Below are positions 1 to 35,320 of a stretch of DNA of 35,320 nucleotides, in pieces. Source of the DNA: a virus. Taxonomy: Duplodnaviria > Heunggongvirae > Uroviricota > Caudoviricetes. The notes under the pieces are model-generated. The model saw nothing but the letters and a program-made list of their open reading frames with translations. It made no database searches and was not told where the DNA came from. Positions within the stretch are counted from its first letter, which is position 1, and each line of letters opens with the position of its first letter. The translations under genes were made by a program, and so were the position numbers. The stretch lies in IMG/VR virus record IMGVR_UViG_2869970738_000004; one strand, written 5' to 3'.

Positions 1-141
1 TTACTGCTTACACTGTAAGAACGCCGCAAACTCCGCTCCCCAGAAGCTCATCCGTATTTCGCACAGCGAACCGTGCAGCATCCAGATGATGAGGATTGCC
101 GTCACGCAGAACGTGATGGCCGTAAGCGATTTTTGCGACAT
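1..141 (-). CDS. Hok/Gef-family type I toxin homologue (46 aa, below ORF-track size cutoff)
   Basis: Reverse-strand ORF from ATG (139-141) to TAA (1-3) translates to MSQKSLTAITFCVTAILIIWMLHGSLCEIRMSFWGAEFAAFLQCKQ: polar N-terminus, one TM helix, then the SLCE..(E)xAAF..C tail typical of Hok proteins; AAGGAG RBS about 8 nt upstream. Confidence 0.5.
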   Translation of the reverse strand: MSQKSLTAITFCVTAILIIWMLHGSLCEIRMSFWGAEFAAFLQCKQ

Positions 142-492
142 AGCGCTTGCTCCTTTTTCGGGGAGGCGCTAACCTATCACTTGCTTAGGGTAGACGGTTA
201 GGGCCTCGGTTAAACAAAAATGTTTTCCGGGGCCTTTCCACATCTGGCCTTCAGGTATTCCCTCCGACCATCAGCCGAAAGGCACCCGCGCGTAATCTAT
301 CGCTTTTTTGTTACTCCGGCAATTCTGCTCGTTAATTCTGAGGTAAGGGCAAACTCATCTGATTGTTTCCTCTGTGTGAAGTTGGCAGTTCATGCCACGG
401 GTAGACTGGCCCCCTGAATCTCCAGACAACCAGTATCACTTAAATAAGTGATAGTCTTAATACTAGTTTTTAGACTAGTCATTGGAGTACAG

Positions 493-858
493 ATGATTGA
501 TGTCTTAGGGCCGGAGAAACGCAGACGGCGTACCACACAGGAAAAGATCGCAATTGTTCAGCAGAGCTTTGAACCGGGGATGACGGTCTCCCTCGTTGCC
601 CGGCAACATGGTGTAGCAGCCAGCCAGTTATTTCTCTGGCGTAAGCAATACCAGGAAGGAAGTCTTACTGCTGTGGCCGCCGGAGAACAGGTTGTTCCTG
701 CCTCTGAACTTGCTGCCGCCATGAAGCAGATTAAAGAACTCCAGCGCCTGCTCGGCAAGAAAACGATGGAAAATGAACTCCTCAAAGAAGCCGTTGAATA
801 TGGACGGGCAAAAAAGTGGATAGCGCACGCGCCCTTATTGCCCGGGGATGGGGAGTAA
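493..858 (+). CDS. insC: IS2 transposase OrfA (InsC)
   Basis: Track ORF 448-858; recognised InsC sequence begins [26 protein letters not shown] at ATG 493. Confidence 0.9.
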
Positions 859-1721
859 GCTTAGTCAGCCGTTGTCTCCGGGTGTCGCGTGCGCAGTTGC
901 ACGTCATTCTCAGACGAACCGATGACTGGATGGATGGCCGCCGCAGTCGTCACACTGATGATACGGATGTGCTTCTCCGTATACACCATGTTATCGGAGA
1001 GCTGCCCACGTATGGTTATCGTCGGGTATGGGCGCTGCTTCGCAGACAGGCAGAACTTGATGGTATGCCTGCGATCAATGCCAAACGTGTTTACCGGATC
1101 ATGCGCCAGAATGCGCTGTTGCTTGAGCGAAAACCTGCTGTACCGCCATCGAAACGGGCACATACAGGCAGAGTGGCCGTGAAAGAAAGCAATCAGCGAT
1201 GGTGCTCTGACGGGTTCGAGTTCTGCTGTGATAACGGAGAGAGACTGCGTGTCACGTTCGCGCTGGACTGCTGTGATCGTGAGGCACTGCACTGGGCGGT
1301 GACTACCGGCGGCTTCAACAGTGAAACAGTACAGGACGTCATGCTGGGAGCGGTGGAACGCCGCTTCGGCAACGATCTTCCGTCGTCTCCAGTGGAGTGG
1401 CTGACGGATAATGGTTCATGCTACCGGGCTAATGAAACACGCCAGTTCGCCCGGATGTTGGGACTTGAACCGAAGAACACGGCGGTGCGGAGTCCGGAGA
1501 GTAACGGAATAGCAGAGAGCTTCGTGAAAACGATAAAGCGTGACTACATCAGTATCATGCCCAAACCAGACGGGTTAACGGCAGCAAAGAACCTTGCAGA
1601 GGCGTTCGAGCATTATAACGAATGGCATCCGCATAGTGCGCTGGGTTATCGCTCGCCACGGGAATATCTGCGGCAGCGGGCTTGTAATGGGTTAAGTGAT
1701 AACAGATGTCTGGAAATATAG
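816..1721 (+). CDS. insD: IS2 transposase OrfB (InsD); normally expressed as InsCD by -1 frameshifting
   Basis: 301-aa ORF with integrase-core transposase sequence (…[37 protein letters not shown]…); overlaps insC in -1 frame. Confidence 0.9.
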
Positions 1722-1732
1722 GGGCAAATCCA

Positions 1733-1928
1733 ACGGGATGCCCTCTGATGAGTGAATGGGGGAGGCGTGCTTTGAAGTGAATTTGTGGAAGGCTTCCAGT
1801 GTTGAGAAACATACGCCGCATTCTAGATTGTTACACTGATAATACTTTTGTCTCACGGTGTTTGAATCATTTTCCGGACGACTGGTGCGGATACGGGCAG
1901 ATGCGCCACAAAGCGGACAACGGAACAT
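1733..1928 (-). pseudogene. ogr: Ogr/Delta-family zinc-finger late-gene activator, interrupted by IS2 at about codon 66; remaining 3' codons lie at 332-396
   Basis: N-terminus MFRCPLCGASARIRTSR…YYQCNNLECGVCF matches the Ogr C-x2-C…C-x4-C zinc-finger pattern; the track ORF tail [12 protein letters not shown] is read from the IS2 right end; reading across the TSD restores an 86-aa frame ending …IPWHELPTSHRGNNQMSLPLPQN. Confidence 0.75.
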
Positions 1929-2063
1929 AGCGACCTCTCTTATTGTAGTGCTTGCACTATTCTAGGTTGTATTCTCTAAGATTTAAACATGACTTTCTCT
2001 ATATAATGATTTTTAGCATTAGTTAATAAACGAACGGCACTCTAAGGAGCGCCGTCAAAGATA

Positions 2064-5000
2064 TTATTCTGATGTCACTCTTTGCGAGTGAGCTATTTTT
2101 AAATCAGCGTTTCCTTCAAATACTACATTCAACTCATAGTTAAGAGTTAGCTTGAATTTATCTGAGTCACTTTTGATATTCTCTGAAGTGACATTTACTA
2201 ACTTATTATTATCATATTCTCTAATAATTAATTTAGTGAAGTAGTTATCCTTTACCACAAGAGAAAATGGTTGATTAACAAATGGTAAGAAGTAAACCTT
2301 ACGGGTACCGGATTCAGTAGTTATGTTCATAGAGCCATCATCATTTTTTCTCATTAGTTCTCTGAGGTTGGGATTATCGAAAAGCATACGATTATATTGC
2401 TGAAAGATCTCTTTACTCATCACAAGAACCAGTTTGCCAGCCAAGTCAGCAGATGATTTTATGTGATCAATCAACATATTGAAATCTTCTATTACGGTAT
2501 GTTGCGAACAGCCAGTGCTAAATAAATTTGAAAGTATTATTCTCTGGATGTCCTTGAGAATTAAGTCTGCTTGAATATCACCTTCATTGATATAAGGGAT
2601 GGATTCTATTCCTTCGGCATACGGTTCTTTATCTATCTTAATAGATATCTTATGTTTTGTGAAACAATCGCTAGCCTGCTTAAAATCAATAGATTTGAAA
2701 AGTGAAAGAGGGAGCGTTTTCTTGATGCGTTTACGAAGATGTTCTGATGTTTTACGTGCAGTGCTATCTAGTCGATGTACATCTATGGCAGCATCCTGAA
2801 GTCTCATATCAAGATCTTTCTTTAGCATGTTAATATGCTCTTGAAGCAACTTTCTTAAGTTTTCTTTTTTTGTTTGGAGATCGTCCAATGTTAAAGTCAG
2901 CTTGATTTTAGTATATTCGATGGAGTTACAAATTTTTGATAATACTCCAATGAGTCGTTGCTTCTCACGATATGTTATATAGTTGTTTTCTATTGCTTCT
3001 TTTATTTCTTTTGATACGCTATCGTTCTTGTTAGGAAAAATTAATAATAGCTGAACCCATGATTGTTCCATATCAATAAATCCACAGTCAAAAACATTAC
3101 TGTAAACTCTGCCCATCACCATGTCTGTTTTATCATAGTCACGTAAACGCCTTGCTAAACTATTCATCCACCCATTGTGTTCCATATTTTCAGACCATGT
3201 CCACAGGCAGATTCTAATTAATATCTTGATTAGTTGGCTTGCATTATCAATTTCTTCAGTGGGAGTTTCATATCCACCGGTTTGGTCAATAAGTTTACCC
3301 TCTAAAATAAGTTTAATGTAATGTGTCATTAGTTTGTCAGAAGTATTGATTCTTGATGTCAGATAAAGACATGTGCATATACGCATGTCAGTCAACGCAT
3401 TTATGATGGCAATATTGAACCACTCTCTGTCTGAATTGAAGTTTAGTTTTTTGGATATGAAAAAACCCGGGTTAAAAAGCTGGCCTTTGTAACTGTATTT
3501 TTCTACCGAATGGCTGTCAATATTCATTGAGTGCTGCCATCGGTTAATAAGATCGACGGCTGTATCAATAGTAGAAGGATCGCGAGTCTGTGTTGCATCA
3601 ATAATCATCGATGGAAGTTCTTGTAGTTGCGTTTTGCAAAATAATTCAAATAAATCTGAATTCTCTGTATTGCAGAAACGAAAGTTTATGCTTTCTTGAT
3701 ATTGCTCCCAAACAGTGGTATAGGTTCTTAATATACGATTATAACGTGAACGAAGCGAGGCATTTAAGAGTGATTGGTTGTTTCGGAACCATTCTGTTAA
3801 TATTGACCATTGTGAACGAGTAATTCCCATATAGATACAAAGTTCATTGCTGATAAGATGTTTTCTATTATTGATAATACGCACTCCGCTCCAAAGACAT
3901 AATTCAAAAAATCTTTCAGAAAGATTAATTTTATCCATGGAATTATTTGATATTTTATAAACTTCATCTGAAAACTCATATTGAAAACTCCGTTCAAATA
4001 ATTCTGTAGTGATCAGTAAGAAGTTATTGTTGGTATTATCATCTTGAAAAAAATACAAATCGCAGAGATTATTAAAGTTATTAATTAATGCAGAGATAGC
4101 ATTGTCAAAACTAATGAGATCAGAATCCCGCAGATACATATACGTATCTGCTGTTATAGCCTGCATTGTAAGACTTACGGAAAAATCTCCTCCTTTAATC
4201 GGAGCCCTATAAAAACATTGCTTAAGTATTTTTATTAATAAGCTGTCTGGTTTGATATTTTTAACGCTAAAAAGTATCTTACCCGTGGATTCTGTTTCTT
4301 TTGTACGATTATCACCAATGACAAATGACGCAAAATGATTCTTCTTTTTTAGTTGGTAATTAATAAGATTAAGAGTAAGTTGAAAAGGACGGTGATATAA
4401 ACTTAACTCATCTTCCTTAGAATAACTGCTAGCCACAGATATGTATTCTCCTTTGTAATCGGCTTGCTTGATTTCTAAATTTGAATAGTTATGTTTTTGA
4501 TAGATAGGGTATAACCTAAGCTTGGCTGAGATTTTGTTACAAATATGGGGCATTACTATTTCGAAGGCAATGTATCGCTTTATAATTATTTGCCGTTTTA
4601 CATCATCAAGAATTTCAAGACTCACGATAAAGAACCAAATAGAAAGAACTATGTTTATCAAAAGCCATAATATGCTGATTAGACAAGCTATACCATAAAG
4701 ATAACTTCCAAAGACAGTTTTAATTAGTACACTGAGAAGTATAAATCCTGATAAGAAAAGCCCGCTGAGTCCAGCAAGCATGAATCCTGAGTAACGCTGA
4801 TAAGCAGTTTGGGCTATTTTTCTATCTGCCTTTTTTTGGAATAAGATACTTACTAAACCTATAACAAGGGGGTATACAATACCAATAATTGTCAATTGGC
4901 CACTTAAAATGGTTGTTTGCCATTCGGTTAATGAATGCCTAAACGGGAAATAATGTAAAAGATTATTTTTTATAAATAATTCGTTTAAATATCCAACATA

Positions 5001-5183
5001 AAGTAGTACAAATGAAAAAGCTGATATGCAAAGTACTGATTTAACCGGTGAGGATGTTAATCTTATGATGTTTTTTTCAATAAAATTCCATTTTAAATTC
5101 GAATAAAATGGATTTTTAACCATTTTATTACGAACATAGTTCTTTGCTAAAATCTCTGTTGCACTTAAAAATTGTCCAATCAT
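2064..5183 (-). CDS. Hypothetical 1039-aa membrane-anchored protein, AT-rich accessory gene between D and ogr; candidate defence/abortive-infection factor
   Basis: Single uninterrupted ORF; nucleotide composition clearly more AT-rich than flanking phage genes; four hydrophobic helices at about residues 49-190 followed by about 850 aa of Asn/Lys/Ile-rich soluble sequence; no canonical Walker A (GxxxxGK[ST]) seen. Confidence 0.8.
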   Translation of the reverse strand: MIGQFLSATEILAKNYVRNKMVKNPFYSNLKWNFIEKNIIRLTSSPVKSVLCISAFSFVLLYVGYLNELFIKNNLLHYFPFRHSLTEWQTTILSGQLTIIGIVYPLVIGLVSILFQKKADRKIAQTAYQRYSGFMLAGLSGLFLSGFILLSVLIKTVFGSYLYGIACLISILWLLINIVLSIWFFIVSLEILDDVKRQIIIKRYIAFEIVMPHICNKISAKLRLYPIYQKHNYSNLEIKQADYKGEYISVASSYSKEDELSLYHRPFQLTLNLINYQLKKKNHFASFVIGDNRTKETESTGKILFSVKNIKPDSLLIKILKQCFYRAPIKGGDFSVSLTMQAITADTYMYLRDSDLISFDNAISALINNFNNLCDLYFFQDDNTNNNFLLITTELFERSFQYEFSDEVYKISNNSMDKINLSERFFELCLWSGVRIINNRKHLISNELCIYMGITRSQWSILTEWFRNNQSLLNASLRSRYNRILRTYTTVWEQYQESINFRFCNTENSDLFELFCKTQLQELPSMIIDATQTRDPSTIDTAVDLINRWQHSMNIDSHSVEKYSYKGQLFNPGFFISKKLNFNSDREWFNIAIINALTDMRICTCLYLTSRINTSDKLMTHYIKLILEGKLIDQTGGYETPTEEIDNASQLIKILIRICLWTWSENMEHNGWMNSLARRLRDYDKTDMVMGRVYSNVFDCGFIDMEQSWVQLLLIFPNKNDSVSKEIKEAIENNYITYREKQRLIGVLSKICNSIEYTKIKLTLTLDDLQTKKENLRKLLQEHINMLKKDLDMRLQDAAIDVHRLDSTARKTSEHLRKRIKKTLPLSLFKSIDFKQASDCFTKHKISIKIDKEPYAEGIESIPYINEGDIQADLILKDIQRIILSNLFSTGCSQHTVIEDFNMLIDHIKSSADLAGKLVLVMSKEIFQQYNRMLFDNPNLRELMRKNDDGSMNITTESGTRKVYFLPFVNQPFSLVVKDNYFTKLIIREYDNNKLVNVTSENIKSDSDKFKLTLNYELNVVFEGNADLKIAHSQRVTSE

Positions 5184-5431
5184 GAATTACTCTTCTATAA
5201 AGTGTGGGTCTACTAACTAAACTGGAACTTTTACTATTGAGTCATATTCCCTTGGACGGGATGGACTGTGAAGATTATACTTGACTTCCTCTGTCATGTG
5301 GGAAAAACATCCGTATTATTGTTAGCATCTGGTTGATGCCCCAACCTCTGACATCTAGTGGGCTGATACATTATCTTTTGTTCTTACTGTCAGTGTAGAA
5401 GCACATCTCAAAAATAATATTTTTAAGAGAT

Positions 5432-6541
5432 TTATTCTGTTTCTGCTATCCATTCCGGGATTTTTGCTTCAAGTTCAAGCTGCGTGGTAAAGCCGCTGTT
5501 ATCAATGGTGTGCTCGGCTTTTGCAATAATCCAGTCCTGATAATCAATCTCGCTTTTAAAGCCTGTCACTGTGCCATGCATTTCGGGATAGAGTTCTGCA
5601 CGACCACGCGCCAGTGTGATGGAAAATGATGCGGCTCCGCGTTGTAGCTGCTGCCACTTTGCCGCCGCTGCGCGTCTTGCTGCCTGCTCGTTCTGATAAG
5701 TCTTGCGTAACACAAACACGTTGCCTTCCGCACCTTCCATATAGTCGCCTTCCCGACTGCTGCTTTTCTCCTTTTTGGGTTTTGGCGGTTTGCGGCGTTT
5801 CACGCTGACTTTTTTCTTTTTCCCGTAATTAAGATCAAGCCAGTAGGCGCGTACCCCCGTATACGCCTCGCGGTCAGCAATGCGGAACTGATGGCGATCG
5901 CCGCTGCTGCGTGTAATGGCGAACGAGGGCAACGGCTGCCCCTGTGCGTTCACGCCACCACCTGGCATGATGAATAACAGATTGCCGCTTTTTACCGTGG
6001 CGATTGCTCCCAGCATTTCCGCCATGCGCGTAAGAAAGGACATGTCGCTTTCTTCGGTCTGGTCGGCGTGGTCGATTTCGATATCCATCAGCATTTCGCT
6101 GATTTGCGGTTTCAGACCGTATCGATGAGCGATGGCGGATACCACACGCTCAACGGTCACATCATGCCAGGACACCTCACGTTTAACGTTAAATTCATCC
6201 CGAAAATCTGCGCTTCTGGCTGAAACAGTCAGCCTGTCCGGCGGTCCTTCGTGAGCGATTTCATCAACAATGTAAGTGCCTTTTTCTGTCAGCGGTTCCC
6301 CTTTCCAGCCAATGAGAACCGTCAGACGCGCGCCCCGTGGCGGTAGCTGCAACTGACCATCCGCATCATCCAGCGTGATGGTGAGCTGGTCCGCCTCAAA
6401 TCCCCGGTTGTCGGTCAGTTACAGGCTCATCAGGCGCTCCGCCACGCCTGACAGCGTTTTACCCTCCGAGAGAATATCAAAATCCGGCATTTTCACGGGG
6501 GCCGTGCCCTGACTGAGCAATTGCATGGTGGTGTCGGTCAT
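5432..6541 (-). pseudogene. D: P2 gpD-like tail protein with in-frame TAA at codon 41
   Basis: ATG at 6541 with GGAGGGAG RBS; frame reads MTDTTMQLLSQGTAPVKMPDFDILSEGKTLSGVAERLMSL, then TAA (6419-6421), then continues in the same frame into the 306-aa track ORF. Confidence 0.8.
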
Positions 6542-6698
6542 CTACTCCCTCCCTGTGCGGCATGGTCGCATGTGCGTGCGGAGGGGGTTACTGCTTTTTG
6601 TTGTCGCCGTGGCGGGAGAACGGCGCAGGGGTGAGATTACGCGCGTGGTGGGTGATGATTGTTGCTGAATCATTTAACGGATACAAGGGGCTGAAGCT

Positions 6699-7883
6699 AT
6701 GAGTGAAACTCGTTTTCATGGTGCCCGTGTTACGGAGAATACCGACCTGGTAACAGCGATTAACGATGTTGATTCCAGCGTTATCGGTATCGTGGCAACG
6801 GCGGATGATGCGGACGCGAAGCTGTTCCCGCTGAACAAGCCCACACTGCTGACCCGCGTCAATGACGTGCTGGGAAAATGCGGGACAACGGGGACGCTTT
6901 ATCGTGCGCTTAAGGCCATCGCAGACCAGGTGAGCACAAAGGTGATCGTCGTTCGCGTGGCTGAACACAAAGAAGAAGACGGAAAGACGCAGGATCAACT
7001 GGTTATCGGTGGTTCTGAGGATGACGGCAGCTATACGGGGATGTATGCGCTGCTTGTTGCAGAGCAGGATGAAAGCATCGGATACCGTCCGCGTATTCTG
7101 GCCGCGCCGGAGCTGGACACGGAGGCGGTAACAAAATCCCTGTGCGTGATTGCAGATAAACTGCGCGCGTTTGTGTATGCCTCATGTCATGGCTGTAACA
7201 CGATGGCCGAGGCAATTACCTACCGCCAGAAATTCAACGAACGTGAGGTGATGCTCTTATGGCCGGACTTCATCGCCTACAACCCGAAAAATGGCAAAAA
7301 CGAAACGTTCCCCGCGCCTGCCTATGCGTGCGGCCTTCGTGCGTACATTGACCATGAACAGGGATGGCACAAATCGCTGTCCAACGTTCCGGTTAAAAAT
7401 GTGCTGGGGATGTCGAGGCATGTGTTCTGGTCGTTGCAGGCCGAAGACAGCGATGCCAACAGCCTCAACAACAAAGAAATCACGACCATTATTCGTCGCA
7501 ACGGGGTCCGCTTCTGGGGTAACCGCACACCGGAAACGAACGCCTACATCTTTGAGGTGTATACCCGAACCGCACAGGTGCTGGCTGATTCAATTGCGGA
7601 AGCGCAGTTTGAAACCATCGACAGTCCACTGACGCCTGCGAATGTGAAGGATGTTATCAGTGCCATCAGGGCAAAACTGGATTCACTGGTGACTGCCGGG
7701 AAACTGATTGGCGCGGAGTGCTGGTATGACGTGGTGGATAACAGCACCACGGATTTACGTCAGGGACGTGTGCGTATTCGCTACAAATATACGCCCGTTC
7801 CGCCACTGGAAGACATGGAGCTTTACCAGACGTTTACTGATGAATACTTTGAACCCGCATTTGCGGTGCTGGGAGGTGCCTGA
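6699..7883 (+). CDS. FI: Tail sheath protein (P2 gpFI-like)
   Basis: 394-aa ORF with sheath-family conservation (…KLRAF.Y…WPDF…QGWHK.LSNV…IRR.G.RFWGNRT…YTPVPPLE…). Confidence 0.9.
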   Translation: MSETRFHGARVTENTDLVTAINDVDSSVIGIVATADDADAKLFPLNKPTLLTRVNDVLGKCGTTGTLYRALKAIADQVSTKVIVVRVAEHKEEDGKTQDQLVIGGSEDDGSYTGMYALLVAEQDESIGYRPRILAAPELDTEAVTKSLCVIADKLRAFVYASCHGCNTMAEAITYRQKFNEREVMLLWPDFIAYNPKNGKNETFPAPAYACGLRAYIDHEQGWHKSLSNVPVKNVLGMSRHVFWSLQAEDSDANSLNNKEITTIIRRNGVRFWGNRTPETNAYIFEVYTRTAQVLADSIAEAQFETIDSPLTPANVKDVISAIRAKLDSLVTAGKLIGAECWYDVVDNSTTDLRQGRVRIRYKYTPVPPLEDMELYQTFTDEYFEPAFAVLGGA

Positions 7884-8359
7884 TGGCTGTGCCAAAACAT
7901 CTTCGCTTTTTTACGCTGTTTGTGGATGGTGAAAACGAAGTGGGTAATGTGACGTCCGTCACTCTGCCTAAGCTGACGCGCAAAACCGACAGCTACCGGG
8001 GTGGTGGCATGATGGGTGCGGTAAGTATTGATCTCGGTCTGGACGACTCCGCGCTTGATGCGAGCTTTGTCATGGGGGCGCAGTTCGTGAGCTGTTCCTT
8101 AAGTATGGCGGCACGATTGACGGCACGCTGCTGCGTTTTGCGGGTGAATACTACACCGATGCAGAAAGCGACCTGTATGAAGTCGAAATGCGCGGACGTG
8201 TGACGGAAATTGATATGGGGGAAGCCAAACAGGGCGAAGCCACATCACACACTTACGCCATTAAAACACCTACTACAAGCTGAGTGTTAACGATCGCCCG
8301 TTGTGGGAGATTGACCTGCTGAACTTCATTTACCGGAAGGACGGGGTAATGACTCCAAC

Positions 8360-8737
8360 TTATTGATAGTGTTTTATGTTCAGATAATGCCCGATGACTT
8401 TGTCATGCAGCTCCACCGATTTTGAGAACGACAGCGACTTCCGTCCCAGCCGTGCCAGGTGCTGCCTCAGATTCAGGTTATGCCGCTCAATTCGCTGCGT
8501 ATATCGCTTGCTGATTACGTGCAGCTTTCCCTTCAGGCGGGATTCATACAGTGGCCAGCCATCCGTCATCCATATCACCACGTCAAAGGGTGACAGCAAG
8601 CTCATAAGACGCCCCAGCGTCGCCATAGTGCGTTCACCGAATACGTGCGCAACAACCGTCTTCCGGAGCCTGTCATACGCGTAAAACAGCCAGCGCTGGC
8701 GCGATTTAGCCCCGACGTATCCCCACTGTTCGTCCAT
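8360..8737 (-). CDS. insB: IS1 InsB reading frame (expressed as InsAB' by frameshifting)
   Basis: 125-aa [51 protein letters not shown]…. Confidence 0.85.
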
Positions 8738-8781
8738 TTCCGCGCAGACGATGACGTCACTGCCCGGCTGTATGCGCGAGG

Positions 8782-9057
8782 TTACCGACTGCGGCCTGAG
8801 TTTTTTAAGTGACGTAAAATCGTGTTGAGGCTAACGCCCATAATGCGTGCAGTTGCCCGGCATCCAACGCCATTCATGGCCATATCAATAATTTTCTGGT
8901 GCGTACCGGGTTGAGAAGCGGTGTAAGTGAACTGCAGTTGCCATGTTTTACGGCAGTGAGAGCAGAGATAGCGCTGATGTCCGGCAGTGCTTTTGCCGTT
9001 ACGCACCACCCCGTCAGTAGCTGAACAGGAGGGACAGCTGATAGAAACAGAAGCCAC
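8782..9057 (-). CDS. insA: IS1 InsA
   Basis: 91-aa [46 protein letters not shown]…. Confidence 0.9.
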
Positions 9058-9225
9058 TGGAGCACCTCAAAAACACCATCATACACTAAATCAGTAAGTT
9101 GGCAGCATCACCGAAGGACGGCAAGGACATTGTGCCCGATCGCATCCGTTCCGCGCTTGGGCTTGGCTGATAAGTAATATGCTGGCGGCGCAGTGCGTCG
9201 CCTCTGACTGAAAAGGAGACAACAG

Positions 9226-9600
9226 ATGAAAGACATCGATACTGAAACCCGGAATAACACCGTGGCGGATAATGTGACGGCAGTTGAGGATATGGCTGTC
9301 GAACGTGGCGTAAAACTGACCCGACCAATTGAGCGTGGTGGCGAAAAAATCACGTATGTGGAGATCACCGGGGCTATTGAGCAGGCTGGATCCCTGCGTG
9401 GTCTGTCGCTGTCTGATGTGCTGAATCTGAAAGCGGATACCATGTTCACGCTGTTGCCTCGCGTGACCTCGCCACGACTGGATGAAGTGATGATTAAAAA
9501 AATGTCGTCACGCGATTTTATTCAGTTGTGCGCTGTGGCTGTAAATTTTATGAGCGAGCCAGACTCTGGCGCGAAGAGCGTGCAGGAGACGGCAGCGTAA
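9226..9600 (+). CDS. E: Tail assembly chaperone (P2 gpE-like); a -1 frame extension (E', open to 9764) probably gives an E+E' product
   Basis: 124-aa ORF directly after FII; an overlapping -1 frame stays open from about 9500 to 9764; an A7 run at about 9497-9503 is a candidate slip site. Confidence 0.75.
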   Translation: MKDIDTETRNNTVADNVTAVEDMAVERGVKLTRPIERGGEKITYVEITGAIEQAGSLRGLSLSDVLNLKADTMFTLLPRVTSPRLDEVMIKKMSSRDFIQLCAVAVNFMSEPDSGAKSVQETAA

Positions 9601-9714
9601 TCACCCTGGTGTGCTTTGAGCACATCGAAGATCTGGTGGCGGATATTGCCGCCATTTTTAACTGGTCGCCCGCCGAAATCTTCATGATGACGCCCTGCGA
9701 AGTGGTTAGCTGGC

Positions 9715-12558
9715 GTGAGCGAGCGGCACTTCGTAGCGGGAATGCAGACAATGAAGACTCTTGATATCCGGGTCGCTTTCAGCGCCGTTGACAGGCTGAC
9801 CCGGCCTGCCGAAAACGCCCGCCGCCTGATGGGGCAGTTTGGTGACTCCATCCAGCGAACGCAGGGGGCGATCAAAAATCTCGAGCGTCAGGCGCGATCA
9901 TTTGAGCGCGCCCGTGACGCTGTCAGTAAAGCGGATGCGGGCATCGTGAAAGCACGACGCCAGCTTAACGCCCTTAATCAGTTACAACGCACGGGTACAG
10001 TGCTCAGCGAAAAACAACAAAAGCTGATGCAGCAGTTAAGCACCCGGCTTGAACGCCTGAATGAATCGCGCACACGGGAAATTCAGAAAATGCGGGAGCT
10101 TGGCGGAGAGCTGAAACGCCACGGCATTTCCCTGACAGGCAGCGATAACACCATCCAGCAGGCCATCAGACGCACCGAACAGTACAACAACCAGCTTGAA
10201 CGCGAACGGCAGGCGCTTGCGCGTGTAACACGGGCGCGTGAGCGGTATTCGCGCGCGCAGGAAACAGCGGGAAAACTGAAAACAGGTGGTGCGCTGGCAA
10301 TTGGTGCGGCAGCGGCGGGCGGCTATGCTGCCGGGCGTTTTTTGCAGCCTGCGATCGGGTTCGGCAAAGAGATGTTCCGCGTTCAGGCACTGACGCGAAT
10401 CGACCAGAACAGCCCGCAGTTTAAGGCGCTGCGTGAGCAGGCGTTAAAACTTGGCTCTGAAACGCAGTTCACCGCAGGCGATGCCGCCAGTGGACAGGCA
10501 TTTCTTGCAATGGCTGGCTTTACACCACAGGCCATTCAGGCTGCGCTCCCTGGCGTACTGAGCATGGCAACGGCTGGCGGTATGGACCTCGGTGAGACGG
10601 CGGATATTGGCTCAAATATTCTGACGCAGTTCGGTCTTTCTGCTGACCAGATGGACCGGGTCGGCGACACACTCACCGCAGCGTTTACCCGTACCAACAC
10701 TGACCTTCGCGCACTGGGTGAAACCATGAAATATGCAGGTCCGGTGGCGGGTAAGCTGGGAATATCTCTGGAGCAGGCCGCAGCGATGGCGGGCGTGCTG
10801 GCGAATATGGGTATCAGGGGGAGTGATGCTGGTACGGCAATGCGTGCCAGCCTGGCTCGTCTGGCATCACCGCCAAAGGCGGCAGCAGAGGCGCTGAAAG
10901 AGCTTGGCGTGTCTGTCTCGGATGCCGGGGGCAAAATGCGCCCGATGGAGGATGTGCTGGCTGACCTTTATAAAGCTACCCGCAAATACGGGGAAGTTGA
11001 CCGGGTATCGTTCTTTAAGGACATTGCCGGAGAAGAGGCTTTCACATCATTTATGGCCCTCGTTGATGCGGCAGGTGACGGCTCCTTACCCAAACTGAGA
11101 AAAGAACTTGAAGGCGCGCGCGGTGAGGCTGAACGCACGGCAAAGGTTATGGCCAACAACCTTGACGGCGATCTGAAATCACTCAGCAGTGCATGGGAAG
11201 GGTTGCGCATCCGCATTGCAGATCTGATTGACGGTCCGCTGCGTTCTGTCACGCAGTGGCTCACGCGTGTGGTATCAAAGGTGACGGCGCTGGCGCAGGC
11301 CCATCCCGCACTGACGCGCCAGCTACTGATTGCAGGCGGTGCATTGCTGGCAATGACTGCAACGGTTGGCTCGTTGTCGCTGGCTATTGGTGTGCTTGCT
11401 GGCCCGCTGGCAAAACTGCGTCTTGGTTTTTCCCTCCTGACCGGATCAATGAATGCTGTCAGGGTTCTGCCAGCACTATGGGGAATGGTGACGGGTTCCG
11501 TTTCTTTACTGGGAGGCGCTATCGGGGCGTTGTTCAGTCCGGTTGGTCTTATCGTGGCTGCGCTTGCCGGAGCTGCCGTTCTTATCTGGAAATACTGGGA
11601 TCCCATCAGGGCATTTTTTGCCGGGGTGTTCAGCGGGATTATGGAAAGGCTGACCCCGTTGCGCGAAACATTTGAACGGTTTGGTCCTGTTTTTGACGCA
11701 ATCGGGAGTGGGATCAGCCAGGTGTTTAACTGGTTTAAATCGCTGCTGTCACCGATGGAGTCCAGCAAGGAAACTCTGGATAAATGTACCAGTGCTGGCG
11801 AGATATTCGGTAACGTTCTTGGCGGTGCGTTACAACTTGTTCTGACACCTGCAAAAATGTTGCTGGATACGCTGGCGTGGATACTTGAAAAGCTTGGTGT
11901 GCTTCCGGATGAAGCGGAAAGGGCGCGCAAGAAAATCGAAGACGCACAGCGTGCGGCCATTCTTCAGGACAAGGTTGCCTTGCTTCAGGGGGACCTGGCG
12001 AAAATCAATCCGCCGAAGCCTGTGGAAAATGGCAATGGCACCGGAGGTGATAACCCCAAAGACAATAAACCGCTCACAGACAGCAATACCGGTACGCTGC
12101 GCAGACTCAGCAAAATTGCTGATAACACAGGTAAGCTGGTTGAGGAGACGAAAAAACGCATTGGCCCCGGCGATATTGTCTTTAAAAACCTGCCCCGAGC
12201 ACTTGCTGTTCGTGGGGAGTGGCAGGAGCGGAAGATTGCGCAGGTCAGTAAGCCTGCCCCCGCAATTAATATCACACCCGTGGTTCCGGCTCCGCTGCCT
12301 CCGGCGCTGGTCCCTGTTGTTGCGGCCAGCTCCCGCCCGGTGGCGGAGGCTATACGATCTCCAGTGGCATCAGTTCCTGTAACTTCCCGTAACCGGGAGC
12401 CTGTTGCCTCCGGATTTGGTGGTGAAATTCATGTTCATCTGCATAACGTTGTTACGCAGAATCCCCGCGAACTGGCGAAACTGGTCGGTGAAATGGTCAG
12501 GGCAGAAATGGAACGGCGCGCCCGTGCCGGGCGTGGCTGTTTTTACGATAAAGATTGA
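9715..12558 (+). CDS. T: Tail tape-measure protein (P2 gpT-like); true start may be an internal Met near 9742-9751
   Basis: 947-aa ORF with coiled-coil N-terminus, Gly/Ala-rich hydrophobic middle and Pro/Ala-rich tail, in the canonical position after E/E'. Confidence 0.9.
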   Translation: MSERHFVAGMQTMKTLDIRVAFSAVDRLTRPAENARRLMGQFGDSIQRTQGAIKNLERQARSFERARDAVSKADAGIVKARRQLNALNQLQRTGTVLSEKQQKLMQQLSTRLERLNESRTREIQKMRELGGELKRHGISLTGSDNTIQQAIRRTEQYNNQLERERQALARVTRARERYSRAQETAGKLKTGGALAIGAAAAGGYAAGRFLQPAIGFGKEMFRVQALTRIDQNSPQFKALREQALKLGSETQFTAGDAASGQAFLAMAGFTPQAIQAALPGVLSMATAGGMDLGETADIGSNILTQFGLSADQMDRVGDTLTAAFTRTNTDLRALGETMKYAGPVAGKLGISLEQAAAMAGVLANMGIRGSDAGTAMRASLARLASPPKAAAEALKELGVSVSDAGGKMRPMEDVLADLYKATRKYGEVDRVSFFKDIAGEEAFTSFMALVDAAGDGSLPKLRKELEGARGEAERTAKVMANNLDGDLKSLSSAWEGLRIRIADLIDGPLRSVTQWLTRVVSKVTALAQAHPALTRQLLIAGGALLAMTATVGSLSLAIGVLAGPLAKLRLGFSLLTGSMNAVRVLPALWGMVTGSVSLLGGAIGALFSPVGLIVAALAGAAVLIWKYWDPIRAFFAGVFSGIMERLTPLRETFERFGPVFDAIGSGISQVFNWFKSLLSPMESSKETLDKCTSAGEIFGNVLGGALQLVLTPAKMLLDTLAWILEKLGVLPDEAERARKKIEDAQRAAILQDKVALLQGDLAKINPPKPVENGNGTGGDNPKDNKPLTDSNTGTLRRLSKIADNTGKLVEETKKRIGPGDIVFKNLPRALAVRGEWQERKIAQVSKPAPAINITPVVPAPLPPALVPVVAASSRPVAEAIRSPVASVPVTSRNREPVASGFGGEIHVHLHNVVTQNPRELAKLVGEMVRAEMERRARAGRGCFYDKD

Positions 12559-12564
12559 GGAGTC

Positions 12565-13059
12565 ATGGCCATGATGATGATCTACGGCATGTTTGTTTTT
12601 GAGCTGCGCACGCTGCCGCATCAGCAGTTACAGCAAAACAAAAGCTGGCGGCATGTGAAAAATGAACGCGTTAACCGTTCAGCAAGCTGGCAGTATATCG
12701 GTGCAGGTGATGATCGCATCGTTCTTTCTGGTGTGCTTTATCCTGAAATTACAGGTGGCGAAGTGTCGCTGTCGCTGCTGACCACGCAGGCGTATACAGG
12801 ACGACCCTGGCCTTTGATTGATGGCGTCGGGCAGATTTACGGCATGTATGTCCTGACTGAAACGAATACGACCCGCTCCGAGTTTGATCGCTACGGTAAG
12901 GCGAAAAAGATAGAATTTTCACTGACTCTTGAACGCTGTGATGAGGATTTGCGGGAGCGCCTGCAATCCTCATCGTTCAGTGATATGCTGTCCGGCTTCA
13001 AAGATAAGGTGACATCATCTCTTAACAGCGCGGCCAGTTCAGTTAAAGGGCTGTTCTGA
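12565..13059 (+). CDS. U: Tail protein (P2 gpU-like)
   Basis: 164-aa ORF immediately after T with RBS GAGGAG; gpU-like sequence (…YPEITGGE…PLIDG.G.IYGMYV…). Confidence 0.85.
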   Translation: MAMMMIYGMFVFELRTLPHQQLQQNKSWRHVKNERVNRSASWQYIGAGDDRIVLSGVLYPEITGGEVSLSLLTTQAYTGRPWPLIDGVGQIYGMYVLTETNTTRSEFDRYGKAKKIEFSLTLERCDEDLRERLQSSSFSDMLSGFKDKVTSSLNSAASSVKGLF

Positions 13060-13068
13060 TTTAACACA

Positions 13069-13098
13069 AAAACCGCTAATGGTCAGATTAGCGGTTTT
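13069..13098. terminator. Perfect 12-bp-stem hairpin between convergent U and invertase genes; likely bidirectional terminator
   Basis: AAAACCGCTAAT-GGTCAG-ATTAGCGGTTTT; T-run follows on the + strand, A-run precedes. Confidence 0.6.
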
Positions 13099-13732
13099 CA
13101 TTTTCCTGAGTCTGCCCGGTTGTTTCTTCAGTCTGTATATCGCCTACAGGGTGATAACGATAAATCGTCGATGTGCCAATGCCGTAAATTATTGCCAGTT
13201 GTTTTCTGTCGTGCCCGTTTTTGATTAGCCTTGCTATTTGCTCATGCTGTTCTTTTGTCAGCTTCGGTCGACGTCCGCCTGTGCGCCCCCTTGCGCGCGC
13301 TGCCGCCAGCCCGGCCAGTGTACGTTCAACAATTAATTCACGTTCCATTTCAGCCAGGGCACCCATCACGTGGAAGAAAAAACGCCCCATTGGAGAAGAT
13401 GTGTCTATGCTGTCGGTCAGACTGCGAAAATTAATCCCTCGCTCCCGTAGTTCCCCGACGAGAGAAATCAGATGTTTCATGCTTCGCCCGAGGCGATCCA
13501 GTTTCCAGACAACCAGCGTGTCACCTTTTTGAAGGCGCTTTAAAGCGCGTTTTAATCCCGGTCGGTCTGTCTTTGTCCCGCTTAATTTATCTTCAAATAT
13601 TTGTTCACATCCTGCACAAACAAGAGCGTTTCGTTGCAGGTCTGTATTGTTGATACCCTTACATAGCCAATCAGCACACTGAATCTCCCGTCCAAAAGCG
13701 CAAATCATGCCATGCAGGCCAGAAACGGCCAT
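13088..13732 (-). pseudogene. Gin/Pin/Cin/Hin-family serine DNA invertase, N-terminal frameshift separating the catalytic-serine motif from the body
   Basis: Body matches invertases (…NTDLQRNALVCAGCEQIFEDKLSGT.TDRPGLKRAL…HTH); the motif LIGYVRVST is encoded in a different frame from NTDLQ, consistent with a 10-bp deletion between short ATA repeats. Confidence 0.8.
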
Positions 13733-13756
13733 TATTTAAAACCTCGGTTTACAGGA
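13731..13756. other. gix/cix-like invertase crossover site (distal)
   Basis: TTATTTAAAACCTCGGTTTACAGGAA abutting the invertase start; shares the core ACCTCGGTTTAC with an inverted copy at 17965-17990. Confidence 0.65.
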
Positions 13757-13781
13757 AACGGTAAACAGGGCTGGTAACGCC

Positions 13782-14618
13782 GTGCAAAAAAATGGCGATA
13801 CCTTGTCCGGTGGGCTTACTTTTGAAAATGACTCAATCCTTGCCTGGATTCGAAATACTGACTGGGCGAAGATTGGATTTAAAAATGATGCCGATGGTGA
13901 CACTGATTCATACATGTGGTTTGAAACAGGCGACAACGGCAATGAATATTTCAAATGGAGAAGCCGCCAGAGCACCACAACAAAAGACCTGATGACGCTG
14001 AAATGGGATGCACTAAATATTCTTGTTAATGCTGTCATTAATGGCAGTCTTGGAGTTGGTTCGACGAATGCGTTAGGTGGTAGCTCTATTGTTCTTGGTG
14101 ATAATGACACCGGATTTAAACAGAATGGAGACGGTATTCTGGATGTTTATGCTAATAGTCAGCGTGTATTCCGCTTTCAGAATGGAGTGGCTATTGCTTT
14201 TAAAAATATTCAGGCCGGGGATGGTAAAAAATTCACGCTATCCAGCTCCAACAACTTCACAAAGAATGCAACGTTTAATTTATGGGGTGCTTCAACCCGT
14301 CCAGTAGTTGCAGAGTTAGGCGATGAGGCAGGATGGCATTTCTATAGCCAGCGAAATACAGATAACTCGGTAATATTTTCTGTTAACGGTCAGATACAGC
14401 CCAGCAACTGGGGGAATTTTGATTCACGCTATGTAAAAGATGTTCGCCTGGGTACGCGTGTTGTTCAATTGATGGCGCGTGGTGGTCGTTATGAAAAAGC
14501 CGGACACGCAATTACCGGATTAAGAATCATTGGTGAAGTAGATGGCGATGATGAAGCCATCTTCAGACCAATACAAAAATACATCAATGGCACATGGTAT
14601 AACGTCGCACAGGTGTAA
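13782..14618 (+). CDS. Alternative tail-fibre C-terminal (receptor-binding) cassette in the silent orientation; coding continuity starts at the crossover site near 13757
   Basis: ORF ends …[11 protein letters not shown], paralleling the reconstructed end of H (…INGTWYNAGSI); frame is continuous back to the gix core. Confidence 0.7.
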
Positions 14619-14621
14619 ATT

Positions 14622-15150
14622 ATGCAGCATATTAAAAAATATTAAGTCCGGAAATCCAAAAACAAAAGAACAATATCAGCTAACAAAGAATTTTGATGTT
14701 ATCTGGTTATGGTCCGAAGACGGTAAAAACTGGTATGAGGAAGTAAATAACTTTCAGGACGACACCATAAAGATTGTATACGACGAAAATAATATTATTG
14801 TTGCCATAACCAAAGATGCCTCAACGCTTAATCCCGAAGGCTTTAGTGTCGTTGAGATTCCAGATATAACAGCCAATCGTCGCGCCGATGATTCAGGGAA
14901 GTGGATGTTTAAGGACGGAACTGTGGTTAAGCGGATTTATACAGCAGACGAACAGCAACAACAGGCCGAATCACAAAAGGTCGCGTTGCTTTCTGAAGCT
15001 GAAAGCGTTATTCAGCCACTGGAACGCGCTGTCAGGCTGAATATGGCGATGGATGAGGAACGCACACGACTGGAGTCATGGGAACGCTACAGCGTTCTGG
15101 TCAGCCGTGTGGATACAGCAAATCCCGAATGGCCACAAAAGCCTGAGTAA
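14622..15150 (+). pseudogene. Tail-fibre assembly protein (alternative copy) with +1 frameshift in an A6 run at codons 5-7
   Basis: ATG at 14622 reads MQHIKKY then stop; the homologous body ([17 protein letters not shown]…) is in the next frame; the paralogue on the other strand reads [22 protein letters not shown]. Confidence 0.6.
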
Positions 15151-15155
15151 AAATT

Positions 15156-15175
15156 AAGGCCCAATATCGGGCCTT
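15156..15175. terminator. Hairpin between the two convergent tail-fibre assembly genes
   Basis: AAGGCCC-AATATC-GGGCCTT. Confidence 0.5.
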
Positions 15176-15178
15176 CTC

Positions 15179-15712
15179 TCATTCTGGTTGTTCGGGAAAC
15201 GTTACTGGCAGGCTGGAGGTGTCTGTAGATTCGACTTTCTGCGCATAGAGCATCCACTCGGTTAATTTTTGTTTATTCTCGTCGGAAATGATGCCCAGCC
15301 GTAGCTGTGAGTCCCATAGCTGGGTTTTATCCCTGACAAGTTGCAACAGGCTTTGCTTTTCATTTTCCGCTTGTTGCCTCTGCTCTTCCTCGGTATAAGT
15401 TCGCTTTATCACTACGCCATCTTTGAACAACCATTTCCCCGAAATATCAGCCCGGCGATTTGCTGTAATATCAGGTAATTCAACGACGCTTGCGCCTTCC
15501 GGATTAATTGCTGAAACATCCTTTTCAATACAAATAATAACGCCGTTATGGTCATAGACCATTTTCAAAGTGTCTGGCTGGAAATTCTTTTGCTCCTCAT
15601 ACCAGTTTTTTCCATCATCTGAATAAAGCCATTTGATGTTAAATTGCTTTGTTAGCTGGTATTGCTCTTTTGTTTTAGGGTTGCCAGCAGTAATGTTTTT
15701 TAAGTGCATCAT
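15179..15712 (-). CDS. Tail-fibre assembly protein (P2 gpG / Mu U-like), expressed orientation
   Basis: 177-aa [23 protein letters not shown]…; start 2 nt after the reconstructed H stop. Confidence 0.85.
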   Translation of the reverse strand: MMHLKNITAGNPKTKEQYQLTKQFNIKWLYSDDGKNWYEEQKNFQPDTLKMVYDHNGVIICIEKDVSAINPEGASVVELPDITANRRADISGKWLFKDGVVIKRTYTEEEQRQQAENEKQSLLQLVRDKTQLWDSQLRLGIISDENKQKLTEWMLYAQKVESTDTSSLPVTFPEQPE

Positions 15713-15840
15713 CGTTAAATACTCCCCGCGTTATACCACGTCCCATTAATGCAATACTGAATTGGCCTTGCCTGTGTTGTATCAATTAATTCATCACGGT
15801 TTCCGTTAACTGAACCCGTAACGACGGTAATGACTCCAAC

Positions 15841-16218
15841 TTATTGATAGTGTTTTATGTTCAGATAATGCCCGATGACTTTGTCATGCAGCTCCACCGA
15901 TTTTGAGAACGACAGCGACTTCCGTCCCAGCCGTGCCAGGTGCTGCCTCAGATTCAGGTTATGCCGCTCAATTCGCTGCGTATATCGCTTGCTGATTACG
16001 TGCAGCTTTCCCTTCAGGCGGGATTCATACAGTGGCCAGCCATCCGTCATCCATATCACCACGTCAAAGGGTGACAGCAAGCTCATAAGACGCCCCAGCG
16101 TCGCCATAGTGCGTTCACCGAATACGTGCGCCACAACCGTCTTCCGGAGCCTGTCATACGCGTAAAACAGCCAGCGCTGGCGCGATTTAGCCCCGACGTA
16201 TCCCCACTGTTCGTCCAT
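15841..16218 (-). CDS. insB: IS1 InsB reading frame
   Basis: Protein identical to copy 1. Confidence 0.85.
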
Positions 16219-16262
16219 TTCCGCGCAGACGATGACGTCACTGCCCGGCTGTATGCGCGAGG

Positions 16263-16538
16263 TTACCGACTGCGGCCTGAGTTTTTTAAGTGACGTAAAA
16301 TCGTGTTGAGGCTAACGCCCATAATGCGTGCAGTTGCCCGGCATCCAACGCCATTCATGGCCATATCAATAATTTTCTGGTGCGTACCGGGTTGAGAAGC
16401 GGTGTAAGTGAACTGCAGTTGCCATGTTTTACGGCAGTGAGAGCAGAGATAGCGCTGATGTCCGGCAGTGCTTTTGCCGTTACGCACCACCCCGTCAGTA
16501 GCTGAACAGGAGGGACAGCTGATAGAAACAGAAGCCAC
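16263..16538 (-). CDS. insA: IS1 InsA
   Basis: Protein identical to copy 1. Confidence 0.9.
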
Positions 16539-16793
16539 TGGAGCACCTCAAAAACACCATCATACACTAAATCAGTAAGTTGGCAGCATCACCCGTAACG
16601 ACATAACCTGACCTGTCAGACCAGCCGGGACCATTCCATGTCTGAACAGATGACAGACCGCCAAGGCGAATACCTGTAATAAACCTTGAGTTACATTCTG
16701 CCCGCGTATATGCACCAACATCTCCCGCTGAAGGTTTTCGTGTCGTGGTATAGAAATCTGACCAACCTAATTCAACCCGGTAATGACTCCAAC

Positions 16794-17171
16794 TTATTGA
16801 TAGTGTTTTATGTTCAGATAATGCCCGATGACTTTGTCATGCAGCTCCACCGATTTTGAGAACGACAGCGACTTCCGTCCCAGCCGTGCCAGGTGCTGCC
16901 TCAGATTCAGGTTATGCCGCTCAATTCGCTGCGTATATCGCTTGCTGATTACGTGCAGCTTTCCCTTCAGGCGGGATTCATACAGTGGCCAGCCATCCGT
17001 CATCCATATCACCACGTCAAAGGGTGACAGCAAGCTCATAAGACGCCCCTGCGTCGCCATAGTGCGTTCACCGAATACGTGCGCAACAACCGTCTTCCGG
17101 AGCCTGTCATACGCGTAAAACAGCCAGCGCTGGCGCGATTTAGCCCCGACGTATCCCCACTGTTCGTCCAT
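16794..17171 (-). CDS. insB: IS1 InsB reading frame
   Basis: 125-aa ORF. Confidence 0.85.
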
Positions 17172-17215
17172 TTCCGCGCAGACGATGACGTCACTGCCCG
17201 GCTGTATGCGCGAGG

Positions 17216-17491
17216 TTACCGACTGCGGCCTGAGTTTTTTAAGTGACGTAAAATCGTGTTGAGGCTAACGCCCATAATGCGTGCAGTTGCCCGGCATCCA
17301 ACGCCATTCATGGCCATATCAATAATTTTCTGGTGCGTACCGGGTTGAGAAGCGGTGTAAGTGAACTGCAGTTGCCATGTTTTACGGCAGTGAGAGCAGA
17401 GATAGCGCTGATGTCCGGCAGTGCTTTTGCCGTTACGCACCACCCCGTCAGTAGCTGAACAGGAGGGACAGCTGATAGAAACAGAAGCCAC
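17216..17491 (-). CDS. insA: IS1 InsA
   Basis: 91-aa ORF. Confidence 0.9.
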
Positions 17492-17964
17492 TGGAGCACC
17501 TCAAAAACACCATCATACACTAAATCAGTAAGTTGGCAGCATCACCATTCAACCCCATAACCATCATGAGCCGACCTGTAGGAAATGCCACCATTTTTAT
17601 AATTCACACGGAATTGTACGGCAGGACAGCTACCAGCATTTATATTAAAGTGAAGAATTAATGCAGATGCACCACCAATCAGGGCGTTATATGCACTACT
17701 ATCCCAATTCCATCCAATGGATGTATCACCATTAACAGTATTACCTGTTTGTCGGAGTGCAAATGCATTGACATTTTTGGCACTAATTGAAATATCGCTA
17801 GAACCATCAAAACCAACTCCAGCAATTTTTCGTGCTGTTTTCAGCTTTGTTGCAGTAGCGGCATTGCCGGACAGTTCCCCAGAAAGGCCACCGCTGAATG
17901 TTTGTCGATTGGTCCAGGTATTCGCTGTACTGAGTAACGGTATTTTCTCCCCGCTTGTGCCGAG

Positions 17965-17990
17965 TTCTCGTAAACCGAGGTATTCGATAA
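17965..17990. other. gix/cix-like crossover site (proximal), inside H at the constant/variable boundary (about codon 426)
   Basis: Reverse complement TTATCGAATACCTCGGTTTACGAGAA shares 12-bp core ACCTCGGTTTAC and TTAT flank with the site at 13731-13756, in inverted orientation. Confidence 0.6.
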
Positions 17991-18360
17991 CGGCAGCAAC
18001 GATCGATTTCGCAAGAATATCCCGCCCGACTTTTGTCAGGGTTGCCAGGCTGGCGACATCATTCCCCGTAAAATACGGAAACCTGTCTGCCGCAGTAGCA
18101 AGCCCGGCCAGCGCCGTCAGGGTGGCATCTTTCGGTTGCTTACCCGCAAGCGCGTTAGTCATGGTGGTCGCAAAATTCGGGTCGTTTCCCAGCGCCGCCG
18201 CTAACTCGTTCAGCGTATTCAGTGCGTCAGGTGACGAATCTACAAGGGCGGCAATCGCAGCCATAACGAAAGCCGTGCTTGCGATTTGGGTATTATTCGT
18301 TCCCTGTCGCGCAGTTGGCGTTGTTGGCGTTCCGGTCAGCGCAGGACTGTTTAAGGGCGC

Positions 18361-18726
18361 TTTCTTGTTCGTTTCATCCATTACCGCCTTAACCGCTTTC
18401 GATGTCGCGGCCAGTGTTTCAGACGTGCTGTTGGTGGCACTACTGAGCTGGACTATCCCTTTTTGTGCCGTCGTGGCGTCCTGAGCGGTATATTTTGCGT
18501 TAGCAAGGTCATACGCGGCCTTTACTGCTTTCGGCGTTGCAGCCTGCGTTTCAGACGTGCTGTTGGTGGCGCTACTGAGCTGGACAAGGCCTTTTCGCGT
18601 CGTGCTGGCATCCTGCGCAGTATATTTACCGTTAGCAAGATCATACGCGGCCTTTACTGCTTTCGGCGTTGCAGCCTGCGTTTCAGACACGCTGTTAGTG
18701 GCGCTACTGAGTTGAACAAAGCCTTT
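18361..18726 (-). repeat. About 2.8 tandem copies of a 132-bp (44-aa) in-frame coding repeat within H
   Basis: Protein repeats KG[FLI]VQLSSATNS.SETQAATPKAVKAAYDLAN.KYTAQDA; nucleotide period visible as GTTAGCAAG[GA]TCATACGCGGCC recurring 132 bp apart. Confidence 0.8.
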
Positions 18727-19256
18727 TGCGGTCAGCGAGGCGTCCGGGTGACGTCGTGACTGTTCATGCTCTTTCAGTTTGTCATCCACGTAATCCACTG
18801 TGGCCATCACCATGGTGTTGTCCACGGTAAGCGCCACGGTGGCAGTGCTGGATACGGTCAGAATGGTGCGAAATGTTTGTGCACGACCGGACCCTTCGGC
18901 AACGGCTGGCTTGTAACTTTCGGCAGTATTTCCCACCGCGATTAAATCGCCGTGCTCATCAAATACACCAATTTCCCGGATCCAGAATCCGCCCGTTTCA
19001 GGAGGAATAACCAGCTCCGCAATAATGCGGTTCTGATGTGTTGCGTCCAGGATGACGCGATTAACAGTATGTCGCCACACCTCATGCACCAGACGGGTCT
19101 GCTTACTGTCTGGTGTGGGCAACGTGCCGCCACCGTCGCCCACGGCCATATGAGTCAGGCGGACAGGCTTACCATCTGGCGCGGCTACCTGAGCTAATTT
19201 TTTTGCACCCGTATCGGTGATAATGGTTTTAAATTTTCGTGTTGTGGTACTCATGC

Positions 19257-19820
19257 TTAATCGCCTGGATAAATGGTAATAACTTCACCGTCATAAGTTG
19301 CCGCCGCTGCGAAAATATCCCCCGGAATTTCCTGAATGATATTCAGCCCTGTCATGTGGCGGCTGACCGGGCGGGCATCAGCAATCAACCGCTCCATTTC
19401 CAGATACATTTCCTCCGTCACGCCACTGTCCAGCGTGCCGACTTCAACGGTAAATGTTCCCGGTTCTCCGCCGAACTCCCACCACTCAGACACGCGAATG
19501 AGGTATCCCAGCGGCTCAATGGCCCGGCGCAGTGCGCTGATGGTCCCTTTGTGTCGGTGTATCAGCCATGCATCACGAATAACCTGTCGCTTTGTCTCTT
19601 CCGGCCAGTTGCGATCCCAGCGGTCAACGGAAAACGCCCAGGCGAGATAAGGCAGCAGATGCACCGGGCAGGTGTCCGGCGACCACAGCGTGTTGAGGTC
19701 TACCGGAATGTCTGTAATGCGTGTTCCGACGGCTTCGGCACAACGCATGAAATTGCTGGCTGATGGTGGTAACAACGAATTACTCATTGCGTCCACCTTC
19801 GCTGATGGTGAATGACTCAC
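19257..19820 (-). CDS. I: Baseplate protein (P2 gpI-like)
   Basis: 187-aa ORF in canonical position between J and H. Confidence 0.8.
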   Translation of the reverse strand: MSHSPSAKVDAMSNSLLPPSASNFMRCAEAVGTRITDIPVDLNTLWSPDTCPVHLLPYLAWAFSVDRWDRNWPEETKRQVIRDAWLIHRHKGTISALRRAIEPLGYLIRVSEWWEFGGEPGTFTVEVGTLDSGVTEEMYLEMERLIADARPVSRHMTGLNIIQEIPGDIFAAAATYDGEVITIYPGD

Positions 19821-20676
19821 AGCGCGCCGCCTGTATGTCGCTGATGGCCATATTCTGTGTGGGTTCGATTATCTCCACGCGTTGCACACCGTGCACATGC
19901 AGTGCGGCAGCAATGGCGGACAACGCCACGTCCTGACCGATAAGCCCCTGCTCAGCCAGCCACTTCCTGAACGACGATTCAGCCGCGGCCAGAATAGGTT
20001 CGGATTCCGGGCCGGGGTAAAAGTACAGTTTTGCATTCAGCCGCCATGTCACGATTCTGGCACTCTGTACGGTCAGGCGGTCGGCCACCGGGCGGGTATC
20101 CTCTGCATTCAGAACGGCGCGAACGGTATTAAGCAACGCCTCCGTTGCTGTGCCGTCGCCCTCAGTGGACAGGATGGAAACCGTCACGTTGGCCGGAGAC
20201 GGGCTGATGGCCCGCGCATCGCGTACCAGACCGCTGGCGCTGCGTGCAAAATACTCGTATGCACCTGACGGGCCAGCAACACTCAGACCGTCATATGCCC
20301 GTTGCGCCCGTAGTCTCAGCGAGGTGTCACTTTCCATCACTGCATCGGTGGTATCCGTTGCCGGAGTGATAACCAGGCGCTTTGTGTTCATATTGCCCGC
20401 GAGGTTGTCCAGGTCTGTCCCGGCGCTGTGGCTTAGCATGCAGGCGCGTGCACCCTCATTGACCCGCTGGCGTAACAGCATTTCACGAAACGACATGGTT
20501 TGAGCGATAACGTTAAGGGGTTCCGATTCCAGCTCCAGCGCGGCGGAAACGGCTTCACGCTGTTCGGCGGGATAGGACGCAATCATCATGGCCTTTGTGT
20601 CAGCCAGAATTGCCTCAAAGTCAGGCTCCGCGATGATGGCGGGTTCCGGTAACTGTGAAAGGTCAACGGCAGGCAT
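19780..20676 (-). CDS. J: Baseplate protein (P2 gpJ-like)
   Basis: 298-aa ORF between W and I. Confidence 0.8.
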   Translation of the reverse strand: MPAVDLSQLPEPAIIAEPDFEAILADTKAMMIASYPAEQREAVSAALELESEPLNVIAQTMSFREMLLRQRVNEGARACMLSHSAGTDLDNLAGNMNTKRLVITPATDTTDAVMESDTSLRLRAQRAYDGLSVAGPSGAYEYFARSASGLVRDARAISPSPANVTVSILSTEGDGTATEALLNTVRAVLNAEDTRPVADRLTVQSARIVTWRLNAKLYFYPGPESEPILAAAESSFRKWLAEQGLIGQDVALSAIAAALHVHGVQRVEIIEPTQNMAISDIQAARCESFTISEGGRNE

Positions 20677-20679
20677 GAT

Positions 20680-21030
20680 TTACTCCCTCAGCGTGATGGT
20701 TAATTCAACATTCTGCATGGTCTGCATGACAGTGCCCGACAGCGTCACCCCGGCGCGGCCTCCTGCCTTCCAGACAACGTCGATAGCGTCCAGGGCAATG
20801 CGGGGTTCCCATCGTGTCAGCGCAATCACGGCAGCACTCATGCATTGCAGACGCGTGGTGTTATTCATGGGTTCGTCAATCAAATCAGGCACAAGGCTGC
20901 CATATTCCCGTCGCATAACCCGGCTTGCCAGCGGGGTGGTCAGGATGTCCCTGACTGACTGTTTCAGGTGCTCCATATCGTTCAGGTTTCCCGTTCCGTC
21001 CGGGTTCATTCCTGTGTAGCGGGTTGTCAC
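20680..21030 (-). CDS. W: Baseplate wedge protein (P2 gpW-like)
   Basis: 116-aa ORF (…DLEHL.QS..DILTTP…SRVMRR.YGSL…) after V. Confidence 0.85.
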   Translation of the reverse strand: MTTRYTGMNPDGTGNLNDMEHLKQSVRDILTTPLASRVMRREYGSLVPDLIDEPMNNTTRLQCMSAAVIALTRWEPRIALDAIDVVWKAGGRAGVTLSGTVMQTMQNVELTITLRE

Positions 21031-21608
21031 TGCGGGCCTCCTGTCGAATCGCTGCCACCTTTAACGCCACCGTGTTTATGCGTATGCACTGTGATGCCGT
21101 TTGAGGTGAAATTGCCGCCGCTGTGCGTGATATTGCCGCTCATCTTTCCCCCTTTTGTGACGTCAAGCGTCGCCGTTCTCAGAAGGTCTGTGCATTCCAC
21201 GACGGGCGTATCCAGTGTCACGCTGACGGATGCCTGCAGGGTGGCTGTTTTCATGCCGCTGGCGCTCAGTGCGCCTGCGTCCGCGTCGTAGCGGAACACC
21301 GCGCCATCCGGCGCGCTGACCACGATTTCTTTCAGGCTTTTGCCGGGGGCCGGAATGGCATCACTCCACAGGCTGCCAATTATCATGGCGGTTTCCGGGT
21401 TGCCGCCAATGCAGGCAATTACCACCTGTTCGCCTGGTGATGGCGGCAGCCACACATTGAAGGCTCCCGCGCGAGTGGTGTTCCAGCGCAGCCAACCTGT
21501 TTCCAGTTCGCCGCTGCGAACGCGCACGCGCCAGGACTTCTCATCAACTTCAGAGATGATCCCGGTGCGGATGATATTGCTCAGTAGCCGCATGAGTTCT
21601 GCGCTCAC
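21027..21608 (-). CDS. V: Baseplate spike / assembly protein (P2 gpV-like)
   Basis: 193-aa ORF with gpV-like sequence (…IRTGII…GEQV…HTHKH.G…). Confidence 0.85.
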   Translation of the reverse strand: MSAELMRLLSNIIRTGIISEVDEKSWRVRVRSGELETGWLRWNTTRAGAFNVWLPPSPGEQVVIACIGGNPETAMIIGSLWSDAIPAPGKSLKEIVVSAPDGAVFRYDADAGALSASGMKTATLQASVSVTLDTPVVECTDLLRTATLDVTKGGKMSGNITHSGGNFTSNGITVHTHKHGGVKGGSDSTGGPQ

Positions 21609-22249
21609 CGTACAGCCTCTGCAATCCGGCCCAGCACCGTGTTATAAATCGGGCGCTCATCTGCCTGGCTGATACCCAGCAGCTCACGTACCGGGTAATC
21701 GGTGAAAATGCCCGGCGCAACCTGATCGCGCTCACCGAACTGATGAACGCGTGCAATACGTGCGGCCACGCCGCTGTAACCCACCGTCACACCGGAAGCA
21801 TCTGCACGGGCTTTCAGGTAGCGGGCGGTGCGCAGTTTTACGAACATGGGGACGCGCTTTGTGCTGTCCTGGTTGATGCGCCGGGTGCGTATTTCCAGAA
21901 AGCGGTCGATGTCATCCCGGTAAAACGTGCGGATGCTGTTTTTATCCTCATCCCACCCGGTGATGGTTCGCCCGTATTTCCCCGTGTCGTGATGCCAGTT
22001 TTTCAGCGTGCGTGCTTCGTTATTCCAGATAAAGCGAATGCGCTCCTGTATCCGGGTTACGTGGCGTCTGCGTGGTGTCCATGCGGTCCCGTCCGGCGCT
22101 TTCTGTGACCGGATACGTGCCTGCTGGGCGCGGCGTAAATCCTGTGCCAGCTTTCTGGCGATGTTATTGATGGCCTGCTGATTCAGGCTGTCGCGGATGG
22201 CTTCAAAGGTTTCATCCACGCGAGTGAATGCCTTATCCATCGCTTTCAC
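21605..22249 (-). CDS. S: Tail completion / virion morphogenesis protein (gpS-like)
   Basis: 214-aa ORF between R and V, overlapping both by 4 nt. Confidence 0.65.
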   Translation of the reverse strand: MKAMDKAFTRVDETFEAIRDSLNQQAINNIARKLAQDLRRAQQARIRSQKAPDGTAWTPRRRHVTRIQERIRFIWNNEARTLKNWHHDTGKYGRTITGWDEDKNSIRTFYRDDIDRFLEIRTRRINQDSTKRVPMFVKLRTARYLKARADASGVTVGYSGVAARIARVHQFGERDQVAPGIFTDYPVRELLGISQADERPIYNTVLGRIAEAVR

Positions 22250-22700
22250 CCCACGTCACATCCTGGAATACATGCGACCAGTCGCCTTCGGAAGATGGCA
22301 GGCGGGGTTTTGGCTCCAGCAGGTGTTCTGCCTGCGGTGTGCCCTGACTGCTGCGCGTGATGCGAACGCGTTCCCGCAGGGGGAGCGTAAACAGGAGATC
22401 GGCGCTGTCATCGTCATTGATAACGGCGGAGAATTTGATGTCCTGATTACGCTCAGGGTTGAGCAACAACTGTGGCTGATTTTCGGATAACCACGCCAGC
22501 AGCGGCAGCGTGAGGTCGTCCAGCTCCCCGGCGTAATCCATGACAAACATCACCATCTGATAGCGGTAAACAAACGATGGGGTTTCTCCGGTCGTTTCAA
22601 TGTTGCCGCTCTCCACGAAAATGGTGAATTTTTCCGGGTTAGCCTGACACCATCGGCATGAACGGGTCATGGCTTCACGCAGGGAATCAGTTTTCAGCAT
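22233..22700 (-). CDS. R: Tail completion protein (P2 gpR-like)
   Basis: 155-aa ORF MLKTDSLREAM…LAWLSENQP…. Confidence 0.8.
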   Translation of the reverse strand: MLKTDSLREAMTRSCRWCQANPEKFTIFVESGNIETTGETPSFVYRYQMVMFVMDYAGELDDLTLPLLAWLSENQPQLLLNPERNQDIKFSAVINDDDSADLLFTLPLRERVRITRSSQGTPQAEHLLEPKPRLPSSEGDWSHVFQDVTWGESDG

Positions 22701-23244
22701 GGTTGTTATCCTCGTTGTTCAGTCGTTGCAGCCTGCGCTGTTCCAGTAATTCAATGGCCCGTTTATCCGCGTTACAGGTTTCCAGTGCATCCAGAAGGCG
22801 GTCGCCCCATATACCGAGATTTCCCCATGTGGGAGTGTCAGGGAAGGGGGAGGCGTTACCGGTATGGTCAGCGTCTGCGGTATAAGCCGGACTGACGGCG
22901 CTGGCAGTGGCGCGTTCTGCGTGCCTGCGCAGCCTGTCAGTAAAACGAGCGTCAGGCAAAGCGTGGGCGCATTCATCTTTTGCAATATCGTTGCGTAGCT
23001 GTTCACGTCTTACCTCTCCGTCCTGATTGCGTTGCTGATTTTCCACGCGGAGTTGCGCCAGCACCTGCTGCATATCCTGTACCCCGGCGCTGATGATATT
23101 CAGGGTGTCGGCGGTACTTTTCAGGGTGCTGGCCTGCGCTTCGTTTCTGGCGTTCTCCCGGCCCAGCGACCACGACAGACGCATGGATGTTCCCCATCCG
23201 GCAGTCAGAAGGAAAGCGACGCCAAGCGTGGGCCAGAGCTTCAT
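22687..23244 (-). CDS. lysB: Rz-like inner-membrane spanin (LysB-like); likely start at the internal Met (MKLWPTLGVAFLLTAGWG…)
   Basis: N-terminal TM helix then coiled-coil-rich periplasmic domain; ATGA overlap with the endolysin stop. Confidence 0.7.
   Translation of the reverse strand: MKLWPTLGVAFLLTAGWGTSMRLSWSLGRENARNEAQASTLKSTADTLNIISAGVQDMQQVLAQLRVENQQRNQDGEVRREQLRNDIAKDECAHALPDARFTDRLRRHAERATASAVSPAYTADADHTGNASPFPDTPTWGNLGIWGDRLLDALETCNADKRAIELLEQRRLQRLNNEDNNHAEN
22719..22976 (-). CDS. lysC: Rz1-like outer-membrane lipoprotein spanin (LysC-like) embedded in lysB in another frame
   Basis: MNAPTLCLTLVLLTGCAG lipobox signal followed by Pro-rich sequence. Confidence 0.6.
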   Translation of the reverse strand: MNAPTLCLTLVLLTGCAGTQNAPLPAPSVRLIPQTLTIPVTPPPSLTLPHGEISVYGATAFWMHWKPVTRINGPLNYWNSAGCND

Positions 23245-24158
23245 GCCGGATAGGCTCCGTGTGGTAACTGAAAATGCGGTCCGTCTTTCAGGGTCTTCCA
23301 GTCGCCGCCCCATTCCACCGGAATATTCAGTTCCCGGCTGGCCTGTCTGAATGCTGCTGCGATTTTTTCGTACAGCGGCCATTCCCATGACACCTGGCTG
23401 CCGATATAAGCCACAACATCCACGGCATGCCCCGTAAGGTGGCGGCTGTTCATGGTCTGGCTCTTACCCGTGGCCACCAGTTGCTTCTGGCGGTAACGGC
23501 TGCGCAACCCTTCGGTGATACCAAAATCCACTTCCGAGATTTCCAGTGCCCGTCGGGTCACTTTCACCAGATCAGGATTTACACCCTGCAAATTCTTTTC
23601 GCTCCGGCTGCTGAATTTAAATGTGTTGCTCATTCGTCCTTCTCCTTCACTCTGGATACTGTTAAACGTCATCACCGCCTGACGTTGCTGTGCCGTGAAT
23701 TTCAGGCGCTCAGTGCCCAGGCTTGCCGGGGTGTCGGTCATCGCCAGCCCGACCAGATAGGCGCGCCCGTTAACGGAGAACTGCGGGTGCAGTTCGATAC
23801 TGGAATAGATTTTCTTGCCGTCCGCAACAAGCTGCTTCATGCGCTCGGTCGGTTCGATTTCTGCATACAGCGCAGTACGTCCGGCCAGCGGACCTTCCGT
23901 AATGTCTTCCGTACTCAGTGCGGTGACATCGCCCATTGCGGAAAATTCGCTTGACGGGCATGGCGAGAGATAGTGCTCAACGTTCACGCGGGCAGCGTAA
24001 ACATCCGGGTTGAAGTTCTCGGCGGCTTCACGCAGATGCACCGGACTGATTTCACGGCCATCAACAGTTGATCCGGAGACAGCCACGCGAAACTTTTTGC
24101 GGGATGTCTTTTTTTCATTAGCCATAGTTTTTGCCCCTCTGACTGGTTCTTCAGTCAT
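23241..24158 (-). CDS. In-frame fusion of a gpO (capsid scaffold) N-terminal fragment with an M15-peptidase endolysin; the endolysin may initiate separately at the internal Met near 23633
   Basis: Residues 12-160 are gpO-like (…FRVAVSGSTVDGREIS…YLVGLAMTDTPASLGTE…); residues 176-305 are M15 endolysin-like (MSNTFKFSSRSEKNLQGVNPDL…HLTGHAVDV…); an AGGAGAAGG RBS is translated within the linker. Confidence 0.7.
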   Translation of the reverse strand: MTEEPVRGAKTMANEKKTSRKKFRVAVSGSTVDGREISPVHLREAAENFNPDVYAARVNVEHYLSPCPSSEFSAMGDVTALSTEDITEGPLAGRTALYAEIEPTERMKQLVADGKKIYSSIELHPQFSVNGRAYLVGLAMTDTPASLGTERLKFTAQQRQAVMTFNSIQSEGEGRMSNTFKFSSRSEKNLQGVNPDLVKVTRRALEISEVDFGITEGLRSRYRQKQLVATGKSQTMNSRHLTGHAVDVVAYIGSQVSWEWPLYEKIAAAFRQASRELNIPVEWGGDWKTLKDGPHFQLPHGAYPA

Positions 24159-25927
24159 GATGGCAAAGCGTAACAGGCTGATACAAAGGGCTTTTGTTGT
24201 AAGAAAACGGCCAGAACAGAGGGTTAAGGAGAACAGTTTCGCGCGCGGGTAATCTTCCTGTAATTACTCAGGGGAGCAATGATTCAGGACGCTTTTGTGC
24301 GCCAGCGTGCGCGGCAACTTTACTGGCAGGGTTATCCGCCCGCAGAAATATCACGTCTGATGGGAATAAACCCGAACACGATTTATGCGTGGAAAAAACG
24401 TGACCAGTGGGATGAAACGCCACCCGGGCAGCGTGTCACGCAGTCCATCGATGCGCGCCTCATCCAGCTTACTGAAAAACAGAATAAAACAGGCGGTGAC
24501 TTTAAGGAAATAGACCTGCTGACCCGGCAGCTTAAAAAGCTGCATGATGGCCAGCCGGATGTGATGGCCGCAGGAAAGAAAGGCCGGGCGAAAAAACTCA
24601 AAAATCATTTCACGCCGGAACAGATTGCCGCACTGCGGGAAAAAATCATCAGCAGGCTGGAGTGGCATCAGCGGGGCTGGTTTGACTCCCTGACCCTTTG
24701 CAGGGAAGCCGGGATACGTAACAGGATGATCCTGAAATCCCGACAGATTGGGGCGACCTGGTATTTTGCACAGGAAGCACTGCTGATGGCGCTGCGTGAC
24801 GATGTGGCGCAACCTTACCAGCGTAACCAGATTTTTTTGTCTGCGTCGCGTCGTCAGGCGTTCCAGTTTAAAAGCATTATTCAGAAGGCGCGGCTGAAGT
24901 TGATGTGGAGCTGAAAGGGGGCGATAAAATCATCCTCTCCAACGGCGCAGAGCTGCATTTTCTCGGCATTTCTGCTGCGTCGGCACAGTCCTATACGGGC
25001 AATTTTTATTTTGATGAATTTTTCTGGGTCAGTCGCTTTGCTGAACTGCGCAAGGTGGCTGGCGCTATGGCAACCCTCAGCGGACTGCGGCGCACCTACT
25101 TCTCCACGCCATCCACCGAAACGCACGAGGCATACGCCTACTGGAACGGCGACCGCTGGAACGAGAAAAAGGCCTCGCATAAACGCCAGCGTTTTTCTGT
25201 GGACTGGAAAACGCTGCATAACGGGCTTATCTGCCCTGACCGGACGTGGCGGCAAATTGTCACGCTGGAAGATGTGGTTAATCACGGCTGGAAACACACC
25301 GATATCGACGAAATTCGTGATGAAAACACCGAAGACGAGTTCCTCAATCTCTATATGTGCGAGTTTGTCCGCGAAGGGGAATCGGCATTTAACCTGAATA
25401 TCCTGATTGGCTGCGGCGTTGACGGATACGACGACTGGAAAGACTGGAAACCTTTTGCTCCCCGCCCGATGGGGAATCGTCCGGTATGGATTGGGTATGA
25501 CGCAAACGGCAGCAGTGGCAACGGCGACAGCGGCGCTGTGTCCGTGGTGGTTCCTCCGTCTGTTCCTGGTGGCCGTTTTCGAACGGTGGAGACGCGACGC
25601 GTTCAGGGGCTGGAGTTTGAAGAACAGGCCAGAGTCATTGAAGAGTTCACGTGTCGCTACAACGTGGAACACATCGGCATTGATGTGACGGGCGGGAACG
25701 GGGAGGCTGTTTATCAGATAGTGAAACGGTTTTTCCCTGCCGCTATTCCGTACACCTTCACGCTGTCATCAAAACGGTCGCTGGTACTGAAAATGCTGCA
25801 AATAATGCGTGCCGGGCGGTGGGAATACGATCGCGCCGAACGCGAGCTGGTCGCGGCCTTTAACGCCGTGCGGGTGATGCTGCCAACTTACTGATTTAGT
25901 GTATGATGGTGTTTTTGAGGTGCTCCA

Positions 25928-26203
25928 GTGGCTTCTGTTTCTATCAGCTGTCCCTCCTGTTCAGCTACTGACGGGGTGGTGCGTAACGGCAAAAGCACTG
26001 CCGGACATCAGCGCTATCTCTGCTCTCATTGCCGTAAAACATGGCAACTACAGTTCACTTACACCGCCTCTCAGCCCGGTACGCACCAGAAAATCATTGA
26101 TATGGCCATGAATGGCGTCGGATGTCGTGCCAGTGCACGCATTATGGGCGTTGGCCTCAACACGATTTTACGTCACTTAAAAAACTCAGGCCGCAGTCGG
26201 TAA
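25928..26203 (+). CDS. insA: IS1 InsA
   Basis: 91-aa ORF. Confidence 0.9.
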
Positions 26204-26247
26204 CCTCGCGCATACAGCCGGGCAGTGACGTCATCGTCTGCGCGGAA

Positions 26248-26625
26248 ATGGACGAACAGTGGGGATACGTCGGGGCTAAATCGCGCCAGCGCTGGCTGTT
26301 TTACGCGTATGACAGGCTCCGGAAGACGGTTGTTGCGCACGTATTCGGTGAACGCACTATGGCGACGCAGGGGCGTCTTATGAGCTTGCTGTCACCCTTT
26401 GACGTGGTGATATGGATGACGGATGGCTGGCCACTGTATGAATCCCGCCTGAAGGGAAAGCTGCACGTAATCAGCAAGCGATATACGCAGCGAATTGAGC
26501 GGCATAACCTGAATCTGAGGCAGCACCTGGCACGGCTGGGACGGAAGTCGCTGTCGTTCTCAAAATCGGTGGAGCTGCATGACAAAGTCATCGGGCATTA
26601 TCTGAACATAAAACACTATCAATAA
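26248..26625 (+). CDS. insB: IS1 InsB reading frame
   Basis: MDEQWGY… portion of track ORF 26122-26625. Confidence 0.85.
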
Positions 26626-26805
26626 GTTGGAGTCATTACCCGCCGTGCGTAAGGTGAAAACACCGGGCGGCTTTATCACTTACGAAACGGACCGAGCGAG
26701 GGGGATCAGCCACGGCGACCTTGCGTGGGTAACCATGCTTGCTGTCATTAACGAACCGATTGGCGGCGAAGGAGAAAACGAGCGTTTCACGGTTATGGAG
26801 TTCTG

Positions 26806-27863
26806 ATGAGCAGAAAAAATAAAAAAGTGCGCATGAGTTCACGCATTGATCTCGCTGATGCGCTCAGGAAAGAATCATCGCTCAGTGCATTCACATTTGA
26901 TGGTCCTTATCGCCTGACCGGGCATGACCTGCTGGACAATATGTACTGTGCTGATAACGGGCGGTGGTATGAACCCCGGTGGACTGGTACGGTCTGGCAA
27001 GAGCTGCCCGGCAAACGTCTTGGCATCAGTCTGCGCTTTACTTTAAGCGCAATGTATTGCTCGGTTGCTACATCCCGCACCCGCTGCTTTCCCGGTAGGA
27101 TTTCTCGGCGCTGGCGCTGGCGCTGGCGCTGGACTGGTTTGTGTTCGGTAACGCATTCCTTGAGCTTCGAAGCAATATGCTCGGCGAACCGCTTAAATTA
27201 CGGCACGCCCTGGCGAAATACATGCGACGCGGAAGCGATCTTGAATCATGGTGGTATGTGCAGGATGGCAAGGATGCGTTTCAGTTTCGCCCAGGCAAAG
27301 TGTGTCACCTGATGAATCCTGACATTAACCAGGAAATCTACGGCATGCCGGAATATCTCGGCGCATTACTCTCGGCCAGCCTGTCTCATTCGGCGGACAT
27401 GTTCAGAAAACTGTATTACGACAACGGATCCCACGCCGGGTGCATCATCTACATCGGTGCCGCGCAGGTAAACCGCGAAAGCATGGACTCCCTGAAAGAA
27501 ACGCTACAGGGTGCGCGTGGTGGTGGTGCGTTTAAAAACGTGCTCATTCATGCGCCCAACGGGGGCAAAGAGGGGGTGCAAATTTTGCCGTTCCAGCAGA
27601 TCACCGCAAAGGATGAGTTCATGAATGTTAAGGCGGCATCCCGTGATGATGTGCTGGCTGCGCACCGCGTTCCGCCGCAACTGATGGGGGCGATGCCGGG
27701 TGAAAAAAGTGCGTTTGGTGATGTGGAGAAGGCCGCGCGGGTTTACGCAATTAACGAGCTGATGCCCGTCATGGAGGCCATGAAGCACATCAATGACTGG
27801 CTTGGCGAAGAGGTGATCCGCTTTAACCCTTACGCACTGTTAGACATCCAGCCCACATCCTGA
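26806..27863 (+). pseudogene. Q: Portal protein (P2 gpQ-like), frameshift at about 27095-27125 next to a (GCGCTG)4 repeat
   Basis: Two overlapping track ORFs (26806-27312 and 27141-27863); the downstream portal frame (…ALALALALDWFVFGNAFLE…AAHRVPPQLMG…) is closed upstream by TAG at about 27097. Confidence 0.8.
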
Positions 27864-27888
27864 TGCGCTTCGCTTGTCTGCTGCTTCG

Positions 27889-27913
27889 CCGGGGCATAAA
27901 AAATTTATGCCCC
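27889..27913. other. Perfect 10-bp-stem hairpin about 27 nt after the Q stop, no flanking U-tract
   Basis: CCGGGGCATAAA-AAA-TTTATGCCCCG. Confidence 0.4.
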
Positions 27914-28287
27914 GACTCTCCAGCTCCTGTATCAGTCAGATAATTTCACGACGCCTTCCAGTTTATCGCCACCATCGACGGTCAGACTCTTACGCAATCC
28001 CACCGCGTTGACTGCATGTTCTCGCCGCCTCAGTGCGATTTTGACGGCCTTACCTTTCACCCCATCAAATCAGAATCCCTCACGTATTTTTCACGCTCAG
28101 CGTGAGAAATACGGCCATTCTGTCGTGTCGCTGCGACATCGTTAAGGGAACGCTATTTACCCCCTGAAACGCGGGCTGTTCCCCCGTCACCTGCGCGCAG
28201 AAAAAGCGCGTTTTTTTGTGCACGCACGGATCCTTGACGGATCCAGCCGCCACGCGGGCTGGAAGGGCAAAAATTCGTTCAAAAAAA

Positions 28288-28314
28288 TTGTGCAAATTTG
28301 TGCACTATTGTGCA
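28288..28314. repeat. Three helically phased direct repeats of TTGTGCA (10-bp spacing) in the Q-distal intergenic region
   Basis: aaaTTGTGCAaatTTGTGCActaTTGTGCAgc. Confidence 0.5.
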
Positions 28315-28353
28315 GCAGGGCGATGTGCGATTATCGCCCTAGTTTGAGGGGGA

Positions 28354-28944
28354 TCAGGTGTTATTTTTATCTGTCGTCAGTGGGCTAAACCATCCACAAT
28401 TTACATCGCATGACTGATGCGTTCTGTCCTCGTGTTTCTCCTGCCACAATGCTTTTCCGCCAGCCTTTATGATGGCTCTTTCAACATCCCGCTCGTATCG
28501 CAAGGGCTGAAATACGTCATTAATGAAATATTCGCTTATGTCCGGAAGCGATACTGCAAAATTATTTGTTTGTTGCGCCGTCCTGCTATGCAGCAAAGCG
28601 GCATGCTTTAATGCGTCCTGTGCTTTCTGGAATTTAAGTGCATAGTCAGTGGCGATTTTTTCCAGTTCAGCGATTCGGTTGTCTTTGGTTTCCAGCCAAT
28701 CAAGTAGCGCCAATACTTCAGGATCCCCGACATCCAACACTGTTACGCGTGATTTTTCATAATGTTCGTCAGCAAGAGTTCGGCCAATTTTGAAATCTCC
28801 ATCATCACCATAACCGGAGCAGGCATAAACAACCTGTGCTCCAGATATTCGCTGAATTGACATTTCCTCGCCGCAAATAGGGCATTTCGGTACTGGCACA
28901 GGTGAATAACGTTCACGTAATGCCTGATAGTTGATTTCGCTCAT
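28354..28944 (-). CDS. Hypothetical 196-aa protein with N-terminal zinc-ribbon (CPICGEE…C.G) and central coiled-coil; possibly ead/Ea22-like
   Basis: Single ORF with GGAG RBS; family assignment from recollection only. Confidence 0.55.
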   Translation of the reverse strand: MSEINYQALRERYSPVPVPKCPICGEEMSIQRISGAQVVYACSGYGDDGDFKIGRTLADEHYEKSRVTVLDVGDPEVLALLDWLETKDNRIAELEKIATDYALKFQKAQDALKHAALLHSRTAQQTNNFAVSLPDISEYFINDVFQPLRYERDVERAIIKAGGKALWQEKHEDRTHQSCDVNCGWFSPLTTDKNNT

Positions 28945-29007
28945 TAAGTCGTTCTCCTTGTTTATGTTCTGAGGTGGAGAGCAGGGCGAACTCGCCCTGA
29001 TGTTGTG

Positions 29008-29319
29008 TTATTCAGGAAATAACGCCCGGATATTTCCGGCCATCTGACTGGTTATCTGTGCGGTTGATACTGGCTGTGATGTGGGGCGTTCTGTCCTGGT
29101 TTGTGTCACTGATAACGCTTCATCACCAGCCCATGCAGCCAGTCGATAAGCCTCTGCCGGATTCATTTTCAGAAGTGCCAGCCCGGCCAGAAAAGCCACG
29201 CGTTGGCCGCTTTTGCGGGCTTCTGGTGTAAGGCTGTCCAGCCAGGCGCATGCTTCTCCTTCGTTCTTGACGGCGGTGGGCTTCAGATAGAAACTTATCC
29301 GTCTGGTTGGAGTCGTCAT
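29008..29319 (-). CDS. ParR/StbB-like small DNA-binding partition protein (likely start at ATG 29319)
   Basis: About 103 aa directly downstream of the parM-like gene (4-nt gap, RBS overlapping the parM stop). Confidence 0.5.
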   Translation of the reverse strand: MTTPTRRISFYLKPTAVKNEGEACAWLDSLTPEARKSGQRVAFLAGLALLKMNPAEAYRLAAWAGDEALSVTQTRTERPTSQPVSTAQITSQMAGNIRALFPE

Positions 29320-29323
29320 TGGT

Positions 29324-29929
29324 TTACTCCTTGTCCATTGCGTACAGCCCATTAACCAGAGCAAACTGTGGCACCCCGTCCGCGATGAAAGTCGCATTAA
29401 CTCCGCAGGCTTCGCGGATAGCGGGTGCCACAATCTCCGCCCCTCCACCGACAACCATCACCCGCCCGTAACCCGAAAAACCCGCCAGCGCGCGGATCAC
29501 GCGTTGTTTCAGTGTTTCTTCCTTTTCACGAATTACCGCCATCAGGCTGGCGTAATGCGCGTCATTGTGGATGTGCTGGCGCAGCCAGGCTTCATCATGG
29601 CGATGTTCGATAATGGTATTGGCGATGTGGTGACTGGTGCGCATACCGTTAGTGGCCATCACCGACAGTACGGCATCGGCCATCAGAGAAACGCCCACGT
29701 GTGGATCGCAAAACACCTGGCTGATACCTGCCAGTTGCCCCTGAACCTTTGCCACATCCAGCGTGGTTCCGCCCAAATCCACAATCAGCAGGGATTCAAA
29801 CGGACTCATGTCAGCCAGTGCCTTAAAGCCAGCCGGAATGGATTCAGGCATAACCCGTACGTTACGGATAGTGAATGCTTCGCCGTTCTGGTACTCCACC
29901 GGGCGCATGACGTTCGCTTTTTTGCGGTT
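29324..29929 (-). pseudogene. ParM/StbA-like actin-type ATPase, 5' about one-third replaced by IS911
   Basis: Residues match the ParM C-terminal two-thirds (…RKKANV…FTIRNVRVMPESIPAGF…LIVDLGGTTLDVA…VMVVGGGAE…VNGLY); the first 5 codons of the track ORF are read from the IS911 end. Confidence 0.7.
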
Positions 29930-29940
29930 TGAAGTGGTCA

Positions 29941-31395
<1,455 letters not shown>

Positions 31396-31399
<4 letters not shown>

Positions 31400-31722
31400 T
31401 TTTTCCAGAGGCGGTCGAACTCCGCCTTCGCAAAATAAGCGGAAGCCTGGCGAAGGATATCGTTACTGCGGCGCAGTTCACGATTTTCACGTTCCAGCTC
31501 TTTCAGACGCTGACGTTCAGCGGTGGTGAGCCCGCCATCACCGCCTCCGGTATCCCGCTCATGCTGGCGTACCCAGACACGCAGAGTCTCCGGTGTACAG
31601 CCAATCTTTGGGGCAATGGAACAAATTGCCGCCCACTGTGAGTCATATTCGCCCTGACTTTCCAGAACCATACGAATCGCCCTCTGACGGACTTCGGGGG
31701 AAAAACGAGTATTTTTAGTCAT
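31396..31722 (-). CDS. IS629-like OrfA
   Basis: [61 protein letters not shown]…. Confidence 0.85.
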
Positions 31723-31993
31723 CCTGTTTACCTCTTTCTCAGGGAGTTTAGTCTCCAGGATTCCCGGGGCGGTTCAGCCTTTCAAGGTAGTTAGGGATAG
31801 CAACATGTTCATGACCACCACGTTTATACCGGTGAGTCGGCTGCTGACAGCTGACCAGCCCCAGCTCTTTCATGAGCCTGCCAGCAAGCCAGCGTCCCAT
31901 CTGGTAGCCTCTCCGGGTTGCCATTGTGGCGATGCTTCTTGCTCCGGCCGAACCATGGCTGATGCCATGTAGCTCAAGTACCTGACTGCGTAA

Positions 31994-32415
<422 letters not shown>

Positions 32416-32487
32416 TGGAGCACCTGTGTTGTTCTGAGGTGAGCATATCACCTCTGTTCAGGTGGCCAAATTCAGTGTGCCACTTCA

Positions 32488-32752
32488 AACCGAAGAACAC
32501 GGCGGTGCGGAGTCCGGAGAGTAACGGAATAGCAGAGAGCTTCGTGAAAACGATAAAGCGTGACTACATCAGTATCATGCCCAAACCAGACGGGTTAACG
32601 GCAGCAAAGAACCTTGCAGAGGCGTTCGAGCATTATAACGAATGGCATCCGCATAGTGCGCTGGGTTATCGCTCGCCACGGGAATATCTGCGGCAGCGGG
32701 CTTGTAATGGGTTAAGTGATAACAGATGTCTGGAAATATAGGGGCAAATCCA
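32488..32752 (+). mobile_element. IS2 right-end fragment (about 265 bp; 3' part of insD plus right end), abutting IS911
   Basis: Matches the complete IS2 from about 1468 to 1732; encodes …[19 protein letters not shown]…NRCLEI. Confidence 0.9.
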
Positions 32753-32951
32753 CTGCGGCACAGATCAGCTCGGAAAGTTCGTTAAGTGCATCCAGATCAT
32801 CAGCGTAAAAAGCCACGTCATACAGACTTCGGATTGCTCTGGTCAATGAGTCACGGGCCGCACGTTCAGCATGAGCGCCTGATGCACTTAAGCGAAAATA
32901 AAAACGCTCAAGTGCTTTGTTAATGAGAGTTTTATATTCTTTGCCCATCAC
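32753..32951 (-). pseudogene. N-terminal fragment of a prophage early-region gene, 3' end replaced by the IS2 fragment
   Basis: Track ORF 32712-32951: first 66 aa are phage-derived, tail [12 protein letters not shown] is read from the IS2 end. Confidence 0.5.
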
Positions 32952-32959
32952 AACGCCCT

Positions 32960-33247
32960 TTAATCTGCTTTCTGTATTTCAGCTTCTGAATCCATACAAA
33001 TAATTTCGATATAGGGTTCATCGCCATTAACCTGGCGTGCCTTTTCAGCTTCGCTAATGATTTCTCGTACGGTCTGGTACGGAAGTTCCACAAGCAGTCG
33101 CGTGCCGTTCAGATAAACGTAAGTGGCTTCGTCGGCTCCGTTTTTACCCGCCGGAGTCACTCCGTCAATAGCGGATGCACGTAATAACAGTTCACCGCGA
33201 AAATCAATAAAACGGATAAATACACCTTGTGCATGGTCTTTGGTCAT
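32960..33247 (-). CDS. Hypothetical early-region protein (about 95 aa from internal Met MTKDHAQ…)
   Basis: Co-oriented with cox-like gene; no family recognised. Confidence 0.45.
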   Translation of the reverse strand: MTKDHAQGVFIRFIDFRGELLLRASAIDGVTPAGKNGADEATYVYLNGTRLLVELPYQTVREIISEAEKARQVNGDEPYIEIICMDSEAEIQKAD

Positions 33248-33257
33248 AAAGCACCTG

Positions 33258-33596
33258 TTATAAATCAGTCTGTTTAATAAAACTTTGCCCGCGAAGCAGA
33301 CGATCAATCGTGCGAAGTGCTTCGTATAATGTGAAATCCTGCCCGCACTGATTGTCGCCACAGCTCAATGCAAAAATGCGGTTTCCGGTAAACGGATTGC
33401 GTGGGCATTTGTGGATCACGATTCCAGCTTTCTCAATCAGCCAGGTGTGCTCGCCGATTTGTTTTACTGGGTAGCCATCCTGCGTTGCGTGTGTATCACT
33501 CAGGCTGTAGCGGATGTTGCTGCGTGATGCACTGGTAGTGAAACGGTTAGCGTGGCGTTCTGTTCCGGTACGAAAATTACGGCGTTGCTTCAGCAT
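33258..33596 (-). CDS. Hypothetical early-region protein (112 aa) with a Cys-rich segment
   Basis: ORF directly downstream of the cox-like gene; contains HKCPRNPF…SCGDNQCGQDF. Confidence 0.5.
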   Translation of the reverse strand: MLKQRRNFRTGTERHANRFTTSASRSNIRYSLSDTHATQDGYPVKQIGEHTWLIEKAGIVIHKCPRNPFTGNRIFALSCGDNQCGQDFTLYEALRTIDRLLRGQSFIKQTDL

Positions 33597-33610
33597 AAAA
33601 TGACACCTCG

Positions 33611-33889
33611 TTATTTTGTCATCTGCACGTATTTTTCTGCGCTCCTGATTGTTTTCAGGAAAAGAGCGAAGAGATTTACTGTGCGTCTTGAGTTCTTTTC
33701 ATCTTGGTTGATGGGAATTGAACCTCTGTCAGCCTGTCTTTTCACTGTGTTAACAGCTTGGTTGGTACGCTTTGCGTAATCTTTCAGGCTTTCTTCAAGT
33801 ACTGGTAACCCATGCTCATCGCGGTAGGGATAGAACGCTGCTAAACGCTCAAAGTCTGCCTGTTCGTGTGTGTTCAGGACTTTTGCCAT
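33611..33889 (-). CDS. cox: Cox/Apl-like small HTH regulator or excisionase (by position and size)
   Basis: 92-aa ORF divergent from the C-repressor gene across a short operator-bearing intergenic region. Confidence 0.5.
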   Translation of the reverse strand: MAKVLNTHEQADFERLAAFYPYRDEHGLPVLEESLKDYAKRTNQAVNTVKRQADRGSIPINQDEKNSRRTVNLFALFLKTIRSAEKYVQMTK

Positions 33890-33934
33890 GTGTGATAACC
33901 TGCGCTATCTGTGGTTGTTTGTGACTTGGTGTGC

Positions 33935-33975
33935 TTATAAGTACACCTTGTGCGCAAGCTTAGTGTACTTATAGG
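33935..33975. promoter_or_regulatory. Candidate immunity operator: inverted-repeat pair between cox-like and C genes
   Basis: TTATAAGTACAC (33935-33946) and GTGTACTTATAG (33964-33975) are near-perfect reverse complements. Confidence 0.5.
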
Positions 33976-33985
33976 GACACTGTCA

Positions 33986-34294
33986 ATGCTTATCGGTGAA
34001 AAAATTAGAGTGATTCGTGAATCAGAGGATTTAACGCGCGAAGAATTTTGCGGCCTGATTGATGTGCCTATCGGCACTTTGCGTCGTTATGAAACGGGGC
34101 GGATTGAAAACATAGGGGGCGAAGTGCTTATCAAGATTGTTAATCACCCTCGCTTTTTTAAGTACATGAATTGGCTTATGACGGGAAAAACAAATGAGGC
34201 TGCTGGGCAGATCAGTCCCTCTCTCTCCCCTGATGGGCCAGAAAACACATCGTCTTCTCAAAAATCCCGCAAGACTGGTACACAGCCCGGCTAA
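33986..34294 (+). CDS. C: Immunity repressor (P2 C-like, HTH); likely start at the internal ATG 33986
   Basis: About 102 aa from MLIGEKIRVIRESEDLTREEFCGLIDVPIGTLRRYETG; the C-terminal Gln/Ser-rich tail resembles P2 C; upstream of and co-oriented with int. Confidence 0.75.
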   Translation: MLIGEKIRVIRESEDLTREEFCGLIDVPIGTLRRYETGRIENIGGEVLIKIVNHPRFFKYMNWLMTGKTNEAAGQISPSLSPDGPENTSSSQKSRKTGTQPG

Positions 34295-34342
34295 TCATAG
34301 AACGCTGGGGCATGGTGGTCTTGTAACGCTGGGGTTTCACGA

Positions 34343-35320
34343 ATGAGCATAAAATCAATTCTGGGAGGGTATCTTCTTGACATGTGCCCTGAGGGGCGTA
34401 AAGGCAAACGCATTCGCAAAAAATTTAAAACGAAATCGGATGCAGTTTTATATGAGCGGTGGGTGCTGGCGCAACAGCATAACAATGAGTGGAAAGGAAA
34501 CTCTATTGATCGCCGTCCTCTGTCAGTGCTTATTGACTTGTGGTGGAAATACCACGGCCAGCTAATGAAGTCAGGGCATAACACGCGCCTTAAATTGCTG
34601 CGCTTGAGTGAAGCAATGGATGACCCGTGCGTGCATAAACTTAATACAACGATGCTCACCGAGCTACGTGTGTCCAGGATAGAGCAGGGGATACAGCCCA
34701 GCACCATAAATCGAGAGATTGGGGCGTTAAGCGCGATGTTTACCGCACTCATCTCATCCGGCCATTTTCTTAACGATAACCCCGTTCAAGGCCTTAAAGG
34801 AATGAAGGTTAAGGAGCGCGAAATGGGATATCTGAGTAAGTCTGAATGTGTTCAGTTGCTGGATGCACTGGCTGAAAATCCCGATGAACGACTGGCTGTC
34901 GAAATCCTTCTGTCGACCGGGGCGCGATGGGGCGAGGTAGCGGCACTGGAGCAGCGCCGTGTTCTTCATTGTCGAATCACTTTTTCAAAAACGAAGAACA
35001 GCAAAAACCGTACCGTTCCTATTTCTGAAAGCCTGTTTGAAAAGATCAAAAAACGGGGCGGGAAACTGGTGTTTCCGACGCTGGATTATTCATTGGTTCG
35101 CGATGTCATCAAAACGGTCGCACCTGATGTTCCTGACGGCCAGGCTGTTCATGCGCTGCACCACACCTTCGCCAGTCATTTCATGATGAACGGCGGCAAT
35201 ATTCTGACGCTCCAGAAAATTCTGGGGCACGCAAAGATTCAGACAACGATGATTTATGCCCATCTTGCGCCGGATTACCTGCAGGATGCGGTGAGGTTTA
35301 ATCCACTAGGAGGTGCTTAA
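34343..35320 (+). CDS. int: Tyrosine integrase (P2 Int-like), complete; stop codon is the last 3 bases of the window
   Basis: 325-aa ORF with the conserved C-terminal catalytic region (…LLSTGARWGE…HALHHTFASHFMMNGGNILTLQKILGHAKIQTTMIYAHLAP…). Confidence 0.9.
   Translation: MSIKSILGGYLLDMCPEGRKGKRIRKKFKTKSDAVLYERWVLAQQHNNEWKGNSIDRRPLSVLIDLWWKYHGQLMKSGHNTRLKLLRLSEAMDDPCVHKLNTTMLTELRVSRIEQGIQPSTINREIGALSAMFTALISSGHFLNDNPVQGLKGMKVKEREMGYLSKSECVQLLDALAENPDERLAVEILLSTGARWGEVAALEQRRVLHCRITFSKTKNSKNRTVPISESLFEKIKKRGGKLVFPTLDYSLVRDVIKTVAPDVPDGQAVHALHHTFASHFMMNGGNILTLQKILGHAKIQTTMIYAHLAPDYLQDAVRFNPLGGA

Follow-up and report, generated by a model that had tools for sequence, protein, structure and literature searches.

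The window analysed here is a 35,320-nt stretch of tailed-phage DNA (Caudoviricetes; IMG/VR record IMGVR_UViG_2869970738_000004) whose left end carries, on the reverse strand, a 46-codon open reading frame (ORF), its leader, and an ogr gene split by IS2 (Table 1). A sequence-only reading of the window had placed a Hok-like ORF with a good ribosome-binding site at positions 1-141, the ogr stop codon at 332-334, and IS2 about 70 bp further on. These coordinates were right: AGGAG lies at 154..150, the ogr stop corresponds to that of an intact ogr coding sequence at an identical, IS-free locus (VG38-53E1; L001 4332-4592), and the measured distance from the stop to IS2 (402-1732) is 68 bp. The same reading described the toxin gene as unannotated, which holds only for its own ORF track, since public annotation calls the gene routinely (WP_000078916.1). 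The window begins exactly at the hok stop codon and ends exactly at the integrase stop codon, which suggests that it was cut on annotated gene boundaries. For this allele, the fbi element, the terminator, and the attachment site were read from the VG38-53E1 locus, which is 100% identical over window positions 1-401, and not from the window's own source.

Table 1. Features of the hok/sok locus and of the insertion sequences in the window (L001, the VG38-53E1 locus).
Feature	Position	Strand	Details
hok toxin coding sequence	1..141	(-)	46 aa, MSQKSLTAITFCVTAILIIWMLHGSLCEIRMSFWGAEFAAFLQCKQ; single transmembrane helix; Cys12, Cys27, Cys44; SLCEIR and EFAAFLQC motifs; assigned by Pfam, K-12 alignment and coding periodicity
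Local hairpin	142..169	(-)	AGCGCCUCC...GGAGCAAGCGCU; hok Shine-Dalgarno paired with upstream CUCC in the full-length minimum-energy fold
Predicted Sok promoter	147..175	(+)	-35 TTGCTC 147-152, 17-nt spacer, -10 TAACCT 170-175, 7 nt, G183
hok Shine-Dalgarno AGGAG	150..154	(-)	8 nt before ATG 141..139; read directly, conserved in alignment
24-codon upstream ORF	169..243	(-)	ATG 243..241 (mRNA +45), TAG 171..169, 30 nt before hok ATG
Predicted Sok RNA, ~60 nt	183..243	(+)	5' single-stranded tail 183-~199, hairpin 200-236, tail CUUUCCACAU
ucb-like element	229..238	(-)	GAAAGGCCCC; mRNA +50..+59; alternative partner of the 5' end
Third, weaker partner of the 5' end	248..267	(-)	mRNA +21..+40; -12.5 to -16.8 kcal/mol; third-best in 11/15 relatives
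tac-like mRNA 5' end	276..287	(-)	GGGUGCCUUUCG; predicted +1 at 287; Rfam RF01794 match begins here
Predicted hok promoter	294..322	(-)	-35 TTGCCG 322..317, 17-nt spacer, -10 TAGATT 299..294
ogr 3' fragment	332..401	(-)	stop 332-334, 10 nt upstream of hok -35; intact ogr at L001 4332-4592, identical sequence
IS2 in ogr	402..1732	(+)	1331 bp; 5-bp target duplication ACGGG at 397-401 and 1733-1737
ogr 5' fragment	1733..1928	(-)	interrupted by IS2
768-bp IS copies (four, one inverted)	8345-9112; 15826-16593; 16779-17546; 25873-26641		
IS2 end fragment	32488-32752		265 bp

In format the peptide is a Hok: about 50 residues, a single transmembrane helix near the N terminus, and the Cys, (S/D)LCE, and E-AAF signatures conserved in the family. 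It matched the Pfam family HOK_GEF (PF01848) over profile positions 5-42 of 42 with 29.9 bits (E = 4.1e-7), above the gathering score of 22 bits. It also aligned with the chromosomal and plasmid toxins: identity was 43.5% to K-12 HokA, only 22-30% to HokB-E, and 39% over 31 aa to R1 Hok, for which an approximate query was used. Positions C12, S25-L26-C27-E28, E37, A39-A40-F41, and C44 are kept in comparison with K-12 HokA-E and phage homologs; the transmembrane Cys and the motifs SLCE and E-AAF-(A/Q)C are common to the peptide and the K-12 paralogs. HokA is by these comparisons the nearest K-12 paralog, yet the peptide would not be classed as a HokA ortholog, as it scored 34 bits against a cut-off of 89 with the NCBIfam equivalog model NF007290. 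Among PADLOC models, none matched the Hok peptide.

We aligned the locus with 15 relatives of 74-100% DNA identity taken from different contexts. The hok ORF is intact in these diverged relatives, with 45-47 codons, and its substitutions at codon positions 1, 2, and 3 (0.26, 0.15, and 0.345) follow a coding pattern. A chance ORF was excluded by this periodicity together with the Pfam score above the gathering threshold. Judged from its sequence, the small reverse-strand gene is a genuine Hok-family membrane toxin.

Upstream of hok, the sequence-only reading had expected mok/sok-type control elements within positions 142-331, and this expectation was borne out in part: tac-like and ucb-like elements, a predicted Sok promoter and RNA, and an Rfam match were found there, but neither a mok frame overlapping hok nor the fold-back-inhibition (fbi) element. 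The latter lies instead downstream of the hok stop codon, outside the window. Thus a Hok-family alignment and leader elements, the two things whose absence was to have spoken against the call, are both present.

The predicted hok promoter keeps its position and spacing in the relatives; the DNA upstream of it is unrelated between contexts, so that homology begins at the promoter. Its placement puts the predicted mRNA +1 at G287. A generic promoter/terminator scan missed both this promoter (8/12 matches) and the Sok promoter, so that both were assigned by positional homology and conservation. The sequence GGGTGCC occurs at the predicted mRNA 5' end in 15/15 relatives. When mRNA nt 1-13 (GGGUGCCUUUCGG) were scanned against all 20-nt windows of the message, the two strongest partners in every one of the 15 relatives were a 3' element and the segment +50..+59. 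The 3' (fbi) element, located 52-64 nt downstream of the hok stop codon and ending in GGCACCC or a variant with one base changed, was the best or second-best partner in 15/15 relatives, at -17.4 to -21.6 kcal/mol. The ucb-like segment +50..+59 followed at -13.7 to -18.4 kcal/mol, ranking second in 10/15 relatives and first in 5/15. The third, weaker partner (Table 1) is a candidate strand of a metastable co-transcriptional hairpin, a role assigned from the R1 model (PMC9841398). A terminator hairpin lies downstream of fbi, and the two occupy 52-110 nt beyond the window's left edge.

These pairings translate into a predicted switch. In the minimum-energy fold of the full-length mRNA, nt 1-12 pair with nt 340-352, and when the mRNA is cut at nt 326, nt 1-11 switch to nt 50-59. 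[quoted passage not shown] The bases that flank the invariant tac core co-vary (CGAU/AUCG, CGAC/GUCG, UUUGGC/GCCGGA). Taken column by column, the seven core pairs of the tac-fbi helix are invariant and the flanking pairs shift register between subgroups; we used per-sequence duplex scans for this helix because column-wise covariation was uninformative. For the consensus structure, which was tested on the very alignment from which it was derived, 96.1% of cells were paired against only 38-47% in slid controls, and 15 pairs had changed on both sides against 8.2 +/- 1.9 in shuffles (0/500). Helix 1 of the consensus (tac/ucb) was 97.7% paired, with two pairs changed on both sides.

The local hairpin that encloses the hok Shine-Dalgarno sequence in the full-length fold shows one-sided, G-U-preserving changes in the alignments. 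The RNAalifold consensus differs at this hairpin, pairing the GCCUC columns with GAGGC as in the truncated form. Predicted accessibility of the Shine-Dalgarno sequence is nearly constant, at 0.21 in the full-length and 0.26 in the truncated mRNA, and it is mostly paired in both folds.

On the hok strand, the whole length of the Rfam model RF01794 could be aligned to positions 287..128, with 46 bits (E = 1.4e-8). The leader falls short of the gathering score of 59, and the K-12 loci reach 84-118 bits; the score marks a divergent relative. Mean pairwise difference among the relatives is 0.19 in the leader and about 0.25 in the hok coding sequence, so the leader is the more conserved of the two. 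The family is named "sok antitoxin (CssrC)", yet at K-12 hokC, hokB, and hokE (L004, L005, and L008) its match covered the sense strand between the 5' end of the mRNA and the start codon of hok, and not the strand of the annotated sokC, sokB, and sokE. RF01794 is therefore a model of the hok leader despite its name, and annotations derived from it will put "sok" on the wrong strand.

A candidate was found for the antisense promoter that the sequence-only reading thought worth searching for in the leader. Its geometry, TTGnnn-17-TAnnnT-7-G, is that of the annotated K-12 sokB (TTGCCG-17-TAAGAT-7-G) and sokE (TTGCCT-17-TACCAT-7-G), and the predicted layout is kept in 15/15 relatives. By consensus the promoter is weak, with three of six positions matching in the -10 element TAACCT. 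The RNA predicted to start there has a 3' end near position 243, placed by homology with sokB and sokE, and would be complementary to mRNA +45..+105. In all 15 relatives the predicted Sok is about 60 nt long, with a free 5' tail of 13-17 nt and one hairpin of -22 to -31 kcal/mol, the upper stem of which varies between subgroups with compensating changes and stays paired. A cis-encoded antisense RNA with its own promoter in the leader, as hok/sok systems have, is thus predicted at this locus. Expression of both hok and Sok from this allele is predicted throughout.

What the leader lacks is a canonical mok. No leader ORF starting from ATG, GTG, or TTG overlaps hok or reaches its start, and at the site equivalent to the K-12 mokC start there is no start codon. 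The leader does contain a 24-codon upstream ORF, whose stop codon directly precedes the CUCC strand that pairs with the hok Shine-Dalgarno sequence. Its AUG lies inside the predicted Sok target; base-paired in the fold of the full-length mRNA, it becomes exposed in that of the truncated one (probability unpaired, 0.08 vs 0.66). On account of this fold-dependent exposure and of its position in the Sok target, the upstream ORF could serve as a displaced mok, and according to the modelled folds it may substitute for mok in this allele. The frame itself is variable. The +45 ATG is absent in two of the 15 relatives and opens 1, 8, 15, 19, 24, 28, 78, or 79 codons in the other 13; a frame that overlaps all of hok occurs in only 2/15. 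An E. albertii locus (L013) and E. coli AVS0756 at the flk site (L030) have a canonical-looking mok of 78-79 codons opened by this ATG, and in two further relatives (L034 and L035) a stop codon follows it immediately. The frame is switched by small indels within the Sok hairpin loop. Across the 15 relatives, the region of the upstream ORF showed no coding periodicity. In R1, Hok synthesis requires translation of mok at least up to the hok Shine-Dalgarno sequence (PMC9841398). The authors of a recent Hok survey considered Mok prediction not trivial and did not attempt it (bioRxiv 10.1101/2025.08.07.668861).

Whether the module is prophage cargo or part of the host locus beside the attachment site had been left undecided by the sequence-only reading, which suggested following the DNA leftward. 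The VG38-53E1 locus allowed this extension. There, a 25-bp direct repeat, GGCCGCTCTGCGGCCTTTTTTCTTT, occurs at the ihfA terminator and upstream of btuC and brackets the prophage; the hok stop lies 261 bp inside the left repeat, so that the att core would be at about -285..-261 in window terms. The left end of the prophage is thus about 260-285 bp further left than position 1, and the hok/sok module is therefore truncated by the window, with the 3' UTR, fbi, and terminator outside. The order D-(cargo)-ogr-hok recurs in prophages beside prpB and beside flk, so that the ogr-hok arrangement is found at three integration sites (ihfA, prpB, and flk). Among phage records, hok is present in P88 and the ogr-hok pair in Chuche. 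The att repeat, the three integration sites, and the phage genomes together settle the matter in favour of cargo, and we read the module as an accessory that a P88-like prophage (Xuanwuvirus, P2 family) carries at its ogr-proximal end. The module alone, from promoter region to terminator, also turned up elsewhere: an O157 island and an IncI1 plasmid carry it, as do lambdoid prophages, in which it lies beside lom or separates gpJ from the tail-fibre gene. Because it occurs alone in such diverse mobile elements, the moving unit is taken to be a hok/sok cassette of about 450 bp.

Several further observations concern the two ends of the prophage and its cargo slots. About 220-360 bp to the left of the window, Rfam STnc540 matched the VG38-53E1 locus (L001 3639-3783, plus strand) with 41.3 bits against a gathering score of 38; the match overlaps the ihfA 3' end and terminator, and the 25-bp att core as well. 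By this match the phage would integrate into, and regenerate, the end of an sRNA or 3'-UTR element. Between the integrase gene and the right att repeat of VG38-53E1 (L038 101-900) lie two hypothetical genes of 363 and 438 bp, which form a second small cargo slot at the opposite prophage end, just outside the window. Between ogr and a gpD-like late gene, the window carries a 1039-aa ORF (2064-5183, reverse strand) that matched nothing in Pfam or PADLOC and that PGAP labels "MFS transporter" in the identical locus. Its slot is variable, holding a DUF2971 protein in E. coli AVS0756 (L030) and being empty in L029 and in phage Chuche; it looks like a P2-type cargo hotspot with an uncharacterised large protein.

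The prophage in the window is defective. Its ogr gene is split by IS2, and it carries an additional IS2 fragment and four 768-bp copies of an element that we take to be IS1 from its typical ORF pattern, a load reminiscent of Shigella. VG38-53E1 has no IS2, and ogr is annotated there at the equivalent of 332-592. The exact IS2/ogr junction was found in none of the complete E. coli genomes in the collection. Despite this load, the hok locus shows no difference (100% identity) from its counterpart in IS-free prophages.

The gene and its setting are widespread. RefSeq lists exactly this protein as WP_000078916.1, "Hok/Gef family protein"; at least 1000 contigs of the protein collection encode it, and it also goes by "protein HokA" there. 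The 404-bp hok-ogr junction (at least 80% coverage) was found in 1183 of 5426 complete E. coli genomes, and among the records listed it is annotated as Hok/Gef beside ogr. Phages P88, P884B11, 500465-2, and Chuche carry hok at 95-97% identity, and labels in phage records include "MokW-like host killing" and "hok/gef family protein". A relative is encoded by 198 of 50,697 phage records, mostly Stx-converting lambdoid phages with 74% protein identity. According to a recent survey, prophages are about four-fold enriched in hok (bioRxiv 10.1101/2025.08.07.668861). The module is already known in this sense: the exact protein is in RefSeq and in deposited phage genomes, and the prophage enrichment of hok is published.

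On the E. albertii plasmid pEA5_1 (L036) the module is decayed, with a stop at hok codon 2, an internal deletion, and a degraded 3' UTR; the copy is nonetheless annotated as "hok/gef family protein" (33 aa). Near-identical enterobacterial hok loci also occur in records labelled Planococcaceae, Vagococcus (a 226-kb contig), Xanthomonas pisi, and Moraxella osloensis (L010, L011, L014, and L017); contamination or mislabelling of the assemblies, and not horizontal transfer, is the most likely cause.

Comparison with characterized systems places the locus near R1 hok/sok (parB). Shared with R1 are a small Hok/Gef membrane toxin, a stable mRNA with tac/fbi and alternative tac/ucb pairing (PMC9841398; predicted here), a hairpin hiding the hok Shine-Dalgarno sequence, and a predicted cis-antisense RNA of about 60 nt with a 5' tail, one hairpin, and a promoter within the leader. 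In contrast, R1 Hok has 52 residues rather than 46, its gene resides on a plasmid rather than in a prophage, and R1 has a mok ORF overlapping hok, which this locus lacks. Among the K-12 loci, hokA encodes the closest protein and hokB/sokB and hokE/sokE have the closest Sok layout. Both Cys residues of the HokB-type disulfide (bioRxiv 10.1101/2025.08.07.668861) are hard-coded here, as in HokA. The K-12 leaders share the RF01794 match, but K-12 mokB and mokC overlap their hok genes and no such frame exists here; moreover, the present hok travels with phages and plasmids, and the K-12 copies stay at fixed positions in the chromosome.

[quoted passage not shown] We considered equating the present gene with hokW and did not adopt this, as the same paper describes HokW as 51 aa long, and 44% identical to R1 Hok, against 46 aa here. 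Going by the length given there, HokW would be more like HokD than like the present clade. A homolog of 46 aa with 74% identity to the window's toxin is likewise found in Stx phages.

We consider it very likely that the locus is a hok/sok-type type I toxin-antitoxin module carried as cargo of a P88-like prophage. By analogy with R1, the full-length mRNA would be locked by pairing of its 5' and 3' ends, so that neither translation nor Sok binding takes place. Slow trimming from the 3' end would remove fbi, upon which the 5' end would move to the internal box and the mRNA would become open to Sok and to ribosomes. As long as the prophage is present and transcribed, short-lived Sok would pair with the hok mRNA, and the duplex would be destroyed. 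Sok synthesis could stop when the element is lost, when an infecting phage shuts off transcription, or when the prophage is induced; the pool of stable hok mRNA would then be translated, and Hok would depolarise the inner membrane and kill or lyse the cell. The benefit to the phage is likely prophage stabilisation, exclusion of other phages by abortive infection, or both. Of 45 Hok homologs tested in the recent survey, 42 were toxic (bioRxiv 10.1101/2025.08.07.668861), and R1 hok/sok lowers the plating of T4, as cited in PMC8621323. Chromosomal hokA, hokB, and hokC have been reported unable to mediate post-segregational killing, as cited in bioRxiv 10.1101/2025.08.07.668861.

A different main role, namely aiding lysis at induction like hokW-sokW of Sp5 rather than addiction or defence, is in our judgement rather unlikely. 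It draws on the findings, in PMC8621323, that after mitomycin C sokW RNA is lost and HokW is synthesised in a RecA-dependent manner and that phage release is halved without the hokW-sokW locus, and on the position of hok directly downstream of ogr, the late-gene activator. HokW as described there, however, would belong to a different subfamily from the 46-aa peptide by its length and its identity to R1 Hok, and in the window ogr has been lost to IS2 and the prophage is laden with IS elements, yet hok is unchanged from that of IS-free prophages. Such identity despite IS decay would be expected if the benefit did not depend on lytic growth, or if the decay were simply recent.

Improbable, in our view, is that the module is a silent relic, in which hok mRNA is made but Hok can never be translated, mok having been lost, and the module would only hitch-hike with the phage. 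The missing canonical mok and the unconserved length of the upstream ORF would fit such a relic, given that translation of mok up to the hok Shine-Dalgarno sequence is mandatory in R1 (PMC9841398), as would the predicted pairing of the hok Shine-Dalgarno sequence in both folds and the failure of chromosomal hokA, hokB, and hokC in post-segregational killing, as cited in bioRxiv 10.1101/2025.08.07.668861. Against it stand the intact hok ORF with its coding periodicity in 15 diverged relatives, the non-coding leader that is even more conserved than the coding sequence, the RNA helices that keep pairing through compensatory changes, the spread of the module across several kinds of mobile element, and the toxicity of nearly all tested homologs (42/45; bioRxiv 10.1101/2025.08.07.668861). 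A truly dead copy, moreover, is recognisable by comparison, as on plasmid pEA5_1 with its stop at codon 2 and decayed 3' UTR. Finally, there is virtually no chance that hok is a host gene flanking the attachment site, as its position as the last gene before the window's edge might suggest. This reading is refuted: in the identical locus the att repeat lies beyond the hok stop, at the ihfA terminator, and the ogr-hok pair recurs at prpB, at flk, and within the genomes of P88 and Chuche.

To return to the reading as prophage cargo, that the toxin module has stayed intact while IS elements dismantle the rest of the prophage fits a role in addiction or defence. Beyond correct annotation the significance of the locus is slight. 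We put forward only tentatively that the 46-aa toxins form a phage-borne Hok clade without mok, in which Sok controls Hok by a route other than a coupled overlapping frame. Sok might then block the variable upstream ORF, or a site some 100 nt before hok at which ribosomes load as at a standby site; alternatively, control might be purely by refolding of the mRNA and degradation of the duplex. A clade without a canonical mok would pose a small, testable question of how Hok translation is gated.

Follow-up and report, generated by a model that had tools for sequence, protein, structure and literature searches.

The Ogr protein of phage P2 and the B protein of phage 186, both of 72 amino acids, are C4 zinc-finger activators of late transcription. 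Both contain the Pfam domain Ogr_Delta (PF04606), built from a four-cysteine ribbon and a short helix. The canonical four-cysteine motif is CX2CX22CX4C, and the consensus of the P2 late promoters is TGT-N12-ACA (PMC3931495). [quoted passage not shown] In both phages, the activator gene is located at the end of the late operon near the attachment site, in the order D - ogr/B - att. A cryptic P2-family element is also represented by the ogrK remnant of Escherichia coli K-12. It is a defective prophage that kept an ogr-type gene and lost its structural genes. Names of the type 'prophage P2 remnant' were seen among the database matches.

The locus described here resembled P2 and 186 in the PF04606 domain with its ribbon and helix, in the position of the activator gene and in late promoters with a dyad-like upstream site. 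The identity of its ogr product in the alignment was 35% to P2 Ogr and 31% to 186 B. Unlike these proteins, it comprises 86 amino acids, with a longer linker, a distinct tail motif and a cysteine spacing of X24. Weak similarity extends to the tail ends of P2 Ogr and 186 B, with G, Q and hydrophobic residues arranged as G-x-x-Q-hydrophobic-x-hydrophobic or G-Q-x-x-hydrophobic-W-hydrophobic. Further differences from P2 and 186 were a cargo gene between ogr and D and the interruption of ogr by the insertion sequence IS2. Compared with the K-12 remnant, which it resembles as a defective element with an ogr-type gene, the prophage is still about 35 kb long, its tail genes are identifiable and an IS cuts its ogr short.

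The whole stretch of DNA that was analysed, referred to as the window, comprises 35,320 nucleotides and represents one P2-family prophage, from int and the repressor gene to ogr and hok/sok. With tblastn, P2 matches were obtained for D, FI, FII, E, T, U, H, G, I, J, W, V, S, R, O, P, Q, C and int. The genes were near-identical to those of the SK1144 prophage. The closest phage homologues of the Ogr protein, with 89.5-96.5% identity, were those of Escherichia phage 500465-2, Citrobacter phage Shae_phiSM and Xuanwuvirus P884B11. Judged by these matches, the prophage is P88-like and belongs to Xuanwuvirus within the P2 family (Peduoviridae). The genes delimiting it were as follows:

1-141, minus strand: hok coding sequence, with a product 100% identical to an annotated Hok/Gef protein
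128-287, minus strand: sok-family RNA match (Rfam RF01794, 46 bits, E 1.4e-8, under the gathering score of 59)
33986-34291: repressor gene
34343-35317: int, integrase gene

The hok/sok-type toxin-antitoxin locus (1-287, minus strand) lies downstream of ogr at the prophage end. In the relatives, the element is inserted between ihfA and btuC, and the order is ihfA - hok - ogr - cargo - D - tail genes, with FI-U on the other strand. The intact P88-like relatives share the order hok - ogr - cargo slot - D with the window. They differ from it in an uninterrupted ogr and in complete late and replication modules. The orientation of FI-U had been a candidate for an inversion relative to P2; this was rejected, as the opposite strand is the normal layout in the intact relatives. 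The ogr gene is found at the late-tail-gene end, beside the attachment-site end, which is the position expected of an Ogr/Delta gene. The cargo gene (2064-5183) showed no match in Pfam, in PADLOC or among PDB folds.

On the minus strand, ogr starts with an ATG at 1928-1926, reaches its native stop codon at 334-332 and is split by the insertion. The following parts were distinguished:

1733-1928, minus strand: 5' part of ogr, 65 native codons and one nucleotide, encoding the zinc ribbon and the helix 44-52
1692-1928, minus strand: fusion ORF as it stands, 78 amino acids, 65 of them native and 13 from the right end of IS2
332-401, minus strand: detached 3' remnant of ogr, from the final two bases of codon 66 through codons 67-86 to the stop codon
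1959-1987, minus strand: candidate promoter of the sigma-70 type (TTTAAA-17-TAGAAT) upstream of the ATG of ogr, recognised by consensus match only

The native sequence before IS2 amounts to 196 nt, corresponding to 65 whole codons and one nucleotide. The junction lies exactly between P65 and W66, where the tail motif begins. The detached remnant encodes the conserved tail WHELPTSHRGNNQMSLPLPQN, which represents the 21 lost residues. In its place, 13 non-native residues were gained, 12 of them wholly IS-encoded and one from a hybrid codon. The earlier note had described a replaced C-terminus, with 22 residues lost, 12 gained and about 66 codons kept. The replacement itself was confirmed; the counts are corrected to 21, 13 and 65. 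The promoter candidate is unaffected by IS2 and identical to that of the empty-site relative.

The note had also proposed an in-silico excision of IS2. Removal of the element together with one copy of the target repeat yielded an 86-codon ORF ending at 332, and an intact 86-amino-acid allele was restored base for base. The reconstructed stretch from hok over ogr to the promoter, 728 nt in length, was 100% identical to E. coli VG38-53E1 (0 differences). The reconstructed protein is WP_000488109.1 (100% identity), carried by E. coli VG38-53E1 and M21816, and shares 96.5% identity with the intact Xuanwuvirus-type homologues of phiSM and 500465-2. Because excision yields an exact natural allele, the observation is not a chance pattern. 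An IS misplaced inside a repeat-rich region, by assembly or annotation, would be an artefact of the kind that IS-rich Shigella assemblies are generally prone to, and beyond this general difficulty nothing pointed to it. Against it stand the precise ends, the perfect 5-bp duplication and the excision to exactly a known allele, as well as the same junction product in many independently assembled chromosomes. The artefact reading is thus refuted, with a negligible probability remaining.

The inserted element was characterised by its ends, reading frames and duplicated target:

402-1732, plus strand: complete IS2 (IS3 family), 1331 bp, identical over its full length to annotated copies
493-858, plus strand: IS2 orfA, 121 amino acids, Pfam PF01527 HTH_Tnp_1 (E 1.8e-19)
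816-1721, plus strand: IS2 orfB, 301 amino acids, Pfam PF00665 rve (E 1.1e-18), PF13683 rve_3 and PF13276 HTH_21
397-401: left copy of the target-site duplication ACGGG, 5 bp, perfect
1733-1737: right copy of the target-site duplication ACGGG, 5 bp, perfect

Its left end reads TAGACTGG and its right end GCAAATCCA; the longer end reads are TAGACTGGCCCCC at the 5' side and GGGGCAAATCCA at the 3' side. Each end carries an imperfect terminal inverted repeat of about 41-42 bp. The published ends of IS2 are 5'-TAG... on the left and ...AATCCA-3' on the right, and the end sequences and repeat lengths found here match the published description (PMC3299598). Over its whole length, the element was 100% identical to E. 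coli copies labelled 'IS3-like element IS2 family transposase', and it was present in 4854 of the 5426 complete E. coli genomes. The orfA and orfB frames overlap at 816-858. At 810-816, within the overlap region, six consecutive A and a G form the sequence that we take to be the frameshift site of IS2. Near-identity, two overlapping ORFs with HTH and DDE/rve domains, terminal inverted repeats and the 5-bp duplication all place the element in IS2. In these respects it is ordinary, since other IS2 insertion mutations show the same 1331 bp, repeats of about 41-42 bp, orfA/orfB and a 5-bp duplication. What sets the case apart from them is its target, together with nearby hits in related prophages. 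The claim of an IS2 with a perfect ACGGG duplication in an Ogr-family gene was therefore confirmed by the ends, the identity, the repeats and the PF04606 match. The element lies about 115 bp upstream of the sok-family RNA match.

The part of Ogr retained in the fusion comprises the entire Pfam domain. PF04606 covered residues 3-49 and scored 52.3 bits for the native protein and 52.7 bits for the fusion, with a cut-off of 26.3. All four zinc-ligand cysteines (C4, C7, C32 and C37) were retained, and the zinc-finger region is intact, as the note had stated. Their spacing is CX2CX24CX4C, X24 compared with the canonical X22, and the two-residue insertion is common to the whole close subfamily. In the AlphaFold model, calculated from a 16-sequence alignment, residues 1 to about 50-52, with the zinc ribbon and the helix 44-52, showed pLDDT values of 74-84. 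Past about residue 52, values fell to 58, 59, 57 and 49 in successive blocks, and the lost tail belongs to this low-confidence part. The 65 retained residues thus include every residue that is modelled confidently, and the claimed loss of the late activator is not supported in that form.

Comparison with the described activators pointed in the same direction. Residues 1-63 of P2 Ogr align to the retained part of the ogr product. Gebhardt et al. (1993) are said to have truncated the carboxy terminus of P2 Ogr with no change in activity, and 186 B residues 1-53 reportedly keep metal and DNA binding (Pountney et al. 1997). These reports would amount to the evidence for a dispensable C-terminus that the note had named as refuting its reading. 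Residue 42 is reportedly involved in the contact with the alpha subunit. In genetic mapping, this contact falls in the Ogr core (PMC11434276). The inference that the core suffices is weakened by the low identity of P2 Ogr and 186 B to this protein, at only 31-35%.

The deleted tail showed a different picture. Homologues retain a motif IP[WYR]..[LF]P.SH[RQY]G..Q[LIM].[LM] even where identity has fallen to about 35-60%, the form in this protein being IPW..LP.SHRG..Q..L. The linker preceding the motif varies freely among the homologues. Conservation of the motif next to a freely varying linker speaks for purifying selection on the tail and thus for some loss of function upon its removal. The alignment with Ogr/Delta proteins that had been suggested for judging the activity of the fusion therefore gave a mixed result: the core aligns within the retained part, but the deleted motif is conserved across the subfamily.

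From sequence and model, the fusion probably keeps zinc and DNA binding, and the chances are roughly even that it activates late promoters at least partly. Any property of the Ogr homologue that depends on the tail is probably gone. Either the foreign tail of 13 residues or antisense transcription leaving IS2 could make the protein or its mRNA less stable. Selective conservation of the retained ogr part gave no signal, with 0 differences in 728 nt and just 6 in the adjacent 3.8 kb. The divergence concentrates at 6.4-8.3 kb and looks like a recombination mosaic.

Candidate sites for an activator were found in both divergent late-promoter regions:

6599-6621, plus strand: TGTTGT-N12-AGAAC, candidate binding site for the activator in the region of the divergent D/FI late promoters (D/FI intergenic region 6542-6698)
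24195-24217, plus strand: TGTTGT-N12-AGAAC, candidate binding site for the activator in the region of the divergent O/P late promoters (O/P region 24126-24278)

The pattern, a lineage-specific variant of the P2 consensus, was defined post hoc from the very D/FI and O/P sites that it describes. The D/FI candidate resembles the P2 late-promoter consensus (PMC3931495). Exact matches to TGT-N12-ACA numbered 12 in the window against 9.2 expected, showing no enrichment, and none was located at the expected promoters. Both candidate sites are still present and are presumed targets of the Ogr homologue.

The lesions of the prophage were inventoried against SK1144 and M21816, two relatives that appear to be intact. 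Genes Y, X, L, M, N and A were missing, and O was without its C-terminal 117 residues. The genes lost include those for the major capsid, the small terminase, head completion, X, the holin and replication (A). Replication gene A and its neighbours are gone, and IS3-family fragments and a 265-bp IS2 fragment are found instead at 29938-32752. ParM is truncated in the window. In the tube gene FII there are two 1-nt deletions as well as an IS1, in the large terminase gene P a frameshift and an IS1, and in the portal gene Q a frameshift. Two IS1 copies are present in the H region, giving four IS1 in the prophage overall. Gene D has a nonsense codon at position 41, which is confined to the Shigella copies when compared with the relatives. 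A 266-amino-acid annotation of D in the relatives was considered as a short D and rejected, being a matter of start-site choice; their D reads through 369 amino acids. The repressor and the cox-like protein were 100% identical to those of SK1144, and the integrase was full-length at 97.8% identity.

The deletions, frameshifts, IS1 copies and D nonsense codon bear out the claimed decay of the structural genes. The set of essential genes of a viable phage was incomplete. With capsid, terminase, holin and replication genes lost, no virions can be expected whatever the state of ogr. The prophage is independently dead, and the activity of the fusion is thus irrelevant to phage production.

A causal chain had also been claimed, in which the loss of ogr silenced the late operons and selection on the structural genes was then relaxed. 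In this scenario IS2::ogr came first, and the silent late operons decayed as its consequence. The age of the lesions was assessed in nine Shigella loci, namely those retrieved via the fusion protein. IS2::ogr was present in 9/9 loci, placing it among the oldest lesions, and the insertion strips a conserved C-terminal motif; both observations would fit an early, causal IS2. Two IS1 insertions, one in FII and one in the cargo gene, were each limited to a subset of the loci and are therefore younger. However, the D nonsense codon was equally ancestral (9/9), and the two FII deletions occurred in all six loci that keep this segment, the other three having deleted it. As IS2::ogr, the D stop and the FII deletions are all ancestral in the sampled loci, nothing places IS2 first. 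The intact folded domain in Pfam and AlphaFold, and the truncations of P2 Ogr and 186 B that are reportedly tolerated, also argue against an abolished activator. In a repressed prophage, late genes are silent anyway and under no selection. The expansion of IS with pseudogene formation and prophage decay is a genome-wide trait of Shigella. With other lesions just as ancestral and gene losses that alone kill the phage, the causal chain was not upheld, and an IS2 that came first and caused the decay is unlikely.

Taken as a whole, the data are best explained by an ordinary IS2 insertion in an already wrecked P88-like Shigella prophage, and we regard this explanation as likely. A complete IS2 inserted in codon 66 of the 86-codon late-activator gene of the ogr family, duplicating ACGGG. 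The setting is a P88-like prophage between ihfA and btuC in a Shigella chromosome. The core (residues 1-52) and the promoter region stayed unchanged, the last 21 residues being swapped for 13 IS-derived ones. The resulting fusion would probably bind zinc and DNA, with the contribution of the tail motif lost. IS2 would then represent one of many neutral lesions in an IS-rich genome rather than a demonstrated cause of decay.

Related prophages showed further IS2 insertions near ogr. Altogether, three independent insertions in one orientation were found in a segment of about 0.6 kb. In E. coli STEC384/STEC379, IS2 is inserted after codon 68 with the duplication GTTCA, 9 bp from the Shigella site, and in E. 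coli ETEC4068/ETEC4075 it precedes the ogr ATG by about 144 bp. This suggests a regional preference or tolerance for IS2 at ogr. The three hits in the same orientation, two of them 9 bp apart, could reflect a structural hotspot, specific for one orientation, in the segment formed by the ogr 3' end and the region upstream of hok, and local DNA curvature has been related to the choice of targets by IS2 (PMC3299598). They could also be positively selected ogr-modifying insertions, which would, for example, disarm late and lysis gene expression of the prophage. Only about 4 of the approximately 1550 E. coli genomes with the region carry such an insertion, however, and insertions persist preferentially in dispensable prophage DNA. 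Hotspot and positive selection are, taken jointly, improbable. Slightly less probable again is the combined proposal that the ogr 3' end is a recurrent IS2 target, that the insertions detach a previously undescribed family-wide motif and that the fusion, instead of being a pseudogene, has been kept as a still-active activator with altered regulation. In this proposal the motif, written as [LF]P-x-SH-[RQY]-G-x-x-Q-hydrophobic-x-hydrophobic, might serve Ogr-type activators in regulation or in the binding of a partner.

The exact IS2/ogr junction was absent from the 5426 complete E. coli genomes, which indicated a Shigella origin of the window. The exact 78-amino-acid fusion protein was detected in 171 collection blocks, of which 48 had contigs >1 Mb. 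In NCBI, this product is titled 'MULTISPECIES: ogr/Delta-like zinc finger family protein [Shigella]' and is linked to 169 contigs. The IS2::ogr allele is thus inherited, not private to one strain, and common to many Shigella genomes. It has already been in public Shigella genomes for years, annotated as an ordinary protein. The 78-amino-acid RefSeq protein represents this fusion with IS2, and a label as a disrupted gene would suit it better. The case itself matters little, being a clean and fully reconstructable IS truncation in a prophage that is decaying within an IS-rich Shigella genome. The natural intact and truncated alleles, differing in a conserved and uncharacterised tail motif, provide a ready pair for probing the Ogr tail. 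Among the records with the exact 78-amino-acid product were CP000036.1, presumably S. boydii Sb227, and CP026814.1, which was 99.95% identical to positions 1-11928 of the window.

Three independent IS2 insertions were found inside or adjacent to the late-activator gene ogr of related prophages, all in one orientation:

Window, from 402: IS2 in ogr, Shigella
L014 (E. coli STEC384 locus), 3072-4402: IS2 in or near ogr
L015 (E. coli ETEC4068 locus), from about 3415: IS2 in or near ogr

Two of the three sites were only 9 bp apart, with the duplications ACGGG and GTTCA. The ogr region may be a regional hotspot for IS2. Alignments of Ogr homologues revealed a C-terminal motif in this protein:

332-400: C-terminal motif of the Ogr-family protein, residues 64-84

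The motif, IP[WYR]..[LF]P.SH[RQY]G..Q[LIM].[LM], was conserved in a sub-clade of the Ogr family and preceded by a variable linker. To our knowledge, no function has been published for it. In the NCBI multispecies entry for Shigella, the 78-aa IS2 fusion was treated like any regular gene product, under the name 'ogr/Delta-like zinc finger family protein', and not as the product of a disrupted gene. Numerous further frameshifted or fused variants of ogr were on record, each as a separate protein.

Two sites of the pattern TGTTGT-N12-AGAAC, which was defined after the fact, were located in divergent late-promoter regions:

6599-6621: TGTTGT-N12-AGAAC, between D and FI
24195-24217: TGTTGT-N12-AGAAC, between O and P

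The pattern was identical at both positions, and the distance to the start codons was about equal to that of the P2 activator sites. Both are candidate binding sites for the Ogr homologue of this prophage lineage.

The following lesions were located in the late genes themselves:

6419-6421, minus strand: nonsense codon at position 41 of D
7883-8344: FII with two 1-nt deletions
about 23633-23643: deletion junction, endolysin gene fused directly to scaffold gene O at codon 161

The deletion between endolysin gene and O had removed the genes for holin, X, L, M and N. The nonsense codon in D was common to the nine Shigella loci retrieved via the fusion protein; none of the three E. coli relatives examined had it. 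Both 1-nt deletions in FII occurred in the six Shigella loci that keep this segment, and in neither of the two E. coli relatives analysed for FII.

Further insertion sequences were distributed over the window. IS1 was present with four copies of 98.3-99.9% mutual identity, and there was a cluster of IS3-family fragments:

8345-9112: IS1 in the tail-tube gene FII
15826-16593: IS1 in the tail-fibre H region
16779-17546: IS1 in the tail-fibre H region
25873-26640: IS1 in the large-terminase gene P, inverted
29938-32752: cluster of IS3-family transposase fragments (ORFs with rve and HTH_Tnp_1)
32488-32752: IS2 fragment of 265 bp, identical to the element's right end

The IS1 pair in the H region was in direct orientation, separated by 185 bp. 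Together, these IS3-family and IS2 fragments had replaced replication gene A with its neighbours; they also truncated a DUF4754 gene and ParM. The 265-bp IS2 fragment pointed the same way as the IS2 copy within ogr, and the pair could therefore mediate deletion of the entire prophage interior.

A serine invertase gene adjoined tail-fibre cassettes in opposite orientations (13088-15712):

13088-13732, minus strand: serine invertase gene (Resolvase and HTH_7 domains)

The plus-strand cassette comprised the H C-terminus and a G gene, which were 95% and 92% identical to H and G of P2, respectively. The minus-strand cassette held a second G-like gene. The region 13088-15712 looks like an invertible host-range segment.

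Between ogr and D, a long cargo gene was intact:

2064-5183, minus strand: cargo ORF, 1039 aa

Its GC content was 33%, compared to about 54% in the flanks. Searches against Pfam and PADLOC gave no match, and the Foldseek search for PDB folds returned nothing significant (designed helical repeats ranked best, E-value 1.8e-3). AlphaFold gave a model with a mean pLDDT of 81. It comprised an N-terminal helical region of approximately 220 residues, possibly embedded in the membrane, a beta-rich C-terminal domain and, between the two, a large helical part. The protein family consisted of hypothetical proteins of 1040-1069 aa across Enterobacterales, including plasmids; the RefSeq label 'MFS transporter' looks spurious. 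Related prophages carried genes for a GmrSD nuclease or HxsD/HxsB in this slot instead, which makes the ORF a cargo gene with a candidate anti-phage role.

Directly downstream of ogr, the prophage ended with a toxin-antitoxin locus:

1-287, minus strand: hok/sok-type toxin-antitoxin locus

The Rfam match to sok reached 46 bits, below the gathering score of 59, and IS2 was located approximately 115 bp upstream of the matched RNA. The hok/sok-type locus was present in every relative examined.

Follow-up and report, generated by a model that had tools for sequence, protein, structure and literature searches.

A variable slot of a P2-like prophage carries a membrane-anchored protein with a predicted capsid-like domain: a candidate single-gene defence protein

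In a P2-like prophage carried by Shigella boydii, the interval between genes D and ogr is occupied by a separately acquired gene for a 1039-aa protein that combines a conserved block of four putative transmembrane (TM) helices, an alpha-solenoid-like region and a C-terminal domain predicted to adopt the HK97 fold of viral capsid proteins. Taking the predicted fold and the genomic context together, we tentatively propose, at a little short of an even chance, that it is an undescribed single-gene, membrane-anchored protein of defence against phages (or mobile elements), in which the capsid-like domain would engage with the assembly of phage capsids.

The features discussed here are collected in Table 1, with coordinates in the window, by which we mean the whole 35,320-nucleotide stretch of DNA that was analysed. 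The original prediction had the borders and 1039-aa length of the ORF exactly right on recheck; the ORF begins with ATG on the minus strand, and its product is identical to WP_134810297.1 of Shigella boydii, which the database labels 'MFS transporter'. The flanking genes, both on the strand of the ORF, had been named as gpD and ogr, and Pfam matches agree; gpD is here a 306-aa ORF that lacks the N-terminal ~60 positions of the profile, and the 3' end of ogr is interrupted by IS2. When the window is compared by BLAST with the empty site of E. coli STEC1589, homology extends up to position 1969 and resumes from 5436. The leader upstream of the gene contains no ORF longer than 32 aa and has no Rfam match, nor does it show a significant fold (z-score -1.1); a hidden partner in the insert was accordingly rejected. 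A promoter scan returned 23 sites against the 16 +/- 4 expected in such AT-rich DNA, and no promoter is claimed.

Table 1. Features of the insert, its borders and the encoded protein (window coordinates)
Feature	Coordinates	Strand	Remarks
Inserted cargo segment	1970..5435	.	~3.47 kb, GC 0.33; gain relative to the empty D-ogr junction
1039-aa ORF	2064..5183	-	ATG start
gpD (tail/late control D)	5432..6352	-	Phage_GPD PF05954, E 1.8e-16; left border of slot
ogr	1692..1928	-	Ogr_Delta PF04606, E 4.2e-14; right border of slot
AT-rich leader of insert	5184..5435	-	252 bp
Terminator-like hairpin	2033..2056	-	8 nt past the stop codon; 10-pair stem with 6 GC pairs, T-rich tail
Putative four-TM block, residues 47-196	4596..5045	-	Hydropathy, model helices, conservation
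Small beta-rich subdomain (predicted), residues 226-335	4179..4508	-	Model secondary structure (m8422b84064f3)
Putative cytoplasmic all-helical (alpha-solenoid-like) region, residues 336-700	3084..4178	-	
Conserved low-confidence loop, residues 686-700	3084..3128	-	Motif (M)VSGRxYSG; pLDDT <50; R692 invariant
Helical segment (predicted), residues 701-824	2712..3083	-	Long paired helices 766-797 and 802-820, ahead of the capsid-fold domain
Predicted HK97-fold (capsid-protein-like) domain, residues 825-1039	2067..2711	-	F829 invariant

The composition of the ORF is foreign to the prophage: its GC is 0.328 (GC3 0.296) as opposed to 0.526 in the remainder of the window, and in a 500-bp profile GC falls to 0.31-0.35 only across 2001-5500, so that the expectation of a gene more AT-rich than its phage flanks is upheld by computation. 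In many E. coli prophages the D-ogr slot is empty and the two genes are adjacent, with a gap of 42 bp, as had been supposed for the state without an insert; elsewhere at least five alternative fillings were seen, including a PIN protein, DUF3800 and a YecA-like protein. The gene is thus not universal at this position in related prophages, the slot being either empty or filled with other cargo, and this presence/absence and replacement between the conserved core genes D and ogr marks the interval as a hotspot. A variability hotspot covering the D-ogr interval has also been reported (10.1101/2024.10.15.618418). The empty sites and the alternative cargo support the suggestion of a separate horizontal acquisition, and we regard the 1039-aa gene as cargo that came on its own into a site of variable content in this P2-like prophage. 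No PADLOC model matched the other cargos of the slot, which is not proven to be defence-specific. DUF3800, which is often found near homologues as well as being an alternative filling, was considered as an obligate partner and rejected, since it is absent from the insert in the window and from several other contexts.

The argument from intactness fared less well. The gene had been described as one of the few long ORFs to remain intact, and as kept so by selection, but the tape measure (947 aa), tail fibre (570 aa) and sheath (394 aa) genes are also open, other complete genomes carry truncated copies of the 1039-aa gene, and dN/dS relative to the nearest allele is ~0.44 from only 33 substitutions, which indicates purifying selection that is weak and poorly sampled.

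Four hydrophobic segments lie within residues 47-196, close to the span of 49-190 in which about four TM helices had been foreseen, and the model has helices at 46-66, 85-116, 134-158 and 160-190, at a pLDDT of only 54-80. This block is the most conserved region of the family, with P105 and N177 invariant and Q96, G138, S140, W173 and F184 conserved at 90% or more. Lysine and arginine residues number 7, 5 and 7 in the N-terminus, loop 2 and the segment after TM4, and 2 and 1 in loops 1 and 3; because of this distribution, the positive-inside rule suggests an N-in/C-in topology, and the protein is probably an inner-membrane protein with four TM helices. It is hard to reconcile such a molecule with the MFS transporter of the RefSeq label. 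Only the name speaks for a transporter, but Pfam and NCBIfam gave the protein no match at E<=1, neither it nor 31 relatives matched an MFS (e.g. PF07690) or other transporter family there at thresholds as loose as E<=10, and there are four TM helices rather than ~12 in two six-helix bundles, with ~80% of the protein soluble; we give this reading practically no weight.

In the all-helical region that follows the beta-rich subdomain, the conserved positions, W, R, D and E among them, are F359, N387, W492, E493, W549, N595, D599 and R657. Beyond it lies the Rx4H string RKTSEH, previously placed near residue 790 as a hint of a HEPN-type RNase effector. The string does exist, at residues 810-815 (window 2739-2756), but it is not conserved, as among the 32 closest relatives neither an R nor an H is invariant, or nearly so, at any position between 724 and 829; with no match to a HEPN family, and with the region modelled within the long helical pair that leads to the HK97-like domain, a HEPN nuclease is vanishingly improbable. 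The protein also lacks a GxxxxGK[ST] motif, in keeping with the earlier view that it has no Walker A, and a P-loop NTPase defence protein (KAP/PifA, STAND or ABC-type) was rejected on this ground and for want of a PADLOC or Pfam match.

Residues 825-1039 form, in the predicted model, a complete domain that resembles several independent HK97-fold structures at the level of fold, and we predict that this domain has the HK97 capsid-protein fold. The statement in the original prediction that no domain could be recognised therefore holds for sequence families, none of which matched, and fails for structure; the capsid-fold domain, the most informative feature of the protein, was missed in that earlier reading. 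At the sequence level, the domain has no link to any capsid or encapsulin family (Phage_capsid, Linocin_M18, P2 capsid etc.). Its profile found no capsid match among PDB sequences, Pfam searches over 24 domains gave nothing consistent, SU10_MCP was matched in only 2 of 32 full-length relatives (E 0.16), and alignment with the prophage's own capsid ORF gave an hhalign probability of 0.1. HK97-fold domains could also act merely as an oligomerisation scaffold. The protein might then still be a defence protein, in which pentamer- or hexamer-like rings would gather 20-24 TM helices into a channel while the alpha-solenoid or the GRxYSG loop would sense infection through a trigger unrelated to capsids. 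We regard this as quite unlikely, since the HK97-like domain shows low conservation within the family, which is easier to reconcile with a recognition surface that diversifies than with an oligomer interface that stays fixed.

The protein is not the orphan it was taken for. Its full-length relatives, of fixed architecture, make up ~500 clusters at 50% identity in Gammaproteobacteria and beyond: one database yielded 183 clusters at 90% identity and another, by exhaustive profile search, 501 representatives at 50% identity. A word-indexed profile search returned the same 183 proteins, and the family was widened only by the exhaustive search and by a third search with distant members. Family members are present on 378 plasmids, with enrichment on conjugative ones, where most of the enterobacterial copies lie, and no homologue was found among 50,697 phage records. 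That the protein is undescribed was, however, borne out by profile searches, in which Pfam, NCBIfam and PADLOC gave no known family or defence system and PHROGs only a chance-level match (0.015). PADLOC-DB v2.0.0, the scope of which includes Kiwa, Zorya, CBASS 4TM effectors, PD-T4/T7/lambda, and PDC and HEC candidates, returned no family at E<=1 for the protein and only scattered single-member matches (E>=0.012) for 32 relatives, which when scanned against Pfam, NCBIfam, PHROGs and PADLOC gave nothing consistent. The full-length profile found no match among PDB sequences, and literature and accession searches turned up no account of the 1039-aa protein, nor of any defence protein that couples a capsid fold to a membrane anchor.

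Eleven genomic contexts of the gene were sampled and, in this small, hand-picked set, eight are mobile-element or defence-type islands. On plasmids and in islands the neighbours of homologues include CBASS, PifA, PDC-S06, PDC-S15, a ThsB-like TIR protein, a HerA/SIR2-like pair and R-M genes, with strong PADLOC matches among them; a PifA homologue adjoins a family member in Pectobacterium, and recognised defence systems adjoin the gene in most of the sampled enterobacterial contexts. In the remaining three, from V. cholerae, Shewanella and Acinetobacter, the gene is solitary among housekeeping-type genes. No conserved partner gene was found in the 11 contexts, as anticipated for a single-gene system.

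The three solitary chromosomal copies speak for a non-immune role, in which the membrane protein would serve a mobile element or be specific to certain strains. It might, for example, form a shell or lattice attached to the membrane (the facet of an encapsulin-like compartment), or be a factor in plasmid or prophage maintenance or exclusion, or an agent of envelope remodelling. So do the enrichment on conjugative plasmids, the failure of any defence model to match, and the encapsulins, which are non-viral HK97-fold proteins with metabolic roles and one of which, in family 3, bears a 4-5 TM extension (PMC8346489). Nevertheless, there is no cargo-enzyme operon and no conserved neighbour, the gene is patchy, strain-variable, foreign in composition and located in a prophage hotspot, and recognised defence systems adjoin most of its sampled enterobacterial copies, so that we consider a non-immune role rather unlikely. 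An encapsulin system as such, in which the cargo enzyme is encoded beside a separate shell gene, was rejected, as no neighbour is conserved in the 11 contexts.

From this context we infer a function in defence, with the capsid-like domain as the putative sensor and the TM block as the putative effector. In the mechanism that we propose, the ~850-residue cytoplasmic part, an alpha-solenoid followed by the HK97-fold domain, would be anchored by the four TM helices, and the capsid-like domain, possibly together with the solenoid, would engage, in the cytoplasm, the intermediates through which an infecting phage assembles its capsid, candidate partners being capsomers built from the major capsid protein, the scaffold, the portal or the prohead protease. 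Engagement would be coupled to the conserved four-TM module, and either oligomerisation would be driven such that the membrane is compromised (abortive infection), or procapsid assembly would be tethered and poisoned at the membrane. Several observations weigh against the defence proposal: the fold is predicted and has no capsid link in sequence, three of 11 contexts are housekeeping-type, the other cargo of the slot matches nothing in PADLOC, the family is absent from 50,697 phages, truncated copies occur, purifying selection between the closest alleles is weak (omega 0.44) and the TM block is modelled at a pLDDT of 54-80. It is tempting to speculate further that the protein is an immune receptor for which a viral capsid protein was exapted. 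Tethered to the membrane, its HK97 fold would act as a decoy that co-assembles with capsid subunits, or is taken for one by the head-assembly machinery of the infecting phage, and would then poison procapsid assembly at the membrane or open a four-TM pore. We place this bolder idea rather on the improbable side; such a receptor would parallel, in bacteria, those restriction factors of animals that derive from capsids or are directed at them (an Fv1-like logic), and would have been spread by plasmids and prophages over Gammaproteobacteria.

Outside viruses, the HK97 fold is known essentially from shells (encapsulins, gene-transfer agents and satellite capsids), and its fusion with a solenoid and with a four-TM module that is conserved would, if true, put the commonest of viral folds to a new use. 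If phages are indeed restricted at capsid assembly, a new sensing principle would be at work, namely mimicry of a viral protein by an exapted capsid domain. The plasmids, prophage hotspots and defence islands that carry the family belong to Enterobacteriaceae and Vibrio of clinical importance, and prediction of host range for phage therapy would also be affected, as PADLOC models, Pfam and NCBIfam miss the family and RefSeq mislabels it as an MFS transporter. The proposal lends itself to direct testing, since only one gene is involved and it brings its own leader and terminator.

Among known systems, HK97-fold major capsid proteins and encapsulins (e.g. HK97 gp5, lambda gpE, T4 gp24, and the T. 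maritima and P. furiosus encapsulins) share 4-12% identity with the protein and no profile similarity; here the predicted fold accounts for only the last fifth of an inner-membrane protein of 1039 aa, with no head-gene or cargo-enzyme neighbours. SaPIbov5 Ccm is a satellite-encoded capsid-protein homologue that redirects capsid assembly of the helper phage, but it is a soluble protein of ~260 aa in a satellite packaging module, lacks a TM block and solenoid, and has no detected sequence relation to the 1039-aa protein. PifA of the F plasmid, responsible for T7 exclusion, is likewise a single membrane-associated protein, plasmid-borne; phage proteins trigger it, the T7 capsid protein among them, and the outcome is membrane damage. 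It is, however, a KAP-type NTPase, whereas the 1039-aa protein has no P-loop and no PADLOC match to PifA. A four-helix membrane module is also the conserved working part of the defence systems CBASS (S-4TM effectors) and Kiwa (KwaA), but these are multi-gene systems, and the protein matches neither PADLOC's models for 4TM effectors and Kiwa nor the S-4TM model of NCBIfam. SNIPE, a membrane-bound nuclease defence of E. coli (10.1101/2025.11.03.685801), is also a single-gene, constitutively membrane-anchored system in E. coli, although its nuclease domain acts on injected DNA and no nuclease or SNIPE-like family was found in the 1039-aa protein. CapRel(SJ46) reportedly senses the major capsid protein (10.1101/2022.05.30.493996), as do other capsid-sensing defences, and in the proposal made here this protein would likewise be a molecular pattern that is sensed; CapRel differs in being a fused toxin-antitoxin with a pseudo-ZFD sensor, and has no capsid-fold domain or membrane anchor. 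Family-3 encapsulins of Mesorhizobium with a C-terminal 4-5 TM 'MFS' extension (PMC8346489) are alike in architecture, in that an HK97-fold domain is joined to a TM bundle of few helices for which databases use the name MFS; their domain order is the reverse, they have no solenoid, and they occur in biosynthetic gene clusters of another taxon.

The 1039-aa protein encoded between gpD (D) and ogr, in which the original prediction recognised no domain, ends in a predicted HK97 capsid fold. In an AlphaFold2 model of the whole protein, built from a 32-sequence alignment (mean pLDDT 79, pTM 0.65) and outlined in the table, this fold is assigned to residues 825-1039. Foldseek searches against predicted viral structures provided independent support, with 88 matches at E<=1e-3, the top ones being annotated major capsid proteins (best E 9.4e-8, probability 1.00). 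The order of elements, as read from the secondary-structure string and not from a residue-level superposition, also fits HK97 topology: a hairpin (831-851), a long helix (869-889), helices (901-943) and long C-terminal strands (1009-1032). We regard the fold as a confident prediction, cross-checked twice. At the sequence level no link to capsids emerged: a profile of the domain found no capsid sequences in the PDB, Pfam gave nothing consistent for it, and an hhalign comparison with the P2-type capsid ORF of the prophage itself returned a probability of 0.1. The same prediction would also suit a mere oligomerisation scaffold inside a defence protein, a reading that we consider rather improbable.

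The claim of a membrane anchor holds, with four hydrophobic segments between residues 47 and 196, as does that of a missing Walker A motif. Lysines and arginines number 7 at the N-terminus, 5 in loop 2 and 7 after TM4, whereas loop 1 has 2 and loop 3 has 1; by the positive-inside rule, this distribution suggests that the N-terminus would be cytoplasmic, as would all 850 residues of the C-terminal part. Phage heads assemble in the cytoplasm.

Features of the protein, the prophage and the D-ogr slot in related prophages (L002-L005, comparison loci)
Feature	Coordinates	Strand or position	Evidence or remarks
Four TM helices, then long helix exiting membrane			AlphaFold2 model
Small beta-rich subdomain	residues 226-335		AlphaFold2 model
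All-helical region	residues 336-700		AlphaFold2 model
Low-confidence loop with conserved (M)VSGRxYSG	residues 686-700		AlphaFold2 model; motif at window 3084-3128
Paired long helices	to residue ~820		AlphaFold2 model
Alpha/beta domain	residues 825-1039		AlphaFold2 model
1039-aa ORF	window 2064..5183	minus	ATG start
gpD (Phage_GPD)	window 5432..6352	same strand, upstream of 1039-aa ORF	PF05954, E 1.8e-16
ogr (Ogr/Delta zinc-finger protein)	window 1692..1928	same strand, downstream of 1039-aa ORF	PF04606, E 4.2e-14
Terminator-like hairpin	window 2056-2033	3' of 1039-aa ORF stop codon	
IS2 copy, 1331 bp	window 402-1732	in ogr 3' end	5-bp target duplication
ogr remainder	window ~332-401	hok-proximal	
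Tail-tube (FII-like) ORF	window 7883..8203		only 106 aa
InsB and InsA ORFs, presumably of IS1	window 8360..8737 and 8782..9057	minus, after FII-like ORF	
Resolvase/invertase gene	window 13088..13732	minus	PF00239, E 2.9e-43
Three short ORFs (167, 168, 240 aa)	window 26122-27863	plus	consecutive or overlapping
Ead/Ea22-like protein	window 28354-28944		E 2.1e-32; in local GC dip
Phage integrase ORF	window 34343-35320		extends past right end of window
Slot: 356-aa PIN-domain protein	L002 4281-5351		
Slot: 389-aa DUF3800 protein	L003 4429-5598	opposite strand	
Slot: hypotheticals of 141 aa and 105 aa	L004 4346-6347		
Slot: 379-aa YecA-family protein	L005 5419-6558		

The protein, identical to WP_134810297.1, 'MFS transporter [Shigella boydii]', is not the orphan it was first taken to be. 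A word-indexed search found 183 clusters at 90% identity in Enterobacterales, and when 1.84 billion representatives were searched exhaustively with an HMM, 501 matched at E<=1e-3 (340 at 1e-10), nearly all of them 1030-1150 aa long and aligned over their full length. The named members belong to Vibrio, Shewanella, Pseudoalteromonas, Photobacterium, Psychromonas, Acinetobacter, Oleispira, Sedimenticola and Desulforhopalus; each is labelled 'hypothetical' and lacks any Pfam domain. Scans of the protein against Pfam, NCBIfam and PADLOC profiles gave no match and PHROGs a chance-level one only; 32 relatives scanned singly shared no consistent match, and a family profile found no relative among PDB sequences. 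The transporter label, which spreads through the close clade (WP_134810297.1, WP_264716223.1, Pantoea/Erwinia relatives) without domain support, gives way to 'hypothetical protein' in distant clades (RefSeq/UniRef); with no domain match behind it, we reject the MFS transporter reading as most improbable.

Conservation is centred on the TM block, where mean pairwise identity is 27% versus 17-18% in residues 197-335, 701-824 and 825-1039; P105 and N177 are invariant in 51 sequences with identity down to 14%, and Q96, G138, S140, W173 and F184 are kept at >=90%. A second conserved set lies in the middle region (F359, N387, W492, E493, W549, N595, D599, R657, G691, R692, Y694). R692, invariant in the family down to 14% identity, belongs to the (M)VSGRxYSG motif, which falls in the model's one extended low-confidence loop, just ahead of the helices leading into the capsid-fold domain, and is a candidate hinge, cleavage or docking site. 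The Rx4H string (RKTSEH, at residues 810-815 and not ~790) is not conserved among relatives, so the suggested HEPN nuclease can be set aside with near certainty. The argument that the gene is kept intact by selection is also weak: some complete genomes have truncated copies that fall into its 90% cluster (391 aa in S. flexneri, 98 aa in E. coli), and the omega of 0.44 against a 98.4%-identical E. coli allele comes from 33 differences, 12 synonymous and 21 non-synonymous (0 and 5 in the HK97-like domain, numbers too small for a test). The real evidence for function is that the architecture is conserved from end to end over ~500 clusters.

The ORF lies exactly where predicted and is as AT-rich as claimed, with a GC content of 0.328 (GC3 0.296) versus 0.526 for the rest of the window and a 500-bp profile that falls to 0.31-0.35 across 2001-5500 only. 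In E. coli STEC1589, the same prophage at the same chromosomal site, adjoining ihfA, has a D-ogr gap of only 42 bp; as homology to the window ends at 1969 and picks up again at 5436, the insert is 1970-5435, immediately 3' of the stop codon of D and 41 bp 5' of the start of ogr. It contains the 1039-aa gene alone. The 252-bp leader, in which no ORF exceeds 32 aa, neither matches Rfam nor folds significantly, and since promoter-like matches do not exceed the expectation for AT-rich DNA, no promoter is claimed. In keeping with the proposed cargo, the gene fills this slot in only 5 among 5,426 complete E. coli genomes; the slot is empty in many others (visible as a ~1158-bp D+ogr span) or holds a PIN, DUF3800 or YecA-family protein, or hypothetical-protein pairs with or without an IS3-family element, in prophages at several chromosomal sites (ihfA, flk, tRNA-Leu cluster). 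The D-ogr interval is therefore a genuine replacement hotspot, and one spanning it is reported in 10.1101/2024.10.15.618418; the classical ones are old/tin and Z/fun (10.1101/2024.10.15.618418; 10.64898/2026.02.27.708500). No PADLOC model matched the PIN, YecA-family and hypothetical fillings at 1e-5, and these may be further uncharacterised hotspot cargo.

Other features of the prophage deserve mention. In P2, D/ogr and FI-FII-E-T-U are collinear, whereas in the window lineage, at several chromosomal sites, D-cargo-ogr lies on the opposite strand (window 5432-7883; loci L001-L005, L019, L029). D has its full 369 aa in strain RIVM_C040348; in the window, as in most E. coli copies, it has 266-306 aa and is overlapped by a partial pseudo-CDS. 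The final ~13 codons of the 78-aa ogr ORF are IS2-derived. Because the short tail-tube ORF is followed by what we take to be IS1 ORFs, the tail module appears broken at ~7883-9100, which fits a defective prophage in a Shigella genome. In a patch of lower GC content, the resolvase/invertase adjoins cassettes for tail-fibre C-termini and tail-fibre assembly that face in opposite directions (Gp34_trimer, two Caudo_TAP ORFs), and 13088-15712 resembles an invertible host-range switch of the Cin/Gin type in the Z/fun position. The three short ORFs are probably a frameshifted head or packaging gene, as related prophages have a terminase large subunit annotated within the stretch matching 9000-33000.

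By tblastn, homologues were present in 0 of 50,697 phage records and in 378 of 72,556 plasmids (217 conjugative; mostly Escherichia, Klebsiella, Enterobacter). IncF plasmids pIP1206 and pM105_mF carry, in this order, HsdR, IS1, a complete CBASS pair (cyclase 4e-152, 4TM effector 1e-165), PDC-S06 (3e-286), VapBC, the homologue and DUF3800; on colicin-M plasmids it is surrounded by an HEC-04/AriA-like ATPase (8e-42), a RES protein, MazE/PIN, pEK499_p136 and a YobI-type ATPase. In Serratia it shares an island with DUF3800 (PDC-M04A), HNH and ThsB-like TIR proteins, in Pectobacterium it adjoins PifA (5e-65) and an integrase, and in a metagenomic element it accompanies HNH, SRAP, PDC-S15 (4.5e-99), DUF3800 and D5 primase. 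The Desulforhopalus copy is in a ParA/DUF932 element together with PP2C, a kinase that weakly matches WYL and an HNH_2 gene that weakly matches the ScoMcrA DNA-binding domain; that of V. parahaemolyticus adjoins a DUF87 (HerA-type) ATPase and a gene that faintly matches SIR2_2; and those of V. cholerae, Shewanella and Acinetobacter are solitary amid housekeeping-type genes. Mobile-element or defence-type contexts thus account for 8 of the 11 sampled, a small, hand-picked set with no background statistic, in which no neighbour gene is conserved. On plasmids and islands, family members repeatedly have a DUF3800 protein no more than a few kb away (loci L011, L012, L014, L027, L028), one of these proteins matching the PADLOC candidate PDC-M04A at 1.9e-21, and a DUF3800 gene also fills the D-ogr slot itself; as an obligate partner DUF3800 is ruled out by its absence from the window.

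The reading we adopt is that the slot gene encodes a putative defence protein, anchored in the membrane and acting as a single-gene system; its capsid-fold domain would make contact with the phage, and its conserved four-TM block would serve as effector or anchor. The cargo is solitary, mobile and patchily distributed in a prophage hotspot, plasmids and defence islands, it joins a conserved membrane module to a fast-diverging C-terminal domain, and its capsid-like domain, predicted to be cytoplasmic, would sit where procapsids assemble; for these reasons we somewhat favour a defence or anti-mobile-element function of some kind and regard the protein as a candidate for it. Engagement of the capsid as the specific mechanism is suggested by precedents: Ccm is an HK97-fold protein that interferes with capsid assembly, capsid proteins act as the trigger of CapRel, and a capsid protein is among the triggers of PifA. 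Even so, we hold this mechanism to be a tentative and on balance doubtful one. A non-immune membrane role also seems to us unlikely.

Our literature search found no description of the family, nor of any membrane-anchored capsid-fold defence protein, and because its sequence and architecture set it well apart from all described systems, we rate it as categorically new. The closest comparable case is a family-3 encapsulin of Mesorhizobium that carries an 'MFS' extension of 4-5 TM helices at its C-terminus; there, however, the order of the domains is opposite and the context is biosynthetic (PMC8346489).

Follow-up and report, generated by a model that had tools for sequence, protein, structure and literature searches.

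The window, by which we mean the whole 35,320-nt stretch of DNA analysed here, carries on its minus strand a gene for a serine DNA invertase of the Gin/PinB type, together with an invertible tail-fibre cassette (Table 1). The host element is a Xuanwuvirus prophage (P88-like, P2-related Peduoviridae) located between ihfA and btuC; this identity and this site are given by E. coli GDSC2BY4G, whose copy is intact and annotated, and by phage matches (503458, 520873, P88 and P884B11). Compared block by block, its nucleotide identity to the intact E. coli prophage and to phages 503458, P88 and P884B11 is 96-99.6%, and its P2-type late genes are colinear with those of the relatives, broken by IS elements and deletions. 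In Xuanwuvirus phages the tail sheath/tube/tape-measure/gpU module converges on the baseplate/tail-fibre module, and the invertase gene and the cassette sit between these two converging modules.

Two 26-bp crossover sites in inverted orientation, with the same GA core and a fit to the dix consensus, flank the cassette beside the invertase gene. Both are identical to the sites of two intact E. coli relatives, and the proximal site of phage 503458 differs by one base. In phage Mu the same site pattern coincides with the annotated boundaries of the G segment. Judged from their sequences, the cis crossover sites of the window are intact. The Sv part of the tail-fibre gene within the cassette is interrupted by two IS1 copies, so that no complete Sv-side tail fibre can be obtained from either orientation. 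In the constant part of the same gene, a 132-bp tandem duplication (18386-18649, 83% identity) was considered as a further lesion and rejected, as the intact E. coli copy also has it and it represents a normal fibre repeat.

Table 1. Features of the invertase locus and of the surrounding prophage (window coordinates)
Feature	Position	Strand	Basis or remarks
IS2-like insertion, 1,331 bp, probable IS2	402-1732		in ogr
IS1	8345-9109		in tail tube gene
Gin/PinB-type serine DNA invertase gene, read as a chimeric 214-aa ORF	13088..13732	-	ORF listing, Pfam, PDB chains, tblastn; starts MAVSGLHGMICAFGREIQCADWLCKGINNTDLQRNAL
Native-frame remnant	13582..13677	-	GTG start, VLIGYVRVST, 21 frameshifted codons, stop
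Predicted Fis-dependent enhancer	13603..13654	-	homology to hin, geometry; inside gene 5' end
Putative distal Fis core	13617..13603	-	GTGCAGGATGTGAAC
Putative proximal Fis core	13654..13640	-	ATCAACAATACAGAC, right half replaced through the deletion
Deletion junction	13646..13649	-	alignments with relatives and hin; AAATGACCAG missing, placement ambiguous by AA
Proximal 26-bp crossover site	13732..13757	-	TTCCTGTAAACC GA GGTTTTAAATAA; bixR/gixR-like
Invertible segment	13745..17977	.	~4.23 kb here versus ~2.68 kb in intact relatives
Alternative tail-fibre tip Sv'	13782..14618	+	
Tail-fibre assembly gene U'	to 15150	+	
Tail-fibre assembly gene U	15179..15712	-	Sv tip also in segment
IS1 copy in Sv part of tail-fibre gene	15826..16590	.	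gap versus intact relative, direct repeat, InsA/DDE_Tnp_IS1 Pfam
Second IS1 in Sv part of tail-fibre gene	16779..17546	.	direct orientation to the first
Distal 26-bp crossover site	17965..17990	+	TTCTCGTAAACC GA GGTATTCGATAA; bixL-like, inside tail-fibre gene
GPO-M15 peptidase fusion ORF	23241..24158	-	junction near 23645-23657, left by 3.4-kb deletion
IS1	25873-26640		in large terminase gene
Nested IS3-family transposase ORFs	29930-32752		replace replication region; parM truncated

A ten-nucleotide deletion in the invertase gene

We aligned the 5' region of the invertase gene with those of E. coli O145:H28 RM12581, Escherichia phage 503458 and phage Mu gin. A single difference sets the window apart from its intact relatives, namely a 10-nt deletion: where they read TCAAC AAATGACCAG AATACAG, the window reads TCAAC AATACAG. 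Outside this gap, all 231 aligned bases of the window (13560-13790), which cover the crossover site and the 5' end of the gene, are identical to RM12581. The missing bases represent 10 of the 12 nucleotides coding for N11-D12-Q13-N14 (Gin numbering), directly 3' of S9-T10. The earlier note on this DNA, made from the sequence alone, had proposed a 10-bp deletion between two ATA trinucleotides that removed the D-Q-N codons. The alignment, Mu gin included, bears out a deletion of that size splitting the gene at that place. The ATA repeat does not stand, as the intact sequence has no upstream ATA and the two ends of the deletion share, as a repeat, no more than the dinucleotide AA, within which the position of the junction is free. 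The loss of D-Q-N is likewise to be restated as that of 10 of the 12 nucleotides of N11-D12-Q13-N14.

The intact protein, whose N-terminus is VLIGYVRVSTNDQNTDLQRNAL, was used as a tblastn query against the window. Its residues 14-199 are found at 100% identity in frame -1 (13648..13091) and its residues 1-10 in frame -2 (13677..13648); the same search revealed no other serine recombinase in the window. The separation of LIGYVRVST and the NTDLQ body into two frames, noticed earlier from the letters, is thus confirmed by translation as well as by tblastn, and the assignment of the body to the Gin/Pin/Cin/Hin type is upheld by Pfam, by tblastn and by alignment with Gin structure chains.

The 10-nt gap is a specific lesion rather than a variation within the family, because all 743 full-length E. 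coli matches to the locus carry the ten nucleotides. The earlier note had allowed for an intact N-terminus in an unexpected family variant; every relative has the ten nucleotides.

Predicted products of the two frames

The longer of the two reading frames yields a 214-aa chimera. An out-of-frame ORF further upstream supplies residues 1-28, and residues 29-214 correspond to residues 14-199 of the intact invertase, with the Gin-type body beginning at NTDLQRNALVCAGCEQIFEDKL. Pfam finds the Resolvase domain (PF00239, E = 2.9e-43) from profile position 16 to 144, versus 2 to 144 in the intact orthologue, and HTH_7 (PF02796, E = 5.1e-13) at residues 153-195 of 214. The chimera is thus a Resolvase domain minus its first ~14 profile positions, plus HTH_7, and the chains of the Gin crystal structures 3uj3 and 4m6f align to it only from chain residue 13. 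In the native frame, which opens with the GTG at 13677, the translation reads VLIGYVRVSTIQTCNETLLFVQDVNKYLKIN up to a stop codon, i.e. a 31-residue peptide that carries Y5, R7 and the catalytic S9 (Gin numbering). The Y-x-R-V-S-T-x-x-Q motif of the Din family is therefore out of frame with the remainder of the domain.

How the body came to be readable is explained by the relatives. Mu and the three intact relatives checked all have a 29-codon ORF, MAVSGLHGMICAFGREIQCADWLCKGINK, out of frame with the invertase. It begins with an ATG at the outer, invertase-proximal end of the proximal crossover site, the same ATG that opens the chimera. The TGA of this ORF falls within invertase codons 11-12, inside the ten bases deleted in the window. 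The deletion both removes this TGA and aligns the body with the upstream frame, which results in the 214-aa chimera. The comparison of upstream ORFs, the ORF listing and Pfam agree with the earlier description of a long ORF that starts at an upstream ATG and lacks the catalytic serine.

In Gin, Ser9 forms the phosphoserine link. As predicted from its sequence, the 214-aa product is devoid of Ser9, Tyr5 and Arg7 of the first strand. Given what Ser9 is known to do in Gin, we infer that neither product can perform phosphoserine chemistry and that the element would be unable to invert its own segment. The window copy is best regarded as a pseudogene of the Din family and not as a functional member, since VLIGYVRVST lies in frame -2, residues 14-199 lie in frame -1 and the N-D-Q codons are deleted.

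Two minor features of the gene borders deserve mention. The 29-codon ORF (window region 13646..13732, minus strand) is open in Mu gin and in the three intact Xuanwuvirus-type copies checked, despite amino-acid differences; it could be a coincidence or a conserved leader ORF. At the other end of the gene, a hairpin with a 12-bp stem (13069-13098) lies between the invertase gene, whose stop codon it overlaps, and the convergent gpU-like tail gene (12565..13059, plus strand). From its sequence and position, it looks like a shared bidirectional terminator. A consensus scan found no sigma-70-like promoter near the invertase gene.

Distribution of the junction

Four contigs, from seven samples, code for exactly this 214-aa product. 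The identical junction is present in CP026795.1 (GCA_002950275.1), in GCA_002968185.1 and in the Logan assemblies ERR200265 and SRR8186739, which derive from public sequencing runs; one of the four assemblies is a finished chromosome. Positions 3088-23732 of the window are 100% identical to S. boydii CP026795.1 over 20,645 bases, and GCF_002950275.1, which holds this chromosome, is given as an ATCC strain of Shigella boydii in PMC12679885.

With a 70-nt query across the junction, 744 E. coli genome records matched, 743 of them over the full length, and all 743 span 80 nt; the deletion junction was absent among the 5,426 complete E. coli genomes searched in this way. The exact 31-nt junction had zero matches in GTDB species representatives, IMG/VR and JGI metagenomes. 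The deletion is thus private to one S. boydii lineage, and the unique 31-nt junction provides a clean marker of this clade (lesion k-mer GTAAGGGTATCAACAATACAGACCTGCAACG). In the protein collection, the 214-aa sequence has neither a deposited accession nor a name, which would fit with depositors having annotated the gene as a pseudogene.

The two S. boydii assemblies differ elsewhere. Relative to CP026795.1, GCA_002968185.1 has one tail-fibre IS1 instead of two, and its tape-measure gene is split into 540 + 381 aa. These differences may reflect recombination between IS1 copies together with a frameshift, or else noise in the assembly.

Comparison with known invertase systems

The closest counterparts are the invertases of Xuanwuvirus (phage 503458 gp15 and E. 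coli WP_000905061.1), which are the same gene, located between a gpU-like gene and the cassette. They match the window at 97.7-98.8% nucleotide identity; in the case of RM12581, essentially all the difference is due to the 10-nt gap. These copies are intact, 199 aa long, and begin with VLIGYVRVSTNDQNTDLQ, in contrast to the window copy without the ten nucleotides.

Phage Mu provides the best-known parallel. The locus shares with the G segment its 26-bp sites with a GA core, the Sv-U / U'-Sv' layout and the GTG start, and with gin the same 29-codon upstream ORF and the same TGA end. Mu Gin is 85% identical to the intact orthologue and near-identical over the first 120 aa. However, its C-terminal DNA-binding region has diverged, the outer half-sites at our locus differ from gix, the host element here is P2-like, and the window copy is frameshifted.

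In the site table of the Din family, the window crossover sites are closest to those of PinB (Table 3 in PMC3241671). The right half of the distal site, GGTATTCGATAA, is that of bixL, and the proximal site is one base off bixR. Shigella B-pinB (GenBank D00660; Tominaga et al. 1991, reference 34 of PMC3241671) is reported to resemble G-gin but to differ from it in the constant region beyond the segment, and this would fit the P2-like context found here. Orthology between the window gene and pinB is a possible lead from these sequences. PinB of Shigella is reported to be active, unlike the seemingly dead copy in the window.

Din-family invertase genes that are non-functional and reside in cryptic prophages presumably include pinF of S. 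flexneri and pinH of E. coli K-12. We take these to be different genes with different lesions, pinF being of the e14 type. Lastly, Salmonella Hin belongs to the same family, and its enhancer is likewise located inside the 5' end of the gene, with two Fis cores that align to those proposed below. Unlike the gene studied here, hin lies inside its own invertible segment and controls a promoter rather than tail-fibre tips.

Overlap of the deletion with the predicted Fis enhancer

Din invertases need a Fis-bound enhancer. A hin locus was retrieved by means of its hixL sequence. The hin enhancer is 65 bp long, with two Fis sites centred 47 bp apart and located ~100 bp from hixL; ATTTA and TAATG motifs are found between the two sites, and both the enhancer's helical phasing and its shape are described as critical (PMC3798978). 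In the hin sequence, a distance of exactly 47 bp separates GTCAACAATTGACCA (codons V9-Q14) from the strict-consensus GTGCAAATTGTGACC; the two bracket the ATTTA and TAATG motifs, and the first of them is ~107 bp from the centre of hixL. These two sequences most likely represent the Fis cores of hin. They align to ATCAACAAATGACCA and GTGCAGGATGTGAAC, respectively, in gin and in the intact relatives. A motif scan identified GTGCAGGATGTGAAC as the only match to the strict Fis consensus in the region; a scan with the loose G-N6-W-N6-C pattern gave too many hits to be used alone, and the proximal core was placed by the alignment with hin.

In the intact relatives, the predicted proximal core is ~97 bp from the centre of the crossover site, and the spacing between the two putative cores is 47 bp, versus 37 bp in the window. 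By homology to hin, the ten deleted bases would correspond to the right half of the proximal Fis core. The sequence created at the new junction, ATCAACAATACAGAC, keeps a consensus-like right half, and an enhancer that has lost about one helical turn may retain partial function.

It had been suggested earlier that a host-encoded invertase such as e14 Pin might complement the defect in trans. Rescue by e14 Pin or any other invertase cannot be assumed, because the deletion falls in the predicted proximal Fis site, and inversion by another Din-family invertase in trans is probably impaired as well. In any case, inversion in trans would be inconsequential, because the cassette holds two IS1 copies.

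Decay of the host prophage

An inventory of the lesions was made by comparing the prophage block by block with the intact E. coli copy. Six stretches occupied by IS elements are found within this single ~30-kb prophage, including four IS1 copies (tail tube, tail fibre for two of them, and large terminase). In addition, a 3.4-kb deletion extends from the endolysin/holin boundary into the scaffold gene. Besides part of the latter, the prophage has thereby lost its genes for the holin, tail X, head completion, the small terminase and the major capsid protein. The lesion in the invertase gene is thus one of at least eight in the prophage. Such IS-driven decay of prophages is a familiar pattern in Shigella.

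Interpretation of the lesion

Taken together, these data very strongly favour a dead, lineage-specific pseudogene of a Gin/PinB-type invertase in a decaying Shigella boydii prophage. In intact Xuanwuvirus prophages, the enzyme inverts the ~2.7-kb cassette and thereby switches the C-terminal tip of the tail fibre along with its assembly chaperone. In the S. boydii lineage, the 10-nt deletion after codons S9-T10 shifts the frame, such that the N-terminal strand bearing the nucleophile (YVRVS) is now read as part of the 31-residue peptide. What remains of the catalytic domain, like the HTH, is readable only from the fortuitous upstream ATG, because the deletion also took the TGA that closes the 29-codon ORF. 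The most economical reading is that the lesion arose by neutral decay under the IS expansion of Shigella.

One alternative would be that the chimera is made and has a non-catalytic role, occupying the crossover sites as a dominant-negative lock or acting as a repressor at the site that overlaps its own start. The ORF is open, with a GAGG read from the sequence 9 nt upstream of its ATG, and it keeps the dimerisation helix, positions 16-144 of PF00239, a full HTH_7 and a body 100% identical to that of the functional orthologue. Nevertheless, the first beta-strand of the catalytic domain is lost, which probably destabilises the fold, and the surrounding prophage is wrecked, with nothing left to regulate; as for the identity of the body, a recent neutral lesion would fit it equally well. 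We consider such a role quite improbable. That the dead protein is expressed, dimerises and binds the sites, thereby locking other Din systems in a dominant-negative manner or regulating itself, stands a very slim chance; if true, the gene would be a domesticated remnant rather than junk.

Alternatively, the deletion might have been selected because it froze the tail-fibre cassette while the phage was still active. In keeping with this, the cassette has one orientation in all four assemblies with the deletion. However, the intact relatives examined show the same orientation, which makes this observation uninformative, and the deletion occurs in a single lineage that also has many destructive IS elements in essential phage genes. 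Selection of this kind is thus hardly probable. Of note, hits ending at query position 753 were considered as evidence of the opposite orientation of the cassette and rejected, as they reflect a different Sv' cassette instead.

The gap could also be a sequencing or assembly artefact hiding an intact gene, given that the junction is known here from assembled contigs and that GCA_002968185.1 has other frame breaks, such as its split tape-measure gene, that resemble assembly noise. Yet a clean loss of ten nucleotides in non-repetitive sequence is atypical of platform error. Sequencing error is very unlikely, because four independent assemblies share the junction: the contigs were built independently from seven samples, the finished chromosome among them. 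They make a sequencing correction that would restore the frame, the other outcome that the earlier note had allowed for, equally unlikely. Finally, programmed frameshifting that would rejoin the two frames into an active invertase has next to no likelihood: beyond the overlap of the frames nothing speaks for it, no slippery heptamer is evident by eye at 13600-13680, the enzyme is encoded in a single frame in every relative, and the rejoined product would still be devoid of N11-D12-Q13 of the conserved VSTxxQ active-site loop.

The invertase gene is an ordinary pseudogene, with no new biology beyond the known decay of Shigella prophages. It nevertheless represents an annotation trap, as the ORF looks full-length and has strong Resolvase and HTH_7 matches in spite of having no nucleophile. 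A gene caller can report the chimera as a normal 'recombinase family protein', and only an alignment with relatives exposes the defect. The point that we add here, on the basis of homology to hin, is the probable overlap of the deletion with the enhancer. It suggests how a single small deletion can strike a recombinase together with an enhancer that lies within its coding sequence.

Other features of the prophage

A large ORF of 1039 aa (2064..5183, minus strand) lies between ogr and a gpD-like tail gene, with a GC content of 32.8% versus 50.7% for the window. It had no match in Pfam, PADLOC, NCBIfam or PDB sequences. By eye, its ~200 N-terminal residues resemble several transmembrane helices. 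The RefSeq label 'MFS transporter' attached to its E. coli orthologue was considered and set aside, as three profile libraries do not support it. It is a cargo gene in a variable spot of a P2-like phage, and an anti-phage or membrane-acting role would be our guess. A stretch without counterpart in the intact E. coli prophage codes for an Ead/Ea22-like protein (28354..28944, minus strand; PF13935, E = 2e-32) and is mosaic accessory content.

Follow-up and report, generated by a model that had tools for sequence, protein, structure and literature searches.

A P2-like prophage of Shigella boydii with a decayed Din-family tail-fibre inversion segment

Genes and features of the locus

The window, by which we mean the whole 35.3-kb stretch of DNA that was analysed, is 100% identical to CP026795.1 from Shigella boydii ATCC BAA-1247 and is collinear with the UTI89 prophage. 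An earlier sequence-only reading had described an invertible tail-fibre switch embedded in a P2-like tail cluster, and the neighbouring genes are indeed of P2 type: GpU, GpE, tape measure, GPD, sheath, tube, Tail_P2_I and Baseplate_J (assigned with Pfam among the bases), as well as GPW, V, Phage_tail_S, GpR, GPO and the terminase. The region has 96.7% nucleotide identity to Escherichia phage 503458, an intact relative classified in Xuanwuvirus, Peduoviridae, and it is the P2-type tail, baseplate and head set together with the nucleotide similarity to classified members that places the prophage in this genus. Intact Xuanwuvirus prophage copies are frequent in E. coli. The copy in the window carries two more IS1 copies beyond the switch and has lost 3.4 kb of lysis and head genes, so that the whole prophage is defunct.

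Table 1. Features of the tail-fibre segment and its borders, in window coordinates
Feature	Position	Strand	Basis
Gin-like serine DNA invertase, pseudogene	13088..13677	-	Pfam Resolvase + HTH_7; homology to Gin
Stretch homologous to Fis-dependent recombinational enhancer, 10 bp shorter	13598..13659	-	P1 annotation mapped by alignment
Invertase-proximal crossover site, TTATTTAAAACC TC GGTTTACAGGAA, gixR/bixR-like, intact	13732..13757	+	alignment to known sites
Silent tail-fibre C-terminal cassette, Mu/P1 Sv type, 288 aa from core, intact	13752..14618	+	Pfam Gp34_trimer; aa identity
Silent tail-fibre assembly (chaperone) gene, Mu U type, frameshifted	14622..15150	+	alignment to L001
G+C-rich hairpin between the convergent chaperone genes	15156..15175		consensus match only
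Tail-fibre assembly gene, Mu U' type, partner of the expressed cassette, 177 aa, intact	15179..15712	-	97% identity to Mu U'
3' end fragment of expressed H variable cassette, roughly last 36 codons + stop	15715..15825	-	alignment to L001
IS1, 768 bp	15826..16593	-	alignment to L001; InsA and InsB Pfam matches
H variable-cassette fragment stranded between IS1 copies	16594..16778	-	alignment to L001
IS1, 768 bp; truncates H frame at 570 aa	16779..17546	-	alignment to L001, Pfam
Proximal part of expressed H variable cassette, P1 Sv / Mu S'v type	17547..17964	-	protein comparison
H-internal crossover site, TTATCGAATACC TC GGTTTACGAGAA, intact	17965..17990	-	encodes YLGL, codons 425-428
Constant N-terminal part of P2 gpH-like tail fibre gene H, aa 1-424 upstream of YLGL core, intact	17982..19254	-	Pfam Phage_tail_fib + three Phage_fiber_2

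Between the two crossover sites lie two convergent tail-fibre C-terminal cassettes, each followed by its own assembly gene, as had been proposed; both assembly genes match Caudo_TAP and they are 56% identical to each other. The silent cassette, which has no start of its own and whose expression would need inversion, shares 47-55% amino acid identity with the Sv parts of Mu and P1, and the intact relative of its chaperone (175 aa) is 97% identical to Mu U. With the IS1 copies removed, the C-terminal 165 aa of the expressed cassette are 86% identical to Mu S'v. In DNA, identity to the G segment of Mu and the C segment of P1 reaches about 91-95% over parts, and this, with the 97% identity of the chaperones to U and U' of Mu, bears out the description of the segment as Mu G-like. 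The hairpin between the chaperone genes is likely to be a terminator by its match to the consensus, in a scan that was not enriched over shuffles.

Crossover sites

Two copies of the 12-bp core ACCTCGGTTTAC, and no more, are present in the window (13741-13752 on the plus strand, 17970-17981 on the minus strand), a count that none of 100 shuffles reached; the inverted repeat around it has 30-nt arms that are 80% complementary. [quoted passage not shown] The two inverted gix-like sites with a common core that the sequence-only reading had proposed are thus present, and alignment to Mu gix, P1 cix and also to the bix sites of S. boydii extends the likeness well beyond the core. The invertase-side site matches Mu gix at 24/26 positions, the published bixR at 25/26 and the site of the active relatives UTI89 and GDSC2BY4G at 26/26. 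The H-side site agrees with Mu gix at 22/26 positions and with P1 cixR at 23/26, and has the same outer half-site as published bixL (12/12); the outer half-sites of the window agree with the published bix sites at 12/12 and 11/12. The second site had been put inside H at about codon 426, and YLGL at codons 425-428 agrees with this. The first had been said to abut the invertase start, which is true of the ATG at 13732, where a 214-aa frame begins that is itself a product of the frameshift described below; the authentic GTG, at 13677, lies 54 nt from the crossover site, a spacing equal to that between gixR and gin in Mu.

Lesions in the window

Compared with the intact relative L001, which is 99.5% identical and was aligned to it after removal of the IS1 copies, the window has exactly four structural lesions, namely a 10-bp deletion in the invertase gene, one additional A in the silent chaperone gene and two IS1 insertions in the expressed cassette; across the lesions its sequence is matched at 100% by independent contigs from NCBI and Logan. 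It had been claimed that every component carries a lesion, which holds for the invertase, the silent chaperone gene and the expressed cassette and fails for the silent cassette (13752-14618), the chaperone gene at 15179-15712 and both crossover sites, all of which are intact.

Din-family invertases are small serine recombinases with an N-terminal resolvase catalytic domain (nucleophile Ser9/10) and a C-terminal helix-turn-helix, and the gene has the corresponding Pfam matches, Resolvase and HTH_7. The invertase of the intact relative is 80% identical to Mu Gin (match to the Gin crystal structure PDB 4M6F, E=3e-100); the copy in the window is a pseudogene of that family. The frameshift that had been read from the sequence is caused by the deletion, which lies between 13646 and 13647 and removes gene nt 30-39 (codons 10-13, NDQN). 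From the authentic GTG only a 31-aa peptide is made, and the 214-aa open reading frame at 13088-13732 is without the GYVRVST catalytic-serine motif; with codons 10-13 gone and the reading frame shifted, no product joins the catalytic serine to the rest of the invertase. The same deletion may have a second effect. The P1 record places the recombinational enhancer at cin nt 19-90, and the deleted nucleotides fall inside the aligned region; the first 120 nt of the invertase gene in relatives are identical to Mu gin at 118/120 positions. About 98 bp separate the deletion from the crossover centre, and in the Hin system the proximal Fis site is about 100 bp from hixL (PMC3798978). By this analogy the deletion would also cut into a cis-acting Fis enhancer, whose function is probably lost.

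The frameshift in the silent chaperone gene also stands: one extra A in the run at 14634-14639 (A6 vs A5) leaves the product MQHIKKY*, and the same frameshift is present in five contigs, some of them Illumina-based and independent of the window. Both insertions into the expressed cassette are likewise real. The two 768-bp elements, which are absent from the intact relative, differ from each other at 2 positions, have the IS1 ends GGTAATGACTCC... and ...GGCAGCATCACC, and encode the domains Zn_ribbon_InsA, HTH_Tnp_IS1 and DDE_Tnp_IS1. Each is flanked by a 9-bp target duplication: CGTAACGAC at 15817-15825 and 16594-16602 for the copy at 15826-16593, whose site is empty in the related assembly GCA_002968185.1, and ATTCAACCC at 16770-16778 and 17547-17555 for the copy at 16779-17546.

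Both orientations in relatives

Among complete E. coli genomes, 161 carry the junction of the window and 358 the flipped one that had been predicted. The flanks of RM11911 agree with those of RM13745 at 100% over 6262 and 3588 nt, and between them the segment is precisely inverted and the half-sites are exchanged, which shows that the switch works in relatives; UTI89 and IHE3034 likewise differ by an exact inversion with the inner half-sites swapped. Both orientations are therefore found among near-identical copies, with exact half-site exchange at the centres of the sites, and inversion in P2-like E. coli prophages has been detected experimentally (PMC4272514).

When the constant part of H is joined computationally to the silent cassette at the core, a single open frame of 716 aa results; this exact recalculation reproduces the junction that the sequence-only reading had predicted. 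E. coli IHE3034 and RM11911, both in the flipped orientation, have an annotated tail fibre gene of 716 aa with the same architecture. H in its present orientation is open over 661 aa with the IS1 copies removed, and both forms are annotated as tail fibre genes in relatives. The alternative C-termini, each with a chaperone gene, thus swap in frame onto one constant N-terminal part.

Discussion

The region is best read as the invertible tail-fibre segment, of the Din family (Gin/Cin/Pin type), in a P2-like prophage of the genus Xuanwuvirus (Peduoviridae) that has decayed in Shigella boydii, and we put the probability of this reading at about 0.93. A tail-fibre inversion switch of Mu type is a textbook system of an already known kind, and the locus is ordinary in that respect. 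According to the proposed mechanism, a serine invertase, encoded in intact relatives just outside the segment, would recombine the inverted 26-bp sites at the TC/GA dinucleotide in their middle; one of them is 54 nt upstream of the invertase gene, and the other is inside H at codons 425-428. Inversion would change which C-terminal receptor-binding cassette, together with its own chaperone gene, is joined in frame to the constant 428 residues of H, and this alternation of cassettes would make the host range of the phage alternate. The switch in the window appears frozen with H joined to the Mu S'v/U'-type cassette. That it is locked in this orientation, as had been suggested, is well supported: the invertase is frameshifted and lacks residues adjacent to its catalytic serine, the deletion responsible also falls within the enhancer-homologous stretch, and all five available assemblies or contigs of the window lineage, which are related strains and not independent trials, have the same orientation. 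Residual inversion is presumably absent in the window strain. Neither orientation would give a working pair of fibre and chaperone, because the expressed cassette carries two IS1 copies and the silent chaperone gene a +1 frameshift.

Could the inverted repeats be no more than leftovers of duplicated tail-fibre genes, with the two orientations in relatives produced by general homologous recombination? The cassettes are partly alike in sequence and the chaperone genes are 56% identical; however, only 12 bp of identity are common to the breakpoints, which lie exactly at the centre of 26-bp Din-consensus sites with a clean exchange of half-sites, and an invertase 80% identical to Gin adjoins them, which makes this account the least probable of all. 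It is scarcely more credible that the lesions are artefacts of assembly or sequencing and that the switch of the window strain is intact. The chaperone frameshift does lie in a homopolymer (A6 vs A5), and GCA_002968185.1 has an intact 175-aa chaperone gene, but that assembly differs from the window by only six 1-nt homopolymer contractions, some of them inside other genes, and two substitutions, a pattern that marks it as the error-prone one. Illumina-based Logan contigs and another NCBI assembly are moreover 100% identical to the window over an IS1 junction as well as over both small lesions, the deletion of 10 bp and the additional A, and neither a 10-bp deletion nor IS1 copies with target duplications are typical of sequencing errors.

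The likeliest of the alternatives, though we consider it unlikely, is that the segment is not truly locked and that S. boydii encodes, at some other place in its genome, a further invertase of the Din family that flips it in trans at a low rate. Hin, Gin, Cin and Pin are established to complement one another, as Tominaga et al. (1991) reportedly showed. Both 26-bp sites of the window are identical (26/26) to those of active relatives, and a reference list cites two invertases acting on the Salmonella H segment. Against this, the 10-bp deletion falls inside a stretch homologous to the enhancer that wild-type Din invertases need in cis, and the five assemblies or contigs of the lineage are all in one orientation. 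We speculate, giving the idea very little credence, that a host Din invertase may recombine the two intact sites in trans, in spite of the damaged enhancer, and so occasionally produce the 716-aa H-Sv' fusion, and, as a related thought, that the hits on the invertase, on one cassette and on the other chaperone reflect selection against the locus in Shigella instead of neutral decay. If recombination in trans did take place, an otherwise dead prophage would be the source of a host-retained, phase-variable surface or tail-like protein and would not be pure debris.

The decayed Din-family segment resembles the G segment and gin of Mu in that the invertase is encoded beyond the segment, with 54 nt between gene and proximal site, and with two convergent Sv/U cassettes serving one constant part, in the TC/GA core it shares with gix and in an invertase that is 80% identical to Gin. 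Unlike in Mu, the constant part is a 428-aa P2 gpH-type protein in place of the Sc region, the segment is shorter (about 2.68 kb once IS1 is removed, against about 3.06 kb in Mu), the cassette that takes the place of Mu Sv is only 47% identical to it, and the system, which is dead, belongs to a P2-like prophage and not to a transposable phage. The likeness to the C segment and cin of P1/P7 extends to H, where the junction …IEYLGLRELGTSGEKIPLLSTANTW… closely resembles …IQYLGLRELGTSGEKIPLLSTANTW… of P1 S and where aa 180 to 428 of the constant region are 57% identical to P1 Sc, and it includes an enhancer, putative by homology in the window, in the 5' end of the invertase gene. The centre of the window sites is TC/GA as in gix, whereas cix has TT/AA. 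In P1, cin reads towards the segment and has an overlap with cixL; the invertase gene of the window points away, as in Mu.

The B segment of S. boydii is reportedly G-like with a different 5' constant region (Tominaga et al. 1991). It comes, with pinB (GenBank D00660), from the same species, and the comparison with it covers the bix sites only, of which the published bixL is identical (26/26) to the H-side site of the flipped relatives IHE3034 and RM11911. According to the P1 record and PMC3241671, which quote coordinates for it, the B segment is about 3.1 kb long and both its inner half-sites are TTCCTG; the segment of the window, at 2.68 kb and with one inner half-site TTCTCG, would differ from it on those figures, and pinB was active whereas the invertase of the window is inactive. 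The invertible loci of P2-like E. coli prophages, such as that of EPEC E2348/69 (Goldberg et al. 2014, PMC4272514), and intact Xuanwuvirus prophages (UTI89, phage 503458) are the same kind of element with the same mechanism, and the copies in UTI89, GDSC2BY4G and RM13745 are 98-99.5% identical to the window, with only the four lesions differing; it is in being inactivated that the window copy is unlike them. The P segment and pinE of e14 in E. coli K-12 likewise pair a Din invertase (77% identical) with an adjoining invertible tail-fibre segment, and the prophage is again defective. The pix sites, whose core is AA, lie further from gix (18/26), and e14 differs also in being lambdoid and in having an active pinE.

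Crossover sites and layout of the segment

The 12-bp core ACCTCGGTTTAC is present in two exact copies in the window, at 13741-13752 (+) and 17970-17981 (-), and none of 100 dinucleotide-preserving shuffles contained two matches to it. The paired inverted sites proposed by the sequence-only reading as the ends of an invertible tail-fibre segment are confirmed. A repeat finder places the core in an inverted pair with 30-nt arms that are 80% complementary, and an inexact search with the 26-nt Mu gix sequence hit two places only, which are the sites listed in the table. The same reading had predicted that recombination at the core would fuse the constant region of the tail fibre gene H in frame to the silent cassette. 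Joining the reverse complement of 17970-19254 to 13753-14618 does exactly this in computation, with 2151 nt in a single open frame of 716 aa and the predicted junction, where the motif YLGL represents H codons 425-428.

Features of the invertible segment and its surroundings (window coordinates)
Feature	Position	Strand	Remark
Resolvase-family gene	13088-13677	-	Immediately outside the segment
10-bp deletion	between 13646 and 13647		Invertase; relative to GDSC2BY4G
Invertase-side 26-bp site TTATTTAAAACCTCGGTTTACAGGAA	13732-13757	+	Fuzzy gix search
Tail-fibre C-terminal cassette without start	13752-14618	+	Between the sites
Caudo_TAP chaperone gene, first	14622-15150	+	Between the sites
One extra A	run 14634-14639		Chaperone gene; relative to GDSC2BY4G
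Caudo_TAP gene, second	15179-15712	-	Between the sites
C-terminal part of H, interrupted by two IS1 copies		-	Between the sites, after the second Caudo_TAP gene
IS1	15826-16593		Target duplication CGTAACGAC; relative to GDSC2BY4G
IS1	16779-17546		Target duplication ATTCAACCC; relative to GDSC2BY4G
H-side 26-bp site TTATCGAATACCTCGGTTTACGAGAA	17990-17965	-	Fuzzy gix search

The constant region of H carries three tandem 132-bp repeats (18386-18745; 75-83% identical), which correspond to its three Pfam Phage_fiber_2 repeats and are also found in relatives. A promoter and terminator scan of 12900-19400 gave no enrichment over shuffles, the only meaningful-looking results being two hairpins between the convergent genes.

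Relation to known inversion systems

The sites align to known gix and cix sequences well past the core: the invertase-side site matches Mu gix at 24 of 26 positions and the H-side site at 22, and the latter matches P1 cixR at 23 of 26; the pix sites of e14 show less similarity. The S. boydii PinB sites bixL and bixR are listed in Table 3 of PMC3241671, and the comparison with the S. boydii B segment (pinB, D00660) was made on these published sites only: the reverse complement of bixL is identical (26/26) to the flipped H-side site of the E. coli strains IHE3034 and RM11911, and bixR differs at one position from the invertase-side site of the window.

Parts of the segment share 91-95% DNA identity with Mu, D108, P1, P7 and D6. 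The expressed side is of the Mu S'v/U' type (86% amino acid identity over the C-terminal 165 aa; U' chaperone 97%) and the silent side of the Mu Sv/U type (47%; U chaperone 97%). The constant part of H consists of a P2 gpH-type N-terminal domain and fibre repeats, and P1 Sc is 57% identical to its residues 180-428. In the related Escherichia phage 503458 (Xuanwuvirus, Peduoviridae) the gene is already labelled "DNA invertase", and for P2-like E. coli prophages there is experimental proof of inversion from sequencing and PCR (PMC4272514); a search of the Xuanwuvirus literature returned nothing on the switch itself. Given these matches and the published P2-like inversion, both the kind of system and the prophage family are already known.

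Inversion in intact relatives

Two 512-nt junction queries, one native to the window and one flipped, were searched against complete E. coli genomes. The native H junction is present at a coverage of at least 80% in 161 genomes, and the predicted flipped junction occurs as a single piece, with identity up to 99.8%, in 358. In this set, genomes with H fused to the Mu Sv-like cassette outnumber those with the orientation of the window by about two to one.

The refuting condition set by the sequence-only reading, no inversion in any relative combined with sites that align to gix or cix no further than the core, does not hold; inversion is seen in two pairs of strains. IHE3034 has the flipped form, with a tail fibre gene annotated at 716 aa; its invertase protein is identical to that of UTI89, and an alignment of the two strains consists of a flank, an inverted 2712-bp block and a flank. 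The sites of UTI89 are TTATTTAAAACC-TC-GGTTTACAGGAA and TTATCGAATACC-TC-GGTTTACGAGAA, those of IHE3034 TTATCGAATACC-TC-GGTTTACAGGAA and TTATTTAAAACC-TC-GGTTTACGAGAA; the inner half-sites are cleanly swapped, an exchange at the central dinucleotide as expected from site-specific recombination. Between RM11911 and RM13745 the same inversion is seen, and here the flanks (6262 and 3588 nt) agree at every position. In relatives, then, the switch is functional.

Lesions in the window

By megablast against complete E. coli genomes, many copies cover 77% of window 12500-19300, with identities up to 99.5% (GDSC2BY4G; UTI89, 98.5%), and the uncovered part is the two IS1 elements. The annotated order in these genomes is tape measure, GpU-like tail protein, recombinase, tail fibre fragment, two tail fibre assembly genes, a 661-aa tail fibre gene, gpI, gpJ, gpW and gpV. 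The alignment to GDSC2BY4G was made on the window without its two IS1 elements and with each target duplication reduced to a single copy; there are 17 substitutions and only four structural differences, all of which are in the table. At 768 bp each, the two IS1 copies are identical except at two positions. The lesions proposed by the sequence-only reading are confirmed, but "every component" is an overstatement: the silent cassette, the second Caudo_TAP gene and both crossover sites are intact.

In relatives the invertase starts at a GTG matching window 13677, and its product of 199 aa begins MLIGYVRVSTNDQNTDLQRNAL. The window lacks nt 30-39 of the gene, and translation from the authentic start gives only VLIGYVRVSTIQTCNETLLFVQDVNKYLKIN followed by a stop. 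The 214-aa "recombinase" ORF, which begins at ATG 13732 and in which an upstream frame runs into the invertase body without the serine-bearing motif, is a frameshift artefact, just as the 570-aa "tail fibre" ORF of gene callers is an artefact of IS1 insertion. Because this false ORF begins at 13732, the crossover site had appeared to abut the invertase start; it lies 54 nt from GTG 13677, a spacing identical to that between gixR and gin in Mu. The intact invertase of the relatives, WP_000905061.1, shares 80% identity with Gin, 72% with Cin and 77% with PinE, and the crystal structures of Gin (4M6F, 3UJ3) are hit with E about 1e-100. It is very common, with 1018 members in its 90% cluster and the exact sequence on at least 1000 contigs; the cluster names read "recombinase family protein" only, with no PinB label.

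The deletion is likely to have damaged the cis-acting enhancer as well, since it falls within the stretch aligned to the Cin enhancer and at a spacing like that of the proximal Fis site of Hin. The Cin enhancer is annotated at cin nt 19-90 in the P1 GenBank record, the 5' end of the invertase gene in relatives is identical to Mu gin at 118 of 120 positions, and the deletion occupies columns 30-39 in the alignment of the 5' ends. [quoted passage not shown] A literature search on the Gin recombinational enhancer yielded no enhancer coordinates. If the enhancer is damaged, a foreign Din invertase would rescue inversion only inefficiently. The single point of modest interest is that one 10-bp deletion takes part of the catalytic region and hits the enhancer-homologous stretch.

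Assemblies of the lineage and order of events

Over 20,645 bp the window matches CP026795.1 (GCA_002950275.1) at 100% identity, a record attributed in a preprint to S. boydii ATCC BAA-1247. Logan contigs from the runs ERR200265 and SRR8186739, as well as the NCBI assembly GCA_014039695.1, likewise agree with it at 100% through the deletion in the invertase, the additional A and an IS1 junction. The related assembly GCA_002968185.1 (PTES01000001.1) shares the deletion in the invertase and the IS1 insertion at 16779, but its site at 15826 is cleanly empty, so that the insertion there was probably the latest event; one assembly thereby provides a partial order of events. The orientation is the same in all five datasets.

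GCA_002968185.1 also has a seemingly intact 175-aa chaperone gene, which could mean that the frameshift in the window is artefactual. We rejected this: over window 3084-15825, the IS1 aside, the assembly differs by only six 1-nt homopolymer contractions and two substitutions, and the Illumina-based contigs match the window. The assembly was probably built from long reads with errors in homopolymers, for which reason neither its split tape-measure gene nor its "intact" chaperone gene, probably noise, can be trusted.

State of the prophage

Relative to UTI89, a deletion near window 23650 (around 23645-23657) has removed lysis and head genes over about 3.4 kb. The deleted stretch, 25001-28373 of the UTI89 prophage record, holds the holin, tail protein X, the head completion protein, the small terminase, the major capsid protein and part of the scaffold gene. 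Two more copies of IS1, with 99.9% and 98.3% identity to the one at 15826, break the 3' end of the tail tube gene (8345-9112) and the large terminase gene (25873-26640); four copies in 35 kb are typical of Shigella. The prophage is unable to make particles. A tailocin or domesticated element was considered and rejected, with IS1 in the tube gene, the terminase and the expressed fibre, and the lysis and head genes deleted.

The observation is confirmed and its interpretation as a now apparently locked switch supported, with the two corrections of wording on the invertase start and on "every component": this is an ordinary, well-understood system that has decayed. Its importance reaches little beyond the right annotation, namely a pseudogenised Gin-type invertase and an invertible tail-fibre segment in a defective Xuanwuvirus prophage, and the locus is a tidy case of prophage decay in Shigella by IS1 and small indels.

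Other observations

At the deletion around 23645-23657 a chimaeric 294-aa ORF is called, which joins the GPO scaffold N-terminus to an M15 peptidase. An IS3-family element (402-1732; ORF 816-1721, +, 301 aa; Pfam rve, rve_3 and HTH_21) is inserted, relative to UTI89, between the hok/gef-like end region and the ogr-like gene.

A 1039-aa ORF (2064-5183, -) lies between the ogr-like gene and gpD; UTI89 has nothing at this position, and other relatives have a PIN-domain gene there. Searches of Pfam, PADLOC, NCBIfam and PHROGs gave no match to it, nor did tblastn against 50,697 phage records. It has 33% GC, compared with 50.7% in the window as a whole, and about four N-terminal hydrophobic helices (aa 45-197) precede a large soluble part. 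The ORF is a candidate prophage cargo or defence gene. Of 5426 complete E. coli genomes, only 5 carry the stretch that contains it (1970-5435), annotated there by PGAP as "MFS transporter" or "hypothetical protein".

Follow-up and report, generated by a model that had tools for sequence, protein, structure and literature searches.

What produced a single open reading frame (ORF) that begins as a phage head scaffold protein and ends as an endolysin, and does its product serve the lineage that carries it? The ORF lies in a window of 35,320 nucleotides (the whole stretch of DNA that was analyzed; Caudoviricetes, IMG/VR record IMGVR_UViG_2869970738_000004). A sequence-only reading of this window had attributed the fusion to a deletion. 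With high confidence, we read this ORF as the scar of a deletion in a P88-like (Xuanwuvirus, P2-type) prophage that is defective and adjoins ihfA. The host is most likely Shigella boydii, an assignment drawn from the names of near-identical proteins. The features of the fusion and of the adjoining lysis genes are as follows.

23241..24158, minus strand: chimeric ORF, 305 aa from the start of the longest ORF (ATG 24158)
23241..24125, minus strand: chimeric ORF from the probable true start, 294 aa (the longest ORF adds 11 codons)
23645..24125, minus strand: gpO-derived part, codons 1 to ~160
23645..23654, minus strand: deletion junction, the single remaining copy of the 10-bp direct repeat CAGGGTGAAG
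23634..23644, minus strand: holin 3' remnant, the last 11 nt before the endolysin ATG, with the Shine-Dalgarno sequence AAGGAG
23241..23633, minus strand: entire coding sequence of the endolysin (130 codons and a stop), an M15/LAS L-Ala-D-Glu endopeptidase
22687..23244, minus strand: lysB/lysC spanin pair, with a C-run at ~22846-22851 that is short by 1 nt

The ORF at 23241..24158 (minus strand) was confirmed to be present in the window. Its probable true start is the ATG at 24125 (MANEKK...), which aligns with the starts of P2 and P88 gpO; the identical 294-aa sequence is recorded once, in NCBI chromosome CP026795.1. A Pfam search with the 305-aa ORF matched residues 21-169 to Phage_GPO (E 8.8e-64), with only the N-terminal half of the profile covered (positions 2-149 of 268), and residues 233-298 to Peptidase_M15_4 (PF13539; E 3.8e-11). 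PHROGs matches were to head maturation protease/scaffold and to endolysin, and a search of NCBIfam with the chimera gave no match. Pfam, PHROGs and tblastn thus agree with the original description of a gpO-like N-terminal part followed by an M15-peptidase endolysin.

The gpO of P2 has a protease domain at residues 1-141, containing S107, and a scaffolding domain at residues 195-284 that is needed for procapsid assembly (PMC7552001). When P88 gpO was searched against the window by tblastn, residues 1-161 matched 24125-23643 with 98% identity. Alignment to P2 gpO showed that the N-terminal serine-protease domain (the equivalent of P2 residues 1-141) is complete, that the catalytic serine is retained (S109 here, at the position of P2 S107) and that the P2 141/142 boundary has its positional counterpart in F143/T144. 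The two other residues of the P2 triad, Asp and His, which Chang et al. reportedly identified in 2009 as D19 and H48, align with D22 and H51 of the chimera. Failure of the N-terminal part to align with gpO had been named in advance as a result that would speak against a deletion; it does align, catalytic serine included. The C-terminal scaffolding domain (P2 195-284) is absent, and gpO residues 162-278 were found neither by tblastn nor in the alignment. The comparison with P2 gpO (PF05929) is therefore mixed: the protease domain aligns and P is a divergently transcribed neighbor in both P2 and the window, whereas the scaffolding domain and most of the middle region, which P2 gpO keeps, have given way to an endolysin. 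The usual gene position of the family is also only half kept, with P adjoining (24279, plus strand) and capsid gene N missing from the whole window. Lacking the scaffolding domain, the chimera does not qualify for full membership of the gpO family.

Judged by its sequence, the C-terminal part is a genuine endolysin of the M15 type, bereft of its holin. All 130 of its 130 residues are identical to the P88 endolysin (tblastn, 23633-23244), and the zinc-ligand motif SxHxxGxAxD can be read as SRHLTGHAVD, with the C-terminal His in DGPHF. Matches in the PDB to the C-terminal 126-130 residues included Serratia ChiX (5opz, E 3e-47) and phage T5 endolysin (2mxz, E 6e-22). Both match this part of the chimera over the full length; they stand alone at ~130 aa, whereas the endolysin here has a 164-residue N-terminal extension and no holin partner. 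What is left of the holin gene is 25 nt of its 3' end, and tblastn detected no holin match in the window. This 3' end, GTGAAGGAGAAGGACGA, read in the endolysin frame, makes up the linker (...SEGEGR-M), which in general form is ...Q-S/G-E-G-E-G-R-M, with S or G according to the state of residue 159 in each strain. The linker had been described as a translation of the endolysin's ribosome-binding site; the Shine-Dalgarno AAGGAG is indeed included, but the linker is holin-gene DNA and comprises more than that site. The endolysin's own Shine-Dalgarno sequence and ATG are now internal to the fusion ORF.

The lysis cassette was said to keep its endolysin and spanins without a holin. The endolysin and the holin loss were borne out, but the spanins are only partly kept, since LysB and LysC are fused in the window. 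Loss of 1 nt at ~22846-22851 makes LysB (i-spanin) read into the C-terminus of LysC (o-spanin), giving 185 aa, and throws LysC out of frame. P88, the prophage of E. coli 1190 and most S. boydii loci have C6 here, and the majority of relatives have both spanins intact; the window, two S. boydii assemblies (L007 and L009) and E. coli ETEC4088 have C5. The C5 state could be a real polymorphism or a long-read homopolymer error.

Among phages, Escherichia phage P88 (NC_026014; Xuanwuvirus, Peduoviridae) comes closest; it is P2-like and inducible and forms plaques (PMC5285337). P88 and the near-intact prophages of E. coli strains 1190 and ETEC4088 served as intact comparators. The window has P88-like synteny and high nucleotide identity across the structural genes: its gene order is that of P88 and the P88-like prophages, with 97-99.7% nucleotide identity in tail, lysis and packaging genes. 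The 1190 prophage is 99.5% identical on the O side, and that of ETEC4088 shows 99.5-99.7% identity across its structural genes. In both, the order O-N-M-L-X-holin-endolysin is intact. The intact relatives thus have separate genes for O (278 aa), N, M, L, X, holin and endolysin, whereas the window is shorter by ~3.38 kb and has additional insertion sequences and frameshifts. The prophage adjoins ihfA-pheT-pheS-rplT-rpmI-infC-thrS, which lie past the left end of the window (locus L014, 13486-19120), and the near-intact ETEC4088 prophage occupies the same ihfA-adjacent chromosomal site.

Comparison with these relatives located the junction precisely. P88 has CAGGGTGAAG twice, at 14777-14786 and 18161-18170, 3,384 bp apart. 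The first copy lies within gpO codons 158-161; the second is near the end of the holin gene, and 12 nt separate it from the endolysin ATG (P88 18182, overlapping the holin stop). The prophage of E. coli 1190 also has both copies, 3,385 bp apart. The window is colinear with P88 on either side (17970-23654 corresponds to P88 23846-18161, and 23645-25872 to P88 14786-12557), and a single copy of the repeat remains, with O sequence on one flank and GAGAAGGACGA-ATG of the endolysin on the other. The window's own copy reads CAGAGTGAAG, owing to a private G>A change that gives G159S. The two P88 positions enclose the last 118 codons of O together with the capsid gene N, the small terminase gene M, L, X and the holin gene. 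The breakpoint, which had been expected at 23640-23700, is placed by the P88 and E. coli prophage comparison at 23645-23654. The proposal of a single deletion from mid-O to just before the endolysin is upheld by the colinear flanks and the one 10-bp repeat at the junction, as is the reported absence of N, M, L, X and holin: with all P88 proteins as queries, tblastn found no match to any of the five within the window. Between the start of O and the ATG of the endolysin 492 nt remain (164 codons), with no stop among the four codons of the linker; because 492 is a multiple of three, the protease domain was fused in frame by chance. The repeat backs a microhomology mechanism without, we stress, proving it, because 10-base repeats are common (hundreds of chance pairs in a 36-kb genome).

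The fusion traces to one clonal event. The identical junction was found in 11 other loci or assemblies, including the chromosome of S. boydii CDC 3083-94 and short-read Logan assemblies, and all 11 carry the exact CAGGGTGAAG at the junction. In a collection of 5.8 billion proteins, nine two-domain proteins were among the matches listed. Each has 294 aa, they share at least 99% identity, and S. boydii (CDC 3083-94 and others) is the source wherever one is named; one variant occurs on at least 92 contigs. The remaining matches listed were ordinary gpO proteins of 220-309 aa, mostly 278 aa. Among 1.84 billion representatives clustered at 50% identity, none of the best 150 matches spans both halves; each covers either query residues 1 to ~161 or ~165 to 294. 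Of 5,426 complete E. coli genomes, 1,137 carry the two halves apart and none contains the junction in one place; no phage record has both halves together either. Since the fusions are near-identical and these searches turned up none elsewhere, we conclude that a single event was inherited clonally. A natural family of O-endolysin fusions, the other finding singled out beforehand as counting against a deletion, did not appear. We rejected such a family because neither the 5.8-billion-protein nor the 1.84-billion-representative search yielded a divergent member.

The state of the rest of the prophage bears on whether the fusion could matter to its host. The relevant features are these.

24126..24278: intergenic region between the divergent genes O and P, almost the same in intact relatives
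24279..26803, plus strand: large terminase P pseudogene, with a 1-nt deletion at ~24889 and IS1 at 25873-26640
26806..27863, plus strand: portal Q pseudogene, frameshifted by loss of 1 nt at ~26972
8345-9112, 15826-16593, 16779-17546 and 25873-26640: four IS1 copies, with mutual identity of 98.3-99.9%

P and Q lie directly upstream on the other strand (from 24279 and from 26806, both plus), as had been stated, though both are disrupted. Their frameshifts are common to all the S. boydii relatives examined, every one of which has split portal ORFs; the frameshifts are therefore old lesions of the same prophage. The IS1 in P was seen in this strain only among the relatives examined. Q also has an in-frame 12-bp expansion of a GCGCTG repeat (27107-27118). 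One IS1 copy interrupts the tail tube gene FII, two sit in the invertible tail-fiber segment and one in terminase P; FII carries two 1-nt deletions in addition to its IS1 (8345-9112). In some sister strains IS1 is followed directly by a tail tube fragment, and the segment from tail fiber assembly to tape measure is absent, which we interpret as a further IS1-associated deletion. The invertible tail-fiber segment (13728-17994), located beside a DNA invertase gene, is in the opposite orientation to that of ETEC4088 and is split by two IS1 copies.

The control and replication functions have fared no better. Neither gpA (replication) nor cox gave a tblastn match in the window when all P88 proteins were used as queries, and the replication region instead contains IS3-family fragments and a truncated ParM. 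In the late activator gene ogr (1692-1928, minus strand), the last ~21 codons relative to P88 are replaced by an IS3-family element of ~1.33 kb (402-1732), while the zinc-finger part (Ogr_Delta) is intact. By analogy with P2, the O/P intergenic region (24126..24278) would correspond to the late promoter region pO/pP. An exact match to TGT-N12-ACA, the Ogr-type activator site, was not found in this interval; across the window there are 12 matches against 9.2 expected, so the motif has no discriminating value here. Two copies of a 265-bp direct repeat, 100% identical, are present at 1468-1732 and 32488-32752. They appear to be the ends of IS3-family elements on both sides of the prophage, and recombination between them could delete nearly the whole element. 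The gene set of a viable phage (capsid, both terminase subunits, portal, gpA and lysis cassette) is incomplete here. The label "capsid-less" given to the element is correct in that there is no capsid gene, but it is too narrow: the prophage is broadly degraded and the fusion is one scar among many. We also considered an R-type tailocin and rejected it, given the two 1-nt deletions and IS1 in FII, the two IS1 copies in the fiber segment and the deleted holin.

A separate observation concerns a 1039-aa ORF at 2064-5183 (minus strand), between tail gene D and ogr. Searches of Pfam, PADLOC, NCBIfam and PHROGs, and a tblastn search of 50,697 phage records, gave no match to this ORF. Five of the 5,426 complete E. 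coli genomes carry it at full length, where it is annotated as an "MFS transporter" or as hypothetical, and the ETEC4088 prophage has it in the same slot. It is a large prophage cargo gene without assigned function.

If the fusion were a domesticated gene under selection, it might act as a self-processing pro-endolysin, from which the gpO protease would free the endolysin by cutting at 143/144, or as a scaffold-less protease that hinders capsid assembly by superinfecting P2-like phages. Retention of the protease-domain region, with Ser109 (P2 S107) and the position equivalent to P2 141/142 (PMC7552001), fits such a role, as do an endolysin that is 100% identical to that of P88 and a reading frame that stays open throughout the assemblies, of which there are roughly 100 or more. 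Yet these assemblies represent one clonal lineage with at least 99% identity, and hence give no sign of purifying selection. The neighboring genes decay freely, the protein has neither a holin nor an export signal, late transcription is unlikely with ogr truncated and gpA absent, and the architecture has arisen independently nowhere among the best 150 representative matches. We therefore consider selection for such a gene very improbable, and are slightly more skeptical still that the lineage keeps the fusion as a functional protein, be it a self-cleaving pro-endolysin or a dominant-negative protease. In the latter case, Ogr/Delta from an incoming P2-like phage or P4-like satellite would switch the protease on, and the protease would sabotage that phage's capsid maturation. 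That the fusion ORF is open in every assembly seen while its neighbors P and Q are frameshifted could hint at retention, but with divergence of <1% among the copies, and with R, S, W, J and I open too, there is no power to detect selection.

The deletion itself might be the work of insertion sequences, through an IS1-mediated adjacent deletion or IS-IS recombination rather than microhomology. The prophage does carry four IS1 copies and IS3-family elements, and the tail segment missing from some sister strains looks like an IS1-associated loss. No IS sequence or IS end is present at the junction, however, and the flanks run unbroken into one 10-bp repeat, both copies of which are present in intact relatives; an IS origin accordingly seems to us extremely unlikely. 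We give least credence of all, indeed next to none, to the junction being an assembly or sequencing artifact or a member of a natural fusion family in intact phages. Several single-base differences do fall in homopolymer runs and may be long-read errors. A 3.4-kb loss cannot be explained as a homopolymer error, and the junction recurs in 11 other independently assembled records, among them CP001063.1 and Logan short-read contigs. A natural family is opposed by the lack of a divergent fusion in either protein search and of any phage record with both halves together.

The reading we favor is the deletion scar. Recombination or slippage between the two 10-bp CAGGGTGAAG copies would have removed ~3,384 bp, and with it gpO residues ~161 to 278, N, M, L, X and nearly the whole holin gene. 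We infer that the route was replication slippage or RecA-independent illegitimate recombination. Deletions mediated by short repeats (slipped mispairing, independent of RecA) and prophage decay are established in Shigella genomes. As in those cases, one repeat copy is left in a setting rich in IS elements and pseudogenes; nothing differs in kind, and the in-frame joining is the sole unusual outcome.

Capsid formation, DNA packaging and holin-dependent lysis would all be impossible for the resulting element. Transcription of the fusion would start from the conserved O/P late promoter region. Because gpA is missing and ogr is truncated, late transcription is probably silent unless Ogr/Delta is supplied in trans. 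Trans-activation of the late operon would yield a cytoplasmic gpO'-endolysin chimera of ~32 kDa. Free endolysin might be made as well, either by translation that initiates at the internal Shine-Dalgarno site and ATG or through self-cleavage of gpO at 143/144. Without a holin, neither product would be expected to reach the murein, and no lysis would follow. We judge the fusion to be non-adaptive because it is one lesion among many.

The locus is therefore of a kind already known, an ordinary scar of prophage pseudogenization, and its ORF is already public. It reveals no new system, and its significance extends little beyond annotation. S. boydii records label the gene "phage capsid scaffolding protein (GpO)"; a better flag would be chimeric pseudogene remnant of a defective prophage. 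As an example it is a clean, textbook microhomology-mediated deletion, in which both ancestral repeats are visible in close intact relatives, and the junction could serve as a clonal marker of this S. boydii lineage.

Follow-up and report, generated by a model that had tools for sequence, protein, structure and literature searches.

An IS911-truncated type II partition cassette in a defective P2-like prophage and its intact counterparts beside the replication gene gpA

Type II, actin-like partition systems have been described on elements that normally reside in the chromosome. SrpMRC of the SXT/R391 ICEs, whose small centromere comprises four repeats, both direct and inverted, stabilises its integrating element (Carraro et al. 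2015, PMC4489591). In the Corynebacterium prophage CGP3, AlpAC is induced early, and without it the excised circular prophage DNA does not replicate efficiently (Donovan et al. 2015, PMC4446434). Rousset et al. (2022, PMC9122126) attribute a putative partition system to roughly one in four P2-like phages. They have also catalogued the parMR plus ead arrangement, listing the trio WP_000686499, WP_001289966 and WP_000211289 at the gpA-gpQ hotspot (their Table S5A). For the family of the third gene, Ea22 of lambda and Phi24B has been reported to favour lysogeny (PMC7093339). In the literature on P2-like phages we found no functional study of ParMR.

Here we analyse such a locus in a 35,320-nucleotide viral sequence (IMGVR_UViG_2869970738_000004, hereafter the window) and in its intact relatives. 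We consider it probable that the locus is a dead type II ParMR cassette, cut by IS911, next to a separate Ead/Ea22 gene, and that intact copies of the cassette segregate or position transient circular phage DNA. The gene identities and the broken state of the window cassette, taken by themselves, are close to certain.

The cassette in the window

Open reading frames for ParM, ParR and an Ead/Ea22-like protein all lie on the minus strand within 28354-29929. This interval, from gene A to cos, corresponds to the orf91-tin-old interval of P2, and the first-pass annotation had correctly placed it at the old/tin site. The parM remnant (29324..29929, minus strand) keeps codons 119-319 and the stop codon of what was a ParM of 319 aa, an actin-like protein of the R1 type. 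Its translation agrees at every position with residues 119-319 of WP_000686499 (100% identity) and matches the Pfam ParM C-terminal domain (E = 4.6e-69) together with the final 39 positions of StbA_N. An intact orthologue aligned with R1 ParM (PDB 1mwk) over residues 2-316 at approximately 50% identity (E = 1.2e-92), which upholds the initial ParM/StbA assignment. The missing N-terminal part amounts to 118 of 319 residues (37%), in agreement with the loss of a 5' third noted at first pass, and it includes the phosphate-1 motif DDGSTNIK (residues 6-13). The nucleotide-binding site is incomplete, with the phosphate-2 motif DLGGTTLD and the adenosine motif GGGAE kept and phosphate-1 absent, and the window parM is a pseudogene.

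The cut coincides with the end of an insertion sequence. An IS911 with a nested IS3 occupies 29930..32487 on the minus strand (99.8% identity to features annotated as 'IS3-like element IS911 family transposase'), and because its terminal inverted repeat (..ggccagtttttgttgaccacttca) stops at 29930, the end coordinate 29929 of the interval is exact. The sequences flanking IS911 in parM displayed no target-site duplication. On its far side IS911 adjoins an IS2 fragment, beyond which lie early phage genes, as seen in the flanks and in a map of the window against the related locus L001. The 5' third of parM, the candidate centromere described below, gpA and several early genes have therefore been deleted. 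Without the ParM N terminus, the upstream region, both palindromes and gpA, the window cassette is non-functional, a recently broken remnant in a defective prophage. The same prophage also carries an IS1 inside its terminase gene, has no capsid genes and contains many IS elements. The sole Rfam match in the window was the ALIL frameshift pseudoknot of IS3 (31325-31441).

The second gene, parR/stbB (29008..29319, minus strand), is intact and encodes a 103-aa putative centromere-binding adaptor. Its true ATG lies at 29319, its AAGGAG ribosome-binding site overlaps the parM stop codon and the gap between the two genes is 4 nt. The first-pass ParR assignment was correct. The protein matches PF10784 (Plasmid_stab_B, E = 7.9e-23) and phrog_2515 ('partition protein', E = 1.7e-57); it differs by one amino acid from the E. 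coli orthologue, and the gene differs by one nucleotide from that of L001. An N-terminal TRRISFYLKP and a C-terminal NIxxLFPE are common to the phage copy and the ParR of an IncF plasmid, and the tail, N-I/A-x-x-L-F-P, is invariant across all phage ParRs compared and the IncF plasmid ParR. In R1 this tail is reportedly the part of ParR that binds ParM (Gayathri et al. 2012). The TRRISFYLKP motif and the two helices that follow it are conserved; the AlphaFold2 monomer model, of too low quality (pLDDT 51.5) to establish an N-terminal ribbon-helix-helix DNA-binding fold, did not show the strand, and a PDB sequence search with ParR gave no significant match.

The third gene (28354..28944, minus strand, 196 aa) had been taken for a zinc-ribbon protein, a label that we withdraw: only C21, C24 and C42 are in range, where a CxxC...CxxC knuckle pair has four ligands, the best zinc-ribbon HMM matches (E = 0.014-0.11) fall below gathering scores, and the segment bearing the cysteines is missing from a variant, L009. 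Residues 2-140 match Pfam Ead_Ea22 (PF13935) with E = 2.1e-32 and 113 bits, against a gathering cut-off of 27, and the gene is identical to the copy in L001. The AlphaFold2 model is of low confidence (pLDDT 53.7); a PDB sequence search returned nothing significant, and the C-terminal part is without a match to solved structures. A GC-rich hairpin, CAGGGCGA-N-TCGCCCTG, at 28982..28999 (9983-10000 in L001, offset +18999) marks the boundary between the parR and ead modules. Another hairpin, similar to this one, lies 3' of ead at 28316-28341.

The three genes share one orientation with little space between them, and the trio recurs, both in the table of Rousset et al. and in 226 E. coli genomes, as would be expected if the Ead/Ea22-like protein assisted the actin-like pair within one functional system. 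However, parMR occurs without this ead about six times as often (1278 vs. 226 genomes), and in P88, L008, L007, L024, L016 and other phages the ead slot 3' of parMR holds unrelated genes. Ead/Ea22 proteins form a large, mosaic family across enterobacterial prophages, mainly lambdoid ones that have no ParM; P88 has its own Ead/Ea22 protein elsewhere, in its early region, and the hairpin stands between ead and parR. A three-gene system is on these grounds very improbable. The Ead/Ea22 gene is a variable accessory gene in the true hotspot slot, outside the partition pair.

On the cos side of ead, three TGCACAA repeats with 10-bp phasing (28285..28314, minus strand) sit at the edge of a conserved block. 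They were considered as parC and rejected; the same repeats occur in P88-like phages from which parMR is absent, and in P2 three TGCAT repeats are their analogue. Further on, GGTGACGGGGGAACAGCCCGC (28171..28191, minus-strand reading) is a putative cos-like core, so named for its resemblance to P2 cosR.

parMR in intact relatives

Phage P88, of the genus Xuanwuvirus, carries an intact cassette, as do other P2-like phages. Of 5426 complete E. coli genomes, 1278 (~24%) contained the parMR pair at thresholds of at least 80% coverage and at least 90% identity. A type II module in a P2-like phage had at first been called unexpected, which these counts and the published Table S5A do not support. The gene order is equally regular. 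parM follows gpA on the same strand after a 76-bp gap in which no terminator-like site was found, and 1287 E. coli genomes have an intact gpA-parM junction, vs. only a handful in which this 3' end of gpA occurs but parM does not. The order gpA-parM-parR-variable cargo-portal was also found in prophages of Plesiomonas, Hafnia, Serratia and Enterobacter, at 54-62% ParM identity. These diverged loci were obtained by protein search and contig look-up; a scan of the genome collection with a single ParM protein yielded no more than 3 loci, all near-identical, of which one, labelled Vagococcus, is probably a contaminant.

The first-pass view of one three-gene cargo cluster thus gives way to a division: parMR is fixed to the gpA lineage, and the third gene alone forms the variable cargo slot. 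In the parMR lineage the 'defence' slot begins after parR, not after gpA, which sharpens the annotation of the hotspot by moving the start of its variable part. An alternative raised at first pass, that the cluster is a conserved core early operon of P2-like phages, is about half right, in that a large branch has the pair but P2 itself and the P88-like L018 and L019 do not. Where present, parMR runs with the early operon and is not, as old/tin are, convergent from a promoter of its own.

Intact ParM orthologues keep the phosphate-1, phosphate-2 and adenosine motifs, and dN/dS values were 0.02-0.17 for parM and 0.09-0.18 for parR, which points to strong purifying selection on parMR in P2-like prophages. 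These values bear on the possibility that parMR is a plasmid-derived, functionless hitch-hiker across the whole phage lineage. The ParMR family also occurs on plasmids and ICEs, some P88-like phages are without the pair, and the window copy really is a dead remnant. Nevertheless, dN/dS of 0.02-0.18, full-length reading frames with all catalytic motifs at the same syntenic place in five genera, at 54-62% ParM identity, and carriage by the plaque-forming phage P88 (PMC5285337, a paper that does not mention the cassette) leave this explanation with hardly any credibility. The term plasmid-derived remnant, used at first pass, is contradicted by the strong purifying selection.

The gpA-gpQ interval is an anti-phage hotspot with experimental support, and a second explanation is that ParMR, either by itself or jointly with the Ead-like protein, excludes other phages, or plasmids via partition incompatibility, in the manner of old/tin. 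Among Escherichia prophages ParR varies to an unusual degree (52-96% identity vs. 91-100% for ParM), the pattern expected of a diversifying specificity. On the other hand, none of the three proteins matched the PADLOC defence models at E <= 1. parMR stays fixed beside gpA, and the defence-like cargo (KAP NTPase, HicAB, AAA+S8 peptidase) is found downstream of parMR or in its place. The pair is oriented with the early lytic operon, unlike the convergent old/tin genes expressed in the lysogen, and the conserved ATPase motifs and ParR tail point to ordinary ParM-ParR mechanics. Exclusion therefore appears improbable as the function of the pair.

A third explanation is that parMR maintains P2-like phages over the long term as low-copy plasmids instead of by integration. 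A plasmid-prophage lifestyle was suggested by Rousset et al. 2022 (PMC9122126), and one circular record of 34,461 bp, deposited as a 'plasmid' (NZ_CP148288.1), is a complete P88-like genome that includes integrase, cox, gpA and parMR. The StbA of the plasmid-prophage D6 is 47.5% identical over the full length, nearer than any other phage ParM from outside the P2-like group. Against these observations, nearly all parMR copies in the 1278 genomes are chromosomal, in integrase-bearing prophages at attachment sites, e.g. next to pdxB. Among 72,556 plasmid records in PLSDB only one autonomous phage-sized circle was found; the other high-identity matches were 0.2-1.4 Mb in size or a Shigella contig. 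There is no theta-type plasmid replicon, only the rolling-circle gpA. The maintenance idea had also been put forward at first pass; what survives of it is the agreement with the published suggestion, whereas the usual state of these phages is chromosomal, and we regard long-term plasmid life as unlikely. Monophyly of the phage ParMs is not supported by pairwise identities, the ParMs of Serratia and Enterobacter phages being 59-60% identical to an IncF ParM, as near as they are to other phage ParMs.

Candidate centromere and proposed role

The first-pass annotation had proposed looking for parC-like iterons upstream of full-length parM. Scans for direct, inverted and tandem repeats across the gpA-to-cos interval revealed no classical array of 10-11-bp iterons in the intact loci, while the IncF control has one. 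In three lineages there is a pair of palindromes, YGGG-N10-CCYR, located -126/-53, -132/-60 and -129/-56 relative to the parM start codon (ATG). The spacing within the pair is 73, 72 and 73 bp, in lineages that share just 60-62% ParM identity, and the pair straddles the gpA 3' end and the spacer before parM. The definition of the motif is post hoc, against a background of 2-6 matches per 13-20 kb. Compared with shuffled sequences, the repeat was significant in two lineages (1/200 and 0/200) and not significant alone in Hafnia (52/200). Both palindromes are absent from P88-like phages without parMR, where homology ends approximately 45 nt upstream of the distal copy, and in the window the palindrome region is deleted, according to the map against L001. 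In one phage clade the ParR strand reads NRKISFYL instead of TRRISFYL, and there the upstream repeat is also different. The two GGG-N10-CCC palindromes, inherited together with parMR, are accordingly described here as a candidate centromere. They could instead be RNA hairpins or operators, and two sites may be too few for a ring-like segrosome of the R1 type.

From these features we infer how the intact cassette would work. parM and parR would be transcribed with gpA or just after it, while the phage genome is extrachromosomal following infection or excision; this timing is read from gene order only, because the region upstream of parM gave no sigma-70-like promoter. ParR dimers would bind the two palindromes, at the gpA end and in the gpA-parM spacer, and filaments of ATP-bound ParM would be captured by the conserved NIxxLFP tail of ParR. 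The filaments would then drive circular phage copies apart, dispersing or partitioning them during a transient replicating or unintegrated stage. Such stage-specific DNA movement may be likened to that of SrpMRC and AlpAC.

In its most specific form, the proposal is that about one in four E. coli P2-like prophages, together with relatives in at least four other genera, carry a minimal two-palindrome ParMR machine, coupled to gpA, that partitions or spaces circular genomes. We put this version forward tentatively and think it less likely than not. If true, it would add to classical P2 biology either a facultative carrier or episomal stage or organised foci of replication, and would imply a type II system with a centromere much smaller than R1 parC.

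For the window itself the consequences are slight, its cassette being broken. The puzzle lies with the intact phages, which integrate and replicate by rolling circle, and which keep a plasmid-type actin segregation machine beside the replication gene under strong purifying selection. P88 is inducible and offers a tractable model, and the two conserved palindromes are a concrete candidate for the centromere.

Comparison with known systems

The gene A to cos interval is shared with P2 old/tin, to which parMR has no homology. In P2 these are convergent exclusion genes, expressed in the lysogen from a promoter near cos, whereas parMR is co-directional with gene A. The third gene of the window shares its family with lambda Ea22 and P22 Ead of the exo-xis region (residues 2-140), but it has a different C-terminal part and its location is the P2-like hotspot.

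ParMRC (StbAB) of R1/NR1 and the IncF plasmids is the system most like the phage pair. The ParMs are approximately 50% identical over their full length, with all nucleotide-binding motifs, the ParRs belong to one Pfam family with a shared N-terminal strand and C-terminal tail motif, and in both systems parM is followed by a tightly coupled parR. The differences lie in setting and in cis-acting sites. R1 ParMRC is on a plasmid and its parC consists of 10 iterons of 11 bp, whereas the phage cassette lies downstream of gpA in an integrating P2-like phage and has at most two candidate palindromes 73 bp apart. The E. coli phage ParR, at 103 aa, is shorter than the R1 type, and no promoter belonging to phage parMR itself was detected. 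The StbA/ParM of the P1-like D6, the nearest phage relative outside the P2-like group, belongs to an obligate 91-kb plasmid prophage in which partition is plainly required; P88-like phages integrate.

AlpAC/alpS of CGP3 likewise combines an actin-like filament protein with a DNA-binding adaptor in a prophage, but the actin-like family and the adaptor are different ones, alpS has 24 short repeats vs. the two phage palindromes, and the host is a Gram-positive bacterium without MreB. SrpMRC resembles phage parMR in being a type II actin-like system on a normally integrated element, and SXT/R391, like these phages, replicates its excised form with a rolling-circle-type initiator. SrpM and SrpR are distant from R1 ParMR, of which the phage proteins are close homologues, and SrpMRC serves a conjugative element and has an experimentally demonstrated function, whereas parMR is viral and is described here from its sequence.

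Partition genes and an Ead/Ea22 gene beside IS911

Three open reading frames, all minus-strand and in the same orientation, were read at window 28354-29929. The first-pass annotation had described them as one cargo cluster of a truncated parM-like gene, a parR-like gene and a zinc-ribbon gene. Its coordinates were exact: the parM remnant (29324-29929, -) ends at 29929 and adjoins the IS911 terminal inverted repeat, which ends at 29930. The remnant matched the ParM C-terminal domain (4.6e-69) and the tail of StbA_N, and its product shares 100% identity with residues 119-319 of ParM WP_000686499 (319 aa), in agreement with a missing 5' third. The intact ParM orthologue aligned over its whole length to R1 ParM (PDB 1mwk; E 1.2e-92) and retains the phosphate-1 (DDGSTNIK), phosphate-2 (DLGGTTLD) and adenosine (GGGAE) motifs; ParM relatives at 40-52% identity are present on thousands of enterobacterial plasmids. 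The parR-like gene (29008-29319, -; ATG at 29319; 103 aa) matched PF10784 Plasmid_stab_B (7.9e-23) and the phrog_2515 'partition protein' (1.7e-57). Two motifs are invariant between its product and the ParR of an IncF plasmid: R-x-x-SFY-x-x-P in the N-terminal part and the tail N-x-x-x-LFP at the C-terminus. In R1 ParR the C-terminal tail is the ParM-binding peptide. Both assignments were thereby confirmed. The zinc-ribbon label fared poorly, as the third protein (28354-28944, -; 196 aa) has three cysteines, sub-threshold zinc-ribbon HMM matches and a low-confidence structure model. It belongs to the Ead/Ea22 family (Pfam Ead_Ea22, E 2.1e-32), which is large and mosaic in enterobacterial prophages; Ea22 of lambda and Phi24B reportedly promotes lysogeny (PMC7093339). 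Similar hairpins, AGGGCGA...TCGCCCT, lie on either side of the gene (window 28982-28999 and 28316-28341) and may act as terminators or mark the cassette boundaries.

This prophage has undergone extensive decay. Mapped against the intact prophage L001 (E. coli FDAARGOS_1299), window 26641-29929 matched portal-cos-ead-parR-parM(3'). An IS1 occupies the large terminase gene (25873-26640), and a deletion of ~3.4 kb at 23645-23657 removed the gpX, head-completion, small-terminase and capsid genes and part of the scaffold gene. At 29930-32752 lies IS911 containing a nested IS3 (ALIL pseudoknot), with an IS2 fragment directly next to it. Phage sequence resumes beyond these elements in the early region, so the phage has lost gpA, several early genes and the 5' third of parM, and parMR in this window is an inactivated remnant. 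No target duplication was found at IS911 (flanks GTT and AAC), which argues for a deletion mediated by the element, not its simple insertion. The event is recent, since between the surviving genes and their E. coli orthologues there are 0-1 nucleotide differences. The identical truncated allele also occurs in a Shigella boydii contig, which makes a Shigella genome the probable source of the window.

Two further features were recorded in the window. A 1039-aa ORF (2064-5183, -) lies inside a 33% GC island (2001-5500), just past a truncated gpD tail gene (5432-6352) and near the other prophage end. It had no Pfam or PADLOC match, and of 5426 complete E. coli genomes only 5 contained its DNA, there annotated as 'MFS transporter' or 'hypothetical protein'. 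A serine resolvase/invertase gene (13088-13732, -; Resolvase 2.9e-43 plus HTH_7) lies between an ORF of tail tape-measure size (9715-12558) and downstream tail genes, a placement that suggests an invertible tail-fibre segment.

Conserved parMR and a variable slot

The phage type is P88 (genus Xuanwuvirus, Peduoviridae); this same ParM is found in P88 and its relatives. Among 5426 complete E. coli genomes, 1278 contained the parM-parR pair and 226 the trio with its cos flank. The junction of the gpA 3' end with the parM 5' end was intact in 1287 E. coli genomes, and few records had this gpA end without parM. After parR the content varies: Ead/Ea22 (L001, L002), a truncated Ead (L009), an XF1762-family trio (L008), a DUF3800 gene (L024), two other small genes (P88) or IS3 (O157:H7). 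The 54-62% identical ParMs of Plesiomonas, Hafnia, Serratia and Enterobacter belonged without exception to P2-like prophages with the gene order gpA, (0-2 small genes), parM, parR, variable cargo including HicAB and a KAP NTPase, (ogr), portal; relatives at <=50% identity were located in an ICE and plasmid-like DNA. Within E. coli, dN/dS was 0.02-0.17 for parM and 0.09-0.18 for parR. The intact junction, the cross-genus synteny and the low dN/dS together indicate that parMR extends the replication module and has been conserved in this lineage by selection. The observation behind the first-pass annotation stands and its interpretation only in part: parMR and the third gene are two units, and the true hotspot slot starts after parR.

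Among Escherichia prophages ParR is 52-96% identical versus 91-100% for ParM, with the linker and the C-terminal half accounting for most of the variation, and matches spanning query positions 124-1352 or 167-1352 place recombination breakpoints inside parR. The ParM of 'Vagococcus sp. WN89Y' contig NZ_JBQPOM010000071.1 (L005) shares 98% identity with the ParM of the E. coli phage; the contig is probably contamination or a mislabelled assembly.

A candidate centromere upstream of parM

No iteron array was found near full-length parM in the intact loci, where the first-pass annotation had proposed looking for parC-like iterons, whereas the IncF control has one. Three 10-bp-phased TGCACAA repeats (window 28285-28314, -; L001 9285-9315) form the exact edge at which the cos-side conserved block starts. 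They were rejected as parC because all P88-like phages have them, whether they carry parMR or not; at the corresponding place P2 has TGCAT x3. The likely function of the repeats is in packaging or as a promoter, and they mark the cargo slot's recombination boundary.

A pair of palindromes, YGGG-N10-CCYR, co-travels with parMR. Relative to the parM ATG they lie at -126/-53 in the E. coli clade, E. albertii and Salmonella (spacing 73 bp), -132/-60 in Plesiomonas (72 bp) and -129/-56 in Hafnia (73 bp). The motif was defined post hoc; its background frequency is 2-6 matches per 13-20 kb. The embedding direct repeat exceeded 199/200 dinucleotide shuffles in E. coli and 200/200 in Plesiomonas, and was not significant on its own in Hafnia. 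Both palindromes are absent from P88-like phages with an AAA+S8-peptidase in place of parMR, whose homology ends ~45 nt upstream of the distal palindrome. In Serratia and Enterobacter phages the two GGG/CCC palindromes are replaced by a different long inverted repeat upstream of parM (L015 6887-6940; L016 6883-6950), with arms of 14-20 nt, core ATAGAAAAAT and a GC-rich spacer of 26-28 nt. Their ParR N-terminal strand reads NRKISFYL rather than TRR(I/V)SFYL. This covariation between the ParR adaptor and its putative upstream site is suggestive.

Predicted role of parMR

Rousset et al. 2022 (PMC9122126) analysed this very gpA-gpQ interval, listed the present trio and reported a putative partition system in roughly a quarter of P2-like phages, so the arrangement is known, annotated and catalogued; our literature search found no functional study of ParMR in P2-like phages. 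The additions made here are modest: parMR is separated as backbone from the Ead gene as cargo, its cross-genus conservation under purifying selection is documented, and two palindromes are proposed as a candidate centromere.

parM follows gpA on the same strand after 76 bp, with no terminator-like site seen between them and no sigma-70 promoter detected upstream of parM, from which we infer that parMR is expressed in the early or replicative programme. P2 old/tin, unlike parMR, are convergent and have their own promoter adjoining cos. A defence function for parMR is unsupported: PADLOC gave no match, its position is fixed, and its orientation is that of the lytic operon; the high variability of ParR relative to ParM would, however, fit diversifying specificity. 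Service to a stable plasmid lifestyle would fit L020 (NZ_CP148288.1, 1-34461), a complete P88-like genome on record as a circular, non-mobilizable 'plasmid' (34.5 kb) of E. coli Z1323PEC0009, with integrase, C, cox, gpA, parM, parR and structural genes. This was the sole autonomous circle among 72,556 plasmid records and integrated copies outnumber it by >1000 to one, making a plasmid role less likely. parMR would rather act while the phage genome is a free circle, with ParR on the candidate palindromes linking phage circles to ParM filaments that would drive the copies apart. The srpC centromere of SXT/R391 is likewise small, with only four direct and inverted repeats, and functionally the closest parallels are SrpMRC, from the SXT/R391 ICEs (PMC4489591), and AlpAC, from prophage CGP3 (PMC4446434).
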